This document shows positions 1-64,000 of a DNA stretch of 64,000 bases, in pieces (position 1 is the stretch's first letter; every line of letters starts with the position of its first letter). The stretch comes from Candidatus Cloacimonadales bacterium (GTDB lineage Bacteria > Cloacimonadota > Cloacimonadia > Cloacimonadales > JAIOQZ01): NCBI GenBank assembly GCA_963674825.1, contig OY771587.1:2816001-2880000 (forward strand), given 5' to 3'. The position numbers and the translations under genes were made by a program. A model generated the notes under the pieces. It saw only the letters and a list, made by a program, of their open reading frames with translations, was not told where the DNA came from and searched no databases.

Positions 1-1581
1 TTTACGCGTTAGAAGCTGCGCGGTGACCTCTTCTACCGGAACCTCCGGTGTGTCCTCCATCATCATCGCAGATAGCATATTGCGAATATTATCTTTCTCG
101 ATCATTTCGAATACCGATTCAGTTTTTTTCATTTCTGCAACACAGTTACATAACAATTCAAAAATATATCGATACTCATAAGTGAAAAAATAATCAGGTT
201 CAATCTCTTCGCAAACTTTTTCGCATAGGTCGCGTTCTGCGAGCATCATCTTGAGCAGATCCCGCTCTTCCGAATACCGGCTCAGATCGGGTCCTTCGAC
301 GGTTGTCTCGTTCCCATGCGTCCGGGTTGAGCGAATCCTGGACAGAAGCGCGCCTGTCGTTATCCCGAATACTTCTCCGAAATCTCGAGCCTGAAGCTCT
401 CTGGCAACAGGATCTTCGATATTTCCCAGCACCTCGATCAGAAGGTCGATCTTCTCGCGTTCTTCCATCCCAAGCGATTTGTTTTCCTTCAGGAAAACCG
501 GCAGTGAGACTGCGTCTTCGATGATCTGCGCGAGTTCATCAACAGTGTGGTGCATGAGGTACGTGTCGGGATCTTCATCGTCAGGCAAGTATGCGATTCT
601 GGCAGAAAACCCTCGTTTGTGAATTTCGACAGCAGCACGTAGTGCTGCTTTTCGTCCGGCTTTATCGCCGTCGTAGAGCATAACGAAGTTATTGGTGTAT
701 CTTCCCGCAAGTGATATCTGTTTCTCGGTCAGTGCGGTACCGAGCGAAGCCGCCGCATTTCCAACGCCGCTGGACGCCATTCTCAGAAAGTCTGTATAGC
801 CTTCGCAGAGTATGATCTGCTTTTTCTTGGATGCGTCGTAGCGAGTCTGGTAGAGGCCGAAGAGCTCGTCACCTTTGGTGTATATCTCGGTTTCGGGGGA
901 GTTGATGTACTTGGCGTTACTAGGATCGCCGGGCATCACTCTGCCACCGAACGCGACCACCTTACCGAGGATATTGTGGATGGGGAAGATGATTCGGTTA
1001 CGAAAGTAATCAAAATGATCCCCGCGCTGGGAAGCTGCGAAGAGTCCGCTTGCGCGCAGGAGTTTGGTGTCGAATTTGCGGCGTAATAGATGCTCCTTGA
1101 GAGCATTGAAGCTGTTGGGCGCCAGTCCGATTTCGTATTTCTCGATTATCTCATCGGTGAGACCGCGCTCTTTCAGGTAGTTGCGCGCGATTTCACCATG
1201 CTCTTTCATATGGTTTACATAGTAATCCAGCGTCTGACGATAGATCTGTAGAATCAAATCGCGCTTGCTGGGTTCTCCGGTAGGTTCGGAGGTCTCTTCG
1301 ATCTGCACGCCGACGCGCTGCGCCAGGCGTTTGACCGCTTCGATAAAGCTGATCTTCTCGTATTCCTGGATGAAGGTAAAGACATTGCCGCCCCGTCCGC
1401 AACCGAAGCATTTATAGATCTGCTTCTTCTCGTTAACGTTGAACGAGGGTGTCTTTTCCTCATGGAACGGACATCGTGCCTTGAAGTTGCTACCCGCCTT
1501 CTTGAGCGGTATGTAGCCACCGATCACGTCAACGATGTTGTTGCGTTCCCGTATTTCGTCGATCAATGCAGGATCGATCAA
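1..1581 (-). CDS. dnaG: DNA primase (3' end runs off the window)
   Basis: Not in the ORF track. Manual translation from TTG at 1581 (GGAGG RBS upstream) gives MIDPALIDEIRERNNIVDVIGGYIPLKKAGSNFKARCPFHEEKTPSF (CHC2 zinc finger) and TOPRIM motifs SLGTALT, YDGDKAG and DPD in the same frame. Confidence 0.95.
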   Translation of the reverse strand, partial: MIDPALIDEIRERNNIVDVIGGYIPLKKAGSNFKARCPFHEEKTPSFNVNEKKQIYKCFGCGRGGNVFTFIQEYEKISFIEAVKRLAQRVGVQIEETSEPTGEPSKRDLILQIYRQTLDYYVNHMKEHGEIARNYLKERGLTDEIIEKYEIGLAPNSFNALKEHLLRRKFDTKLLRASGLFAASQRGDHFDYFRNRIIFPIHNILGKVVAFGGRVMPGDPSNAKYINSPETEIYTKGDELFGLYQTRYDASKKKQIILCEGYTDFLRMASSGVGNAAASLGTALTEKQISLAGRYTNNFVMLYDGDKAGRKAALRAAVEIHKRGFSARIAYLPDDEDPDTYLMHHTVDELAQIIEDAVSLPVFLKENKSLGMEEREKIDLLIEVLGNIEDPVARELQARDFGEVFGITTGALLSRIRSTRTHGNETTVEGPDLSRYSEERDLLKMMLAERDLCEKVCEEIEPDYFFTYEYRYIFELLCNCVAEMKKTESVFEMIEKDNIRNMLSAMMMEDTPEVPVEEVTAQLLTRK

Positions 1582-1627
1582 TCTTCCTCCAGCTTTACAA
1601 AGTTCATCTATCGAATCATTGAGGTCA

Positions 1628-3973
1628 TTAATTGAAACTCACGACTGTCACGCCGTCACCGCCTGCTTCGGGCGGAGGTGAGAAGAAGTCGGTTACCTTT
1701 TTATGACGGCGCAAATACTGCCGTACTTTCGCACGAAGTGCGCCGGTGCCTTTTCCGTGGACGATGCGGACTTTGTTCAGTCCGTTCATCATAGCGTTAT
1801 CAAGGAACTCTTCGATCATGGGCAGCGCTTCGTCGAAGGTCATGCCCAAAAGCATCAGTTCGAGTGTCGCACGCTTTGCGCCGGGTGCGTCCACCGAAAC
1901 GCCGCTGCTGACTTTCGGCTTCGCTTTCTTCTTCACTTGGAAGAGGTTCGTTGCCTTGGTGGTGTAGAAGAACCCGTTCACATTTACCTTGATATCGCGA
2001 TTCGATATCTCGGTGATGGTGCCGATCGCGTCGAAATCCCGGACCCAGACTTCCATCCCAATCACAGGTTTTTCGAGTGGAGAGCCCTTGGTTTCCACCA
2101 GGCCCGACTCTTCTTTGGAAAGATCCGCCTGCATCCTGTCGGCTTGCTTGAGTATCTCTTGGACATGCTTCTTGCGCTTGCCGGCATCTGTTTTCTTTAT
2201 CCCGTCCATCTCGTTCTGCAGTTCTTTCTGGAATTGGATCAGGTAGTCCCTTGCTTCACGAATAGAACGTTTCTTGATCTCTTTCGTTTCCTGCTCGATC
2301 TCGGCCAGCTTTTTCTCGTATTCGTCGATCTTCCTCTGTAGCAGACTGTTGTGTAGCTTCGACTGGTAATTCTGGCGCGCTAATTCTTTTTTCTCGTGGT
2401 TCATCTTCACCAGGAGTTCGGTCAGCTCCACGTTCTGCTTTCCGGTGAGTTCCCTTGCGCGCTCGACAAGGCCATTATCCATGCCCAGAGACGAAGCGAC
2501 TTCGATCGCGAAGCTGTTTCCGGGAAGGCCCAGCTTGAAGCGGTAGGTTGGAACATGCTTATCCGGGTCGAAATGCATGGCCGCGTTGCGGCAGGATTCC
2601 GATTGCTCGGCATGAACCTTGATCGAGGTGTAGTGTGTGGTGATGACGCAGAGCGAACCGCGTCGTTCCAGCTCTTCCAGGATCGCCTGTGCCAGCGCGG
2701 ACCCCTGTTCGGGATCGGTAGCCGCACCGATTTCATCCACAAGGATCAGGGTGCGGTTTGTGGCGTTGTCCATCATCTCGGTGATACGCCGGATGTGTGA
2801 GGAGAACGTGCTAAGCGCGTTTTCCAGCGATTGGTCGTCGCCGATATCGGCAAAGACATGATCGAACAGCCCGATGACCGATTCGGAATCGGCGGGAACA
2901 GGCAGGCCCGAAAGCGCCATCAGGGAAAGAAGCCCTGCGCTTTTGAGCGTGACAGTCTTACCGCCGGTATTGGGGCCGGAGATGACAAGAACACGGTAAT
3001 CTTCGCCCAGATCGAGATCGAAGGGGATTACCTTGCGTATGTCGCCCAGGTTGCAGATCAGGAGAGGATGTCGCGCCTTGACCAGGTGCAGGACGGGTTC
3101 TTCCACGATACGCGGCACATGGCCGTCGATGCGTCGCGAGAATTGTGCGATAGCATAGAACATATCAAGCTTGATAAGCGTCTGCATGTCCTTAAGCAGT
3201 GTGTCCTTGTACATTCTGATATCTTCTGAGAAGCTCAGAAGAATGCGGAAAATTTCTTCTTTCTCGTCGTCGTCGAGTGAGGAAAGTTCGTTGTTGAACT
3301 GCACCACGGGAGCTGGCTCCATGAATACCGTGGAGCGGCTCGATGAACGGCCATGAAGCAGGCCTTCGATCATTCCGGCAGAAGACTCACGCACAGGGAT
3401 CACATAACGGTTGTCGCGCTGAGTAACGAAGGAATCGCTCAGGTGGCTTGCCTTCGAGGCGATGAATTTCTGCAATTTCTCCTGAATAGTGCCGCGAACC
3501 TGGCGCTTGCGTTTTCGGATGCGCCTGAGCTCAGGAGAAGCGCTGTCAAGAATCTCACCCTCAGCATCGTATATCTGCCGAAATTTCATGAGGATATCGG
3601 GCAGCGGCATGAGCGATTGCAGTTCGTTATAGAACGTGGGGTAGTCGTCAGGATTCATCTCCTGGCTGTTATCGATCAAGGCCTGTGTGGTCTCGATATT
3701 GTCACAGAGTTGCTTGAATTCCTCAAAGTTGTAGCTCTGGTGCGGGTAATCGACAAGCAGGTCGGTGATATCGGTCAGTCTGGAGAAATCGATCACACCG
3801 AACGTGGTTAACGCTTGCTGTACCTGAAAGGTGTAATCGAGCCGGTTTCTGATCGCTTCGATATCCTGCATTGGCGCGATCTCCCGGGCAAGCTCTTTAC
3901 CTGCTTCAGAGCCGCAATGCCGGATAATCAGGTCGATGATTTTATGGTATTCAAGTTGATGTAGCATGTTCAT
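1628..3973 (-). CDS. mutS2: MutS2 family ATPase/endonuclease with C-terminal Smr domain
   Basis: Walker A GPNTGGKT, DIGDDQS..LSTFSSH, DEIGAATDP, coiled coil and Smr motif IVHGKGTGALR. Confidence 0.95.
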   Translation of the reverse strand: MNMLHQLEYHKIIDLIIRHCGSEAGKELAREIAPMQDIEAIRNRLDYTFQVQQALTTFGVIDFSRLTDITDLLVDYPHQSYNFEEFKQLCDNIETTQALIDNSQEMNPDDYPTFYNELQSLMPLPDILMKFRQIYDAEGEILDSASPELRRIRKRKRQVRGTIQEKLQKFIASKASHLSDSFVTQRDNRYVIPVRESSAGMIEGLLHGRSSSRSTVFMEPAPVVQFNNELSSLDDDEKEEIFRILLSFSEDIRMYKDTLLKDMQTLIKLDMFYAIAQFSRRIDGHVPRIVEEPVLHLVKARHPLLICNLGDIRKVIPFDLDLGEDYRVLVISGPNTGGKTVTLKSAGLLSLMALSGLPVPADSESVIGLFDHVFADIGDDQSLENALSTFSSHIRRITEMMDNATNRTLILVDEIGAATDPEQGSALAQAILEELERRGSLCVITTHYTSIKVHAEQSESCRNAAMHFDPDKHVPTYRFKLGLPGNSFAIEVASSLGMDNGLVERARELTGKQNVELTELLVKMNHEKKELARQNYQSKLHNSLLQRKIDEYEKKLAEIEQETKEIKKRSIREARDYLIQFQKELQNEMDGIKKTDAGKRKKHVQEILKQADRMQADLSKEESGLVETKGSPLEKPVIGMEVWVRDFDAIGTITEISNRDIKVNVNGFFYTTKATNLFQVKKKAKPKVSSGVSVDAPGAKRATLELMLLGMTFDEALPMIEEFLDNAMMNGLNKVRIVHGKGTGALRAKVRQYLRRHKKVTDFFSPPPEAGGDGVTVVSFN

Positions 3974-4485
3974 AAGGATGTCCAGTTTACAGTAACAGTA
4001 TCAGGTATCGAGGGTAGCTGGCTGCCGATGATCTGCCGTACTTCGCGTGAGAAAACGCTGACAGCCTGCAGTATGCGCGAGTGCGATTCGATTTCGATGA
4101 TGAAGTCTTGGAGCGGCGTTGCCCATAGCACGATGTAGATCATACAGAGAATGAAGAAACCGATGGCCAGCCCGAGTATGAATCCCAGCGTTCGGTTGAG
4201 GAACTGCAGGGTCAGGAAGTCGAGCACCTTGTCAAGCAGGATGATCGCAAGTTTCGTGATGATCATGATGACGATAAAAACCGTGACGTAGCTGATGATG
4301 GCAGCGGCTAGGGGATTGATATCGAAATGCTGAAGCAGCAGCGACTGCAACACGGGTGCGTAACGCATCATCAGGATCAGCGCTGCAAAGAACCCCACAA
4401 AATGAATCACGGACGCCATGAAGCCCTTGCGCAGACCGTGAATGCCGATTGCGACGAGAATGATTGCAAAAATGATATCAGCCAT
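3970..4485 (-). CDS. CvpA (colicin V production) family membrane protein
   Basis: DIIFAII..GLRKGF start, several TM segments, NRTLGFILG motif; typical neighbour of mutS2. Confidence 0.85.
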   Translation of the reverse strand: MADIIFAIILVAIGIHGLRKGFMASVIHFVGFFAALILMMRYAPVLQSLLLQHFDINPLAAAIISYVTVFIVIMIITKLAIILLDKVLDFLTLQFLNRTLGFILGLAIGFFILCMIYIVLWATPLQDFIIEIESHSRILQAVSVFSREVRQIIGSQLPSIPDTVTVNWTSL

Positions 4486-4529
4486 GATTCACCGTGTTCG
4501 TTGTGTTAGATTCACTGTATGTTACAAAG

Positions 4530-4560
4530 AAAAAAAGAAGGGAGTATAAAGACTCCCTTC
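4530..4560 (-). terminator. Intrinsic terminator after the rpsU-yqeY genes
   Basis: GAAGGGAGT/ACTCCCTTC stem with an A-run on its left (U-tract on the minus strand). Confidence 0.75.
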
Positions 4561-4584
4561 AGCGTCAAAAGGTAACGAGCGTTT

Positions 4585-5028
4585 TCAGGAATTCAGCTTT
4601 TCACGTACGATGGCACTAACCAGCTTGCCATCCGCGCGAGTTCCGGTTTGCTCCAGAACGGCCTTCATCATCCTGCCCATGTCTTTCATTCCCTCGGGTT
4701 TTTCGGCTGCGAACACCGCATCAACGATATTCTCGACCTCTTCCCGTGTCAGATTCCGAGGCAGGTATTCCATGATTATGGAAATCTCTTGTCGCCCGTG
4801 TTCGACCAGGTCCTGACGACCACCGCTTTCGAACATCTCGATAGCCTGCTCACGTGCTTTGACGGCCTTGTGAAGAACCAGAAGCGATTCTTCGTCGGTG
4901 AGCTTATCAACGATGAGCTCAATCTTGCGGTTCATCAAGTCTGTCTTGATCGACCGCAATACCAGCAAGCGCGCCTTGTCTTTGGCAAGCATGGCTTTCT
5001 TGATATCTTCTGCGATTCTGTCTAACAT
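4585..5028 (-). CDS. GatB/YqeY domain protein
   Basis: DIKKAM.AKDK.RL..LR, GRQDL..E..I..YLP and DMGRMM motifs; follows rpsU as is usual. Confidence 0.9.
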   Translation of the reverse strand: MLDRIAEDIKKAMLAKDKARLLVLRSIKTDLMNRKIELIVDKLTDEESLLVLHKAVKAREQAIEMFESGGRQDLVEHGRQEISIIMEYLPRNLTREEVENIVDAVFAAEKPEGMKDMGRMMKAVLEQTGTRADGKLVSAIVREKLNS

Positions 5029-5237
5029 CAGGAGTAACGAGCCTTTTTCCGCAGAGCTTTCAGAAGTTTCCTGCGGGCTGCGTTGAGTTTGCGTTTCCTT
5101 TTATCACTCGGTTTCTCAAAAACCTGGTGCTTTTTAATATCAGAGAGTATCGAAGCCTTTTCACATTTTTTCTTGAACTTCTTAAGCATCACTTCAAAGG
5201 GTTCACCTTCGCGATGATATACTGTAGGCACTGACAT
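5028..5237 (-). CDS. rpsU: 30S ribosomal protein S21
   Basis: GEPFEVMLKKFKKKCEKASILSDIKKHQVFEKPS motif. Start is ATG 5237 or GTG 5231 after AGGAGG, not the track's 5276. Confidence 0.93.
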   Translation of the reverse strand: MSVPTVYHREGEPFEVMLKKFKKKCEKASILSDIKKHQVFEKPSDKRKRKLNAARRKLLKALRKKARYS

Positions 5238-5324
5238 CACCTCCTTTCTGGTCAAAAATATAGAGCATTTCAACATCGAAATCCAAGGCTTTTATGTCAA
5301 GCGAAATCTCTGGTTTTATTGGCG

Positions 5325-5772
5325 CTACCGTTTTTCTCGTAATACGCGCGGAAACGCGAGCTTCATGAACTGCTTCATGTCGCCCGAACGGTATTTCGGA
5401 GAGAGACTGGTCGCAAGCGTGAAACAGCTATTCCAACAACCTCTGCACTCTTTGAATTCACGTAATTTATTCCACCAAGCGGCTGAAGTGAATATCTCTT
5501 CCGGTGAACTTTCCAGCAGATTTCCGATGCTGTTGCCGATGCAGACTTCCACTTCGCCGTCAGGATCGATGAAAAACTTACTGCCCAGTGTCGGCATGTC
5601 GAGGTAAGGGCAGCGTTTGGTGAAATCGTTCTGCAGGTAGTCGATAAAGCCGTCCAGCAGCCATGCGGGGGTGAAAACGTTGGGATGGCTTTTCGCCAGC
5701 TCGATCGCCTGTCGGAATTCATCGTTGACAACAGGCTTGAGATCATCGACCTCCTCATGTCGGGTCGTTCTA
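5325..5772 (-). pseudogene. C-terminal SPASM-domain remnant of a radical SAM protein
   Basis: C..IDPDGEVEVC..IGNL..CRGCWNSC motifs but no radical SAM CxxxCxxC core; the 5' end abuts a 48-bp repeat array. Confidence 0.65.
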
Positions 5773-5899
5773 TTGGATCGCCAAGCCCCAGCTTGGCATC
5801 TCCTGAAACGAGTGTCCCTCTTGGATCGCCAAGCACCAGCTTGGCATCTCCTGAAACGAGTGTCTCTTTTGGATCGCCAAGCACCAGCTTGGCGATCCA
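5773..5899. repeat. Tandem array of 2.6 x 48-bp REP-like units with GCCAAGC-N4-GCTTGGC hairpins
   Basis: Units start at 5773, 5821 and 5869. The last unit has perfectly paired 13-bp arms: TGGATCGCCAAGC-ACCA-GCTTGGCGATCCA. Confidence 0.9.
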
Positions 5900-5955
5900 T
5901 TCAGGTTCAATGATTATGGGCAGCAAATTAGAATTGAATATGATGCAAAGCTGAC

Positions 5956-5986
5956 AAAAAAAGGACCACCGCGTGGGGTGGTCCTT
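5956..5986 (-). terminator. Intrinsic terminator after buk
   Basis: AAGGACCACC/GGTGGTCCTT stem with an A-run on its left. Confidence 0.85.
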
Positions 5987-6009
5987 CATGTATGCGAAAT
6001 CTATTATGA

Positions 6010-7089
6010 TTAGCCTTTGTATTCCTTGGCTTCTTCGAGGCCCTTGAGGACCAGGACGCCGCCTTCGGAGAGGGCTTCCATTTCTTTCTCGCCCGGGTAG
6101 GTGTGAACCGGTGCGATGAACTGCACGTATTTGCTGATTTCTTTGACGATGTACGGATCGTAGACCAGTCCACCGGTCATGAAGATCGCATCGACTTTGC
6201 CTTCAAGCGCGGCAGCGTAGCCACCGATCTCTTTCGCAATCTGATAGCACATTGCGTCCAGGATCTTCTTCGCTTGCTGGTCACCGGCTTTGATGCGGTT
6301 TTCGATTTCCATTCCACTATCGGTGCCGAGATAGGCGAGGAGGCCAGATGTCTTAGAAAGCTTATTTGCGAGTTCTTTCTGTGTATATTCGCCGCTGTAT
6401 GCCATTTCGATGAGGTCACCGATGGGCAGAGCGCCTGCACGCTGCGGCGAGAAGGGGCCCATGCCGAGGAGCGCGTTGTTCACATCGACGACACGACCTT
6501 TCTTGATTGCACCGACGGTGATTCCGCCACCCATATGGATCGCGATCATGTTCAGCTCGTTGAAGTCACGGTTGATGTCTTTCGCCAGGTGACGCGCGGT
6601 GTAACGGATGTTGAGCGCGTGGAACAGAGATTTGCGTTCTATCTCCGGGACACCGGAGATGCGGGCGATATCTTCGAATTCATCGACAGTCACTGGATCG
6701 ACGATAAATGCGGGGATATCAAGATCTTTGCTGATGGCGTTCGCGATGAAAGCGCCCAGGTTGGAGGCGTGGATACGGCCCCAGATGGACGGATCTTTCA
6801 GATCGGCAAGCATCTTCTCGCCCACGCGGTAGGTTCCACCGGGAACGGAGCGAACGAGTCCGCCGCGTCCTACGACAGCTTCGAGGGTCTTGGGATCGAC
6901 ATCATTTTCTCCCAGAGCTTCCATAACCAGATTTTTACGAAATTCATACTGATCCAGGATTCCACCGATCTTGTCGAGTTCAGCCGGATCGTGACGAAGC
7001 ACTTTAACAAACACTTTCTTATCGTCGTCAAAGACGGCGATTTTGGTCGATGTTGAGCCGGGGTTGATAGCCAGTACTCGGTAATTCAT
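6010..7089 (-). CDS. buk: Butyrate kinase
   Basis: INPGSTSTKIA, VGRGG, HASNLG, FHALN, HMGGGI and GPFSPQRAG motifs. Confidence 0.95.
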   Translation of the reverse strand: MNYRVLAINPGSTSTKIAVFDDDKKVFVKVLRHDPAELDKIGGILDQYEFRKNLVMEALGENDVDPKTLEAVVGRGGLVRSVPGGTYRVGEKMLADLKDPSIWGRIHASNLGAFIANAISKDLDIPAFIVDPVTVDEFEDIARISGVPEIERKSLFHALNIRYTARHLAKDINRDFNELNMIAIHMGGGITVGAIKKGRVVDVNNALLGMGPFSPQRAGALPIGDLIEMAYSGEYTQKELANKLSKTSGLLAYLGTDSGMEIENRIKAGDQQAKKILDAMCYQIAKEIGGYAAALEGKVDAIFMTGGLVYDPYIVKEISKYVQFIAPVHTYPGEKEMEALSEGGVLVLKGLEEAKEYKG

Positions 7090-7179
7090 TCATCCTCCAT
7101 ACATGTGTGTAATCTATACTATATCTTCATGAAATCTCGAGTTGAGGGTCATTTCCCGTGAATGGTCATAATGGTCAAT

Positions 7180-8283
7180 TCATTTTTTCAATGCGAGTTG
7201 CATCATCATGGCAACACCTGTCTGGATGCAACGTTCATCGGGCAGAAATCGATCCGAATGTAAATCACCCGCATACTCACCAGCCCCCAGCCAGAAGAGC
7301 AGTCCATCGTAGCGAGTGGTGAAGAATCCGAAGTCTTCGCCGGTCATCACGGTGCTGGCCTCGATATGCCGGATTTCCTGCGGGAGTTGCTCCAGGAATT
7401 TGTTATAGAGCTTCTCTGAGTTGACGACCGGATCATAGGTACTGTGAAGCGTGACCTTGTACTCTACGTCGTGCATTCCTGCAGTTAGTTTCGCGGTTTC
7501 AGTCATCAGATCATTCATTTTCTGCCAGTTTGCGCGACTAAGGCTGCGGGTCGTTCCTTTCATGATGCAATGCTTCGGAACCGCGTTGCGTACGGTTCCA
7601 GCGTTCAGCGTTCCGACGTAAAACACTACCGCGTCCGTGGCCGGGAATCGCTCGTGCATGAGGCGCGACATTGCCTGATAAAACGTCAAACCGGCAGACA
7701 ACGCGTCACGGCCCGTTTGAGGAAAGGCCACATGAGCCGATTCGCCGGTGAACTCGATATCGAACTCCTGCGGGATGCCGAAAAATATACCGGGCTTGGT
7801 CGAAACCGTACCGACGGGCAGGCCGCCGTTGACGTGAAGCGCGTAAGCTTCTTCGATCTCAAATTGGTCCAGGATCTCGGTTTTCAATATCCGCTCCGCT
7901 CCGCCGAGACCTTCCTCGGCGGGTTGGAACAGGAAAAGGTAGTTTTGTTTGGGTTGCATTGCGACGATCTGGTCGATCAGACCGATCAAAATCGTCATAT
8001 GGATATCATGACCGCAGGCATGCATCAGGCCTTCATGGGCTGAGGTGAAATCACAACCGGTTCTCTCGGTGATGGGAAGCGCGTCCATATCGGCACGGAA
8101 GAGCCGATAGGTAGCTTCGCATCGGGTGTATTCGACCACAATGCCGGGAAAGTCGAATGTGTGAATCGTTAGCCCTTCGTACTTCGCGAGAATGTCGAGC
8201 ACGTGTTGCTGCGTCTTGTGTTCCCTGAAACCGAGTTCAGGAATCATGTGCAGGTCTTTGCGAACCTGAATCAGATCGATCAT
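7180..8283 (-). CDS. M20 family amidohydrolase (N-acetyl-diaminopimelate deacetylase-like)
   Basis: RKDLHMIPELGFRE, RADMDALP, MHACGHD, FQPAEE and GEDF motifs; start reassigned to ATG at 8283. Confidence 0.9.
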   Translation of the reverse strand: MIDLIQVRKDLHMIPELGFREHKTQQHVLDILAKYEGLTIHTFDFPGIVVEYTRCEATYRLFRADMDALPITERTGCDFTSAHEGLMHACGHDIHMTILIGLIDQIVAMQPKQNYLFLFQPAEEGLGGAERILKTEILDQFEIEEAYALHVNGGLPVGTVSTKPGIFFGIPQEFDIEFTGESAHVAFPQTGRDALSAGLTFYQAMSRLMHERFPATDAVVFYVGTLNAGTVRNAVPKHCIMKGTTRSLSRANWQKMNDLMTETAKLTAGMHDVEYKVTLHSTYDPVVNSEKLYNKFLEQLPQEIRHIEASTVMTGEDFGFFTTRYDGLLFWLGAGEYAGDLHSDRFLPDERCIQTGVAMMMQLALKK

Positions 8284-8294
8284 GCCATATCCTT

Positions 8295-8933
8295 TTAAGC
8301 TTCGTTGATGGTTGTCGTGAGTGAGCGTGTGGCCTGCCTGCGGAGCCTCCTGTGCGTACGCAGAACCTTCCAGATCACTTTTGGATAGAGCTCGTGCTCG
8401 ATTTTCAGAACCTTCTTCGCCACATCTTCCGCAGACTTGCAGCTTCGAATACTGACAGACTTCTGCGCGATGATCGCACCTTCGTCGTAGTGCTCGTTCA
8501 AGTAATGCACCGTCGCCCCAGACATTCTGTCGCCAGACTGGTACACCGCCTCGTGAACCGCCATACCATACATTCCTTTGCCGCCGTATTTGGGCAGCAG
8601 GGCCGGATGAATGTTCACGATCGGGCATTCGATCTTCTGGATGAACTCGCCGGAGAGCCTGCGCATAAAGCCTGCCAGGACGATCAGATCGATCTCCTGC
8701 GCGATGGCGATAGCTTCCAGTTTGCTCTCGAAGGCTGCAAGGTCTTTCGTAGAAAGATACCGGCAATGAATACCCAGTCGTTGGCAGCGTTCTTTGATCG
8801 GCGCATCTTCATTATTGATGGTCACCATGGCGATTTCGACAGGCAACCGCTGTTTCGTGATATATTGGTAGATCGCTTCGAAATTCGAGCCGCGGCTCAT
8901 CCCTGATGTCAGGATCGCGATGCGAGCTTTCAT
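8295..8933 (-). CDS. purN: Phosphoribosylglycinamide formyltransferase
   Basis: GSNFEAI, LAGFMR, NIHPALLPKYGGKG and SGATVH..YDEG motifs. Confidence 0.93.
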   Translation of the reverse strand: MKARIAILTSGMSRGSNFEAIYQYITKQRLPVEIAMVTINNEDAPIKERCQRLGIHCRYLSTKDLAAFESKLEAIAIAQEIDLIVLAGFMRRLSGEFIQKIECPIVNIHPALLPKYGGKGMYGMAVHEAVYQSGDRMSGATVHYLNEHYDEGAIIAQKSVSIRSCKSAEDVAKKVLKIEHELYPKVIWKVLRTHRRLRRQATRSLTTTINEA

Positions 8934-8938
8934 TACTG

Positions 8939-10726
8939 CTATTCTCCCTTGACGATCTTCAGGAAGAGCTCGTCGAGCTGCTTGTCGGCTACTTCTGCCG
9001 GTGCCTGGCTCATGAGGTCAACTGCGCGAAGCGTCTTGGGGAACGCAATGACGTCGCGGATGGAATCGGACTGGCTCATCAGCATGACGAGGCGGTCGAT
9101 TCCCGGTGCGATACCGCCATGAGGTGGCGTGCCGTAATCGAGCGCTTTGAGGAAGAAGCCGAACTTATCCTGAAGTTCTTCTTCGCTGAAACCCAGTACG
9201 TCGAAGATCTTGCGCTGTATGTCGGGACGGTGACAACGAATACTGCCGGAAGACAGCTCCATGCCGTTGCAAACAAGGTCGTAGAGTTCACCCTGTATCT
9301 TGTCCCAGTCCTCTTCCTTCTCGAAGTAGGGAAGGTGTTCGGCCTTGGGCAGTGTGAACATATGATGCGCGGTTTCCCAACGCTGGTTGTCTTCGTCGTA
9401 TTCGAACAGCGGGAAATCGGTGATCCACAGGAAGTTGTAGGTATCCTTGGGGATGAGGTCGAGCTGGCGTGCAAGCTTGTTGCGAACCGCGTCGAGCACC
9501 TTGAAGACGATGGTGTTGCGGTCTGCGCCGAAGAGGATCAGATCGCCTTCACCGGCTTCGGATTTCTGTAGGATACCGGCTTTCTCTTCGTCGCTGAGGA
9601 ACTTGCTGATGCCGGCTGTGAGTTCACCGTCCTGGACTTTACAGAATGCCAGACCCTTGCCGCCAACGTGCTTGGCCACATCGGTCAGTTCGTCAATCTG
9701 CTTGCGGGAGTAAGAGGCACAGCCCGGAGCTACGATGCAGCGAACGCTTCCGCCGGATTGCAATGCGCCGCTGAACACCTGGAACTCGCTCTTGGCCAAA
9801 ACGTCACTCAGGTCGCATAGTTCCATGCCGAAACGAGTATCCGGTTTGTCGCTACCGTAGCGGTTCATGGCTTCTTTGTACTGCATTCTGGGGAACGGTA
9901 TTACCAGTTTCTTGCCCAGGATCTTGTCGAAAAGGTCTTTCATCAGGCCTTCGAGAATCTCGAAGATTTCATCCTGAGTGACGAAGCTCATTTCGATGTC
10001 GAGTTGGGTGAACTCGGGCTGGCGATCAGCACGAAGATCCTCGTCACGGAAGCAACGGGCGATCTGGAAATAACGATCGAAACCACCGATCATCAGAAGT
10101 TGCTTGTATATCTGCGGTGATTGCGGCAGGGCAAAGAATTTTCCCGGGTGAACGCGGCTGGGAACGAGGTAGTCGCGAGCGCCTTCGGGTGTGGATTTCA
10201 TCAGCACGGGTGTCTCGATCTCAAAGAAACGCTGTTTGACCAGATATTCGCGGATGGCGAACACGATCTGGTGACGCATAATGATCTTCTGCTGCAGGCG
10301 CGGACGACGCAGGTCGAGGTAACGATATTCGAGTCGGAGGTCTTCGTCGGCGAGAAGCTTTTCGTTCACCTGCACGGGCAGTGGCTTGCTCTCGTTGAGC
10401 AAGAGCAGGCTTTCCGCCACGATTTCAACTGCGCCGGTCGCCATGTCTTTGTTGATGTTCTGCGCTTCACGGGCACGGACAGTACCGGTGACGGCCATGA
10501 CGTATTCGTTGCGGAGCTTGTGCGCCTTTTCGATCACCGCTTCGTTTTCTGGCTCGAAGACGATCTGTACGATGCCTGTTACATCGCGCATGTCGATGAA
10601 AATGAGGTTTCCGAGGTCGCGACGGGTGTGAACGTGACCCATCAATGTAATGGATTGTCCGATATTGGTTTCGGTGATTTCACCGCAGTAATGCGTTCGC
10701 TTTGTGTTGCCAATGAGATCGAGCAT
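8939..10726 (-). CDS. aspS: Aspartate--tRNA ligase
   Basis: RTHYCG, RYLDLRR, STPEGARDYLVPSR, RCFRDEDLRADRQPEFTQ and PPHGGIAPGIDR motifs. Confidence 0.97.
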   Translation of the reverse strand: MLDLIGNTKRTHYCGEITETNIGQSITLMGHVHTRRDLGNLIFIDMRDVTGIVQIVFEPENEAVIEKAHKLRNEYVMAVTGTVRAREAQNINKDMATGAVEIVAESLLLLNESKPLPVQVNEKLLADEDLRLEYRYLDLRRPRLQQKIIMRHQIVFAIREYLVKQRFFEIETPVLMKSTPEGARDYLVPSRVHPGKFFALPQSPQIYKQLLMIGGFDRYFQIARCFRDEDLRADRQPEFTQLDIEMSFVTQDEIFEILEGLMKDLFDKILGKKLVIPFPRMQYKEAMNRYGSDKPDTRFGMELCDLSDVLAKSEFQVFSGALQSGGSVRCIVAPGCASYSRKQIDELTDVAKHVGGKGLAFCKVQDGELTAGISKFLSDEEKAGILQKSEAGEGDLILFGADRNTIVFKVLDAVRNKLARQLDLIPKDTYNFLWITDFPLFEYDEDNQRWETAHHMFTLPKAEHLPYFEKEEDWDKIQGELYDLVCNGMELSSGSIRCHRPDIQRKIFDVLGFSEEELQDKFGFFLKALDYGTPPHGGIAPGIDRLVMLMSQSDSIRDVIAFPKTLRAVDLMSQAPAEVADKQLDELFLKIVKGE

Positions 10727-10761
10727 TGTTACTCCTGTATATTGCGTATTTTATTTGTTTA

Positions 10762-13005
10762 TCAGCACTTGGACCAACCGCAAGAGGGGCATTTCATGCA
10801 ACCTTCAGCGTATTCGATATTGCTGCCGCAGTCCGGGCAAGTGCGGTTGATCTTCGGTTCTTCAGTGTTCTGCTTCACGGGATCGGGTGCTTCGGTAGTG
10901 ACCGGAAGCGGCTCCACCGGCTGTTCGAGCGATGTCTCCAGTGCTGTGGCGACGCCATCGGCGCAGGAGGAAATTACCTTGCCCTTGTACCACATCGGGG
11001 AAGGACAGCGGATGCCCTTGAGTTGCCGTGCAACCGATTCAACCTTGATGTTGGAGCGCAGACACAGTGAGACCAGACGTGCGATGGCTTCAAGCTGCGC
11101 CGAGGCACAACCGCCAACTTTTCCCATCTGCGTGAAGAGCTCGCAAACGCCCTTTTCGTCGCTGTTGATGGTGACGTACATATGGCCGCAGCCGGTTTCA
11201 ATGCGCTGGGTAAATCCGCGGGTTACCTCCGGGCGGTTTCGCGGTGCGATGCGCGACCCCTGAGCAGCCTGCTTCGATTCCTTTTTACCTACGTTCAGTA
11301 CCTGGTTTTCGCGGCTGCCGTCACGATAGACCGTGACGCCCTTGCAACCCAGTTCCCAAGCGAGTTCGTATGCCATCTGAACATCCTCGCGGGTGGCTTC
11401 GTTCTTGAAGTTGATCGTCTTGGAAACGGCGTTATCTGTATATAGCTGGAAGGCCGCCTGCATCTTGATATGCCATTCCGGCGTTATATCATGCGAGGTG
11501 ACGAATATGCTGCGGATATCTTCGGGGATCTCCTCGATATGTGCAACCGATCCTTCTTCGGCGATTCTCTCCATCAGCTCTTTGGTCGCGATTCCCGCGT
11601 CTTCCAGAGCGGCTTTCAGGTAAGGGTTCACGTACAGAAGCTTTTCGCCGTCCATCACGTTTTTCACATAGACCAGCGAGAACTGAGGCTCGATGCCGCT
11701 GGATGTATCGCAGATCATGCTGATGGTTCCTGTTGGAGCGATGGTGGTGACGGTTGCGTTGCGGATACCGTCTTTTGCCAAACGTTCGATCAATGCATCC
11801 CATTCTAGGGTGCCTTCGCGTTTGAGCTGCTTCTTCTGGAAGATGCTGCCTTCGAAGTTCGGGAACGAACCACGCTCGACAGCCAGCTCGATGGAGCGGA
11901 CCTTGCCGTGGTAATCGATGTATTCCATGATCTCTTTCGCCAGCTCGATCGCCTCGTCGCTGTTGTAAGGGATCTTCAGCATGTAAAGGAGGTCGGCCCA
12001 ACCCATGATGCCAAGGCCGATCTTGCGGTTGCCTTCCACTATCTTCTGGATCTCGGGTAGCGGGAAATTGGAACGATCGATAACGTGGTCGAGGAATTCG
12101 ACGCTGTCACGCACGACGGCCTTGCAGGCTTCGAAATCGAAGGCGTTGTCTTTGACGAATCTCGCCAGATTGATCGAGCCGAGGTTGCAGGCTTCGTTGG
12201 GAAGCAGCGGCTGCTCACCGCAGGGGTTCGTGCTTTCGATCGCGCCAAGCTGCGGTGTGGGGTTGTGCTGATTGATGCGATCCAGGAAGATGATGCCCGG
12301 CTCGCCGTTCTTGTGCGCCATTTCGACGATGAGCGAAAACACATCGCGTGCGGATAGCTTTTTAACCACTTCACCGGTGTGCGGTGAGACCAACTCGTAT
12401 TCCGAATCCTGATGCACGGCCTGCATAAAGGCGTCGTTGATCGCGACGCTGATGTTGAAATTGGTAAGCTCGGAGGTGTTCTCCTTGCAGGTGATAAAGT
12501 CGATGATCTGCGGATGGGTGACGTCAAGGATCGCCATGTTGGCACCGCGACGCGTCCCGCCTTGCTTGACCGCGTCAGTGGCGGCGTTGAAGACTTTGAG
12601 GAAGGAAAGCGGACCGGATGAGACGCCATTGGTGGAACGAACCGGTGCGTCGGCTTCTCTCAGGCGTGAGAAGCTGAAGCCGGTACCTCCGCCACTTTTG
12701 TGGATAAGCGCAGCGTTTTTGATGGATTCGAAGATACTATCCATACTGTCTTCGATAGGCAGCACGAAGCAAGCGGAGAGCTGCTGGAGGTCGTTTCCGG
12801 CGTTCATGAGGGTTGGTGAATTGGGCAGGAAGCAGCCCGAATCGAGCAGCTTAAGAAAGCGCTCTTTCTTCTCGGCGTTATCGCCGGCGATATTGCCAGC
12901 CACGCGATCGATGAGACCTTGCCAGTCTTCGGTCGGGTTCCCATCGTTATCTTTCCTGAAATATCGTTTCTTCAATACGGTAAGTGCATTTTCGCTCAGT
13001 TTCAT
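10762..13005 (-). CDS. nrdJ: Class II (adenosylcobalamin-dependent) ribonucleotide reductase with C-terminal TSCPD domain and zinc ribbon
   Basis: PNSPTLMNAG, SACFV, GGTRRGANM, TNPCGEQPL..CNLGSINL, TIAPTGTIS, KGVTVYRDGSR and terminal CPDCG..CPSCGWSKC. Confidence 0.93.
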   Translation of the reverse strand: MKLSENALTVLKKRYFRKDNDGNPTEDWQGLIDRVAGNIAGDNAEKKERFLKLLDSGCFLPNSPTLMNAGNDLQQLSACFVLPIEDSMDSIFESIKNAALIHKSGGGTGFSFSRLREADAPVRSTNGVSSGPLSFLKVFNAATDAVKQGGTRRGANMAILDVTHPQIIDFITCKENTSELTNFNISVAINDAFMQAVHQDSEYELVSPHTGEVVKKLSARDVFSLIVEMAHKNGEPGIIFLDRINQHNPTPQLGAIESTNPCGEQPLLPNEACNLGSINLARFVKDNAFDFEACKAVVRDSVEFLDHVIDRSNFPLPEIQKIVEGNRKIGLGIMGWADLLYMLKIPYNSDEAIELAKEIMEYIDYHGKVRSIELAVERGSFPNFEGSIFQKKQLKREGTLEWDALIERLAKDGIRNATVTTIAPTGTISMICDTSSGIEPQFSLVYVKNVMDGEKLLYVNPYLKAALEDAGIATKELMERIAEEGSVAHIEEIPEDIRSIFVTSHDITPEWHIKMQAAFQLYTDNAVSKTINFKNEATREDVQMAYELAWELGCKGVTVYRDGSRENQVLNVGKKESKQAAQGSRIAPRNRPEVTRGFTQRIETGCGHMYVTINSDEKGVCELFTQMGKVGGCASAQLEAIARLVSLCLRSNIKVESVARQLKGIRCPSPMWYKGKVISSCADGVATALETSLEQPVEPLPVTTEAPDPVKQNTEEPKINRTCPDCGSNIEYAEGCMKCPSCGWSKC

Positions 13006-13025
13006 TCAAACTCCAATCTATATCA

Positions 13026-14480
13026 TTATTTTCTGTCGTTCCAGTAGCGGTAAAGGTCGTTGATCGAGCAAACCCAGCCGCCGTGTTTCTTTGCATATCG
13101 GATGGTATCTCTATAGAGCTGACCCCATCCAGGGTAATCGATATTGTCATAGGTACGGTAATGCCACAGTAGCGAGATATGACTGCCCTGCCGGCGTGTG
13201 ATCTGGATTCGCTTCTGGAGCCATTTCCGGCCCGAGGCGATGTTCATGCGCATGGCGATGGGGGAGAAGAGGCTCACGTCCATCACATGCAATGGAATCT
13301 CGAGGATGTTGAACGGGCGGTTTTCTTCCAGGTTGAAAGGCTTGAACGGGTACGATATACCGGCGCGATATCCGGCGTGTTCCCAATATCCAAGTGTGCT
13401 GTCGTATTCGATTCCCGCTCTCTCCAGGATTGCGAACGTCTTTTGGAACGAAAACGCCAGCCTGTGGCTACGATAGCCGACAGGATGAAATCCCATTTCA
13501 CGCAGTAATACCAGCTCTTTCTCCAGCTTATCCAGCGAGAAGGCCGCATCGGGACTTCCGTGCAGCTCTGCGCCGGTGTGGTTGAGCAGCGTGTAGAAAT
13601 TCTGGATCTCGGTACGGTAATTCGGATCGACGATGTAGTTCTTACGCGGATCTTCGTTGTCCGTCATGGCGAGCAGGAAGGAAGTCGATTGCACATTCTG
13701 TTTGTGCTCAAAGATGATCACCTGCGAGTGCCTTCGGGTGGGATTATAGAAAGCCCGTTTATCGAGATTGTGCAGCAGCATCTTATAGAGCGCGTGCAGC
13801 GGCTGCTTCTTCATGCGCGAGAGATTGTACCGGTTCATGCGCTTGATTTCGTCTTCCGACCAGAAGTTCCAGTAATCCACATCGTGCGACAGGGTCATGC
13901 AGAAGTCTTTGTTCTCGTGCCAGCGCGGTTTGCCGGAGAATTCAGGCAGTTTCATAGCGAAAGCGCGGTCGAGGATATCGACATAATAATCGACGACGGG
14001 GATATCCGTGAAGTCCCAATATTTCTGGTGGGATTTGGTGAAATCGTAACGGTTTTCCGGTGAAATATCCTGTCCAGAGGCATATTCCTGCCAGCAGGTG
14101 AGAAAATAGAAGGCCGACGAGATGATATCCTTACGGATGCAGATGCACTTGTCACTCAGTTGGAACAATTCACCCTGAGGCGAAAACAAAAACGGCAGCA
14201 TTACTTCATTGTAGCGCAGGAAGCGGAACGATTCGTTCGGATAGACTTCCTTTTTCTCAAAGAAATCGTTTGCTCGAGGACTATGGTAGATCTGCAGCGG
14301 ATAGCGTTCATCTGCCTTCGTACCGTAATAGACGTGAATCTGCGCGGACGAATAGCGATAGAAAAACTTCGGCTGCAAGCCCAGAATCCTGCAAAACTGC
14401 CGGAAAACGTATTCGCTCTTGGGGATATAGGGCTTTTCTACATCCACCAGGATATTCAGAGTGCCTTTAAAATATTCCAT
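13026..14480 (-). CDS. Polysaccharide deacetylase-like protein
   Basis: DIISSAFYFL N-terminal block, then SHDVD, ELHGS, GYRSHRL, YDSTLG..GYRAG, EIPLHVMD and LLWH motifs. Confidence 0.8.
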   Translation of the reverse strand: MEYFKGTLNILVDVEKPYIPKSEYVFRQFCRILGLQPKFFYRYSSAQIHVYYGTKADERYPLQIYHSPRANDFFEKKEVYPNESFRFLRYNEVMLPFLFSPQGELFQLSDKCICIRKDIISSAFYFLTCWQEYASGQDISPENRYDFTKSHQKYWDFTDIPVVDYYVDILDRAFAMKLPEFSGKPRWHENKDFCMTLSHDVDYWNFWSEDEIKRMNRYNLSRMKKQPLHALYKMLLHNLDKRAFYNPTRRHSQVIIFEHKQNVQSTSFLLAMTDNEDPRKNYIVDPNYRTEIQNFYTLLNHTGAELHGSPDAAFSLDKLEKELVLLREMGFHPVGYRSHRLAFSFQKTFAILERAGIEYDSTLGYWEHAGYRAGISYPFKPFNLEENRPFNILEIPLHVMDVSLFSPIAMRMNIASGRKWLQKRIQITRRQGSHISLLWHYRTYDNIDYPGWGQLYRDTIRYAKKHGGWVCSINDLYRYWNDRK

Positions 14481-14490
14481 CTGTGTTAGT

Positions 14491-16809
14491 TTAGAACAGC
14501 ACGGTATCGAGAACTTGATCTACGTGATTCACATAGGTCGCTTTTATCCCTTTGCGGCTGAGTTCGTCGATCTCCTCAAACTGGTCCCGGTTTTCCTCCG
14601 GCAGGATCACATGTTTGATTCCTGCACGCTTAGCTGCGAGTACCTTTTCGCGCACGCCACCGATCGGGAGCACCTTGCCCAGCAGGGTGATCTCACCGGT
14701 CATGGCGATGTTGTGCCGTACCTTGCGCTGACTCAGGAGTGATACCAGCGAGGTGGTCAGGGTCACTCCGGCGGAAGGACCATCTTTGGGAACGGCTCCG
14801 GATGGGAGGTGGATGTGAATGTCGATCTCGTCGAAATTCTCGATCTTGAACTTATATTCTTCCTTTTTACTCTTCAAATAGGTCATGGCGATCTTCGCAG
14901 ATTCCTGCATCACTTCGCCAAGGAGCCCGGTCAGAACCAATCTGCCCTTACCAGGCGACATGCTCGATTCGCAGAAGAGAATCTCACCGCCGTAAGCAGT
15001 GAAGGCCATGCCTGTCACGACACTGATCTCCGGCTTGCGGTTCGCCATTTCGAGCGAGTATTTACGCACACCGAGGAAGTCGCGGACGTTTTTCGCGGAA
15101 ACGGTGACGAGCTTTTCCTCGCCTTCTGCGACCTTTCGAGCGATTTTGCGCATGACTTCCGCGATGCGCCGCTGAAGGTTTCTCACCCCGGCTTCACGAA
15201 CGTAGTAACGATTGATCTCTTCCAATGCAGATTTGAGAAAGCGCACGTTTTTGCCGTTAAGGCCGTTGTTCTCCATCTCTTTCGGGATGAGATAGTTGCG
15301 CGCAATGTTGATTTTCTCTTCCTCTATATAGCTGGAAAACTCGATGATTTCCATACGGTCACGAAGCGGTGGCGGGATGGTGCCCAGCGAATTCGCCGTT
15401 GTAATGAACAGCACCTCGGAAAGGTCGAACGGCAGGTTCAGGTAGTTATCCACGAACTTGTTATTCTGCTCCGGATCAAGCACTTCCAGCAGTGCAGAAG
15501 ATGGATCGCCACGAAAATCGCGACCGACCTTGTCGATCTCGTCCAGCATGAAAAGCGGATTTCCTGTACCGCAGCGCTTGATTTCACTGATTATTCTACC
15601 CGGCATCGCCCCGACATAAGTTCTTCTGTGGCCACGGATTTCGGCTTCATCATGGATACCGCCCAGTGAGATGCGGATAAACTCGCGGTTCATCGAACGC
15701 GCAATAGAACGCCCTAAGGATGTTTTTCCCACACCGGGAGGTCCCACAAAGCATAGAATCGGGCCTTTAAGCGAGTTCTTGAGCTTTTTAACCGCGATGA
15801 ATTCGAGGATACGTTCTTTGGGCTTGTCCAGCCCGAAGTGATCTTTGGTCAGGATATAATCAATCTTGTCCAGATCGAGCCTGTCCTCGGAGTATTTTTT
15901 CCACGGAACCTGGATAAGCCAGTCGAGATAGGTGCGTATAACCGAATATTCACTGGACGCGGGTGACATGACAGATAGCCGTTCCAGCTCGTCCAACGCG
16001 ACCTCTTCGACGTAGTCGGGGAGCTTCGCATCAGCGATTGCAGCTTCCCATTTTTGTCGTTCCTGGTCAATCTCATCCACTTCACCCAGCTCTTTACGGA
16101 TTGCGTCAAGCTGTTCGCGCAAGTAATATTTCCGCTGATCTTCGTCCATTTCGAGCTGGATATTGTTTCGGATTCGATTTTCCAGCTTCATCTGCCGTAT
16201 CAGCTCGGAGAGGTGGTGGTTCAGCTTCTCGTAACGCGCCTTGACGTTCCAGGTGGAGAGTATGTCCTGCTTTTGCTCGATCTCCAGGTTGACGTTGCCG
16301 GCGATGATGTCGGCGACGCGTCCGTCCGGCTTCACCAGCTTCAATCCCTGGATGAGCTCGCGATTGACTTCGCTGCTCTCCTCCACGATCTTCTCCAGAA
16401 GTTCGATGGATATCTTCTTCAGGGCAGTGATGCGCGGAGAGGTTTTTTTATTCTCGGGGATCGCTTCGACTTCCACCTGAAGGAAAGGCTGATCCTGGAC
16501 TACTTTCTCGACCCTGATGCGCGAAACACCCTGCATCAAGAGGCTGATCGATCCGTCGTTGTTTCGGATCATCCTGAGGATGGATACAGCGGTGCCGTAT
16601 TCGTAGATATCAAGCTCAGTCTCGGATTCTGTATCGTCTCGTGATAAAAAGAAGCCAAGCAGCTTGTCCTTGCTGAGAGCGTAATCGATAACCTTCTTCA
16701 GGTTTTCGTTGGAAACCACCAGCGGGATCATGAGATACGGAAACATGACGATGTTATTTACATGAATCACCGGCAGTGTCCGTGGGATTTTCTTATTAAG
16801 ATCGCTCAT
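14491..16809 (-). CDS. lon: ATP-dependent protease La
   Basis: Lon N-domain, GPPGVGKTS, RGHRRTYVGAMPG, PKDGPSAG and catalytic Lys region GGVREK. Confidence 0.97.
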   Translation of the reverse strand: MSDLNKKIPRTLPVIHVNNIVMFPYLMIPLVVSNENLKKVIDYALSKDKLLGFFLSRDDTESETELDIYEYGTAVSILRMIRNNDGSISLLMQGVSRIRVEKVVQDQPFLQVEVEAIPENKKTSPRITALKKISIELLEKIVEESSEVNRELIQGLKLVKPDGRVADIIAGNVNLEIEQKQDILSTWNVKARYEKLNHHLSELIRQMKLENRIRNNIQLEMDEDQRKYYLREQLDAIRKELGEVDEIDQERQKWEAAIADAKLPDYVEEVALDELERLSVMSPASSEYSVIRTYLDWLIQVPWKKYSEDRLDLDKIDYILTKDHFGLDKPKERILEFIAVKKLKNSLKGPILCFVGPPGVGKTSLGRSIARSMNREFIRISLGGIHDEAEIRGHRRTYVGAMPGRIISEIKRCGTGNPLFMLDEIDKVGRDFRGDPSSALLEVLDPEQNNKFVDNYLNLPFDLSEVLFITTANSLGTIPPPLRDRMEIIEFSSYIEEEKINIARNYLIPKEMENNGLNGKNVRFLKSALEEINRYYVREAGVRNLQRRIAEVMRKIARKVAEGEEKLVTVSAKNVRDFLGVRKYSLEMANRKPEISVVTGMAFTAYGGEILFCESSMSPGKGRLVLTGLLGEVMQESAKIAMTYLKSKKEEYKFKIENFDEIDIHIHLPSGAVPKDGPSAGVTLTTSLVSLLSQRKVRHNIAMTGEITLLGKVLPIGGVREKVLAAKRAGIKHVILPEENRDQFEEIDELSRKGIKATYVNHVDQVLDTVLF

Positions 16810-17037
16810 TCTTGCTCTCCAAAATCCATGATTTCAGACTATTATACAATCTACTCCATTTCACTGAAATGCTCAAAAAAAGCAAGTGAAAAAAAAGTGC
16901 CGGTTTGGAATGAACGAAGTATAAAGAAACGGACCAGGAAAATGTGGGATTATCTCAAATGGGCTCTCGGCAATGCGATGCCTTGCTTTTGACCGGCAGT
17001 ACGATAGCGTCTAAGCTTTACCGGGAAGCGCTGTTTT

Positions 17038-17097
17038 GAAACGCGGACTGCTCGTCCGCATTCTCTTCCAACGGGCAGTCATCGTGGTTTGCCCCAC
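17038..17097. repeat. Two short REP-like palindromes
   Basis: GCGGAC-TGCTC-GTCCGC at 17043-17059 and GGGCA-N12-TGCCCCAC at 17073-17097. Confidence 0.5.
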
Positions 17098-17101
17098 AAA
17101 G

Positions 17102-17132
17102 AAAAACCCCTCTGCACGGTTGTGAAGAGGGG
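17102..17132 (-). terminator. Intrinsic terminator after the CTD protein gene
   Basis: CCCCTCT/AGAGGGG stem with an A-run on its left. Confidence 0.7.
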
Positions 17133-17155
17133 CTGAATAAGTATGATATTCTGAA

Positions 17156-18124
17156 TTATTTCAGAAGGATCATTTTCTTGGTAGCTGTGTAGCGGCCACT
17201 GCTGATTTTGTAGAAGTAGATACCGCTGGTGACGTTCTTGCCGGATGCATCGGTACCGTTCCAGACAACAGTGTGCTGGTCGGCATCGAGGTGTTCGTTG
17301 ACCAGGGTGTTGATCTTCTGGCCACGGACGTTGTAGATATCCAGTGTGGTGTTTCCGGCTTCCGGAAGGTTGAACTGGATCGAGGTTTCCGGGTTGAACG
17401 GATTCGGGAAGTTGCTGGTGGTGAACTGAGGCATGTCGATATCTTCGTTGTTGGTTCCAACGTATTCGCTGATATCGTCAACGGTGATCGGGTTGATTGC
17501 ATACAGGTCATATGAGTAATCAACCATACCACGGATGGTTCCCCAAACGTCACCGAGGGTGATCACGATAGCTGGATCTACACTGTCAAGGTAGAAGAAG
17601 CCGTCGTCAACCTGGCATTCGCCGGTACCGTCGTTGATGTACCACTCGCCGTATTCGTTCTGCTCGGCAGTAACTTCAAGTTCGCCGGTTACATAAACGT
17701 AAACGCTTTCGAGTGCTTCGGACGTTGCAACTTCGCCAGTGGTTGTGTGGTAAGCTGCGGGAACTTCGTTGCCGGAGCTAATGATTTCACAGTCGGTGAT
17801 GTTCTTCAGCTCGGTGAGGTCATAATATTCATCGATAAGGCCGCTGATGGAGATCATGTCGCCAACTTCAACCTGGTCGCCCCATTCTTCGTCTCCATCA
17901 TAGATGAAGAGACCGTGCCACGGACCGCCTTCGGGGTCAGCGATAAAGAAATCGACATAGCCTTTCCATTCGGTTGCTACAACGATACCTTCAACGGTAA
18001 CTTCTTCGCCATAGTACGGAGAAGTTCCGCTTTCATCTGCAGTGTACTGAACATCATAGCAGGTCAATGCGAACATAAGACCAGCCATCGCCAATAAAAC
18101 AAATAACAATGTCATCTTTCTCAT
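17156..18124 (-). CDS. Secreted protein with tandem OB-fold-like domains and FlgD-Ig/T9SS-like C-terminal domain
   Basis: Signal peptide MRKMTLLFV, SPYYGEEVTVEGIV..FFIAD..GGPWHGLFIY..GD OB-like block, C-terminal [29 protein letters not shown]. Confidence 0.75.
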   Translation of the reverse strand: MRKMTLLFVLLAMAGLMFALTCYDVQYTADESGTSPYYGEEVTVEGIVVATEWKGYVDFFIADPEGGPWHGLFIYDGDEEWGDQVEVGDMISISGLIDEYYDLTELKNITDCEIISSGNEVPAAYHTTTGEVATSEALESVYVYVTGELEVTAEQNEYGEWYINDGTGECQVDDGFFYLDSVDPAIVITLGDVWGTIRGMVDYSYDLYAINPITVDDISEYVGTNNEDIDMPQFTTSNFPNPFNPETSIQFNLPEAGNTTLDIYNVRGQKINTLVNEHLDADQHTVVWNGTDASGKNVTSGIYFYKISSGRYTATKKMILLK

Positions 18125-18338
18125 TTTGTTCCTCCTTGGATTTTTCACAGATATTCACTGAATAATATGCTGAAATCCATATGTTAATTGTCAAGATATT
18201 ATTGCGGCATCACGATGATTTCTTATTATCTTAACAATGGCGCGAAAAGAGTGTTTGACAGATATCACAGCCTGAAAAACATCATCTTGCAACGGCTGTG
18301 CAACAGCTGAAATTATTTCATTAACTTATGGAGGATCA

Positions 18339-19595
18339 ATGGACAAGAATGGTGAAACGAGTAAAGTCCTGACGATCAACTGCGGAAGCTCATCCCTGAA
18401 GTACGAAATCTTTGAGATGCCTTCCCAGATCAGCTTGGGCAAGGGTGTAATCGAACGTATAGGCGAACCGATCGGAAGGCTCGAACAGCGTACTAAGGGT
18501 GGATTGATCGAGCAGGAAACCGAGGTTCCAGATCATAAGGCGGCGATCGAACTGATGTCCCGCGCGATGGTTGACCCGAAAAAGGGTATGATTTGCGATA
18601 TCAAGGATATCCAGGTTGTTGGTCACCGCGTGGTACACGGTGGAGAGAAATATTCATCTTCCGTGATTATCGATGAAGACGTGATGAACGTCATCGAAGA
18701 AAATATCGAACTCGCACCGCTTCACAATCCCGCCAATCTGACCGGTATCCGCGAGATAACGGAGTTGCTTCCCGCTATCCCGCAGGTAGCGGTTTTCGAT
18801 ACGGCATTCCATCAAACGCTGGAACCGCCGGCATATCTCTACGGTCTCCCCAGAGAAATGTATGATAAATACAAAATCCGTAAATACGGATTCCATGGAA
18901 CAAGTCACCGTTACGTGGCAGCCAGAGCGCTCAAGCTCATGAAACGCTCGCCTGAGAACACCAACGTGATCTCCTGTCATCTCGGTAACGGCGCGTCCAT
19001 CACTGCGATCGAGAATGGCCGCTCCGTGGATACATCCATGGGCTTCACACCGCTGGAAGGCGTCATGATGGGTACTCGCTCCGGCGATATCGATCCATCC
19101 ATCATCTTCTACCTGCTCGAGCGTGGCTATACACCGCATGAGCTCAACAAGATCCTCAACAAAAAAAGCGGTCTTCTGGGGCTTTCCGAAGTTTCCAACG
19201 ACATGCGCGACCTCGAACACGCCGCGTCGTTGGGAAATAAGAACGCTCAGGAAGCGATGGAAGCTTACGCCTATCGTATCCGTAAATACATCGGCGCATA
19301 CGTCGCAAATCTTGTCCGTGTGGATATCCTCGTGTTTACCGGTGGTATCGGTCAGCACGGTATCAACATGCGAAAGATGATCTGTAACCGTTTGGAAAAC
19401 CTCGGTATCGTTATAGACTATCAAAAGAACGTAGCTAACGGCAACCGTGAAGGCATTATCTCCAAGGACTTTTCCAGAATCTCGATTCTGGTTATTCCGA
19501 CAAATGAAGAACTTCAGATTGCGATCGACTCCTACGACCTTGTCGTTGGAATCGAACAGCCTGAACCAACAATGGAACAACCGATTATCCTGTGA
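18339..19595 (+). CDS. ackA: Acetate kinase
   Basis: INCGSSSLKY, GHRVVHGG, APLHNP, FDTAFHQT, YGFHGTSH, HLGNGAS and IPTNEE motifs. Confidence 0.96.
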   Translation: MDKNGETSKVLTINCGSSSLKYEIFEMPSQISLGKGVIERIGEPIGRLEQRTKGGLIEQETEVPDHKAAIELMSRAMVDPKKGMICDIKDIQVVGHRVVHGGEKYSSSVIIDEDVMNVIEENIELAPLHNPANLTGIREITELLPAIPQVAVFDTAFHQTLEPPAYLYGLPREMYDKYKIRKYGFHGTSHRYVAARALKLMKRSPENTNVISCHLGNGASITAIENGRSVDTSMGFTPLEGVMMGTRSGDIDPSIIFYLLERGYTPHELNKILNKKSGLLGLSEVSNDMRDLEHAASLGNKNAQEAMEAYAYRIRKYIGAYVANLVRVDILVFTGGIGQHGINMRKMICNRLENLGIVIDYQKNVANGNREGIISKDFSRISILVIPTNEELQIAIDSYDLVVGIEQPEPTMEQPIIL

Positions 19596-20686
19596 TTGAA
19601 AGAATACTCATTATAGCATTATTGTTGGCAGCCATCGGATTTCTGACCGCGGATGAACCCGCGGATTCGACGGCTGCCGACACCGATTTCCTCGTAGTAC
19701 CATTGGGGAGCTATTCGGGAGAAACCAGCGCTGTTTTGGGCGGTGTAGCCGTCTATACGCACAGACCGCATGATCTTCCCATGAATGTATCGCCAAACGC
19801 GCTCATGCTCAATTTGATGGTCAGCTTCAAAGGGCAATTCCAAGGAATTCTTGTTCCCGAATACCAGATATCCGGAGGCGCATACGCTATTACCGGATAC
19901 ATAAAATATCGCTACTGGCCGACGTCGTTTTACGGCCTCGGCAATAACTCGGACAAGGATGATCAGGAAGATTATGTCATTCGAGAAACCCATACCTATT
20001 TGCAACTTCGCAAGCGCTTTCGTGATGTCGTTTTGCTGGGTGGAGGCTGGGAATATATCTCCAATCGACTGAGCGACATGGAAGAAGGTGGATTGCTGGA
20101 AACGGGCTCTGTTCCCGGAAGCGAAGACCATGATCTTTCAGCTGCGAGGATGTCGATCGAATTCGACACGCGCGATAACACCTATTATCCTACCACCGGA
20201 TTGTTCTATGACATCAACATTCGCCTGTTCGACAAGAAGATTGGTAGCGATTACACTTTTGTGAAATACAAGGCAGATTTGGCCAATTACTTCCCGATTA
20301 CGAAGGGACAAACGCTTGCCTGGCATGGGATGGCGATCTACACTCAGCATGATGCACCGTATGAAGAAATGTCTCGGCTCGGTGGTGAGATGCGCGGTTT
20401 CGACAGCCAGCGTTACATCGATAATCATATGCTGATGTCACGTCTTGAGTATCGCGTATTCCCATTTACGAAACCGATTTGGGATCGCTTCGGCGCTGTG
20501 GGGTTTGCAGAGTATGGACAGGTTGCCAACGAGGTTTCCGATTTCAGATGGGATGAGACGCACTATACATACGGCATGGGCCTGCGATATCGCTTCAATG
20601 AGAAGGAACGATTCAATTTCCGGCTCGATGTTGGTTTTGCCGGTGATGAGTACGATATTGTCTTTACCGCACGTGAGGCCTTCTGA
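19592..20686 (+). CDS. Omp85/BamA-TamA family beta-barrel lacking POTRA domains
   Basis: Signal peptide, DTRDN..PTTG, MRGF..RY lid motif, YGMGLRY and C-terminal EAF. Confidence 0.75.
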   Translation: MIERILIIALLLAAIGFLTADEPADSTAADTDFLVVPLGSYSGETSAVLGGVAVYTHRPHDLPMNVSPNALMLNLMVSFKGQFQGILVPEYQISGGAYAITGYIKYRYWPTSFYGLGNNSDKDDQEDYVIRETHTYLQLRKRFRDVVLLGGGWEYISNRLSDMEEGGLLETGSVPGSEDHDLSAARMSIEFDTRDNTYYPTTGLFYDINIRLFDKKIGSDYTFVKYKADLANYFPITKGQTLAWHGMAIYTQHDAPYEEMSRLGGEMRGFDSQRYIDNHMLMSRLEYRVFPFTKPIWDRFGAVGFAEYGQVANEVSDFRWDETHYTYGMGLRYRFNEKERFNFRLDVGFAGDEYDIVFTAREAF

Positions 20687-21988
20687 TTGATGCTGACAGT
20701 TGCTATTTCCACCTTGGGTTGCAAGGTTAATCAATACGAATCAGCGTGCATTCTCGAACCGTTTCTGGCCGCTGGCTGGAAGCAAGTGCCATTCAACGGA
20801 TATGCTGATGTCTATATCGTCAATTCCTGTACCGTGACCAACCGTGCCGATTTCAAGAGCCGTAACGCTGTGCGCAGAGCGCTGAAGAATCCCGATGCGA
20901 AGGTTGTCCTCACGGGTTGCTATGTCATGCGTCATCCCGAGGTTTTTCGCGACGAGAACGTGCTCGTGGTCGATAACGCTACCAAGCACCGAATCTTTGA
21001 ACTCCTGGGCCAACTTGACGTTCCAATGCACCTGTTGGATGGAAGCGAAGAATATGTGGAGACCTTTACTACGCAGATGTCCGAGCGAACCCGTGCGTTC
21101 GTGAAGATACAGGATGGTTGTAGCTTTCGGTGCGCCTATTGCGCGGTGCCGGACGCAAGAGGCAAGCCTCGCAGTCGCGATCCAGAGAATGTGAAGAAGC
21201 AAATTATAGCACTCACAGAGAATGGCTTCAGGGAATTCGTGCTGGGTGGTATCAACATGGGGCTTTACGGTATCGACAACGGCTATTCATTTGTGCGTCT
21301 ACTGAGGGAACTCGATGAGATTCCGCAGGTGGAGCGAATTCGACTTAGCTCAATCGAACCACAGCTTTTCACCAATGAACTTCTGGATGCCTTCGGTAGC
21401 ATGAAGATGCTCGCACCACATTTTCACATCCCACTGCAATCAGGCTCGGATGATGTTCTCAAGCGGATGGGACGGCACTATGACACAGCTGAATTCCGCA
21501 TGCTGATCGAGCGTCTGCAACAGATATTCGAACAGCCGGCTCTTGGATTCGACGTGATTGCTGGATTCCCGGGCGAAACTGACGGACATCATCAGGAGAC
21601 AATCGCTTTCCTGGAATCGCTTCCGTTAACCTATCTGCACGTGTTCGGCTACTCCAAACGAAGCGGAACGCCTGCCTCGACGATGAAGAATCAGGTCCAC
21701 GGCGACACGATCAAGCAGCGTTGCAGTGAATTGGAAGCACTCTCGGCGCGGAAAAAAGAAGAATATATAGAGCAGCTGATTACGAATCAACGACAGCTCT
21801 CCGCCATCGCCGAGAAGAGTGACTCGGGATGGGCGGAAGGAATGTCGGACCGATTTGTACGTGTTTATCAGAAACAGGATGTATCAGAGTTCGTTAATGA
21901 AGGCAAGATATTTTCTGGAGTATCAAAGAAGAAACATTTTGACGGAATTGAATTGCATAGAGTTAATAGATTTGGAGGATTCGAATGA
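20687..21988 (+). CDS. mtaB: tRNA t6A37 methylthiotransferase
   Basis: TLGCKVNQYES, NSCTVT, KIQDGCSFRCAYC, RIRLSSIEP, HIPLQSG and HVFGYSKR.GT motifs. Confidence 0.92.
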   Translation: MMLTVAISTLGCKVNQYESACILEPFLAAGWKQVPFNGYADVYIVNSCTVTNRADFKSRNAVRRALKNPDAKVVLTGCYVMRHPEVFRDENVLVVDNATKHRIFELLGQLDVPMHLLDGSEEYVETFTTQMSERTRAFVKIQDGCSFRCAYCAVPDARGKPRSRDPENVKKQIIALTENGFREFVLGGINMGLYGIDNGYSFVRLLRELDEIPQVERIRLSSIEPQLFTNELLDAFGSMKMLAPHFHIPLQSGSDDVLKRMGRHYDTAEFRMLIERLQQIFEQPALGFDVIAGFPGETDGHHQETIAFLESLPLTYLHVFGYSKRSGTPASTMKNQVHGDTIKQRCSELEALSARKKEEYIEQLITNQRQLSAIAEKSDSGWAEGMSDRFVRVYQKQDVSEFVNEGKIFSGVSKKKHFDGIELHRVNRFGGFE

Positions 21989-24057
21989 AATCGATCGTGA
22001 TCGCCGAAAAACCCAGCGTGGGTCGTGAGCTTGCCCGAGTGCTGAAGTGCAATGCCAAACATCAGGGCTATTTTGAGGGCGCTGACATGATTGTAACCTG
22101 GGCCCTGGGGCATCTGGTTACGCTTGCCGAACCGGGCGATTACGATAAGAAATTCAAGCACTGGAGCTTGGCCGATCTCCCGATCATGCCCGATAAGATG
22201 AAACTCAAAGTGATTCCAAACTCGCGTAAGCAATTCAACACGGTTCGCAGCCTTCTCAAACGAAACGATATCTCGGAAGTGATCATCGCGACCGACGCAG
22301 GACGCGAGGGTGAGCTTGTGGCGCGCTGGATTCTTGTGCTGTCTGGCTGGAAGAAGTCGATCAAACGGCTCTGGATTTCGTCGCAGACGGATACTGCGAT
22401 TCGCGAAGGTTTTGCGAAATTGAAGCCTGGCAGGGAATACGACAATCTCTATCATGCGGCGCAGTGCCGTGCGGAAGCCGACTGGCTGGTGGGACTCAAC
22501 GTGACACGCGCACTGACCTGCAAGTTCGATGCCCAACTCTCCGCGGGACGCGTGCAGTCGCCTACGCTGGCGATGATGATCGACCGCGAGAAGGAGATAC
22601 AGAACTTCACGCCGGAGCCATTCTGGACGGTTTTAGCTGATTTCTCCGGTTTCACGGGTTCGTGGCGCAACAATAAGAACAACGAACGGATCTTCGATCA
22701 CGAATTTGCCCAGAAACTGGTGACCAAGGTCAGCGGAAAACCGGGAAAGATCGTCGATGTCGAATCGAAAAAGAAGAGTACGCAGCCACCGCTGCTGTTC
22801 GACCTCACCGAGCTCCAACGCGCGGCCAACAACCGCTTCGGTTTCACCGCGAAGCATACGCTTTCCATCGTGCAGAGCCTCTACGAACGGCACAAGGTGG
22901 TAACTTATCCTCGCACCGATTCGCGCTACCTGACTTCGGACATGGTTTCAACGCTGAAAGATCGCCTCAAAGCCGTACAAACCGGTAGCTGGGCTACTTT
23001 CGCGGCGAATTTGCTGCAAAATGAACTTCATGTCACCAAACGGATCGTTAATGACGCCAAGGTCAGCGATCACCACGCGCTTATCCCCACCGAACAGCGC
23101 GCCAGCCAGAGTCAGCTTTCCACGGATGAAAAACGCATATACGATCTGATTGCGCGTAGATTCCTTGCAGCACTCTATGGCGACTATAAATACCAGGTGA
23201 CCAGTATCGAGCTGGAGATTGAAGGCGAGCGCTTCATTGCACGCGGGAAATCGACGCTGGATAATGGCTGGAAAGTGGTGGAAGGCAAGGGCGACGAGGA
23301 ATCGGAAGACGACGCGTTACCGGCATTTTCAGGTTGCGACCTGAAGAAAGGCGACCCTGTGAAGGCAGATCAGGTGCGCCTGGTTCGCCACAGCACCAAA
23401 CCACCGTCTCGCTATACGGAAGCGACACTCCTTTCCGCGATGGAAAACGCGGGAAGGTTTATAGAAGATAAGGAATTGAAAGAATCCATCGCGCAGGGAG
23501 GGCTGGGGACACCGGCAACTCGCGCGGAAATTATTGAGAAATTAGTCTCTACCTTTTATATTGAACGTCAGGGAAAATCACTGGTTCCAACGCCGAAAGG
23601 ATTTCAGCTAATCGAGCTGGTTCCGGACGAGCTCAAGTCTCCCGAGTTGACGGCGCAATGGGAAATGCGCCTGAATCGCATTGCAAAAGGCGAGGAGAAG
23701 GCCGCTGCATTTATTGGAGATATCAGGGAGAACGCGATCAGATTAACAAGGGACGTTAAATCAAGTTCTGCTGAGTACAAACCCGATAACCTCACAAATC
23801 ATAAATGTCCACTTTGTGGAAAACCGCTAATGAAGGTTCAAGGAAAAAAAGGTGGACAACTTGCCTGCTCTGATGGAAGATGCGGCTATCGATCCGACAG
23901 TGGCGATCCCAAAGCACTTCGATCGGGAAGACGCTCCAAAAAAGAAATGATCATGAACCAGAAAATGATACGTATGTACAGCGACAACAAACAATCAAGT
24001 GATTTTGGAGAAACCCTGGGAGATATTTTAGAAAAAGCGATTAAGAAGAAGAATTAA
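21985..24057 (+). CDS. topB: DNA topoisomerase III
   Basis: IAEKPS, ATDAGREGEL, SAGRVQSPTL, catalytic YPRTD, DHHALIPT, GLGTPATRA and C-terminal zinc finger. Confidence 0.93.
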   Translation: MKSIVIAEKPSVGRELARVLKCNAKHQGYFEGADMIVTWALGHLVTLAEPGDYDKKFKHWSLADLPIMPDKMKLKVIPNSRKQFNTVRSLLKRNDISEVIIATDAGREGELVARWILVLSGWKKSIKRLWISSQTDTAIREGFAKLKPGREYDNLYHAAQCRAEADWLVGLNVTRALTCKFDAQLSAGRVQSPTLAMMIDREKEIQNFTPEPFWTVLADFSGFTGSWRNNKNNERIFDHEFAQKLVTKVSGKPGKIVDVESKKKSTQPPLLFDLTELQRAANNRFGFTAKHTLSIVQSLYERHKVVTYPRTDSRYLTSDMVSTLKDRLKAVQTGSWATFAANLLQNELHVTKRIVNDAKVSDHHALIPTEQRASQSQLSTDEKRIYDLIARRFLAALYGDYKYQVTSIELEIEGERFIARGKSTLDNGWKVVEGKGDEESEDDALPAFSGCDLKKGDPVKADQVRLVRHSTKPPSRYTEATLLSAMENAGRFIEDKELKESIAQGGLGTPATRAEIIEKLVSTFYIERQGKSLVPTPKGFQLIELVPDELKSPELTAQWEMRLNRIAKGEEKAAAFIGDIRENAIRLTRDVKSSSAEYKPDNLTNHKCPLCGKPLMKVQGKKGGQLACSDGRCGYRSDSGDPKALRSGRRSKKEMIMNQKMIRMYSDNKQSSDFGETLGDILEKAIKKKN

Positions 24058-24154
24058 CCCCTATCCGAATCAACGGGTTGGGTCAACAATACCGGGCAGA
24101 CTTGGCATGAGTTAGAGTGGTGTCTTCTCGATGCTTGTTTGTTCAGGAGGTTCT

Positions 24155-25135
24155 ATGAAGCCGGGAATCTTAATTACGCGCAGGTTGCCAGAACCTGTGA
24201 TGGAAAAACTTTCTGAAAAATTCGATGTGTCGGTAAATCCTTACGATCGAACAATGACGCACCAGGAACTACTGGAAGGTATTCGATCATGCGAAGTGTT
24301 GCTCAGCATGCTATCGGATAAGATCGATCGCGAAGTGATCGATGCTGGAGCGAAACTCAAGGGCATCGTGAATTACGCGGTCGGTTACAACAACATCGAC
24401 ATTCCATATGCAACGCAGAAGGGAATACCTGTAACCAATACACCGGATGTCCTCACCGCTGCGACAGCTGATCTTGCCTGGGCGTTGCTTTTCTCGACAG
24501 CGAGAAGAGTGGTTGAAGCGGATCGAGATACGCGCGAAGGAAAGTTCAAGGGATGGGAACCAACGTCCTATCTTGGTGCTGACATCACCGGCAAGACGCT
24601 TGGTGTAGTCGGTACCGGAAGGATTGGGACAGCGATGGCGAGACGGAGCAAGGGATTTGAGATGAAGCTCCTCTATTGCAGCAATTCCCCAAACATGGAG
24701 CTTGAAATGAACCTGAATGCCAAGTTCTGTTCACTCGATCTGCTCCTGAAATATTCCGACTTTGTCAGCATCCATGTTCCGCTTATACCGCAGACACATC
24801 ACATGATTGGCGAGGAAGAACTGAACCTGATGAAACCGAACGCGATTCTCATCAATACGTCCCGCGGACCGGTCGTTGATGAAAAAGCGCTTTACAATGC
24901 TTTGAAGAGTGGGAAAATTGCCAGCGCGGGTCTGGATGTTTACGAACAGGAACCAGAACTCTATTCCGGACTCGAAAAACTGGATAATGTGGTCGTTCTT
25001 CCGCACATCGGAAGCGCGACGGTTGATACGAGAACAAATATGGGCTTGATGTGCGCCGAAAATGCCCGTGTGATAATCGAGGGCAGCGTTCCGCCTCAGG
25101 TCGTTAATCCGGAGTACACAGAAAACGTTTCATGA
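24155..25135 (+). CDS. D-glycerate dehydrogenase/glyoxylate reductase (D-2-hydroxyacid dehydrogenase family)
   Basis: AVGYNNID, NTPDVLT, GTGRIG, NTSRG, GLDVYEQEP and PHIGSAT motifs; start moved to ATG 24155 after GGAGG. Confidence 0.9.
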   Translation: MKPGILITRRLPEPVMEKLSEKFDVSVNPYDRTMTHQELLEGIRSCEVLLSMLSDKIDREVIDAGAKLKGIVNYAVGYNNIDIPYATQKGIPVTNTPDVLTAATADLAWALLFSTARRVVEADRDTREGKFKGWEPTSYLGADITGKTLGVVGTGRIGTAMARRSKGFEMKLLYCSNSPNMELEMNLNAKFCSLDLLLKYSDFVSIHVPLIPQTHHMIGEEELNLMKPNAILINTSRGPVVDEKALYNALKSGKIASAGLDVYEQEPELYSGLEKLDNVVVLPHIGSATVDTRTNMGLMCAENARVIIEGSVPPQVVNPEYTENVS

Positions 25136-25938
25136 AAGCACTATTTTCATTGCCCCCGAAGGCTTTGATCGGTATGGTTCATGTACCGGCATTGCCCGGT
25201 ACGCCATCTTATATTCTCCAGCCGAATGAGATCATCGAAATAGCCGTCAACGAAGCGATGATGATCGAAGACGCCGGCTTCGATGCCATCATGCTGGAGA
25301 ACATGCACGATATCCCCTATATGAATCGCGAGATCGGCCCCGAAATATCCGCGATGATGACTGCAATAGCCTGTGAGATCAAGCGAAAGACCTCTTTGCC
25401 CGTCGGTATCCAGATTCTGGCCGGTGCCGGGAAGGAATCGCTGGCCGTGGCCCAGGCTGCCGGACTCGACTTCATTCGCGTGGAGGGATTCGTCTTTTCG
25501 CATGTAGCGGATGAGGGATTGATGAATAGCTGCGCGGGTGAACTCCTACGCTATCGTAAGATGATCGGGGCGGATGATATCAAAGTTTACGCAGACATCA
25601 AGAAAAAGCACTCTTCGCATGCAATTACGGCGGATATCGATATCGCGGAGACAGCGAAAGCTGTGCAGTTTTTCCTGGCAGACGGGGTCATTGTCACCGG
25701 AAGTTCAACCGGGACAACGGCCAGCAGAGATGAGCTCAAGGCGGTGAAAGGTGCCGTTGACATCCCGATTCTGATCGGTTCGGGTATCACTGCAGACAAC
25801 CTGAAAGATTATTGGGAGCTTGCCGATGCTTTTATTATCGGATCCTGGCTTAAGCAGGACGGTTTCTGGAAAAATTCAATCAGTGAAGAACGGCTGCGCC
25901 GGATGCGCGACGCGGCAAATAGTATGATAGAGGGGTAA
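25132..25938 (+). CDS. BtpA/SgcQ family TIM-barrel protein
   Basis: IGMVH..ALPGTP, ENMHDIPY, ADIKKKHSSH, ADGVIVTG and IGSG motifs. Confidence 0.9.
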   Translation: MKALFSLPPKALIGMVHVPALPGTPSYILQPNEIIEIAVNEAMMIEDAGFDAIMLENMHDIPYMNREIGPEISAMMTAIACEIKRKTSLPVGIQILAGAGKESLAVAQAAGLDFIRVEGFVFSHVADEGLMNSCAGELLRYRKMIGADDIKVYADIKKKHSSHAITADIDIAETAKAVQFFLADGVIVTGSSTGTTASRDELKAVKGAVDIPILIGSGITADNLKDYWELADAFIIGSWLKQDGFWKNSISEERLRRMRDAANSMIEG

Positions 25939-25941
25939 TCC

Positions 25942-27606
25942 ATGAGATTTCTGACTATAATCGTGATCCTGACAATAGTACTCGGGGCTTGTTCGAGCAC
26001 ACCGAAGCCAGCAGTTGAAGAACCGGATACGTTGAATGTTGTGGAGACGTATTATGAATCGGTTGACGGCCTTACGGGTGATGCACTCAAGGCTGAGCTG
26101 CATCATCTGATCCGAAACCACAAGATGTATCCGTATTTCAGCGATGATATCGGTGTTGGGGAGATGATGATGGATGTAGATCAGGATCCCGCTGACCCGC
26201 GGAATATAATTCTTTTCTACACGGGTAGATCGCAGAATAAAGATTACGCCGATCACGGTAATGATTTTGATTATATGGCAGAATATGGTATATCGCAGGA
26301 CGATTCCTGGAATCGCGAGCATATATGGGCAAAGAGCCACGGTTTCCCTGCAATGAGCGATACCGCTTACACAGATATCCATCACCTGCGACCTGTCGAT
26401 CGCTCCACCAACGGTGCGAAAGGCGCGAAGGACTTTGATTGGGGCGGTTATCCGCACGAAGGAGCGAAGGGATCATACACAGATTTTGACTCGTGGGAAC
26501 CGCGCGATGCGATCAAGGGCGATGTCGCGAGAATGATATTTTACATGGCTGTGCGCTACGAAGGCGGCAAGAATAGCCCCGACCTGGAAATCTTGGAAGA
26601 GACAGGAACTTCGGGGCCTCACTATGGCCGGCTTTCTTCGCTTCTGGAATGGAACGAGCTCGATCCGGTGGATGATCGGGAACGCGCGCGCAACAATGCG
26701 ATTTACGAGCGCTATCAGGGCAATCGCAATCCGTTTATCGACCACCCGGAATATGCGGAGATGATCTGGGGTGAGCCGTCCTCCGAACCGCGTATTATGC
26801 CAGCTGAACCTTGGCTGAGATTTGGCGATGTAGCGATTGACAGTTCTTACACAGAGGTTCTGTACGTAATAAGCGGCAGAAACCTGGCAAAACCAATCGT
26901 CGTCACGGTACCGGACGGATTTCTGCTTTCTCCGATGACCGATCAACCGTACGCTTCCAAGATTACCATGTACCCGGTCGAGGGTGGACTGAACCGCGCG
27001 CTATATTTGCGTTTCATGCCGAGAGAAGAGAGAGTGTACGACGATTCCTTAAAGATCATGTATGGTGAGGAGACGCTTTCGACGCTACCGATCTTCGGTC
27101 GCGGTATCGATCCCCAAACGGATGTGATTCTGGAAGAAGGATTCGAGGATCGCAATCACGGGTGGACCCGTGAGAGCCGAGCCAGTCGCAATAACTGGAA
27201 TCACTCCAGTTACGATGAACGCAATTTTATCAAGATCAGCGGCTACAAGGCCGATGAGCCAAGCGATGACTGGCTCATCTCACCGCCGCTTCAGCTTGAC
27301 CAGTATAAAAACGTAATTCTGCAATTCGAGACAGCGAAGAACCATTCCGATATAATCGATGGCCTGGAAGTGATGGTCAGCGACCAGTATCTGCCTGGTG
27401 AGGATCCCGAGTCGGTGGAATGGTATCACATCCCGGCAAAGCTCTCTGAAGGTAGTTACAAGTGGGTGCATTCAGGATACCTCAATCTCGATAAATACCG
27501 TGGTAAAAACATCTATATCGCATTCCGTTATCGTTGTTCTTCAACAACCAAGGCCACATCGTGGGAACTTGATGACATTCGTGTGACGGGAGTACCGCTC
27601 AAATGA
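25942..27606 (+). CDS. Lipoprotein endonuclease I (EndA/Bsn-like) with Ig-like and C-terminal jelly-roll domains
   Basis: Lipobox LGAC; WNREHIWAKSHG, DIHHLRP, KGDVARMIFYMAVRY and QGNRNPFIDHPE; C-terminal DWLISP..YIAFRY..WELDDI. Confidence 0.85.
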   Translation: MRFLTIIVILTIVLGACSSTPKPAVEEPDTLNVVETYYESVDGLTGDALKAELHHLIRNHKMYPYFSDDIGVGEMMMDVDQDPADPRNIILFYTGRSQNKDYADHGNDFDYMAEYGISQDDSWNREHIWAKSHGFPAMSDTAYTDIHHLRPVDRSTNGAKGAKDFDWGGYPHEGAKGSYTDFDSWEPRDAIKGDVARMIFYMAVRYEGGKNSPDLEILEETGTSGPHYGRLSSLLEWNELDPVDDRERARNNAIYERYQGNRNPFIDHPEYAEMIWGEPSSEPRIMPAEPWLRFGDVAIDSSYTEVLYVISGRNLAKPIVVTVPDGFLLSPMTDQPYASKITMYPVEGGLNRALYLRFMPREERVYDDSLKIMYGEETLSTLPIFGRGIDPQTDVILEEGFEDRNHGWTRESRASRNNWNHSSYDERNFIKISGYKADEPSDDWLISPPLQLDQYKNVILQFETAKNHSDIIDGLEVMVSDQYLPGEDPESVEWYHIPAKLSEGSYKWVHSGYLNLDKYRGKNIYIAFRYRCSSTTKATSWELDDIRVTGVPLK

Positions 27607-28334
27607 TCGAAGTGCGGGACCTTACCATTGGTTTCGGAGATACACCGGTTCTGGACGGGATATCTCTCGCTATCAAAGAGAGTGAAACAACAGTGATCGT
27701 CGGTGCCAGCGGAAGCGGCAAGACGGTCCTGATGAAAACGATCGAAGGGCTCTTCCATCCATGGAAGGGTGAAATCCTTATTGACGACGAGAATTTCTTC
27801 AACCTAGATCGAAGAGGCAAGAAACGGGTGCGACAAAAGCTCTCCATGCTGTTTCAGGGTGCCGCGCTGCTCGATTCTATGAACGTGTTCCAGAATATCG
27901 CGTTGCCGCTTGTGGAGCACAGTAAGCTCTCCCACGAAGAGATCGAACAGAAAGTTCACGAAAAACTGACGCTGGTTGGGCTTGCGGATATCGATTCGAG
28001 AATGCCGGCTGAGCTCAGCGGCGGAATGAAAAAACGTGTCGGATTGGCCCGTGCGATCATTCGCGAACCGAAATACATCATATACGACGAGCCTACAACG
28101 GGACTCGATCCCATTATTGCCACTGAAATTGTCGCGCTTATCAAGAAGTTGCGGCAGACTCTCAACATTACCTCCATTGTAATCACGCACGATCTCTATT
28201 GCATCGATCAGGTAGCTGAACGGGTGGTTATGCTGCACGAAGGGCATATCGTGTTCGATGGGACGTACGAACAGTTCAAGAGCTCAAAGGTGCCGGAAGT
28301 GGTGCGGTTTCTCACTATCCAGTTGGAGAATTAA
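27603..28334 (+). CDS. ABC transporter ATP-binding protein, MlaF/Mkl-like
   Basis: GASGSGKT, LFQGAALLDSMNVFQNI, ELSGGMKKRVGLARA and YDEPTTGLDP motifs. Confidence 0.88.
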   Translation: MIEVRDLTIGFGDTPVLDGISLAIKESETTVIVGASGSGKTVLMKTIEGLFHPWKGEILIDDENFFNLDRRGKKRVRQKLSMLFQGAALLDSMNVFQNIALPLVEHSKLSHEEIEQKVHEKLTLVGLADIDSRMPAELSGGMKKRVGLARAIIREPKYIIYDEPTTGLDPIIATEIVALIKKLRQTLNITSIVITHDLYCIDQVAERVVMLHEGHIVFDGTYEQFKSSKVPEVVRFLTIQLEN

Positions 28335-29044
28335 TGCACATTGGCAAGGCGGATCGTGTAGTGGTACTCACCGGATCCGGCATCAGCGCTGAATCAGGCA
28401 TCATGACATTTCGCGATCGCGGTGGACTCTGGGAACAACATCGCTTTGAAGATGTCGCGACACCAGAGGCATTCCGGCGCGATCCGGAGATGGTCTGGCG
28501 ATTCTACAAGTACCGTTTCGAGAATGCTACTCGAAGTAATCCCAATCCTGCGCACTACGCGTTGCAGCGACTGGAAGAACATCTTGGTGAGAATTTTCAT
28601 CTCATTACACAGAACGTCGATGGACTGCATCAGAAAGCAGGGAATGAAAACGTGCTGGAGATGCATGGTTCGCTGCATAGAGCGTTTTGTAGTCGGTGCC
28701 GAAAACCGAGACCAACCTCTGAACTCGATTTTACCGATCCGGTTCCCAAATGCATGCATTGTGGTGGTGCGATGCGACCTGATATCGTGTGGTTTGGCGA
28801 GATGCCCTATCGGATGGCAGAGATTGACGAGATTCTGTCGTCGAGTAAGTGCTTGATTGTAGTCGGTACAAGCGGTGTGGTCTATCCTGCAGCGCAGTTT
28901 CTTATGCTTGCGAAGCGATATGGAATGTGTACGATCGGGATAAATCTTGAGCGTCCGCAGAATGTCGAATTCATCGACGAGTTTCATCAGGGTAAGGCAG
29001 GTGAGGTGTTGCCGAAGCTTGTTGAGGAGTGGATAGGAGGTTAA
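28334..29044 (+). CDS. cobB: NAD-dependent protein deacylase (sirtuin)
   Basis: GSGISAESGI.TFR, TQNVDGLH, HGS, CxxC..CxxC, RPDIVWFGE and GTSGVVYPAA motifs. Confidence 0.93.
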   Translation: MHIGKADRVVVLTGSGISAESGIMTFRDRGGLWEQHRFEDVATPEAFRRDPEMVWRFYKYRFENATRSNPNPAHYALQRLEEHLGENFHLITQNVDGLHQKAGNENVLEMHGSLHRAFCSRCRKPRPTSELDFTDPVPKCMHCGGAMRPDIVWFGEMPYRMAEIDEILSSSKCLIVVGTSGVVYPAAQFLMLAKRYGMCTIGINLERPQNVEFIDEFHQGKAGEVLPKLVEEWIGG

Positions 29045-29292
29045 GTCGTGGCGTGCTTCGATATGCTCCTACTTCGCGCTAAGTTTGACAGAACATTCCC
29101 GGTGACGCGGAGTGATTGTTCAGTGCCGATGATCGTTTACCGCACGCATCTTCGCTCGATCCCGCCCTCCGCCGTGAATGAACACGATTTCATCGTGTAA
29201 CACCACGGCTGCGGTTGGATCAAACGAATCTGCTGTGCGTGGCTGAGTCTTGCAAAGAGAAACCAATATTCGGAAGTCGGTATCAATAGACT

Positions 29293-29628
29293 TTAGAACG
29301 ATATCAGTTCATTCTTCAGGTATTTATCGAGGGCTTCCTGGACGGTGATATCGTCCTTGTTGAGGAAGACGTTGATGCCGGCGGTCTGGAGTCCGCGAGC
29401 CGCGTTGCCGCCAGGACCATTGCCGGTGATTACTATTTTCACGCCTGCGTCGGCGAGTGTTTGCACTGCGAGAGGACCTGCGCCATGTGCTGCCTCAGCA
29501 GCTTCGTTCGAGATTGATGACCATTCTTTGGTGTCCTGATCGTAGATTACAAAAAACTTCGCTCTACCGAATCTGGCGTCCATTTTTGCGTTCGAATTCC
29601 CCTCAAGGGCTGTGATTGCGATTTTCAT
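29293..29628 (-). CDS. NifB/NifX family FeMo-cofactor-binding domain protein
   Basis: MKIAI..RFGRAKFF..HGAG motif. Confidence 0.85.
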   Translation of the reverse strand: MKIAITALEGNSNAKMDARFGRAKFFVIYDQDTKEWSSISNEAAEAAHGAGPLAVQTLADAGVKIVITGNGPGGNAARGLQTAGINVFLNKDDITVQEALDKYLKNELISF

Positions 29629-29638
29629 GTTGTCTCCT

Positions 29639-30502
29639 TCAAAATATTCTATGTTTTATTTTATCAATGATTTCAGCGTAAGGCTTCGGTGCGAATTCGT
29701 TGATTGCCTGCCCAGACTTCACAGCTTTGAGGACCGTCTCATCGTAGGGAATTTTCGCCAGTAGCGGGACGTCCATTTCGTGGAGAAAATCCTCAATATT
29801 TGTTGTCAAGGCCGGGTTCAGGTCGTGCTTGTTTATCACACAGCCGGCTGGGATTCGGAATTTCTGGATGAGCTCGTACACGCGCTTGAGGTCGTGGAAA
29901 GCCGATTGAGTTGCCTCGGTGACAAGCAGCACGTAGTTAGCGCCACTGAGTGAAGAAATGACAGGGCAACCGATGCCGGGTGAGCCGTCTACCAGGATGT
30001 AAGGGACGTTCTTCTCTTCTGCGAGCTTATGCGCGACTTTTTTTGTATGGGCGACCAACTTACCGGAGTTTTCGCCTCCGGGGAGCAATCTGGCATGGAC
30101 CATCGTGGTACCGGTGCGTATCTCCGACTGAAAGCTCTTGCCTGTGTAGCGCGGCTTCATGGTGATAGCCCCCTGTGGGCATATATAACTGCAAAATCCG
30201 CATCCTTCACAGGCGAAGGGATCGAATTCGATAGCTGATTCGGCCATCTTGATCGCATTGAATCGACACTTCTGCACGCATAGGCTACACTGAATGCATT
30301 TTTCAGCATCGATTTCCGGCTCTTCGCCGCTGTAAAAGTCTTCCGCGATCTGTGTCTGCGGCTTGAATATCAGATGCATATCCGCCGCATCAACGTCGCA
30401 ATCGGCGAGTACGCAATCCTGCCCCAGCGCATACGCCAGCGCGCTGGTGATGACAGTCTTTCCGGTCCCGCCTTTTCCTGATATAACTACAACTTCTTTC
30501 AT
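29639..30502 (-). CDS. MinD-superfamily P-loop ATPase with inserted 2x[4Fe-4S] ferredoxin
   Basis: SGKGGTGKT, DCDVDAAD, CIQCSLC..C, CEGCGFC..CP, SGKLV and DGSPGIGCPV motifs. Confidence 0.9.
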   Translation of the reverse strand: MKEVVVISGKGGTGKTVITSALAYALGQDCVLADCDVDAADMHLIFKPQTQIAEDFYSGEEPEIDAEKCIQCSLCVQKCRFNAIKMAESAIEFDPFACEGCGFCSYICPQGAITMKPRYTGKSFQSEIRTGTTMVHARLLPGGENSGKLVAHTKKVAHKLAEEKNVPYILVDGSPGIGCPVISSLSGANYVLLVTEATQSAFHDLKRVYELIQKFRIPAGCVINKHDLNPALTTNIEDFLHEMDVPLLAKIPYDETVLKAVKSGQAINEFAPKPYAEIIDKIKHRIF

Positions 30503-31353
30503 AGCAGCGCCTTTTGCTTGAACTTGCTTTCCAGTGCAACCATTTGCTCCAGAAAAGCCGGATTCTTGTCGAAGAGAGTCAGACCTTGTGAATAAAGCTC
30601 TGCAATAGCTCTCTGATGTGGTATACGAGCAAGGATCTCGATCGATTCCGACTCGCAGTAGGCCACAACGTCGTTGTACAGGCCGTCATCCTTGTTGATG
30701 ACCACTCCAAACGGACGGTCCATCAGTCGAACTGTCTCCACCGCGAGTGTGAGATCGTGCAGGCCGAACGGCGTGGGCTCGGTGACCAGCACCACGAAGT
30801 CGCTGAAGCGGATGGTTTCCACTACTGGGCAGGATGTTCCTGGCGGTGCGTCGATGATGATGAATCGGTCGCTGTACTGCTCCTGGATGTGGTCGGCTGT
30901 CTGCCGGATGAGCGGAACAGCCATCTCTTTGCCGATCTTGAGCCGTGCTTCAAGGAACTTCAGCCCATCCGCGTCAAACTCGGAAAGCATCCCGAGCTCT
31001 TCCGGGATCATCTTCAGCGCACCCTGCGGACAGAGCTCTACACAGGCATAACAACTGTGGCATAGCTGCGGGAAGACCATCGTGTGATTCCCGAGCTGCG
31101 TAATTGCGTGGAAATTGCACACCTCGCGGCACTTTCCGCAGCCATTGCACAACGCCTCGTCAACCTCCGGGATCTCGGTGTAGCACTGAATCTTGTTAGT
31201 CAGATCGCCCTGGATAAACAGGTGCGAATCCGGCTCCTCGACGTCGAAGTCGGTCAGTAGCACGTCGCGTGTAGCGCTGATATAGAGCGCGAAATTGACG
31301 GAGAGCGTCGTCTTTCCGGTTCCGCCCTTCCCGCTGGCAAAAGCGATCTTCAC
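30499..31353 (-). CDS. MinD-superfamily P-loop ATPase with inserted ferredoxin (paralog)
   Basis: ASGKGGTGKTT, DVEEP, CNGCGKC..C, CHSCYAC..CP, DAPPGTSCP and TEPTPFGLHDL motifs. Confidence 0.9.
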   Translation of the reverse strand: MKIAFASGKGGTGKTTLSVNFALYISATRDVLLTDFDVEEPDSHLFIQGDLTNKIQCYTEIPEVDEALCNGCGKCREVCNFHAITQLGNHTMVFPQLCHSCYACVELCPQGALKMIPEELGMLSEFDADGLKFLEARLKIGKEMAVPLIRQTADHIQEQYSDRFIIIDAPPGTSCPVVETIRFSDFVVLVTEPTPFGLHDLTLAVETVRLMDRPFGVVINKDDGLYNDVVAYCESESIEILARIPHQRAIAELYSQGLTLFDKNPAFLEQMVALESKFKQKALL

Positions 31354-31359
31354 GAGCTT

Positions 31360-31614
31360 CTATTCTCCCAGATTTTCGCGCCGTTTGCGCAGGATTTCAA
31401 GCTGATTGCTCAATCCGCTGATCAACGAGTCAAGGTAGCTCTTCTCGTCAGTTGCGTTGAATCGATATCCACCGAAACCGCCATTCCTTCGTCCCATACC
31501 GAGCTTGCGGAAACCACGTCCCGCGAACGGACTTCCGCCATCGGCGCAACGACCGTTTCTTTGTCCTGTCATCGGGCCCTCGCCAAGGGGGCCTCTTCCA
31601 TCTCTTCCTGGCAT
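31360..31614 (-). CDS. DUF5320-like Gly/Arg-rich small protein
   Basis: MPGRDGRGPLGEGPMTG..G.C N-terminus with a C-terminal coiled coil. Confidence 0.8.
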   Translation of the reverse strand: MPGRDGRGPLGEGPMTGQRNGRCADGGSPFAGRGFRKLGMGRRNGGFGGYRFNATDEKSYLDSLISGLSNQLEILRKRRENLGE

Positions 31615-31617
31615 ATC

Positions 31618-32076
31618 TTACCTCCTGTGTCTGCCGCGACCACGCCCACGACAGCACATGCCGTGGCCCAGTTCGCTGGCAAAATCGTTACGGGTGATGG
31701 CTCCGCATTGTGGACATCGCCCAAAATCGTTCTCGATGGTCACGCTGAAGACGTTACCGCAATTACCGCACTCGAACAGGTTGTCTCGGAAATGGATTTC
31801 TCCGCCTTCGACTGTTAGCGCTTTCCCGTCGAGAAGGAATTGCGCTACTTTTTGGTGAGCGCTATCCAGCAGGCGAGTAAAGGTAGAGCGCGAGATTTCC
31901 ATCTGCTCCGAGGCTTGGGTGTGATCCAGCTTCTCGAAGTCCGCAAGCCTGATTGCTTCCAGTTCGTCGAGTGTCATCTCGATCTGCTCCAGCTCGCTGA
32001 GACGGATCCCTGCGGGTTTGAACCGCAGATATTGAGGTGGTTCCTTCACAATTCGGCATTTTTTCGGTCTTGGCAT
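31618..32076 (-). CDS. DUF134 putative DNA-binding regulator with C-terminal zinc ribbon
   Basis: MPRPKKCR..FKP, ELEAIRLAD, MEISRSTF.R and CGNCG..CPQCG; start at ATG 32076. Confidence 0.88.
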   Translation of the reverse strand: MPRPKKCRIVKEPPQYLRFKPAGIRLSELEQIEMTLDELEAIRLADFEKLDHTQASEQMEISRSTFTRLLDSAHQKVAQFLLDGKALTVEGGEIHFRDNLFECGNCGNVFSVTIENDFGRCPQCGAITRNDFASELGHGMCCRGRGRGRHRR

Positions 32077-32102
32077 AACACATCCTTTGCTATTATGGAG
32101 AC

Positions 32103-32132
32103 AACATAATGCACTATGGTGCAAAATGTCAA
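32103..32132 (-). promoter_or_regulatory. Sigma70-type promoter with a palindromic operator in the spacer
   Basis: Minus strand TTGACA-N18-TATGTT; TGCAC-TATG-GTGCA at 32110-32123. Confidence 0.55.
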
Positions 32133-32164
32133 GTGGTTTTTTTACCGGCCTTGTATCTGACAGG

Positions 32165-32191
32165 AAAAAGAAAACCCCGCGTTGGGCGGGG
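32165..32191 (-). terminator. Intrinsic terminator after the PDZ gene
   Basis: CCCCGC/GCGGGG stem with an A-rich run on its left. Confidence 0.7.
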
Positions 32192-32219
32192 ACATTATGA
32201 GAGTGTTGGGGAGGAAAAT

Positions 32220-33116
32220 CTATTCTTTGTCTTGTAGCTTGTGTTTCAGCTCCTGGATTTCCATCTTCATTTTGCGTATCTCGTCACGCAGGTCTTGCTG
32301 GTCGAAATCGATGGAATCAGGGATCGCCTCGTCGAGCCACTCCTGTAGTGGGGTGAGGTCGATGAGCTTGACGTTCTCAGAATCGGGACCGTACATGAGC
32401 ACGTTGTTAGCCGAGTCGTAGCCGAAATAGTATCCGAAATCGATGGTCTGCGGTACGACACCGACCACCACGTCGAGCTGTTTGCCTTTACGGCTGAGTT
32501 TAAGCCGTACTGCATCGCCTCTGCTTTTCTTTCGAAGGATATTGCGGAGATCTTTACCGGACGCGATCTTCTCACCGTCGGCAGAGAGGATGACATCACC
32601 GGCATGTACACCGGCGCGATCTGCCGAGCCGCCGGACGATACTTCAGTGACCAATAGTCCGTATTTGACGTCGAAGTAGCCCAGAAGTTGCGGTGTAAGT
32701 TCCTGAACGCTGAGTTCGAGCCATTTGCTCCAGTTCAGGAAGAATTCTGGATTATAGGAGATTACTTCGCTACGGTTTCCAAGCTCCAGCTTGAGCTGCT
32801 TCTTTTTAGCATTTTCCAGGACGGTGATCTTGATTTTATCGCCTGGTTTGTGCTGGTCAATAATGCTTTTCATGAGCTCTTCTGTACGGATCGATTTCTT
32901 GTCGATTTCCAGGACAATCATACCGTCACGAAGTCCTGCTCTCTCAGCCGGTGAATCAGGCACAACACCAGTAACCCGTACGCCATGATCGATGCCATAT
33001 TCTTTCAACTGCTCGGCAGAGAGGTTCTCGAGATAGACTCCGATATAAGCCTTCTCCACAGCATCGACCATGACGATGGTCATCAGTAAAATGAATAGCA
33101 AGGTTACCTGTCTCAT
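32220..33116 (-). CDS. Exported tandem-PDZ protein without a protease domain
   Basis: Signal peptide, two PDZ units (AYIGV..SPAERAGL; GGSADRAGV.AGDVI) and a C-terminal coiled coil. Confidence 0.85.
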   Translation of the reverse strand: MRQVTLLFILLMTIVMVDAVEKAYIGVYLENLSAEQLKEYGIDHGVRVTGVVPDSPAERAGLRDGMIVLEIDKKSIRTEELMKSIIDQHKPGDKIKITVLENAKKKQLKLELGNRSEVISYNPEFFLNWSKWLELSVQELTPQLLGYFDVKYGLLVTEVSSGGSADRAGVHAGDVILSADGEKIASGKDLRNILRKKSRGDAVRLKLSRKGKQLDVVVGVVPQTIDFGYYFGYDSANNVLMYGPDSENVKLIDLTPLQEWLDEAIPDSIDFDQQDLRDEIRKMKMEIQELKHKLQDKE

Positions 33117-33127
33117 TCACTCCTCAG

Positions 33128-33619
33128 TTAGTACATCTTTGGAAGCTTTTTCACTTCGTTGATGTAGTACACGTTGCCTTGTTTCTCGTCCGTATCACGG
33201 CGGATAATGTACGATTTTCCTTCAACCAGGTGCGGGAATCCAGCCACGTCACCCTGTATGCTGTCCGTAACGACAGCTTCGTTGCCAACGCGTTGATTCG
33301 CCAGGTAGATATCCTCTTCGGTAAGGAAGGGTTCCGGCGTTTCGATGGGCTCGTTCATGGATTCTTCCAATGCGAGTTCCACCGGTGTTTCCTGCTCACC
33401 TACAAACACATAGTGCAGGTTGTGTGCAAGGTCGGGTCGGGCGACAAAGCCCATGACCAGCGCAAACATTATGGTAGCGGCAGCGGTTGCGAATGCGGGG
33501 TACCAGGAATGTTTCCGCTCAAAGAATTCCTTCTTCAGTTCGTATTTAAGCCGTACTGAATAGGGTCCGGGCGGTGTGTCCGGAACATGCACGTTTTCAA
33601 GATACTTTTTGATAGACAT
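33128..33619 (-). CDS. Single-TM protein, probable anti-sigma factor
   Basis: Overlaps the 3' end of the ECF sigma gene; short cytoplasmic N-terminus then one TM helix. Confidence 0.6.
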   Translation of the reverse strand: MSIKKYLENVHVPDTPPGPYSVRLKYELKKEFFERKHSWYPAFATAAATIMFALVMGFVARPDLAHNLHYVFVGEQETPVELALEESMNEPIETPEPFLTEEDIYLANQRVGNEAVVTDSIQGDVAGFPHLVEGKSYIIRRDTDEKQGNVYYINEVKKLPKMY

Positions 33620-34151
33620 CGTCCAATACCTCCTCCGGTATCAGTTTTTCCAGTTTTTTCAGCGCTCGGTGAAGATTCACCCGGAGCGTATTTTCTTTTT
33701 TACCTACAATTTCGGCGATTTCCGAGAAGCTTTTCTTTGCGAAGAAGCGGAAATAGATCAGATCCTGATCCTTCTGCGGCAGGTCTTTGATGTACTGATG
33801 GACAAAATCGTAGGAGAAATACTCTTCATCTTCCTTGAAGATATCCACTTCGTCGAATACCTGCTGCTCGATTTTCCGCTGCCGTTTCTCTTTCCGGAAG
33901 TAGTTGCTGATCTCGCTGATCGCGATCCGGTAGAGCCAGGCGGAGAACGGAATCGAGCGCCACCTGAACATGTGCAGCTTGCTCATCGCCTTGTAAAACA
34001 CGTTCGATACGATTTCCTCGGCAATATCGCGGTTGTTGACCCGAACGATCACAAACCGGAATATCGCCGGAAAATGCTCTTCATATAGCTTGTCAAAGTA
34101 CCTGATATCCTTCTTGGCCTTCAGGATTTGGTCTTTATCCATACTAATCAC
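33597..34151 (-). CDS. ECF RNA polymerase sigma factor
   Basis: AEEIVSNVF and FSAWLYRIA (region 2); SFSEIAEIVG..RVNLHRA (region 4). Confidence 0.92.
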   Translation of the reverse strand: MISMDKDQILKAKKDIRYFDKLYEEHFPAIFRFVIVRVNNRDIAEEIVSNVFYKAMSKLHMFRWRSIPFSAWLYRIAISEISNYFRKEKRQRKIEQQVFDEVDIFKEDEEYFSYDFVHQYIKDLPQKDQDLIYFRFFAKKSFSEIAEIVGKKENTLRVNLHRALKKLEKLIPEEVLDDVYQKVS

Positions 34152-34164
34152 CTCTCGCTAATCA

Positions 34165-34191
34165 TAACGCGAACCCCATTCACGGGTTTCA
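34165..34191 (-). promoter_or_regulatory. SigW-like ECF promoter, probably autoregulatory
   Basis: Minus strand TGAAAC-N16-CGTTA just upstream of the sigma gene; close to the B. subtilis SigW consensus TGAAAC-N16-CGTA. Confidence 0.65.
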
Positions 34192-34298
34192 TAAAAAAAA
34201 CGTCTATCAAAACGAAAATTGCTTGCGCGCCTTTCACTACGCGAAAATTTACTGGACGCCCCATTCGGTCAAAACATTTTATGTACTGTGGAGGATAC

Positions 34299-34820
34299 AT
34301 GAAGAGGATCGTTGTTGTAGGGACAAGCTGCTCTGGTAAAACGACTTTCGCAGACAAACTGGCAAATCGCCTCGGCATCCGTCATGTAGAGCTGGATGAG
34401 ATATTCTGGATGAAAGATTGGCAGTGCAGGCCGGACGACGAGTTCCGGGAACTGGTACGGAAAGAAGCCGAAGAGGAGACGTGGGTGATCGAAGGAAATT
34501 ACCGCAAGGTGCGCGATATCCTCTGGGATCGCGCCGACACACTTGTGTGGCTGAATTACCCATTCTGGCTGGTTTTCTATCGCGCTATCAAAAGGACGCT
34601 CCGACGGGTGCTGTATAAAGAAAAGATCTGCGGTGGTAACACGGAGACATTCTTTCTCTCTTTTCTAAGCTCCGATTCTATCCTCGCCTGGGTGCTGAAG
34701 ACTTACTGGAAGCGTAAAAAGGAATATACCGCCCTGATGAAGTCGGATACTTACCCAAACATGAACAAGATCGAAATCAAGTCGCCGGATGCGGTGAAGT
34801 CGTTTCTCAACCGGATTTAA
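34299..34820 (+). CDS. Adenylate kinase-like P-loop protein (FlaR/topology modulation family)
   Basis: RIVVVGTSCSGKTT, ELDEIFW and WVIEGNY motifs; start at ATG 34299 after GGAGG. Confidence 0.82.
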   Translation: MKRIVVVGTSCSGKTTFADKLANRLGIRHVELDEIFWMKDWQCRPDDEFRELVRKEAEEETWVIEGNYRKVRDILWDRADTLVWLNYPFWLVFYRAIKRTLRRVLYKEKICGGNTETFFLSFLSSDSILAWVLKTYWKRKKEYTALMKSDTYPNMNKIEIKSPDAVKSFLNRI

Positions 34821-34834
34821 AGTGGAGGAGTATT

Positions 34835-35605
34835 ATGCCTGAAGCCATCATCATCGATCTCACACCCGAAACCATCGAAAACTACGGCGTCTGCGGCTAT
34901 AAGGACGTACGAAAACACAAAGAATTGCGCAATAAAATCGCATGGTTCGGCAAGTACTATCCACTTGGTCTGCGTATCAAGGCGCTGATCGCGCCAGACG
35001 GCAGCTATCAGGGGATGATCGAGTATATTCCCGGTGAATATGCGCACCGTCCAGTGGACGCCTCTGGATTTCTGTTTATCCACTGCGTGTTCGTAGGATT
35101 CAAGAAGGAACACAAGGACCGTGGTTACGCGACGCGCATGATCCAGTTGGTGCTCGAAGAAGCAAGGGAAGCGGGAAAGCGTGGCGTTGCTGTAGTATCA
35201 CGTAAGGGTTCGTTCATGGCTAATGCTGCGATCTTTCTGAAGTTGGGATTTAACATTGTTGATCAGGCAAAGCCGGATTTCCAGTTGCTGGCGAAAGTTT
35301 TCGAGGGTGATTCTTCAGCCCCGCGTTTTAAGGACAATAAAGAACAGGCGCTGAAGGATGGCTTGATCATCCAACGCTCTCCGCAATGCCCTTATACCGA
35401 GAAAAACGTGATGGATATCATGCAGGCAGCCAAGGCGCAATTCGATCTGGAACCAACGCTGATCGATCTGCAGGATCACGTAGCTGCGCAGAACTCGCCG
35501 TGCCCGTTCGGAACCTTTTGCATTATCCATGACGGGGAGGTGATTTCGCATCACCCCATCAGCCGCAAACGCTTTGAGAACATAATGAGCAAAAGGTTGC
35601 GATGA
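34835..35605 (+). CDS. GNAT acetyltransferase with YoaP-like C-terminal domain
   Basis: IEYIPGEYA.RP, FIHC, QCPY and AQNSPCPF motifs. Confidence 0.82.
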   Translation: MPEAIIIDLTPETIENYGVCGYKDVRKHKELRNKIAWFGKYYPLGLRIKALIAPDGSYQGMIEYIPGEYAHRPVDASGFLFIHCVFVGFKKEHKDRGYATRMIQLVLEEAREAGKRGVAVVSRKGSFMANAAIFLKLGFNIVDQAKPDFQLLAKVFEGDSSAPRFKDNKEQALKDGLIIQRSPQCPYTEKNVMDIMQAAKAQFDLEPTLIDLQDHVAAQNSPCPFGTFCIIHDGEVISHHPISRKRFENIMSKRLR

Positions 35606-36615
35606 TTCGAGTCAGCTTGCGCGATACGAAACGCGAGGATCTCGACGATTATCGCCGATGGTTTTCTACGGAGCTTGAGTGGACCAACTGGGATGCACCC
35701 TGGGAGAAGCTGGACGAGGAGTTTGCCGAGAACTTCATTTCGCGAATTGAGCGTTCGATTGACCGAGAACCACCGGCAGTTCGCAAGCGATTCGAGATCG
35801 AGTGTGATGGAATCCATATCGGATGGGTGTCTGCCTACAAAATGGATGGTGAAAGGCTTGCCATTGGGATCGACATCCCAGAGAAAGAATTCTGGGGACG
35901 TGGCTTTGGCAAAGAAGCAATGCAATTGTTTCTCGACTACCTGGATCGAAATGGTTTTGATACAATCTACTGCCAGACGTGGTCTGGCAATAGCCGTATG
36001 GTGCGTCTGGCTCTATCGCTTGGGTTTAAGATTATTGACAATTCACAAACGGTATGCATCAATGGTATTATATACGAACGTCTGAACTTCAGACGAAAGG
36101 AAACGAACATGGATATTACGATTAGAGAAGAGACACGTGCAGATTTTGATGCAATTACAAGCGTTACGATAGCTGCTTTCACCGATCATCCAGTCAGCAG
36201 GCAGACGGAGCATTTCATTATTCGCGAACTTCGCAAGGCGGACGCGATGCTGCTTTCGCTGGTGGCGGAAGTAGAGGATAAAATTGTCGGGCATATTGCT
36301 TTTTCACCGGTAGAGATATCCGATGGCACAAACGGCTGGGTTGGCTTGGGACCGGTCTCCGTGTTGCCCGATTTCCAGAACCAGGGTATTGGCAGGGCAT
36401 TGATTAAAATCGGAATCGCATTATTGAGTAAATCAGGAATTAAAGGGATTGCTCTTGTTGGTGATCCGAACTATTATTCCCAGTATGGATTCAAAAATTA
36501 TCCCCAACTCATTCATGAAGGCATTCCGCAGGAATATTTTCTCGTGCTGCCCGTAACGGAGGATATCCCGCAGGGAAATGTTACGTTTCACAAGGCATAC
36601 TTCGCGGAGGAATAG
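35602..36615 (+). CDS. Tandem GNAT acetyltransferase (RimL-like plus YhbS-like domains)
   Basis: WDAPW..WGRGFG..TWSGN.RM first domain; IREET..LGPVSVLP.FQNQGIG..GDPNYY..GF second domain. Confidence 0.82.
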   Translation: MIRVSLRDTKREDLDDYRRWFSTELEWTNWDAPWEKLDEEFAENFISRIERSIDREPPAVRKRFEIECDGIHIGWVSAYKMDGERLAIGIDIPEKEFWGRGFGKEAMQLFLDYLDRNGFDTIYCQTWSGNSRMVRLALSLGFKIIDNSQTVCINGIIYERLNFRRKETNMDITIREETRADFDAITSVTIAAFTDHPVSRQTEHFIIRELRKADAMLLSLVAEVEDKIVGHIAFSPVEISDGTNGWVGLGPVSVLPDFQNQGIGRALIKIGIALLSKSGIKGIALVGDPNYYSQYGFKNYPQLIHEGIPQEYFLVLPVTEDIPQGNVTFHKAYFAEE

Positions 36616-36770
36616 TTATTTACAGACAATGTCTCGAGTTTGCCTCAAACAAGCTGATCTGGTTCTAAAACTCGGCCCATTTCCCATGTTACGAAGAGCC
36701 GCAGAAATTCAATCGGGTGATAGCTGGGGAACATGCAGGTAATGAATGAGATGTGGATACGTGTCGATAG

Positions 36771-37610
36771 CTACTCAGAGTCCCCGAACTTCCTCGCGAC
36801 GAGCTGTGACATCCTGGTTTCCTGGAATCCGTGGCTCTCGTACAGCCGGACAGCGGGAGTATCCTTGCTGTAGGCTTCCAACTTGATTTCACGTCCGGGA
36901 TAGCGATTGATCAACCTTCTGAGCTGCGCCTTTCCAAGCCCATTCCCACGATATTCCGGTAGCACGCCCACACTGTAGATGTAAACGTAATCCTTCTTAT
37001 CCACAGCAAGCAGGCAGGCAACGAGCCGGGTACCGTCGTAGCAGTTAACGCATGAGATATCCGTCCATGACAGAAACATGCTGATCAGGGATTCCCAGGA
37101 TTGGCCCATGTAATCCAGGTCGTCAGTGTAAACGCTGAGCTGGAAGCTGAGGAGCGATCCTTCATCGGGCATGATCTCGTTCCATGTAAAGCTGTCATCT
37201 GTAATCTCCAACGGATTAACAGGTGCTGTTAACAGATAACTCGAGCACGTGGTCTCCACATCGAGGAACTTGGAAAACAGCGGAAGCTGCCCGTTGACTG
37301 GGGATCCATTTCGATATACAAACACCAGCCAGGAGTAATCGTTATCCTTGAGTAGTGCGCTTAGGAACAGCGTGATTTGCTCGATCTCATCGCGCGTGAG
37401 TTCTCCCAGAAAATACATCGGAACGTAGATCGTCGTACCTTTTTGAGGTAGTGTGAAAAAACCTTCGATAACGCCGTCGCGTTCGGCCAGAAAGAGTTCG
37501 ATATCCCGGTTGCGCGGAGCAAAAAGCTTGTGAATGTAATCGTAGAGAGATTCAGAAAAATCAAGATTACTGGCTTGAAGTTTTGAGTAGAAAAGGTGAT
37601 GAATCTTCAT
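36771..37610 (-). CDS. GNAT family acetyltransferase
   Basis: C-terminal VGVLPEYRGNGLGK..AVRLYESHGF motif. Confidence 0.75.
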   Translation of the reverse strand: MKIHHLFYSKLQASNLDFSESLYDYIHKLFAPRNRDIELFLAERDGVIEGFFTLPQKGTTIYVPMYFLGELTRDEIEQITLFLSALLKDNDYSWLVFVYRNGSPVNGQLPLFSKFLDVETTCSSYLLTAPVNPLEITDDSFTWNEIMPDEGSLLSFQLSVYTDDLDYMGQSWESLISMFLSWTDISCVNCYDGTRLVACLLAVDKKDYVYIYSVGVLPEYRGNGLGKAQLRRLINRYPGREIKLEAYSKDTPAVRLYESHGFQETRMSQLVARKFGDSE

Positions 37611-37632
37611 GAGGTTATCCTGAGGAAAAAGA

Positions 37633-37709
37633 TGGGGTGGCTGATGGGATTTGAACCCACGACACCAGGAGCCACAATCCTGTGCTCTGCCAGCTGAACT
37701 ACAGCCACC
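37633..37709 (-). tRNA. tRNA-His (GTG)
   Basis: Minus strand GGTGGCTGTAGTTCAGCTGGCAGAGCACAGGATTGTGGCTCCTGGTGTCGTGGGTTCAAATCCCATCAGCCACCCCA folds as a cloverleaf with G-1, GTG anticodon, TTCAAAT T-loop and encoded CCA. Confidence 0.97.
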
Positions 37710-37784
37710 ATACCTAATGCGTGAAACCAGTTATCCGAACGCAGTTTTGGTGTCAATGAAATTTCTCACAAATTCTTTACAGGC

Positions 37785-39035
37785 TTATCGCTGAAAGAGC
37801 TCGTCGATGAATACGAGCGAACAACCAAGCTTTTTCTGCATCTCGTCGATCGTCATACCGTCGAGTGTGATGTCGTCAGTGTTGAGGATACTGGACGGTA
37901 GCAGGATGGCATCGTATTTCGATCCGTCGATTTGCTTTGTGATGTCCGCACCAGTCAGCAAACCAGCAACCGTAACGCAATCGCCCAGATAGTCGTTTCT
38001 TATGGCAATCGCATCCGCCTGGATCTCTGCTTCGGTAACATCATTCGCGATTCTATTTATAAGAGGATACGATAGCATACCGGTCACCATCGCGATGCGT
38101 TTCCAGCCTTCTTTGACAAATTCCTCGATGAACTCCTCGCCGTAAGCTGCCCAGTTTTCCATCACGGTGCGGATCATGCCGATACCGTTTTCGATCTGAG
38201 CGAAATCGAGGTAATATTCCTCATCGGGGATGTCGCGTTCGGCTAGGAGATACAGTTCGTCCGAGCAGAACACACGGTTTTCGGTCTGTTCGCTGTTGAA
38301 GGCATCCGCCATATCAATGATGCTTTGTGCACCTTTGCGATCGACTCTTTCGATGGGTGGAAGGTTTTCACGATACTTTGTTATACCCACAGGCACGACG
38401 CCAATGGTTGAAACCATATTCAGAGATAGCAGATCGGAGAGCGACTTTCTCAGTGCTTCGCCGTCGTTCCAGCCTGGCACGACCACGATTTGAGTGTGCA
38501 TCTCGATCTCGTTTTCGTTCAGGTAGCGAAGCCGCTCCATGATATCGAAATCGAATTTATAGCGCAGCATCTTCCTGTGAAGAACAGCGTCAGTGGTGTG
38601 AACGGATATATACATGGGGGAGAGGCGTAAACGGACGTTACGCTCAAGCTGCTCCCTTGAGAGATTGGTCAGGGTTATGAAGTTGCCGAAAACGAAGGAG
38701 AACGCGTAGTCATCGTCTTTGACGTTGAGCGACTGGCGTGAATCGGGGGGCATCTGGTCGACAAAACAGAAGATGCAGTTGTTTACACATTCCCGGCAAT
38801 CGTGTGGTTCCAGCTCGATTCCCATGTCGCCGTCCACCATGTAATCGTAGTGGACGCGAAGGATCTCCTGCCGTTGATTAAGGTATTCAACCGACAGAAT
38901 ATCATCGTCATCGGAATGGAACTGGAAGTCCAGGAAATCCCGGATCGGGTTGCCGTTTATCTTGAGGATGAAGTCGCCGGGACGGATTCCTGCCGATTCC
39001 GCCCAGTCGGACGTTGTAAGAACTTTTACAGCCAT
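37785..39035 (-). CDS. PDZ plus radical SAM-like Fe-S protein (DUF512 family)
   Basis: N-terminal PDZ, CVNNCIFCFVDQMP, KDDDY..SF..GNFITLTN, QIENGIG and VTVAGLLTG.D motifs. Confidence 0.88.
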   Translation of the reverse strand: MAVKVLTTSDWAESAGIRPGDFILKINGNPIRDFLDFQFHSDDDDILSVEYLNQRQEILRVHYDYMVDGDMGIELEPHDCRECVNNCIFCFVDQMPPDSRQSLNVKDDDYAFSFVFGNFITLTNLSREQLERNVRLRLSPMYISVHTTDAVLHRKMLRYKFDFDIMERLRYLNENEIEMHTQIVVVPGWNDGEALRKSLSDLLSLNMVSTIGVVPVGITKYRENLPPIERVDRKGAQSIIDMADAFNSEQTENRVFCSDELYLLAERDIPDEEYYLDFAQIENGIGMIRTVMENWAAYGEEFIEEFVKEGWKRIAMVTGMLSYPLINRIANDVTEAEIQADAIAIRNDYLGDCVTVAGLLTGADITKQIDGSKYDAILLPSSILNTDDITLDGMTIDEMQKKLGCSLVFIDELFQR

Positions 39036-39038
39036 AGA

Positions 39039-40166
39039 TTAGTCGTCGCTTAGTATTGCTGTGATGACTCGAAGGGAGTCGAACTCACGAATAATAATGT
39101 GGATTGTCAGAACGAGTGGAACCGCGAGAACCATTCCCACGCCACCCCAGACCCAACCCCAGAAAATAAGGGCAAAGAGGATCACGACGGGTGAGAGGTT
39201 GTACTGGTCACCGAGGATCTTCGGCTCGATAATGTTACCGAATACGGTCTGGATGCCTGTCAGAGCACCGAAAATGGCGAAAGTCTGCCAGCCGAACCCG
39301 TACTGGAATATGCTGACGACGATGGGGAATAGCGAGGCAACGATAGAACCAATATTGGGTATGAAATTCAGGATAAAGAGCAGCAGACCGGTGATGATCA
39401 CGAAGTCAATCCCGAAAATGTAAACGAAGAACATTCCTGCCAGCGCTGTGCCGAGACTGATGACAGTTTTAACCACCAGATAGCGGATGATGTTTTTCTC
39501 GACTTCCCGGAAGACGCTGCTGGAGTGCTTCTGCTCTTCCTGGGTAAGGGCGCGTTCCAGCCTTCTGGCGAAACGTTCCCTGCCTGCGACAATGAAGATC
39601 ATGAAAATAATGGTCATCATTAGCTTGAAAAGGAAATCTCCGAACGACCCCATTGTATTGGTGATCAGGTTTTGAAATGATATCTGGCTCAGGATCATCG
39701 AGATGTCCATTTCGGAGAAGTAGTGTTTGAACTGCTTTTTGAAAAGATCGGGATCTTCAGTCTCAAGCGGTTTTCCGTCTTTACCGTATTCGTTTGGATG
39801 CTGTTCGATTTCTGCAATATCCAGTGCATAATCGGGTATGTTGAGCGCTTTCGCCGATTCGTTGAGAAACTTGCTGATTCGCTCTTTATACCATGGCCAG
39901 TCGTCAGCAAAAGTTGCGATTCCAGTGTAAACAAGAGTACCAGCTAATGTAAATGTAAAGAATATAATGACCACAATGAGTGTTACCGTGATCATTTTCG
40001 GAACGCGTTTTGCCGTGAGATAGCGGTTGATTGGCGAGAAAATAAAAGAAAGATACATCGCAAAGGTCAAGGGGATAAAAACAGTTTTCAACTGTTTCAA
40101 AATGGTGACAATGATTGTCATCACAATGATCGCCAGACTGATGTTGATCCAACGGTTACTGTTCAT
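39039..40166 (-). CDS. AI-2E (PerM) family transporter
   Basis: Multiple TM segments; LNFIPNIGS, GNIIEPK..G..LSP and WG..GMVLAVP motifs. Confidence 0.9.
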   Translation of the reverse strand: MNSNRWINISLAIIVMTIIVTILKQLKTVFIPLTFAMYLSFIFSPINRYLTAKRVPKMITVTLIVVIIFFTFTLAGTLVYTGIATFADDWPWYKERISKFLNESAKALNIPDYALDIAEIEQHPNEYGKDGKPLETEDPDLFKKQFKHYFSEMDISMILSQISFQNLITNTMGSFGDFLFKLMMTIIFMIFIVAGRERFARRLERALTQEEQKHSSSVFREVEKNIIRYLVVKTVISLGTALAGMFFVYIFGIDFVIITGLLLFILNFIPNIGSIVASLFPIVVSIFQYGFGWQTFAIFGALTGIQTVFGNIIEPKILGDQYNLSPVVILFALIFWGWVWGGVGMVLAVPLVLTIHIIIREFDSLRVITAILSDD

Positions 40167-40389
40167 TTGATCCCTCTGTGCAACGCAAATCCACGGTCGT
40201 GCTCAATTTGTTTGTAATAAAAACATGAATGACGGAAAATGTCAAATGTTTCTTTACAAAATCTGATACGAATACCGATATTGGAAAATTGGGATCGAAA
40301 CTGGCAAGGTAATTGCATACCTTTTTGAAACGTAAAGTGTAGCGAGAATTTACACAGTGAAATAAAATAGACAATGTTACGGAGGAAAG

Positions 40390-43377
40390 ATGAAATTATT
40401 CTGGATCGTACTGTTGGTCGCCATGACCACGCTAATGTTTGCTGAAATAACAGAATGGGATACAAATGGTATCCCGATTCGCCAAGGCGAAAGTATCGAG
40501 TGGTTCCGCTCAGCTGCATCGCTGGAAGACGGATCGGTCGTTTATGTATGGTCGGACACCAAGCGTGGTGATCGTGACCTCTGGGCACAGCGCGTTGACG
40601 CCGATGGCAACAACGTTTGGGGCGACGATCCCGTGCTGGTTGACGGTAAATCTGATCGTCAGGAAGACCCTGTCATCATTGCCACTTCCGATGGTGGTAT
40701 GATTATCGCGTGGGTCGAATTCAATCTTCAACCGCTTTATGGCGATATCTTTGCACAAAAGCTCAATGCCGATGGCGAACTCCTTTGGCAGGAAGGCGGT
40801 GTTCCTCTTTGTACCGCGGATGACGTTCAGATCAGCCTCAATATCGTGAAAGATCTCAACGGTGGTGCTTACATCATCTGGATTGATTCACGCAACGCCG
40901 GTGCGAATGATATTTACGGTTCGCACGTGAACGCAGACGGTGAAGATCTTTGGGGCGAAAACGGTATGCCCGTTGCCAACGAAGATGGCGAACAGCTTTC
41001 ACATACATTCTGGGAAGACGGCCAGGGCGGCGCGGTACTGGCATATGTCAGTGATTTGAACGAAGCCAACCTTAAGGCTCGCCACATCCTTTCAGACGGA
41101 ACCATGGACTGGATCATCGACCTTTGCGATGAAGTCAATGACCAGACTTCGGTCAAGATGTGCCAGACTGGCGACGATACTTATGGTTTCGCATGGTGCG
41201 ATCTCCGTAACGAAGAATCCGTTGATATTTACGCTCAAAGTGTCGATATCGATGGCAATATCCTCTGGGATAATGATGTCGCGGTATACTCCGGTGCAGG
41301 CGCACAGGAAAACCCGCGCGTAACATCTGCCGGCACCGACGGCAGCTTCTTCATTACCTGGGAAGACAAGCGTACCGACGGCTACTACGCAGACCTCTAT
41401 GTTCAAAAAGTTGACGCCAACGGGAATGTCCTTTGGGATTCCGATGGCGTGCTCCTTTGCGATGCCGAATATCATCAGCTCAATCCCCGTCTTCGCGCCG
41501 ATCAGGATGGCGGTTGCTATGTCGTATGGGATGATGGTCGTAACGGTGGCCATAACTTTGAAGACATCTACATGCAACACGTTAACAGCTCCGGTGAGAT
41601 TACACTGGCTGCAAACGGCCAGGTCGTTTGCGATGCAGCACTCGAGCAGTTCAGTCCGCTGATCAACTCAGCCGGCGACAACACCTTCATTTGCTGGGGT
41701 GACCGCCGTGATGGTTCGATCGGTATGTACTATCAGGTGATGGACAGTGACGGTGACTTCATTCTCGCAGACAACGGTGTGGAATTCTACTGGGGTCTCG
41801 AGGGTGACGCACAGGAACTGATCCTTCTCGAACAGAACAACAACGCGCTCGCAGTATGGCAGGATAGCCGCTACGGCGTTATCGGTACCCGTGCCTTCAT
41901 GCAGATCATCACGCCGAGTGGCGACCTGCTTCTTCCCGAAAATGGCAAGAGCTTCACAGCCGACCTCAACACCGACGCTGTTAACCAGATTAACATCGAC
42001 GCTGTCCCTTATGGTGATGGCGGTGCGGTTGCTGTTTGGGAACAGGCCGGCGGCTCCTATCCGCGTGTTTACTTCCAGGGAATGGATGACGAAGGAAACC
42101 GCCTTTGGGGTACCGAAGGTATCGCTGTCAGTACTGCCACTCTTTCGCAGACCGAACCCAAGATCAGCCGCATTGACGATGCATATTACATATGCTGGGC
42201 TAACCTCGTGAACTACGGTGGCTGGACCAATACCTATGGCCTCTACATGCAGAAAGTCGTAGATGGCGCACTGCAATGGGGAGAAGCCGGCATTACTCTC
42301 ATCGCAAACTCAACCAACGACTATTTCGTAAAAGACATGGTCGAAGATTATATTATCTATCAGAACGGTTACGACGTGTTCGTAAACCGTATTAACGCTG
42401 ACGGAACCATCGCAGATGGTTGGCCCGCAGAAGGCCTTACCCTCTGTAGTGTCCCGCACGTGCAGAAAGACCCCAAAGCTATTCTGACGGACGACGGCCT
42501 TCTGGTTATCTGGGAAGACCACCGCGACGAAAACTCAACCGCTGCAGTTTACGGTCAGCTTGTTGATGCCAATGGTAACATCCAATGGGCAGAAAACGGT
42601 ATTCCGATCGCGAACTACGAAAACGATCAGTATCAGTCTGCCATGTCTGTCTATGGTAGTGATTTCTACTTCATCTGGTCAGACTTCCGTCTCGGTAACG
42701 ACGAAGATGTCTGCATGCAGAAACTCAATGCCGAAGGCGTCTATCAGTGGGATGACGACGGTCTTTGGATAGCTCAGCAGGACTCCTCGCAGAGCAATCC
42801 TTCCGTTCTGGCTTACGACGAATATGTCTTGGCGGCATGGGAAGACAGTAACACGCTCGATTCCGATATTCGTATGCAGCGCATTAATTCAGACGACTCA
42901 TTCGCATGGGGCGAATACGCAACCATTTGTGAAGCTATCAAGGAACAACAAAAACCGCTTATGGTTCCAGCCGATGATGGCTATACAACGGTCGTCTGGA
43001 CCGACCTCCGCTCCAGCGGAAAGGCGTATGTCTATGGACTCTACGCACAGCGTATCGATAATAATGGCACAGGTATCCACGACGGATCCGCTCCGAGCGT
43101 GTCCATTGGCCTTGCTCAGAACTACCCCAACCCCTTCAACCCTGAAACAAACATCGAATTCTCGCTGTTGAACAAGGGTAATGTGGAACTCAGCGTCTAT
43201 AACATTCGTGGCCAGAAGGTTAAGACTCTCGTCAACGAAGCCTACAGCGCAGGAACACATAAGGTCGTCTGGAATGGCAAGGACGATCAGGACAAGAGCG
43301 TTTCGAGCGGTATTTACTTCTATCGCCTTGAAAGCGACGGTAAGAAGCTCACTCGCAAGATGCTTCTTCTGAAATAG
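40390..43377 (+). CDS. Large acidic secreted repeat protein (probable beta-propellers) with FlgD-Ig/T9SS-like CTD
   Basis: Signal peptide; many repeats of about 55-60 aa like GG...W.D.R..DIY.Q..D..G...W...G; C-terminal [18 protein letters not shown]. Confidence 0.8.
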
Positions 43378-43501
43378 TGATATCGAGTCACATTAATCAT
43401 CTGTGTATGTGATTTTGGGATGATTAATCTGATCGCATAGATAATTGACGTCCGGCGGAATATCTCGTTCCGCCGGAACGTCACAAATACGAGGAGGAAT
43501 T

Positions 43502-45820
43502 TTGAAGAAATTTCTGACGCTAATCGTCATAATAGTAGCGGTTCAGCTTGCGGCGCAGACCTCCATGCCGTCGTTCTGGCACACCAATGAAGAAATTGGC
43601 CAGGAACTTCAGGCCTGGGCCGATACATACCCTGATATTGCACATTTTGAAATCATCGGATACTCTACCGAAGCTCCCTACCAGGAACCGATGCCGATCT
43701 ACGCACTCAAGATCTCCGATAACGCGGATATCGATGAAGACGAACCGGCTGTGTTTTTCGTAGGACAGTGTCATGCTGAAGAAGTGACCGGTGTAGAAAC
43801 CGTATTGTTTTACGCACAAAGATTGCTGCAGGGACAATCGCAGTATCCCTATAACCTCTTTATTGAGGAGCTCGAAACATGGTTTATTCCGACGATCAAT
43901 CCGGCTGGGCTGAACGTCGTGATGAATATGAACGACGTTTCCTACCGCAAGACGGTACGTGACAACAACGGTAACGGAATATTCGATTATATCGATATGC
44001 CGGGATTCGACCTGGACGGCGTAGATCTTAACCGCAATTACGATTTCTGCTGGATCCATGGTAAGACCCTCGCTGCGATCGACGATACCGAACGCTATGA
44101 TTACTACCGCGGTCCCGCTCCTTTCTCCGAAAGCGAAACGCAGGCAATCAGAAGTCTTGCCGATCAACAGCATTTTATATATGGTATCAACTTCCACGAC
44201 TCCCGTACAGGCAATTTCTCCCAGAAAGTCTTTTATCCTTGGGAATTCAAGGGTCAGGCTTCGCGCCGTAACCCCGATTACCTGATCTGCAAGCAGATTG
44301 GCGATAACGTGGCGGGTGAGATTGTTACCGAGACAGGTAGCGGAACCTACGAGCCTTCAGCATCGCAGGGACGTATCGGAAAATCGACTCAGTGGTTCTA
44401 CGCCGAATACGGCACCATTCAGCTTACGATTGAAGTGGCCGGGAATCAGCCAGATTCCACCCACATGATCGATACAGTGGGTAAGAATCACGAAGGCATC
44501 AAGTGGATGCTTATGCGCACGTTGAATGGCCATGCAGACATCAGCTCGATGCTTACCGGGCATGTTTATGATGCTGTAACGAATGAACCGCTGGTAGCGG
44601 AGATCGTCGTTGAGGAACGTCAGTCTGGTTATTTCACACCTCGTAAGAGCGATGAACTCTACGGTCGCTTCTGGAGACCTCTCGTGCAGGGTACCTACAC
44701 ACTGACGGTCAAGAAAAACGGCTATGAGACCAGCACCCAGTCGGTGGTTGTTAATCCCACCAGTTGGACAACTCGCAATGTCTATCTCCAGCCCCTGGCT
44801 CCGTCAGTCTATAATGGAACGATGGTATCAGGTAGCGAGCCGGTCGATGGACTGGTCATCGTTTATGATACCCAGAACGACACCATTGACGTGGTTGATG
44901 GCAACTTCACCATCAATTCCTGGACTGGTACCCGCAAGGTGATTTTCCGTGCCGACGGATACGCAACCTGCGTCGATGACGCATTCGAATTCGAAGCCGG
45001 TACTCACGGACTTAACATCGAACTATCACCGGCGGATGTCCTTTATCAGGAGGATTTCGAAGACGCCGAAAACCTTTCGCTCGATCTCGAAGGCCCGTGG
45101 CAGGTGATCGACGATATCGCCTGGATCGGAAATGCCCTCACGGATAGTTGGAATACAGAGACGGATCAGGATAGTTACTACGCGCCGAATTGCGACGTTT
45201 ATGTAACAACGCAGAACGCGATCTCGCTCAGTGGGCACGACCACTATAACCTTGAGTTTATGCAATACCTCTATACCGAAACGGATTGGGATTTCGTTCA
45301 TGTCGAAGTCTCGACCGACGGTGAAGAGTGGACTGAGCTTTGGAACGACAACGGAAAGCGCAACTGGTGGAACCGCGTTATTATCCCTCTGGATGAATAT
45401 GCCGGCGAATCGGTTTACCTGCGCTTCCATCTTACTGCTGATTCTCCTGACGCCGATTTAGTCGATCCGGGCTGGACAATCGATAACATCGTCGTTCACG
45501 GTGGCGATTACAACGTTGTTGGCGTCACAGGCGAAGATATCCCTGAAGTCGTCCGCATGCAGCTCAACCCGAACTACCCCAACCCGTTCAATCCGCAGAC
45601 GGTGTTCTCTTACACGATCCCGTCATCCGCGAAGACTGCGGAGATCAATGTATTCAACATCCGCGGTCAGCGCGTTGAGAAACTCGTGCTGGATAAAGAA
45701 GAGATGAGCCGCGGAACGGTTACCTGGGACGCTTCCTCGCAATCGAGCGGTATCTATTTCTATCGCCTCAGCGTGGACGGCAAGACGACCATGACACGAA
45801 AAGCATGTTTAATCAAATAG
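43502..45820 (+). CDS. M14 zinc carboxypeptidase with accessory domains and CTD
   Basis: HAEE, DLNRNY, NFHD and TIEV catalytic motifs; C-terminal [19 protein letters not shown] start at 43502 after GAGGAGG. Confidence 0.88.
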   Translation: MKKFLTLIVIIVAVQLAAQTSMPSFWHTNEEIGQELQAWADTYPDIAHFEIIGYSTEAPYQEPMPIYALKISDNADIDEDEPAVFFVGQCHAEEVTGVETVLFYAQRLLQGQSQYPYNLFIEELETWFIPTINPAGLNVVMNMNDVSYRKTVRDNNGNGIFDYIDMPGFDLDGVDLNRNYDFCWIHGKTLAAIDDTERYDYYRGPAPFSESETQAIRSLADQQHFIYGINFHDSRTGNFSQKVFYPWEFKGQASRRNPDYLICKQIGDNVAGEIVTETGSGTYEPSASQGRIGKSTQWFYAEYGTIQLTIEVAGNQPDSTHMIDTVGKNHEGIKWMLMRTLNGHADISSMLTGHVYDAVTNEPLVAEIVVEERQSGYFTPRKSDELYGRFWRPLVQGTYTLTVKKNGYETSTQSVVVNPTSWTTRNVYLQPLAPSVYNGTMVSGSEPVDGLVIVYDTQNDTIDVVDGNFTINSWTGTRKVIFRADGYATCVDDAFEFEAGTHGLNIELSPADVLYQEDFEDAENLSLDLEGPWQVIDDIAWIGNALTDSWNTETDQDSYYAPNCDVYVTTQNAISLSGHDHYNLEFMQYLYTETDWDFVHVEVSTDGEEWTELWNDNGKRNWWNRVIIPLDEYAGESVYLRFHLTADSPDADLVDPGWTIDNIVVHGGDYNVVGVTGEDIPEVVRMQLNPNYPNPFNPQTVFSYTIPSSAKTAEINVFNIRGQRVEKLVLDKEEMSRGTVTWDASSQSSGIYFYRLSVDGKTTMTRKACLIK

Positions 45821-45836
45821 AACAACTGGAGGAATT

Positions 45837-48800
45837 ATGAAGAAATTATCGATCCTGCTGTTACTACTTACGCTGTCGGCTATCGCGTTTGCCGCACCCA
45901 CAATGGACATTGTGGAGAGTAGCGGAACCATTCAGGTTAGCTGCAGCTACCAGCAGGAATCTGCTGTAAATCATTACACCCAGCAAACCTTCGCAATCCC
46001 CGCTCAGAGCGTGGATGTCGATATCCAGTCGATGCAGATTGGAATCTACGACGAGCAGGGAAACCGGGTGGATGAATATCAGCAGATCCAATCCGAACGT
46101 GTCCAGATCGTGAACCAATTCACGATTCGCGAGATGCGTGGCTTTACCGTTCGTATCGAATCATCCAGAGACGAGAATGGTCTGGAAAGCCGTATTGACA
46201 ACCTGAGCTACACATTGCATCCCAATGGAAGCATTGAACCTGCTCAGACAATCTCGGAAGCATACGAGCCCGTTTATAAGGAAATTGCTCTCAACTACGA
46301 GACATCTTACCTTCGTAGCCTGCCTTATCAGAAACCTTCGATGCTCATCCTCACACACTCCGATTTGCTTACAACAATGGAGCCGTATTTTACCTGGAAG
46401 AAATCACTCGGTTTCGACGTCAATGTCGAGACAATCTCCAATATATCTACTGACGCGAATCAGATCAAATCCTGGATCGCCAACTACTACCACAGCTCGG
46501 AAAATCCTCCGGAGTATCTGATCCTCGTTGGCGATGTAGTTGGACTCTATACAATCCCTTCATTCTATATCAGCTCCGAAAACGACGTGACCGACCTTCC
46601 GTTCACACTCGTTGACGGTGACGACTATTTCCCGGAGATGATCGTGGGACGTATGTCGATCGAAGATACAGAAGACCTCGCAGTCATTCTAAAAAAGACC
46701 TATATGTACGAAAGCGCTCCATACATGGAAGATACCAGCTGGATGAAACGTGCGCTGGTCGTTGCCGGTAACTACGGTGAAGGCACCGTTCCGGTAACTC
46801 CGGTTCTTATGTCCAGATGGCTTGCCGATCAGTTCCGTGGCCACGGCTATACGACGGTCGATACTGTTTATTATCCGCCGACTGCCAATGGTGCTCCTTA
46901 TATCACCAACAGCATCAACGCCGGTGTTCAATTTGCCAGCTATCGTGGATGGGGTGCATCGAATGGATGGCACTATCCTCGTTTCCACACCGATGACCTC
47001 GGTGGACTGACCAATGGCTACATGATGCCTGTCGTAACCTCGGTTGTTTGTGACACAGGCGATTTCGCTCACACTTCCAATGGTAATTCATGCTTTGGTG
47101 AAGCCTGGATGCGTCTCGGAACAAGTCTTCAACCGCAAGGTTGTGTCGCGTTCATGGGTCCGTCCGATCTTCATACAAGCACCGAGAACAACAATGCGGT
47201 TGCTTCAGGATTCTATCATGGTATCCTTGATGAAAACATCCGCTCGTTCGGTTCTGCTGTGCTTCGCGGAAAATGGGAGCTTTACGATAACTATCCGAAC
47301 GATCTCGAGACCGGCGGCGTTGTCGAATTCTATTTCCACGTGTACAACATCCTTTCCGATCCGTCTCTCAGAATGTGGGTCAAGGTTCCGGTCACTCCGA
47401 CTGCAGACCTACCGAGTCAGATCGAGCAGGGTACGAACTACCTCTCGCTTTATCTACCGGACTGGAATGGCGCGATTATCACAGCGACATCCGATGGCGA
47501 AAACTACACTTTCTCACGCGTTTATGACGACTACACGTTCCTCTATATCGACAGCGAAAATGTGGGCAACCTGACCATCACGCTTTCCCGCAAGAACGCT
47601 GTGCCGTACGTCGCAACGATCCCGATCGTCGATTCCGACGATATCGGCGTAACCGATTTCTCGCTGACCAACGTTTATGCTGGCGAGAACGCCAATCTGA
47701 CACTTACCGCAAAGAACTTCAGCGACGCTGAGATTGCAAACGTGACTGCGAGCGTCAGTTCCGATTCACCGTACTTCATCGATAACAGCGATACCTGGGA
47801 CTTCGGCAGCATCGGCTCCGGCTCTGCCGTTACCGCGACTGCTACCTTTGGGATCGCTACCGATTGCCCGTACGGCGAAGTTATCGAACTTGTTGTCGAT
47901 TTCTCTACCGGAGATCAATCGAAGCTGGTTACAAGCGTTGGCGGACTGCTCTTCGACGTTACATCTGTGACACCGGCTGACGATGGCTTCCTCAGCCCGG
48001 GCGAGACGACCAACATCACCATCGAGCTTACCAATGTCAGCACGATGGACGCTTCTGGCGTTACAGCCATGGTTACACCTTCGACCGATGCGGTAACAGT
48101 TAATACAGGCACCGTGACATTCGGCGACATCGCTTCCGGCTCGACCGGTTCCGCGACAATCGAAGTGACTGCCGGCGAAAACGCATATCCCGGACGCGAA
48201 GTTCGCTTCCTGCTTCAATTTGAAGATACTACTGGACGCGAGAACTTCTCCTATGCTTACACAACGATCGGACCAGTCGATCAGACAGCTCCGACCGGAC
48301 CTGATGCTTACGGATATTACGCATACGATAACAACGATACTGGTTACGAAGTAGCCGCACCTACCTACCAGTGGCATACAATCGATCCGAACGATGGCGG
48401 AAACGGTACTGTATTCCTTTGGACCGACGACGCCTCTCATTCTGTCGATCTGCCTTTCGACTTCCGTTTCTACGGACAGGATTTCGATGAGATCACCATC
48501 TGTTCGAACGGCTGGATTTCGATGGGACACACTTGGATGGCTAACTTCCGTAACTGGAATATTCCGGCTGCGCTTGGTCCCAAGAACCTTATCGCCGCCT
48601 ATTGGGATGACCTCAAAGGTTGGGTCAACGACGATACCGGTGATATCTCCAATATGCGTGTTGTGTACTACTACGACTCGGCGAACGATCAGTTCATCGT
48701 GCAGTGGAATGATGCCTACAACCAGCATAACAACACCTCTATCGAGAAGTTCGAAGTTGTGTTGATTCCTCGTGACAATCATGATGGCGACATCATTATC

Positions 48801-49286
48801 AACTATCAGCTGGCAGATAATCCCGATCAGGACGGCAACTACTGTACTGTCGGTATCGAAAGCAACGACCACGAAGCGGGTCTGTGCTACAGCTATGCGA
48901 ATGTATATCCCGCGACAGCGACACCGCTTTCGAACGAACTCTCCATTCTCTTCACAACCGATGCACCGGACGAGTATGTCGCTGTTGGCGATCCTACCGT
49001 CCCGTACAACGAGGTTGTGCTGCACCAGAATCATCCGAATCCGTTCAACCCGGAAACGACCATCGAGTTCTCGCTTCCCGAGAAATCACAAGTGAAGCTC
49101 GAAGTTTACAACATCCGTGGTCAGAAGGTGAAAACGCTGGTCAGCAATCATCTCGAAGCCGGTAACCACAAGGTGACCTGGCAGGGTAAAGATGACAGCA
49201 ATCGTGAAGTTGGTTCCGGCCTGTACCTTTACAAGCTGGCAGTGGCTGAGCACGTAAGCGTCAAGAAGATGCTGCTACTGAAATAA
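45837..49286 (+). CDS. C25 (gingipain-like) peptidase family protein with Ig-like domains and CTD
   Basis: WKKSLG, YLILVGD, DGDDYFPEMIVGRMS, CDTGDF, CFGEAW, YNILSDPSL, TGPDAYGY and C-terminal [17 protein letters not shown]. Confidence 0.88.
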   Translation: MKKLSILLLLLTLSAIAFAAPTMDIVESSGTIQVSCSYQQESAVNHYTQQTFAIPAQSVDVDIQSMQIGIYDEQGNRVDEYQQIQSERVQIVNQFTIREMRGFTVRIESSRDENGLESRIDNLSYTLHPNGSIEPAQTISEAYEPVYKEIALNYETSYLRSLPYQKPSMLILTHSDLLTTMEPYFTWKKSLGFDVNVETISNISTDANQIKSWIANYYHSSENPPEYLILVGDVVGLYTIPSFYISSENDVTDLPFTLVDGDDYFPEMIVGRMSIEDTEDLAVILKKTYMYESAPYMEDTSWMKRALVVAGNYGEGTVPVTPVLMSRWLADQFRGHGYTTVDTVYYPPTANGAPYITNSINAGVQFASYRGWGASNGWHYPRFHTDDLGGLTNGYMMPVVTSVVCDTGDFAHTSNGNSCFGEAWMRLGTSLQPQGCVAFMGPSDLHTSTENNNAVASGFYHGILDENIRSFGSAVLRGKWELYDNYPNDLETGGVVEFYFHVYNILSDPSLRMWVKVPVTPTADLPSQIEQGTNYLSLYLPDWNGAIITATSDGENYTFSRVYDDYTFLYIDSENVGNLTITLSRKNAVPYVATIPIVDSDDIGVTDFSLTNVYAGENANLTLTAKNFSDAEIANVTASVSSDSPYFIDNSDTWDFGSIGSGSAVTATATFGIATDCPYGEVIELVVDFSTGDQSKLVTSVGGLLFDVTSVTPADDGFLSPGETTNITIELTNVSTMDASGVTAMVTPSTDAVTVNTGTVTFGDIASGSTGSATIEVTAGENAYPGREVRFLLQFEDTTGRENFSYAYTTIGPVDQTAPTGPDAYGYYAYDNNDTGYEVAAPTYQWHTIDPNDGGNGTVFLWTDDASHSVDLPFDFRFYGQDFDEITICSNGWISMGHTWMANFRNWNIPAALGPKNLIAAYWDDLKGWVNDDTGDISNMRVVYYYDSANDQFIVQWNDAYNQHNNTSIEKFEVVLIPRDNHDGDIIINYQLADNPDQDGNYCTVGIESNDHEAGLCYSYANVYPATATPLSNELSILFTTDAPDEYVAVGDPTVPYNEVVLHQNHPNPFNPETTIEFSLPEKSQVKLEVYNIRGQKVKTLVSNHLEAGNHKVTWQGKDDSNREVGSGLYLYKLAVAEHVSVKKMLLLK

Positions 49287-49291
49287 CACTT

Positions 49292-49326
49292 GGAGTCAGG
49301 TGCCTGGAGACAGGAGCCTGAATACA
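49292..49326. repeat. Degenerate heptamer tandem repeat
   Basis: GGAGTCA GGTGCCT GGAGACA GGAGCCT GAATACA, starting 5 nt after the stop codon. Confidence 0.55.
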
Positions 49327-49333
49327 ATATCGA

Positions 49334-49369
49334 AAGCCGCTCATCATCTGATGGGCGGTTTTTTATTTT
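49334..49369 (+). terminator. Intrinsic terminator after the CTD-protein cluster
   Basis: GCCGCTCATCA/TGATGGGCGGT stem followed by TTTTTATTTT. Confidence 0.85.
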
Positions 49370-49421
49370 GGGAATGCAGGAGTGAGAAGAGCAGGCAAGG
49401 GTGCATGCGTTCCATAAGAGA

Positions 49422-49560
49422 AGGGTAATCACCGTGGATTGCCCCTACAGCCCCTGGGTACGCAAAGCTCCAGCTCCGCATCTCTTTTCCCTTGGAGCGC
49501 CAAGCCCTGTGATTTTCAGACGTAGTCTGATAAATCGAATCTTCAATAGCTTGGCATTCC
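49422..49560. repeat. Cluster of REP-like palindromes
   Basis: GTAG-type AGGGTAATC-N6-GATTGCCCCTAC, a degenerate GCAAAGCTCCAGCTCCGC, and a split GCCAAGC...AGCTTGGC copy related to the 5773 array. Confidence 0.6.
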
Positions 49561-49717
49561 CCCCCCTCTTTCTCTTTATTAACCGACTACAACCCATTTA
49601 GAACAGCCTCACCGTGTTCGCCACATTTAGAAGGTGATTTCATTGAATTGTAGGCATGGAGAAGGGAAGACACCATGTCTGCTGCAACAAGTGAATTGCC
49701 AATGGTAGGTATTGCAT

Positions 49718-49763
49718 AAAAAAAAGGATTCACCGGCCATGAACTGGTTAAGCCGGCGAATCC
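49718..49763 (-). terminator. Intrinsic terminator after the GntR/ABC operon
   Basis: GGATTCACCGGC/GCCGGCGAATCC stem with an A8 run on its left. Confidence 0.75.
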
Positions 49764-49787
49764 GGATCAGGTTAGGAGGACCTGAAA

Positions 49788-50516
49788 TTAGATCGAAACT
49801 TCCTGCGGTGAAGAGTTGATGATTACCGTTCCAATCCCAGTCGAGAGGTCGATATCAATCTTCTTCACACCTTCTTCTTTGAACAGGTCGTTCACATAAA
49901 CACCATCTTCGGTTTCGTAGAGTCCGTCGATATCAATATCGCCCAGTCCGCGATCTACTTCGACACGTATCCCCATATCACCGGGGAGCTTGATCTTGAC
50001 TTCACCGATTCCAGTGTTGATTTCTGCATAGATGTCGTTCTTGTAAGAGCCGGACAGATCAATATACGTCTCACCAACGCCAAGGTTTAAATTCAGAGCA
50101 TAGACGTTTGCCTCGGATAGATCGATATTTGATTCACCAACACCGCATTCAATCGAAAGATCGAGCGCGACCTCTTTGTTGAGTGAAAGTTCCCATTCGC
50201 TATAGGCCTTCTTCATGTGCGTTTCTCCGCCAACGTGCTGGAGATCGAGGAAGTAGCCTTCATCGGATTTCTCCAGGCTGTACTCGGGTTTCAACGCTTC
50301 ATTATTCCAGGCAAAACTTGCCTCTGCGAGTTTCTCCGTTTCGGAATCGATATCCAGTTTACCGATGCCGAATTCAATCGAAACATCGAGCGGTTTGACT
50401 CCATCCATATCGAAGGAGACGTCCTTACGTTCGGCTTCCGACATATCGGTGTCGTAACATCCGAACAACGTGATCAGAATCGTTAAAAGAATCAGAACAT
50501 AGCCTGTCTTTCTCAT
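49788..50516 (-). CDS. Lipoprotein with beta-solenoid 'toast-rack' repeats (DUF2154/LiaG-like)
   Basis: Lipobox LFGC; repeated G(V/I)GE..IDLS units. Confidence 0.72.
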   Translation of the reverse strand: MRKTGYVLILLTILITLFGCYDTDMSEAERKDVSFDMDGVKPLDVSIEFGIGKLDIDSETEKLAEASFAWNNEALKPEYSLEKSDEGYFLDLQHVGGETHMKKAYSEWELSLNKEVALDLSIECGVGESNIDLSEANVYALNLNLGVGETYIDLSGSYKNDIYAEINTGIGEVKIKLPGDMGIRVEVDRGLGDIDIDGLYETEDGVYVNDLFKEEGVKKIDIDLSTGIGTVIINSSPQEVSI

Positions 50517-50530
50517 TTGGTCCTCCCTTG

Positions 50531-51367
50531 TTATTTAACTTCCTTCATTTTGTACAGATAGCTGCCGATTACATATGTGGCGCTAGCGAAGACGATTTTC
50601 CAAAGATGTTCAAGCCTGAAAAGCATGCTCCAGTTCATTGCAGTCACAAGGCTTATATCCATCTTGTTGATTTTGAAGAGAAATTTGCCCAGATGCAGTA
50701 CGGGCTGCGGGATATGCCACCCGAAAAGAACATTGATAATCGCGATAAGCGCAGTGGCGATCAGGATAATCCCCAGACCTTTGGCGAAGGCCTTGTCCTT
50801 GAAGATCGCGGAACAGAGGTAGCTGAAGCTTCCGGCAACCAGAATGATCAGCGACATCTCGACATACCCCATTATCATGCCCTTGAAGGCAATCCACAGG
50901 TTGTACGAGCCGATGACCATGTAGCCCATGATGATGCTGAGAATGAACAAACCGAATGTTGCCACAAACAGCACGGCCAGATTTCCGCCGATCGTAACCA
51001 GATAGCGCGACGCGGTTACTTTCCAGAGCGATACCGGCTGAATACGGTAGAACACGTCGCAATGCTTCTGCGAATCGTTGTTCAATGCACCGCTGGCGAG
51101 CGCAATAGCGAAGATAAGCGCCAGCAAGCCGGGGAAGTTGGCCAGCATGATATTGTACAGGAAGATGCCTGTGTCGAGCGGTTCGCCCACGTCATCCAGA
51201 ACTCCGTGCAACTCGAAGATATTAAATTCGAAGCCATGATAGAAGTAAGCGGTAATGGACAGGGCAACGGTGAGGATCAGCATTCCGGCCGTGATCCAGA
51301 TAGTCAGCATAGCTGTCCTGCGCGAGAGGATCCAGTCTTTTTTAACGAGCCCTATGAAGTTATTCAT
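50531..51367 (-). CDS. ABC-2 type transporter permease
   Basis: LVKKDW start, about 6 TM segments and FYRIQPVS motif; start at ATG 51367. Confidence 0.78.
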   Translation of the reverse strand: MNNFIGLVKKDWILSRRTAMLTIWITAGMLILTVALSITAYFYHGFEFNIFELHGVLDDVGEPLDTGIFLYNIMLANFPGLLALIFAIALASGALNNDSQKHCDVFYRIQPVSLWKVTASRYLVTIGGNLAVLFVATFGLFILSIIMGYMVIGSYNLWIAFKGMIMGYVEMSLIILVAGSFSYLCSAIFKDKAFAKGLGIILIATALIAIINVLFGWHIPQPVLHLGKFLFKINKMDISLVTAMNWSMLFRLEHLWKIVFASATYVIGSYLYKMKEVK

Positions 51368-52205
51368 TGTTACCTCCCGTTTCCGACATAAAGAGGTCTG
51401 ACAGCCCGGGCCGTTCATATTCTGCACCTTCGATCTCCACATCGTTACCTACGATCGCCGAGATCCTGCCCAGTGTATAATTGACCTGTTTCGGGTTTGC
51501 TGCTAGTAGTTCCGACCGTTGGTCAACCGGTACGCTGACCATTTTAAACCGATCTTTCAATGCATCCACGTCTTCATGCAAAAGCACCTTACCATTATCG
51601 ATAAAGATGATTTCCTGTAATATCTGCTCCACTTCTTCCACCTGGTGTGTGGAGATGAGGATGGTCTTGTTTTCATCGAAGTACTCACCCAAAATGGTGT
51701 TGAAGAATTCCTTGCGGAATACGATATCCAAGCCAAGTGTCGGTTCGTCCAAAATCAGGAGATCTACGTCCAGTGAGAGGGTAACCAGCAGGTAGAGCTT
51801 GGTCTTCATACCCTTAGAGAGCTTCGAAACCTTCTGCTTGGGCGAGAGTCCGCTCTTGGCAAGCAGGTTGAGTGCCGTTGATTCTTTCCATCGCGGGTTT
51901 TGCGAGGCGACGAATTGCAGCGTCTGCTCCACAGTCAGCCGGTCGTCCAATCCGTTCACGTCGGGAATGAAGGCGATACGCTCGAACAGCTTGTGCTTCA
52001 TCGCTTGCACGGGCTCGCCATCGAAGAATATCTCACCCTCGTAGTGCAGAAGCCCCAGCATCGATCGCATAAGCGTTGTCTTACCCGCGCCGTTCTTGCC
52101 CAGTAGCCCGATGATCTTGCCGCGTGGGATCTGCAGGTTGACGTCTTTCAGCGCTTCGAATTTGCCGTAGCGCTTACTCACGTTACGTATTTCCATCAAA
52201 CTCAT
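51360..52205 (-). CDS. ABC transporter ATP-binding protein (YtrB-like)
   Basis: GKNGAGKTT, LSKGMK, LDEPTLGLD and STHQV motifs; start at ATG 52205. Confidence 0.92.
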   Translation of the reverse strand: MSLMEIRNVSKRYGKFEALKDVNLQIPRGKIIGLLGKNGAGKTTLMRSMLGLLHYEGEIFFDGEPVQAMKHKLFERIAFIPDVNGLDDRLTVEQTLQFVASQNPRWKESTALNLLAKSGLSPKQKVSKLSKGMKTKLYLLVTLSLDVDLLILDEPTLGLDIVFRKEFFNTILGEYFDENKTILISTHQVEEVEQILQEIIFIDNGKVLLHEDVDALKDRFKMVSVPVDQRSELLAANPKQVNYTLGRISAIVGNDVEIEGAEYERPGLSDLFMSETGGNNE

Positions 52206-52206
52206 G

Positions 52207-52581
52207 TCATTCCCCCTTTTGCGTATAAACGGATTCGACCGCGTCGATGAACTCATCCCGCGTGACACCCAGTTGTTTGCCCTTACGAATCGTCTGTTCC
52301 ATTTCGTTTGTACGGAAATCGGCGATCTTCTTCTTCTGAAGCAGCTCTTGCGCTTCCTTCTCGACGAAGAAACCGATTCCTCTCTTTTTGTAGATCACGC
52401 CCTCATTAACCAGTTCACTGAGAGCATTCGATACTGTCTGCGGATTCAGCCTGTATTGCTGTGCCAGCGTCCTGATCGATGGAATCATCTCATCCTCCTT
52501 AACCGATCCCAGGATAATCGCCTTCTCTATCTCCTCCCTGAGCTGAAGATAGATGGGTACGTTATCGTCGAACTTTTTCAT
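52207..52581 (-). CDS. GntR family regulator, YtrA subfamily
   Basis: PIYLQL..PSIR.LA....NPQTV..A..EL...G..RGIGFFV; short length; precedes ABC genes; start at ATG 52581. Confidence 0.92.
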   Translation of the reverse strand: MKKFDDNVPIYLQLREEIEKAIILGSVKEDEMIPSIRTLAQQYRLNPQTVSNALSELVNEGVIYKKRGIGFFVEKEAQELLQKKKIADFRTNEMEQTIRKGKQLGVTRDEFIDAVESVYTQKGE

Positions 52582-52592
52582 TGGCACCCCCT

Positions 52593-52637
52593 TTGGTGTT
52601 ACGGTGACATAGAACACCAATAATGTAACACTGTCAA
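52593..52637 (-). promoter_or_regulatory. Promoter -35 box and YtrA-type operator
   Basis: Inverted repeat TTGGTGTT-N12-AACACCAA at 52593-52620; TTGACA on the minus strand at 52632-52637. Confidence 0.65.
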
Positions 52638-52686
52638 GATCAATATGCAAATTTTGTTTTTTATTTTTTTGGGAGAGCTTCATGGA

Positions 52687-53038
52687 TGTGCTGTCTCACC
52701 CTTTTTGGCAAAAAGTATCACTTTTCGTGGCAAATTGTATCACGATGCTGGCAAGTCTTGCCACGAGCGTGATACCAGATATCAGCGTGTTTCGCGGTTA
52801 TCTTTATGCAACGACGAGAGGTTAGCGGGAGAGTATCAAGATAATGGCAAATTCTCGCCATTATCCTGAGAACGAATCGGACAGAAAATGGTCTCACATC
52901 CTTTCTAAGCCTGCATTTCGGTCATGTTCTCACTTTCTTGGCAAGCTCTTGCCAAATTCGTGGCATCGTTTTTGGGCTGATTTGAAGCCTAATGATTGCG
53001 GTCACTGCTGTTAAATGTGAGTATCAAGATGATGGCAT
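52687..53038. repeat. Array of GT(A/C)TCA-N6-7-TGGCAA sites, putative transposase-binding end sites
   Basis: Direct copies at 52693, 52715, 52737 (22-bp period), 52833, 52927 and 53021; inverted copies at 52758-75, 52855-72 and a degenerate one at 52949-66. Confidence 0.8.
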
Positions 53039-53045
53039 AAAGAAT

Positions 53046-53069
53046 GGCCTGAATCAGTCGACTCAGGCC
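53046..53069 (-). terminator. Possible terminator of the phage late operon
   Basis: Minus strand GGCCTGAGTC-GACT-GATTCAGGCC followed by ATTCTTT, 17 nt after the last stop codon. Confidence 0.5.
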
Positions 53070-53086
53070 TGCAATATTCGAATATT

Positions 53087-53563
53087 CTACTTATCACCGC
53101 TCCAGACATACAGCTTCCCGCCGTATGCGACGACCTCCCCGATGACGCCCTCTTCAGGTAGCTCCGTGACCTCCGCGATGATGTCGGTGGTCTCGAGCTT
53201 GATATCTCCCTCCAGCGCGTGACCGTTGATCTTGGTGCGGGTCTCAACCTTGGCAGCGAGAGCCGTGGTGAGTCCGGATATCTTGCTCTGCGCCAGCGTC
53301 GGGATGCGGTCAGCGGCGAGGGTGCCGGTAGCGATTTTGGCGGCATCGAGGTCTGGTACTCGATCCACGACGAAGACGCCGGTGGTGATCTTGGAGGCGT
53401 CGAGGTCGGGGATCTGGCTCGCTTCGAGTACGCCCGTGATGTTGCCCGGCTCGATCTGCGGGATTTGCGTTGTGGTCAGCTTGCCTGATTCGTCGAGTTG
53501 CGCGATACCATTGGCGACGCCGAGTTGCCCGGAGTCGAGGATTTCCTGCCATGTGCCAGCCAT
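53087..53563 (-). CDS. Short phage tail-fibre-like repeat protein
   Basis: GVANGIAQLDESGKL motif, about four 18-aa IPDLDASKITTG-type repeats, and INGHALEGDI motif. Confidence 0.65.
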   Translation of the reverse strand: MAGTWQEILDSGQLGVANGIAQLDESGKLTTTQIPQIEPGNITGVLEASQIPDLDASKITTGVFVVDRVPDLDAAKIATGTLAADRIPTLAQSKISGLTTALAAKVETRTKINGHALEGDIKLETTDIIAEVTELPEEGVIGEVVAYGGKLYVWSGDK

Positions 53564-53721
53564 TACGCCTCCTTCGCTTCACGCTCGAGTCGACCGAGCA
53601 GCAGCAATGCGCCTTCGGTCTTGAGCAGCTTTTCGCGGGATTCCTGGATGAGTCTCTGGAGCCGCTCATACTCGTGCGTCAGCTCCAGTTTCGTGGTTTG
53701 GTAGAGTTCAGTTTGCGTCAT
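53563..53721 (-). CDS. 52-aa coiled-coil phage protein (below the ORF-track cutoff)
   Basis: MTQTELYQTTKLELTHEYERLQRLIQESREKLLKTEGALLLLGRLEREAKEA; AAGGAG RBS; ATGA and TAATG overlaps with both neighbours. Confidence 0.75.
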   Translation of the reverse strand: MTQTELYQTTKLELTHEYERLQRLIQESREKLLKTEGALLLLGRLEREAKEA

Positions 53722-53960
53722 TCGTTCTCCTTATATATGTAGGGTTTTCCGTTCTTGATGAACACCTGCCCCGGCTTGGCGTCCGGAGGGAAATCCGTGC
53801 CGCTCAGCACGAGATTCTCGTCGTGAATCCCGAGGTCTTCCTTCTCATCGACCGTCGAGTAAATCGGCTTCACGAAGGCGATATCGCGGTCGGTGGAGAC
53901 CGTCGGTTTGGTCTTGCGGTTCAACAGATCCCAAACGCTGTTCTGGCGAATCGTGTTCAC
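53718..53960 (-). CDS. Hypothetical phage protein
   Basis: Translationally coupled on both sides; C-terminal SGTDFPPDAKPGQVFIK resembles fibre 'knot' motifs. Confidence 0.65.
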   Translation of the reverse strand: MNTIRQNSVWDLLNRKTKPTVSTDRDIAFVKPIYSTVDEKEDLGIHDENLVLSGTDFPPDAKPGQVFIKNGKPYIYKENE

Positions 53961-54817
53961 GTCTGCATCAACTCCGAGACCTTCTGCGCGAGGGTGTTGG
54001 ATGAGTGCAGCACGTTGGCGAGTGCCTGCAGCGCGTCCTCATCCTGCGCGAAGGCGTCGATGATGTTGCCGAGGGTGAGTTGTGTCTCGATGGTCTCGAT
54101 GCGCTCCTCGAGCGGCGAAGTCGTGGTCGCGTAGGTATGGTCGATCTTCTTGATCATCGAGCTGAGACCGCTGTACAGCGTCACCGAGATGTTCAGAACA
54201 TCGCCGTTCTCGACACCGCTCAGTTCGCTTCCATCGATGAACACGTATGTGCTCAGAACCGTCTCGTGATGTACCTCCGAGCCGTCCTTCTCGATGAGGA
54301 TTTCAGCCTGCGTGAAGTGCACCGTCGGCGAGGTGTTGAACAGGATGCGGATGCCGCCGCTTCGGTTGACGACATCGACGCTCAGCGTCACGGAACCGAG
54401 GTCGGGCAGCAGCAGGTCGAGGGTGTTCTCGACCGTATCCAGAGCGGTCTGCAGGGCGTATTCTGAGTGCTCATGCTCAGTGTCCGCCTTGCCGTTCTGC
54501 AGGACGACGAGCGCATCGTTGATATCGTCGATATGGTGACCGATATCGTTATTGTCGGGCAGGATGATGTCCTCGGCCTGATGCGAGTGGTGCAGGCTGG
54601 ATTTTCCTGCCAGCGCGGACTGCACATCCGAGCCGTCCGAGGTGCGTATTTGCTCGGCGTTGTGCTTGTTCGATCCGGTTCCCGTATGGCCGTCGATGCT
54701 TGTCTGATGCGAGTAGAGCAGGGCGTCGATGGTGTCGAAGTTGCCGTTGAGCGCGGCGGCCCAACCGGATTCGCCTGCGACCGGCTTATAGAGGTTGAAG
54801 TTTGTAGTTTCGGGCAT
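53957..54817 (-). CDS. Phage tail fibre/baseplate-attached protein
   Basis: N-terminus TTNFNLYKP....W...LNGNFDTID typical of fibre anchors, HxH motifs; start at ATG 54817 after GGAGG. Confidence 0.6.
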   Translation of the reverse strand: MPETTNFNLYKPVAGESGWAAALNGNFDTIDALLYSHQTSIDGHTGTGSNKHNAEQIRTSDGSDVQSALAGKSSLHHSHQAEDIILPDNNDIGHHIDDINDALVVLQNGKADTEHEHSEYALQTALDTVENTLDLLLPDLGSVTLSVDVVNRSGGIRILFNTSPTVHFTQAEILIEKDGSEVHHETVLSTYVFIDGSELSGVENGDVLNISVTLYSGLSSMIKKIDHTYATTTSPLEERIETIETQLTLGNIIDAFAQDEDALQALANVLHSSNTLAQKVSELMQT

Positions 54818-54825
54818 GCGTCCTC

Positions 54826-55275
54826 CTAAAATCCCCAGCAATCGCCCCAGCCGGCGCCATAGCCGAACACGCTGTCGAAGTCGATGGGCGAAAGCTGCTT
54901 GTAGATGCTTATGAGGGTGAATTTGATGCGGCTTCTATGCGAACGCGCGTCGTCCTCGAGCTTGGGCAGTTTGTCGATGACGACCGGGAACTGCATCGTC
55001 CCCGACCCGGCGTCAAACTCGATGTAGAGCTGGTCTTCGCCGCTCAAGATGGCGTACAGCTCGTCGTACTGCGTCGCCGGCAAATAGGCTTCACACTCGA
55101 TGCTGTCCTCGTTGTATGGCTCGCGGCGGATGAGGATGGTCGGATCGAAGGCGCACTGCTTCTCGACGCGATACTTGCGCTGCGGCTGGTAGTCGATCAC
55201 GCCGCTCTCGACGACGAAACCGGAGTACACGCCGCCTGCGATGGAAATGATGCGAAAGCCGTCGTAGAGCAGCAT
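54826..55275 (-). CDS. Phage tail protein (possibly distal-tail-like)
   Basis: 149-aa ORF starting MLLYDGF, TGATG-coupled to the upstream gene; function inferred from position only. Confidence 0.5.
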   Translation of the reverse strand: MLLYDGFRIISIAGGVYSGFVVESGVIDYQPQRKYRVEKQCAFDPTILIRREPYNEDSIECEAYLPATQYDELYAILSGEDQLYIEFDAGSGTMQFPVVIDKLPKLEDDARSHRSRIKFTLISIYKQLSPIDFDSVFGYGAGWGDCWGF

Positions 55276-56711
55276 CAGACCTCCCACGCCTTGAGCACGT
55301 ACTCGTCCGCCTTGGGGTCGCGCTGCAGCTCGGTGATGCGGTACTGCACGCCCTCGATGAGCAGCTTGTCGAACAGCGACAGGTCGTACTTGGCGAGATT
55401 GTCGATGGTCGCCTCGAGACACCACGTCTGGCAGAAGAGGGTTTCATAGTAGTCCGCGACGAGGGTCTTGAGGTTGGTCGTGTCGCCGACGAGACAGTCC
55501 AGTACCGAAGTGTCGGGCCTTGAACGATTGAGCCGCTTGCGCTTGAACTCGATGATGTCTGCCGATTCGATTGTGGTGACACTGTTGCTGGCGTCGTCCT
55601 TGTTGACCAATCGCAGCGTGCCGCCGGGCTGCGAGATGATGGTCAGATTGTGCAGGAGCAGCGCGGCTTTCAGGGCCTTGAGCTTCTCCAACGGCTCGTT
55701 CTCGCCCTCGTAGAAGCCCTTCGGATACAGGTTTGCAGGGACCGCGTTGCCGGTGTAGGTGACGTACTTGTACTCCGGCGCGGTGGCGTCGTCGAGGTCG
55801 GCGTCCTCTATACCTATAGTATAGGTGTTGCCGTTGTGGTGGAATGTCCGCGCGGAAGCCCACGGCTCGAACGGGACATACTCAGCGCACAGTTCATCGC
55901 GCCACGCGAGCATTTCGGAGTACTGCGTCGTGCTGAAGATTTCCGACTTCTCGTCGATCTCGGCGTCGTCGTCCTCGATCCAGCAGATCGCGTTGTAGAA
56001 GCGGAACTTGCGCGCGTAGACCTTGCACTGGATGTTGCCCTCGTGGACGTGCTCGCAGTAGAACAGCAGGCGGAACTCGGGGACGTAATCGCCGCTGAAC
56101 ATCGGCGCGTAGCGGAAGCCGCAGTAGCACGTCAGCGTGCCATTCCACGCGCGGAACTTGCGCACCATGCGGAGCCAGTCAAGCTGCAGGACTTGCAGGT
56201 CGGTCACAGCGAGCTGGAGCGGCGTGTAGCCGTACCACGAGCACGGAATGGTGACCTCGTTGCCCAGTGCAGACTCGATCCCTTGCGCCAGATAGCGGAA
56301 GCAGTAGTCGGCCGGGTAGCCGCTGTGGAGGGCATAGAGCATGGTCTGGTCATCGAACTTGGCGAACAGCCGCAGATAGTCGTAGCAGGTGAACGCGACC
56401 ACGTCGGTCTTGGCGTTGTGACTCACGAACGAGGTGTCGATGACGCCGTGAAAGACCAGCGTGGAGCCTTCGTAGAGCCGCAGGAGGTAGTGCGAGATAT
56501 AGCGGTCGTACTCGTGCTCGCCGGAGAGAATATTTGCCTCGATCCAGTCGTCTCGAAAGCACTCGAACTCGACCCGGCGCGGCTCCTTGGCGAAGTAGCT
56601 TGTACCGGCGATCTTGTCGGCGTTGAGCCTGATATTGTCCAAGCCGTCAGCGAGGCTCAGCGAGTGTTGCACCGAGTAAGAGAATCGGTCGATAAAATCT
56701 ATTCTCCACAT
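55275..56711 (-). CDS. Phage tail-tip/hub-like protein
   Basis: 478 aa, directly downstream of the tape measure gene; VFHGVID..V.FTCYDYL and DKLLIEGVQYRITEL strands resemble tail-tip proteins. Confidence 0.55.
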   Translation of the reverse strand: MWRIDFIDRFSYSVQHSLSLADGLDNIRLNADKIAGTSYFAKEPRRVEFECFRDDWIEANILSGEHEYDRYISHYLLRLYEGSTLVFHGVIDTSFVSHNAKTDVVAFTCYDYLRLFAKFDDQTMLYALHSGYPADYCFRYLAQGIESALGNEVTIPCSWYGYTPLQLAVTDLQVLQLDWLRMVRKFRAWNGTLTCYCGFRYAPMFSGDYVPEFRLLFYCEHVHEGNIQCKVYARKFRFYNAICWIEDDDAEIDEKSEIFSTTQYSEMLAWRDELCAEYVPFEPWASARTFHHNGNTYTIGIEDADLDDATAPEYKYVTYTGNAVPANLYPKGFYEGENEPLEKLKALKAALLLHNLTIISQPGGTLRLVNKDDASNSVTTIESADIIEFKRKRLNRSRPDTSVLDCLVGDTTNLKTLVADYYETLFCQTWCLEATIDNLAKYDLSLFDKLLIEGVQYRITELQRDPKADEYVLKAWEV

Positions 56712-56734
56712 AACTTACGCCTCTCTCGACCGAT

Positions 56735-56814
56735 TCAGTTTACAGTTAATAGTTAACAGTTGAGGGGGAAAGGGAGCGGCAACTGTAAACTGTTGACTGC
56801 CAACTATTAACTGA
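56735..56814. repeat. Inverted heptamer-repeat hairpin (CAGTTAA type)
   Basis: CAGTTTA CAGTTAA TAGTTAA CAGTTGA - spacer - GCAACTG TAAACTG TTGACTG CCAACTA TTAACTG. Confidence 0.88.
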
Positions 56815-56815
56815 C

Positions 56816-59464
56816 TCATAGGTCGCTCCTAATCAACGTACCTTCTTCAGCCTTCTCGCTTACGATGACGGGGTCGGCCAGCGAGAGCACACCGTTGGCG
56901 GAGATGTGGTTGTGTATGCTCAGTTCCTTATCGCGCAGCTCGCGGCGCAGCAGACGGTTCTCCGATATCAGGTCGTCCACCCGCTCTATCAGTGTGGAGA
57001 GTACGTTACTCGAAGGAACGCTACCGCCTCCAGAGAACGCGAACGACGGCGTCGCGGGAACCGGGATGTCAGGTATCAACACGCTGCCGAGGGTCTTGCG
57101 GACGGCCTCCAGCGGTGCGTAGTTGAGGTAGTGGAAGAACTTCGCTCCCAGCTCTCGCACACGCTGTTTGCGCGTGATGTACTCGTCGCCCTCGGCCTCG
57201 ATGAGGATGCCGCCGCCGGAGTGACTCGGCCCCGTGAGAAGCCCGCCCTGCGCCGCTTCCTGATACTTCTGCTTCGAAATCGTGTGGACGTTGGCTAGGC
57301 CGGCCGCAATCGCCGCTGCGGCGGCTGCAGCCCCCAGCGCGGGGCCAATAACGGGCAGTCCCGCCATCGACTTGAACGCCGCTACAGCCGACGAGTAGGT
57401 GTCGACCATCGCCTGCGCCATGGCCATTGCCTTCCACGCCGCGAAGCCCTTTTTGCCAAAGGCTTGAGCGGCTTTCGCGATATTGCCGAACATGCCGGAA
57501 AAGCCCTGCGCCGCCTTGAATTGGTACTTCTCGCGGATGCGCTGCTTGGCCGCTTCGGCCTGCTCGGTGATCTGCTCCTCGGAAATCCCGGCCTGCAGAA
57601 GCTTTGTTCGTTTGCGGTCGTAGTAAGCGTCGACAGCGGCCAGCTCGCTTTCATAGGACTGCAATGCCAGGTCGTCGCCGCGCGAAAGGAACTCTTCGCG
57701 GATGGCTTCAATCTCCTGCTCGTGTTGCTGCCTGCGAGCGCGTTTCTCTTCGTCCTCGGTCTCCTGTTGGCGTGCCTGCTCTTCGCGTAACCGCTTCTCC
57801 TCATTGGCGTAGTAGGCGCGGATGTTCTGAAGCGTCTCCTCGCCAGCCTGCAGGGACTCGGCGCGCTTCAACTCGGTGTCACGTTCTGCGGCGAGTTGGG
57901 CGATCTTGCGTTCGAGCACGTCCTCGATGGCCAGCAGGGCGTACTGCCGTTGCACCTCCAGTCGCTGGTTTGTCTCCTCCTCGATGGCGTCCGAGAGCTG
58001 CTTTTCGAGCCGCTGCCAGCGTTGATAAGCAGCGAGCTTGTCGTCTACGTTCGCGGCGTCGACCTCACGGATTTCCTCATAGGCGGCCTTGGCCTGCTTG
58101 ATGCGGTAGCGCAGGAGCCGCACGCCCTCGTAGGTCTGTTCGCGCTCAATCCTGAGTTTTCCCGCATGGTACTCCTCGATCGCGCGCATATCGTCGTCGA
58201 AGAGCCGTTTGCGCAGCGCGGTGCGTCGCGCCATTAACTCCCGCTCTTCCTCGAACGCCTGCCACGCTTCGTCCTGCGTCGCGTTGCTCTTGATGGCTTC
58301 ATCATACTTCGCTCTGGCGGCGAGAATGGCGTCGGTGATGGTCTCGAACTCGCTCTTCGCTTGATCGTAGCTGAGTTCATCCACTTCCTTGCGACTCTCG
58401 GACACCAGCTCGCTGAAACTGGTCATCTCCGCAATCAGCTCGTCGAGCTTCTGCCGCGCCTCTTCCGCCTGTCGCTTGTAGCGTTCCAGCGATTCCTCGG
58501 CGTTGCGGGTCTCGGACGCGCTGGAGGCGAACGCGAAACCCGCCGCAGTCGCTCCTGCAGCCAGCAGACTCATAACGCCCACGACGGGATTGATGGCGGC
58601 TTTGAGGGCAATAACGACGGTGGTGAGAACGGTGATGGCAGTGGTGACCGCCCCGATGACGGGTATGGCGACGACCAGTCCGGTCACGAAGCCCTTGACC
58701 GCCGGTGTAAGCTGGTTGTACCACTCGAACAGGCTGCGGATGCCCCTGAGAAGCGGCTCGATGAGCACATTGAGCATGTCGCCGATCTGCTCCTTGATGT
58801 CGCCCCACGCATTCGCGTTCTGCAAGCGCAGGTCAGCCAGTGCCTCCGAGACGCCGCCGTAGTCGCCTGCGAGCTTCTCGACGAGGTAACTCACGCCTTC
58901 CTGCTGGATGCGGCTTTTGTCGAGCTCCACGCCGTACTCGCGCAGGGAGTCCGTGTAACCGTTCACCGCGCGTCCCATGAGCGAAAACGCCGACGAGACG
59001 GTCATGCCGGTGGATGCGTTGGCGTCGGCGAAGTCGAGGATATACGGGGTGATGGCCTGCACCTCGTCGGTGGTCATCTTGAAGGTCTGGCGCATCTTGG
59101 CCATGAGGGGCAATAGCTCCTCGTCGCCGTGGTTTGTCACCGCCTGCATGCGCGACGCAAACTCCTGCATCGATTCCGATTGCTCGCCGAACGCGATGTT
59201 GGTCAGCGTGACCGCCTGCCGCTGTTTCAGCGAAGCGTTGAGCAGGTCGTTCGCCTGATTGACCACGCCATCGATGACCGACTTCAGCGAGGACAGGTTC
59301 AGCATCACGTCGCGGATGACGCCCAGCGCGGCCTGCGCATCGAGCTTCAGCGACTTCGGCTCCTCCGCCTTCTGCTTCAGGTCGTCGACCTGCGCCTCGA
59401 CGTCGGTGACAGCCGCCTTCGCGTCGCCCTTCTCGATGATGATGCGGAACCGAAGCGAGGCCAT
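56816..59464 (-). CDS. Phage tail tape measure protein
   Basis: About 880 aa, Ala-rich and helical with a long coiled coil and hydrophobic stretches; WGDIKEQIG and GGLLTGPSHSGGGILIEAEGDEYI motifs; start at ATG 59464. Confidence 0.88.
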   Translation of the reverse strand: MASLRFRIIIEKGDAKAAVTDVEAQVDDLKQKAEEPKSLKLDAQAALGVIRDVMLNLSSLKSVIDGVVNQANDLLNASLKQRQAVTLTNIAFGEQSESMQEFASRMQAVTNHGDEELLPLMAKMRQTFKMTTDEVQAITPYILDFADANASTGMTVSSAFSLMGRAVNGYTDSLREYGVELDKSRIQQEGVSYLVEKLAGDYGGVSEALADLRLQNANAWGDIKEQIGDMLNVLIEPLLRGIRSLFEWYNQLTPAVKGFVTGLVVAIPVIGAVTTAITVLTTVVIALKAAINPVVGVMSLLAAGATAAGFAFASSASETRNAEESLERYKRQAEEARQKLDELIAEMTSFSELVSESRKEVDELSYDQAKSEFETITDAILAARAKYDEAIKSNATQDEAWQAFEEERELMARRTALRKRLFDDDMRAIEEYHAGKLRIEREQTYEGVRLLRYRIKQAKAAYEEIREVDAANVDDKLAAYQRWQRLEKQLSDAIEEETNQRLEVQRQYALLAIEDVLERKIAQLAAERDTELKRAESLQAGEETLQNIRAYYANEEKRLREEQARQQETEDEEKRARRQQHEQEIEAIREEFLSRGDDLALQSYESELAAVDAYYDRKRTKLLQAGISEEQITEQAEAAKQRIREKYQFKAAQGFSGMFGNIAKAAQAFGKKGFAAWKAMAMAQAMVDTYSSAVAAFKSMAGLPVIGPALGAAAAAAAIAAGLANVHTISKQKYQEAAQGGLLTGPSHSGGGILIEAEGDEYITRKQRVRELGAKFFHYLNYAPLEAVRKTLGSVLIPDIPVPATPSFAFSGGGSVPSSNVLSTLIERVDDLISENRLLRRELRDKELSIHNHISANGVLSLADPVIVSEKAEEGTLIRSDL

Positions 59465-59478
59465 TACATGACCTCGCA

Positions 59479-59585
59479 AATGATGAAGGAGAAATGAGGA
59501 TTGATGAATGGCAAGAGACTGTGCGGTCTCGCGTTACCGTTCATTCCTAATTCATAATTCATAATTCATCATTCATAATTCCGTA
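59479..59585. repeat. Inverted heptamer-repeat hairpin (TTCATAA type)
   Basis: AATGATG AAGGAGA AATGAGG ATTGATG - inner GAGAC/GTCTC stem - TTCCTAA TTCATAA TTCATAA TTCATCA TTCATAA TTCCGTA. Confidence 0.8.
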
Positions 59586-60136
59586 TGAGGATTTCAGAGC
59601 TTTCGCGGTTCGTCCCAGACACCGAGTATCGCGTGTTCACCACGTCGATCGTGAAGCCTTTGTACAGCTCGCGGATGACAGGGTGGTCGTTGTAGCTCAG
59701 GAGCCACTTGCCTTGCACCTCGCGCAGCAGCTTGGCCAGCTCCTCATGCTGGTCGAACGCCGCCACCTTGTCGCGCTCGTAGAGCATCTCACGCTCGTAG
59801 TACGGCGCGTTCGAGGTCGGTGCGCGACTCGCTGTCGAGAAACTCGTGGAACAGCTCTCGCGATGCCAGAAGCCTGTCCAACTCCGCCTTCAGCGCGGCC
59901 GGATGGTGCTTCACGTGCCGCCAGAAGTTCACCAATTCGCCGTTGATGTCGTTGAGGATTTCGCGGTACTTCTGGCCCTTCGACGCCTGCCATTCCTTGT
60001 GGTCGCGCGACTTGGCGAAGAGTATCCACGCCGCGCCGGCAAAGGGCTCGCAGTAGGTGTCGTGCTTGGGGATGAGCGGCAGGATCGCCTTGCGCAGCAG
60101 CCGCTTGCCGCCCACCCATCCGATAACGCTATTCAT
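59569..60136 (-). pseudogene. Dam-like DNA adenine methyltransferase with an internal deletion and frameshift
   Basis: The N-part (WVGGK, EPFAG, NDIN) ends at TDLERA; a different frame resumes at PYYE..WLLSYND..EILIRNY. The middle, including DP of DPPY, is missing. Confidence 0.85.
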
Positions 60137-60890
60137 CTGATACCTCGTAGTTTGCGATGATGACTTCGGCGAACATGCTCTCGCCCTGCATCCGATTGAT
60201 GCCCTTGACCCGGCTGACCGGAATGATGCTGTATCCGGCGTACAACTCGCGCACCTCGGGGCAGTCGTCGTAACTCAGCAGCCAGCGGCCTTTCACACTC
60301 TTGAGCACGTCCCGAAGCCGCTCGTGGTCGAAGTGTCTGGCGTTCGCATACGTCGTTCCGTGGACGTAGGGCGGGTCGCAGTAGAAAAACACGCCGGGCC
60401 GGTCGTAGAATGCGATCAGCTCCTCGTACGGCAGGCGTTCGATGGTCACCTTGTCGAGTCGCTTGCTGAGGGCGTGGACGCGCTCCAGCTTGCGTTGCAT
60501 GCTGCTGGGACCGGACGTGGACGCCCTGCCGAAGTGCTCGCCCTTGCCGCCGAACGAACGGGTGATGATGTAGAGGAATCGCGCGGCGCGTTGCAGCTCG
60601 GTCAGTCCGGGTTGATCGACCAGTTCGTCGAAGAGACTCCTGCTCGCTGGCATCAGCTCCAACTCCTTCACGAGCGCGTCGGGATGGAACTTCACCTGCA
60701 GGAACAGGTTCGTGAGCCGCGCGTCGAGGTCGTTGTACACCTCGAGACGGGCCCAGCGGTCGCGGTGGAAGAGCACCCAACCCGCGCCGCCGAACGGCTC
60801 CACGTAGCCGGTGATGTCGTCCGGCACCAGCGCGCCAATCTTCTTGCGCAGCAGCTTCTTGCCGCCGATCCATGTGATCAGACTATCCAT
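60129..60890 (-). CDS. Dam-like (D12 class) N6-adenine DNA methyltransferase
   Basis: WIGGKK, YVEPFGG, YNDLD, YCDPPY, WLLSYDD and EVIIANY motifs. Confidence 0.92.
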   Translation of the reverse strand: MDSLITWIGGKKLLRKKIGALVPDDITGYVEPFGGAGWVLFHRDRWARLEVYNDLDARLTNLFLQVKFHPDALVKELELMPASRSLFDELVDQPGLTELQRAARFLYIITRSFGGKGEHFGRASTSGPSSMQRKLERVHALSKRLDKVTIERLPYEELIAFYDRPGVFFYCDPPYVHGTTYANARHFDHERLRDVLKSVKGRWLLSYDDCPEVRELYAGYSIIPVSRVKGINRMQGESMFAEVIIANYEVSDE

Positions 60891-61101
60891 GTTGTTTCCT
60901 TGTTGTTTCGATGGCGAGGCAGTAGCGGAGGTAGAGTTCGGGCAGGCTCAACTCGCGGAAGTCGGCCTGCGTGAACCCCGCTCCGCGCAGGGCCATCTCG
61001 AGCCGTTCTATGCTGTCCCCGCTTCGACTTGCGCCGTGTAGCCCAAACCTGCGAGCAAGGGCTGAAACGCGCGCCAACTGCCTCTGACAGCCGAGAAAAA
61101 A
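60883..61101 (-). CDS. Frameshift extension of the tail assembly chaperone (gpGT-like)
   Basis: The -1 frame is open from the T TTT TTC site (61101-61095) to the stop at 60883; ends ..FRELSLPELYLRY.. Confidence 0.7.
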   Translation of the reverse strand, partial: FFLGCQRQLARVSALARRFGLHGASRSGDSIERLEMALRGAGFTQADFRELSLPELYLRYCLAIETTRKQHG

Positions 61102-61331
61102 GCCGTGAACGCCTCCGCCGCCTGCTCGGGGCCGATGTCCTCGGGCTCGCGCTCTGTAAGGATGCGCAGGATGTCGATATCGACCTGCGACTCCTCGAGC
61201 AAGTCCAGGAAGCCGACCTCGCTCAGTTCCAGCACGTTTCCGGCGAGCAGATCGGTCAGCCTGTCGCGCAGGTTTTCATTGCAAAGCAGCGTCGAGAGCA
61301 CCTTGCGGAAGGTCGCGTAGGATATGTCCAT
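61008..61331 (-). CDS. Putative tail assembly chaperone (gpG-like)
   Basis: 107-aa acidic helical ORF between tail tube and tape measure genes, with in-frame GCT TTT TTC slippery site. Confidence 0.7.
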   Translation of the reverse strand: MDISYATFRKVLSTLLCNENLRDRLTDLLAGNVLELSEVGFLDLLEESQVDIDILRILTEREPEDIGPEQAAEAFTAFFSAVRGSWRAFQPLLAGLGYTAQVEAGTA

Positions 61332-61531
61332 TACGCCCCCAGAAAGGTTTTCACGGCGACGCCGATCAGCAGGAAAAACTGGCTGACGGTGAGGCTCGTG
61401 AGCAGCTTCAGGTTGGTTTCCAGACGCGCGATGCGGGTGACCATAGAGCGGCTCGAATCGCCGTTGCCATAGACCTCCTTGTGCACGTCCGAGATCTTCT
61501 TGCGAACTTCAGGATCGCATTTGCATTCCAT
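61331..61531 (-). CDS. Small phage protein with coiled coil and C-terminal TM helix (holin/XhlA-like)
   Basis: YGNG..MVTRIARLE followed by a hydrophobic C-terminus. Confidence 0.55.
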   Translation of the reverse strand: MECKCDPEVRKKISDVHKEVYGNGDSSRSMVTRIARLETNLKLLTSLTVSQFFLLIGVAVKTFLGA

Positions 61532-61539
61532 TGTTTCTC

Positions 61540-62085
61540 CTATTCAGCGGGCACAGGTATCTTGTTTAAGAAGCTGACCTTACCGCTGGTCTTGCCGGTG
61601 AACTCGGTCGTCACCTCTTGCGTGTACAGACCGTCCGCCTCGCCGCTCCAGTCGACCGTCCAGCGGCAGCCGTTGATGAGGACGGCCTGTGTTTTGTCCT
61701 TCGAGACCGCGACCAGCGTGATCTGCGCCATCCCCGCGCTCTGCTCCTCGAGCCAGTTCTTCTTGTCTTCGTTGATGCCCACGATCGTGACGGTCACGAC
61801 GTTGGTTCGCTTGCCCTCGATCTGGTAGTGCCGGGTCTTGAGCTTCTCCGTCTTCGACTCGACCTTGAACGGTTTCTCGGCCAGTTCACCGAGCTCCTCG
61901 AAGTTCGTGCTCAGCTCGGTCTCCATCGACGCCTGACTCGCGAACATCGCGGTGATTTCGCTCTCCGTCAGCTCGCCGACCCCGACGTGGACGTTGTACA
62001 CGTCCACGCCGCCGATCTGGTTGAGCAGGTTCGCGAGGTCGCCGGTGCTCATGCCGGTGGGTAGGGTGGGTTTTTCTACGGGCAT
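61540..62085 (-). CDS. Putative major tail (tube) protein
   Basis: 181 aa, beta-rich, FEELGEL.. motif, upstream of the chaperone; assignment is mainly positional. Confidence 0.55.
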   Translation of the reverse strand: MPVEKPTLPTGMSTGDLANLLNQIGGVDVYNVHVGVGELTESEITAMFASQASMETELSTNFEELGELAEKPFKVESKTEKLKTRHYQIEGKRTNVVTVTIVGINEDKKNWLEEQSAGMAQITLVAVSKDKTQAVLINGCRWTVDWSGEADGLYTQEVTTEFTGKTSGKVSFLNKIPVPAE

Positions 62086-62094
62086 GACCGCTCC

Positions 62095-62295
62095 CTACGC
62101 GCGTTTGACGATGTTGTCGCAGTGCGCGAGGATGAAGCCGACGATGGCTTCCTTGAACTCGCGGAACTTGGCCACGAAGGCGTCGTCGATGGTGTTTTCG
62201 CTACGCTTCGCGAGCGCTTCGAGCGCGCTGATGACGGCGTCCACGATCGGCTCTGCGAGGGCCTTGATCGCCTGTTTGAGTATCCATTTCCACAT
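62095..62295 (-). CDS. Small amphipathic phage protein
   Basis: LEALAKRSENTIDDAFV motif; AAGGAGG RBS. Confidence 0.6.
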   Translation of the reverse strand: MWKWILKQAIKALAEPIVDAVISALEALAKRSENTIDDAFVAKFREFKEAIVGFILAHCDNIVKRA

Positions 62296-62311
62296 AGTGT
62301 CCTCCTTAGGG

Positions 62312-64000
62312 TTAGTCGGTGAGTTGGTAGAATTTGACGAAGCCGGGGACGTAGGTGATGCCGGGCCGGATGCGGATGTACCAGTGGTATTTCCAGTCCG
62401 AGCCGTGGTGCTCGACCTTGAGTTCGGCGTCGGTGCGGTAGCCGATGATGATGAACTTGGTCAGGCCGCAGACGATGTAGTTGTCGGGGAGCAGGCGCGC
62501 CTTTACGGGGATGCCGCTGAAGCTGACCTTGCCGCCCTCGAGCAGCAGCTTGTCGCCCTTGTTGGTCTCGCGCTGGCCCAGCTCGGTGCGGATGCGAATC
62601 AGATCCTTGTGGCTCACGTAGATGCGGAAGGATTCCTGCTCTTCCAGCATCTCGTCCGTGAAGCCAAGCAGCACCTGCTCGAAGCGTTCGGTCCACTCGT
62701 CGTAGGTTGTCGGACTGATGGCGGTGATGTCGGTGCCGTCGGTGGCAAGCTTCACGAGACCGTTGAGGGCCTTCAGCTTGGCGGTGGCGGATGCGCGGTC
62801 ACCCTTGAACATCAGCAGGCGCATGGCCTTCTCGGTCTTGCGCGCGATGTGCTGCTCGACGTAGGCTCCGAAGGCGTCCTCGCCGTATTTGTCCTTGTAG
62901 AACTCGACGACGTCGCGTCCGAGGGTGAACTCGGCCATCAGGATGCCGGTCGGGCAGGACAGGTCAGCGGTCGCCACGTCCTGCGCGGAGAGCGTGCCGT
63001 CCAGCGAGTTATGGAAGATCAGGTCTTCGATGAGACCCACGTCGATTTTTTCGTCCTTGAGCAGCGGGATGACGGAGATGTCGGTGAGGGTGTCGCCGGG
63101 CTTGCTGCCGATGACCTCGTCGATGAACAGGCTCGTGTTGTTGGGCGTCAGGATGCTCATCGCTTTGCCGGAATCGACGTCCGCGATGCCCTTGTAGATC
63201 TCGCGGTGCGCGGCCTTCACCAGCACTTTCTCGCCGTTGACGATCACCTCGCGGTCGCCGCCGTCGGCGTCAGGTTCGCCCTGAATGCTCTTGCTGATGG
63301 CGCGGCTCATCGTGCTCGAAAGGCTGTCGAGGCTCTTCTCGATGGACTTCACGGCCTCGCGCAGACCGCCGTCGTCGATGCCGCTCTCCAGCCTCGAAAC
63401 CTTGCTCTCCAGCTCGTCGATGGCGGACTCAAGCTCCGCTTCGCGGTCGGCGTCCTTGAGCGACTTCTGCAGGTCGCGTAGTCCCGCAATCTCGTCGCGG
63501 ATAGCCTTGAGCGTCTCGTTTGTGCTGTTGTAGTCGTCGGCGCGGCCATAGATCGAGACGCCGTTGAAGTCACCCTTTTCGACCTTTTTCCACAGCGCGG
63601 AGTCGAGGTCGTTGCACTTCAAAACCTGCACCCATGCACCGACGCCGGTGTCGGGAAAGTGCACCTTGTCCTCGGTCTTGAGGATGTAGTTCTCGGCCAC
63701 GGAGAAGTCGTCGATCGGGTGGTTGTTGTGGTTGATGTCGTTGCGACCGACCATGCCGTGCTTGCTGAAGTGGTCGCAGGCTTTCTGGATTTCTTCGGCG
63801 GTGTAGAAATCGCCCTGCGCGTCCTTCACGTCCGGCTCCATCAGGGTCACGAACAGCCGCCCCTGACGCCCCTTCGTCTCGCTCTTGAACTTCACGGACG
63901 AGCCGCGAACCTTGTAGCTCTTGCCGGTGGCGGACTTCACCACGAAGCCCTTCTGGTTGGCGGGATTCATGTCGTCGAAGAGCAGTGAAACGAGCTCCAC
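62312..64000 (-). CDS. Fused prohead protease (XkdF-like), scaffold and major capsid protein; 5' end beyond the window
   Basis: ELVSL..PAN..F, EPDVKDAQGD..EEIQKAC..F..INH..ENY..GAWV..W..V..G.FNGVSIYG protease motifs, a coiled-coil linker, then a capsid-like region (LMFKGD..LKALNGLVK). Confidence 0.75.
   Translation of the reverse strand: MELVSLLFDDMNPANQKGFVVKSATGKSYKVRGSSVKFKSETKGRQGRLFVTLMEPDVKDAQGDFYTAEEIQKACDHFSKHGMVGRNDINHNNHPIDDFSVAENYILKTEDKVHFPDTGVGAWVQVLKCNDLDSALWKKVEKGDFNGVSIYGRADDYNSTNETLKAIRDEIAGLRDLQKSLKDADREAELESAIDELESKVSRLESGIDDGGLREAVKSIEKSLDSLSSTMSRAISKSIQGEPDADGGDREVIVNGEKVLVKAAHREIYKGIADVDSGKAMSILTPNNTSLFIDEVIGSKPGDTLTDISVIPLLKDEKIDVGLIEDLIFHNSLDGTLSAQDVATADLSCPTGILMAEFTLGRDVVEFYKDKYGEDAFGAYVEQHIARKTEKAMRLLMFKGDRASATAKLKALNGLVKLATDGTDITAISPTTYDEWTERFEQVLLGFTDEMLEEQESFRIYVSHKDLIRIRTELGQRETNKGDKLLLEGGKVSFSGIPVKARLLPDNYIVCGLTKFIIIGYRTDAELKVEHHGSDWKYHWYIRIRPGITYVPGFVKFYQLTD

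Follow-up and report, generated by a model that had tools for sequence, protein, structure and literature searches.

We conclude, with a probability of about 90%, that the repeat array at positions 52687..53038 (plus strand) of the window, a 64,000-nucleotide stretch of a Cloacimonadota genome (G000, positions 2816001-2880000), is the tail-side end of a Mu-type transposable prophage with a long, sheathless tail, a cargo bay of approximately 10 kb, and a total length capped near 35 kb. The sequence itself shows inverted ends on both sides, a duplication of 5 bp, a DDE transposase and ATPase that are both intact, a full set of virion genes, and relatives at many different sites. It measures 34,236 bp (G000 2868687-2902922), with the portion at 52687..64000 lying in the window and the far end, at G000 2902922, situated 23 kb beyond it.

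The array consists of copies of GT(A/C)TCA-N6/7-TGGCAA. As the sequence-only reading had described, exact matches start at 52693, 52715, and 52737, 22 bp apart, and are preceded by TGTGC at 52687. Its count of about nine copies was also reproduced: nine were found at a loose threshold, whereas other 380-bp segments of the window hold 0.7 on average and 5 at most. Next to the terminal TG and the three tandem transposase-site-like repeats, the end contains three further direct copies (52833, exact; 52927 and 53021, one mismatch each) and three inverted copies on the minus strand (52775, exact; 52872, two mismatches; 52966, degenerate with three mismatches). The inner direct copies are spaced by 96, 94, and 94 bp, and an inverted partner follows three of them. 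With a 6-base gap and at most one mismatch, five of the six matches in the window fell inside the array (0.47 expected, with six reached in 0 of 100 shuffles); with a 7-base gap, both matches in the window did so, and two were reached in 6 of 100 shuffles. An in-register alignment with the Mu left end had also been proposed. The likeness is modest and suggestive at best, with 14 of 27 bases identical to the Mu left end (NC_000929), as for 1.2% of 20,000 random TG-starting sites, and 11 of 27 identical to the Mu right end, as for 17% of such sites. The window end is the tail side, where Mu has attR, so that its designation as a left end was mistaken, and the alignment, being both weak and at the wrong end, was rejected as evidence.

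The far end, read inwards, begins with TATAAA and continues with the same site in the same register, inverted, and ATGGA adjoins it. This repressor-side (L) end occupies G000 2902515-2902922 and comprises the terminal TA and eight exact inner decamers. ATGGA, which had been predicted as a 5-bp target duplication, is present on both sides of the element, at 52682..52686 (plus strand) and as an identical 5-mer at G000 2902923-2902927. An inverted end finishing in CA had likewise been predicted; the inverted end with the same site was found, whereas its terminus is TA. The hallmark of transposable phages, inverted ends with repeated motifs resembling transposase sites, thus appears to be present, and the canonical TG...CA termini are absent, with TG at the window end and TA at the far end. 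Such termini are usual rather than defining for transposable phages, and excerpts of PMC8705779 describe Leptospira prophages that were accepted with the same exception. The duplication stays at 5 bp, with no sixth base, in the window element and in 11 other retained elements, in a search that asked for a 5-mer and could therefore miss 6-bp members.

The array begins approximately 105 bp upstream of the start of a host GntR-family regulator located outside the element (52207..52581, minus strand; PF00392, with matches in 7/7 family relatives), and the repeats might accordingly be a host regulatory array, such as GntR operators, with the prophage boundary elsewhere. This explanation is extremely improbable. 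The array is absent upstream of the GntR orthologue in four of five relatives (G115, G116, G120, and G121), and the fifth (G117; L305, G117:C17) carries a single TG-starting phage-end scar, of another end type, approximately 100 bp upstream of GntR and near the insertion point in the window. Relatives elsewhere carry this motif at their ends, as does the far end of the window element, and the genomes of those relatives gave 0 control matches. Given the far end with its matching site and the ATGGA duplication, we rejected the host-operator reading. Synteny upstream of GntR breaks in all four genomes of the genus that were compared, the three same-genus relatives each diverging from G000. An integrase with an att core, which the sequence-only reading had named as possible counter-evidence along with a motif array in prophage-free relatives, was not seen either: the Pfam scan of the element revealed no serine integrase, and all three tyrosine integrases located genome-wide in G000 lie outside the element. 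With no integrase inside the element, that alternative was also rejected.

Read from the far end, the gene order is repressor, ner, A, B, GemA-like, DUF3164, TerS, TerL, F-like, cargo, endolysin, neck, portal, capsid fusion, tube, Dam methylases, tape measure, hub, and tail, with the core genes co-oriented apart from the repressor and one small gene. The Ner-like gene and a CI/S24 repressor (G000 2901391-2902514) are followed by a MuA-type transposase of 660 amino acids (G000 2899412-2901394; PHROG 310, PF09299) and, adjoining it in the same orientation, a MuB-type AAA ATPase of 244 amino acids (G000 2898665-2899399; PHROG 296), as had been predicted. Residues D269, D336, and E384 of the transposase align to D269, D336, and E392 of MuA and are invariant in 31 sequences. 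Together with the inverted far end and the ATGGA duplication, this gene pair backs the original proposal that the array is the terminus of a phage mobilised by a DDE transposase, and we infer transposition activity for the element. Next come HTH_17, DUF3164, weak GemA-like, and HTH genes (G000 2896781-2898675), the GemA match (E 0.001) being below the cut-off, and no match to Mor/C was obtained in the element by Pfam scan and Mu protein comparison. The TerS, TerL, and F-like genes (G000 2893911-2896784) are separated from the neck-region genes and M15 endolysin (G000 2881236-2882930) and from the portal (G000 2880049-2881239) by a cargo slot (G000 ~2882982-2893480).

Mu provides the basis for a model of how such an element would move (site binding, nicking, replicative transposition, and repressor-side packaging in excerpts of PMC3562280). 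By analogy, the transposase would bind the repeats, nick at the terminal CA at the window end and at TA at the far end, and join both ends to the target with a 5-bp stagger; the phage would copy itself by replicative transposition, and headful packaging would start at the repressor-side end. The array of inner decamers near the far terminus may act as the enhancer. Its type, compared in nine elements, tracks the N-terminal helix of the transposase and not the repressor or small terminase, which can be 97-98% identical between elements of different array type. A counter-example is a partial element at G000 3775091, which has another array type and a transposase identical to that of the window element.

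All virion genes in the window lie on the minus strand. The head module includes a fusion of an XkdF protease, a coiled coil, and an HK97-fold capsid (578 amino acids; 62312..64000, G000 2878312-2880048, with the first 48 bases outside the window; PF14550, PHROG 3017/1623), for which Foldseek returned P2/P4 and HK97 capsids (E 8e-10 to 1e-7). No phage record among 50,697 covers 80% of this protein. A profile search of 1.84 billion representatives yielded 13 near-full-length clusters with E below 1e-160; the other strong matches were fragments, and the weaker ones were mostly stand-alone proteases, with two distant full-length proteins. The portal is of the PF04860/PBSX type; 3 Rhodococcus phage records were its only matches among the 50,697. 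The terminase family is common to RcapMu, SuMu, D3112-like phages, and fF4 (257 records). The capsid fusion is followed by a tail tube candidate of 181 amino acids (61540..62085), an assignment we regard as a lead, its Atlas neighbour cluster being Phage_TTP_16 (score 0.94) with a recognition value under the tool threshold. Two small conserved genes with no family match (61008..61531) encode proteins of 107 amino acids, putatively a tail chaperone by position, and 66 amino acids. A Dam-type (D12) adenine methylase (60129..60890; PF02086) precedes a second Dam-type methylase (59569..60136) that has been broken by the loss of ~210 bp, as judged from 6 relatives. The tape measure protein (887 amino acids; 56816..59479; PHROG 1538 and others) is followed by a baseplate hub/Tal-fold protein (478 amino acids; 55275..56711), whose AlphaFold model (pLDDT 85.6) matched the T5 tail tip (E 7e-7) and the Mu gp44 hub (E 1e-5) in Foldseek. 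A phage protein of 149 amino acids (54826..55275), distal-tail-like to judge from its position and size, has Atlas neighbours that are mostly viral clusters with no common family. Two conserved tail-region genes with no family match (80 and 294 amino acids; 53718..54841) and a tail-fibre/minor tail-like protein (158 amino acids; 53087..53563; PHROG 1446/7389), the last phage gene, complete the set, and a terminator-like hairpin (53046..53069, minus strand), recognised by consensus match only, lies past this gene.

The head had been judged unlike that of Mu and the tail sheathless, and both judgements held, with the protease-capsid fusion confirmed and no sheath gene found in the genome. PF04984 gave no match in G000, with 3 of 14 genomes positive as a control, and no Mu sheath match was obtained. 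Searches by tblastn with Mu proteins gave no match for the Mu portal, I protease, or T capsid; matches with E <= 0.01 were confined, among the 25 Mu proteins used as queries, to MuA, MuB, and, over a short stretch, gp37. The tail is therefore likely to be long and non-contractile, and the head block seems to have been grafted behind a transposable-phage TerS-TerL-F block. All 7 virion genes tested are full length in the window element, which is probably a dormant, competent prophage.

Assembled contigs of sequencing runs X5, X6 (one sample), and X7 span the window junction with no alternative flank or depth excess, and depth in X5/X6 is flat across it; X1 holds mainly relatives less than 95% alike. 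Contigs drop rare variants, and this result neither supports nor excludes rare transposition. To the right of the second ATGGA, an older repressor-side end of a different type has left two remnants (G000 2902923-2903067 and 2905395-2905457; L004:10923-11067 and 13395-13457), between which lies a gene for a secreted protein of 666 amino acids; an end of this type is a real end in G116. A partial element at G000 3770800-3781750 (L007) has its R end 7 bp from an L end, which is followed by repressor, ner, A, and B; its A and B proteins are 100% identical to those of the window element, and a subtilase cargo gene (1257 amino acids) between R-end fragments adjoins it. Such R-spacer-L junctions were also observed in G115e (5 bp) and in an IMG/VR locus (L251, 7 bp). 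Orphan tail-side ends with the last gene or part of it, at G000 348309 and 3811199 (L009 and L008), show signs of being traces of phage-driven deletions.

Comparison of genomes indicates that the lineage is phylum-wide in Cloacimonadota and occupies many insertion sites. The transposase was found in 80 and the capsid fusion in 37 of 232 genomes of the phylum. Going by record titles, 32 of the 37 rows have hosts named Cloacimonadota/Cloacimonadales; of the other five, four are short contigs from bins assigned to different taxa, and one has no label. In IMG/VR, 142 and 248 related stretches were detected, and the best 80 of each set were fetched. The repressor-side end was placed in 35 of 51 regions on the basis of homology breakpoints and the end motif (33 TA, 2 TG); with two ends found later, both TG, TA occurs in 33 of 37 placed ends. 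In Mu, TA is better tolerated than are changes at the terminal A. Thirteen elements of 30,960-35,495 bp yielded both ends together with a 5-bp duplication (TA/TA, 7; TA/TG, 4; TG/TG, 2), after two duplication matches (G119 and G117a) had been dropped because the presumed ends lacked the site motif. A matching duplication is absent in several elements (G116b, G117a, and G119). Two elements that are 94% identical lie at different sites with different duplications, and G000 itself contains a second element, e2 (990529-1025458; 34,930 bp), with the duplication TCTGA. The 35 L-end flanks are all different and show a MuA-like bias, position 2 being a pyrimidine in 27 flanks and position 4 a purine in 24, the target preference of MuA being CYSRG (excerpts of PMC5977238).

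Several loci of the family have unusual arrangements. In 5 of the 24 tail-side ends that were inspected, a copy of the end's own terminal 7-49 bp follows immediately (L044, L073, L076, L093, and L054; G115b, G116a, G116b, G120, and G119), the site at G000 3770844/3770866 belongs with these cases, and the G120 element, bordered by a clean duplication, is embedded in the terminal site of an end of its own type. This pattern looks like insertion into old ends despite Mu-type immunity, with terminal duplication and assembly error as alternatives. In G206 (L089-L090), a distant relative with a 45% capsid fusion, head genes lie upstream of A-B and TerL precedes TerS, which reflects either a different gene order or two adjacent elements. 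The tail-side parts in G115a and G115c (L042 and L045) are broken by the same insertion sequence, which is IS3-like by inspection.

The cargo slot of the window element is 10.5 kb in length, low in GC, and encodes two FlgD/Por-tail secreted proteins, the Schlafen-group-3 helicase PDC-S41, an SpbK-like protein, and a methylase fragment. The slot lies between F and the lysis/neck block and was measurable in 71 elements. Sixty slots exceed 3 kb, corresponding to 48 non-redundant slots and 44 unrelated groups (<30% cover shared). In the main clade (42 slots), the median is 9.8 kb, including a lysis gene of ~0.5 kb, and the slot takes up almost a third of the genome; 172 of 202 slot ORFs of at least 200 amino acids are on the opposite strand. 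PADLOC was applied to 88 proteins from 25 genome-derived slots, with the exclusion of duplicates, lysis genes, antisense frames, 13 boundary-crossing ORFs, and all IMG/VR slots. Matches were obtained in 16 of the 25 scanned slots (RM types I, II, IIG, and III, Gabija, BREX, PD-Lambda-5, PDC-M18, PDC-M68, PDC-S41, and SpbK-like), with PDC-S41 and the SpbK-like protein coming from the window element, and no defence match was obtained by PADLOC in the other 9. Other slots hold FlgD/Por-tail secreted proteins, an RND pump cluster, insertion sequences, or unknown genes. In G066b and G006 (L079-L080 and L083-L084), the slot holds a TetR-RND efflux-FabH cluster and no defence genes. Three large host genes at 40390-49286 of the window (995, 791, and 1149 amino acids) have, by inspection, FlgD/Por-type C-terminal tails, a protein class frequent among the phage cargo. 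With a phage core of ~22-25 kb, the spare capacity at the seam between the TerS-TerL-F block and the PBSX-HK97-type head would form a bay of ~10 kb for foreign genes. Cargo capture would probably proceed by illegitimate recombination, because no att-like motif common to the cargo junctions was seen by eye in those inspected, and cargo would then be swapped between relatives through the flanking phage homology. Against a uniform bay, 11 of the 71 slots are under 3 kb, and some subclades with empty slots instead have extra genes elsewhere, together with unplaced ends.

Slot length was inversely related to the length of the rest of the element in 11 complete elements (Pearson r = -0.80, Spearman -0.66), v253 having been dropped as a near-copy of v254 and G120 left out. 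The standard deviation of total length was 0.77 kb, compared with 1.66 kb on permutation (p = 0.003 with n = 11, which overstates significance given that kin are not independent). Total length would be capped near 35 kb by head size, and large gains would then bring deletions; we consider head size the most likely cause. Excerpts of PMC8705779 offer a different cause for length, a transposition step such as end pairing or a chromosomal domain of set size, which we regard as rather unlikely here. Such a step would explain why the virion-less G120 element (30,960 bp; without terminase, head, tail-core genes, and repressor, and with Avs4 among its cargo), the capsid-less G103b element (33,044 bp; also without tube and tape measure), and e2 (34,930 bp; most of terminase, capsid, and tape measure lost, each swapped for low-GC genes) are all near unit length. 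It would also accommodate the size matching of 10 core-replacing events, in which inserted and lost segments have a length ratio of 0.62-1.22 (r 0.92 between log lengths), and which seemingly imply a lower bound as well; one event sharing a junction with another and the 22-kb replacement in G117a (ratio ~0.75) were excluded from this set. However, the midpoint of the elements falls within unrelated cargo, so that a conserved central gyrase-type site is not possible there; pure insertions in the core are all <= ~750 bp, as a head cap predicts, with pure deletions <= ~900 bp; and G117a has only 29.1 kb between its end motifs. We prefer head size as the cause.

Virion-defective copies bear on whether the family is still a phage. 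Ten of 42 long elements lack large parts of at least two essential virion genes, and 8 more have one partial match, as would be expected if the family now consisted mainly of domesticated cargo transposons that stay within a host lineage and hop within the genome, virion transfer being rare or extinct. The G103b and G107 elements are also only as similar to each other (81%) as the rpoB region of their hosts (81.5%), so that a recent horizontal spread of this capsid-less element is not supported, and the contigs at the window junction gave no sign of activity. We nevertheless think general domestication doubtful, given that 24 of the 42 elements carry all 7 tested virion genes at full length and that dN/dS for virion genes in G004a/G004b is 0.035-0.19, indicative of purifying selection. 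The truncated portal common to G103b and G107 has a dN/dS of 0.09 at a dS of 0.84, which is better explained by exchange with working phages than by decay. These two elements come from two genera, have unrelated flanks, and agree in their portal truncation and replacement cassette at 81% identity (G103a/G103b/G107 loci L047-L050 and L091-L092). In both e2 (L006:11728-14577) and G115b (L044:10412-13252), the tape measure gene gives way from residue 158 onwards to one and the same two-gene cassette for secreted proteins, with 75% identity and different right junctions.

A more specific possibility, which we put forward tentatively and consider somewhat less likely than not, is that this phylum-wide family acts as a cargo vehicle of fixed size. 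Intact helpers would keep an interchangeable 10-kb bay with room for BREX and type I/III RM, and derived copies would trade capsid, tail, or terminase genes for cargo of about equal size, retain the ends and transposase, remain at 31-35 kb, and spread in helper virions; TA termini would be used, and old family ends would be favoured for insertion in spite of target immunity of the Mu type. The data on helper packaging are indirect, comprising lengths, intact ends, the A and B genes, and dN/dS. If this reading is correct, the copies would be natural, full-length mini-Mu satellites that distribute defence systems and secreted enzymes within Cloacimonadota. The replacements of matching size and the full-length copies without virion genes render the choice between head size and a transposition step testable, and the natural occurrence of TA, TG, and mixed ends within a single transposase family supplies substrates for the question of terminal dinucleotides. 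In this understudied phylum of engineered and wastewater systems, the lineage represents a candidate phage family that searches with Mu portal and Mor markers would probably miss. Its slot, of which 60 examples form 44 groups with many genes outside known families and which is three times as large as the P2/P4 hotspots, is a ground for the discovery of defence systems, and as a native transposon the element might be developed into a genetic tool for this phylum.

The element behaves like Mu and, on the evidence of its genes and ends, belongs to the transposable phages, but it is neither a Muvirus, given that it has no sheath and no Mu portal, I protease, or T capsid, nor of the B3 type. With Mu (NC_000929) it shares the repressor-ner-A-B order at one end, the DDE triad, the MuB-type ATPase, the F gene, and the hub fold, as well as a 5-bp duplication, several transposase sites per end, and unlike spacing at the two ends (excerpts of PMC3562280). 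It differs from Mu in its CI/S24-type repressor, a PBSX-type portal after lysis and neck genes, the protease-capsid fusion, the lack of a sheath, TA at the repressor-side end, the 10-kb cargo slot, and a length of 34 kb. Transposable siphoviruses (the D3112 group, RcapMu, and B3) share transposition, a non-contractile tail, and the terminase family, whereas D3112-group genomes start with TGT and end with ACA (excerpts of PMC5977238) and the present element has a TA far end. In the passages of the literature that were consulted, we found no transposable phages of Cloacimonadota and no cargo slot in Mu-like phages, and those of PMC10121019 contain nothing on Mu-like phages; a 2023 ISME J survey of transposable phages could already list the lineage. 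TA ends, known from Leptospira, and prophage defence hotspots, known from P2 and P4, are not new in themselves; we found no report of the combination. The Leptospira TA-TA prophages share TA termini, a conserved length, and structural and transposition modules of different histories, but differ in a duplication of 6 bp, a transposase of the B3/Tn552 type, a genome organised like that of B3, and the presence of a sheath (excerpts of PMC8705779), whereas the Cloacimonadota family has a 5-bp duplication, a Mu-like order, and TA/TA, TA/TG, or TG/TG ends; unlike the B3/Tn552 type, the element has neither a 6-bp duplication nor a divergent two-arm organisation. The family length of 31.0-35.5 kb is slightly under the ~36-39 kb given for transposable phages in excerpts of PMC8705779, and fF4 is 32 kb. 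The Hankyphage/Ca. Mubacviridae and Flavobacterium fF4 are likewise MuA/MuB phages outside Proteobacteria, and excerpts of the sources on them mention no cargo slot (PMC12135933, 10.64898/2026.05.11.724261). Flavobacterium fF4 shares the terminase family but has separate protease and capsid genes and another gene order, and no DGR gene was noted among the scanned genes of the window element. The slot most closely recalls the defence hotspots of P2 and P4, which are also fixed variable loci between conserved phage genes, carry anti-phage systems, and are bounded by capsid size (excerpts of PMC9122126). Those hotspots average 3.2 and 2.6 kb, respectively, without BREX and type I RM in the same excerpts, whereas the Cloacimonadota slot has a median of 9.8 kb, contains type I and III RM, BREX, Gabija, large secreted proteins, and an RND pump, and resides in a transposable phage.
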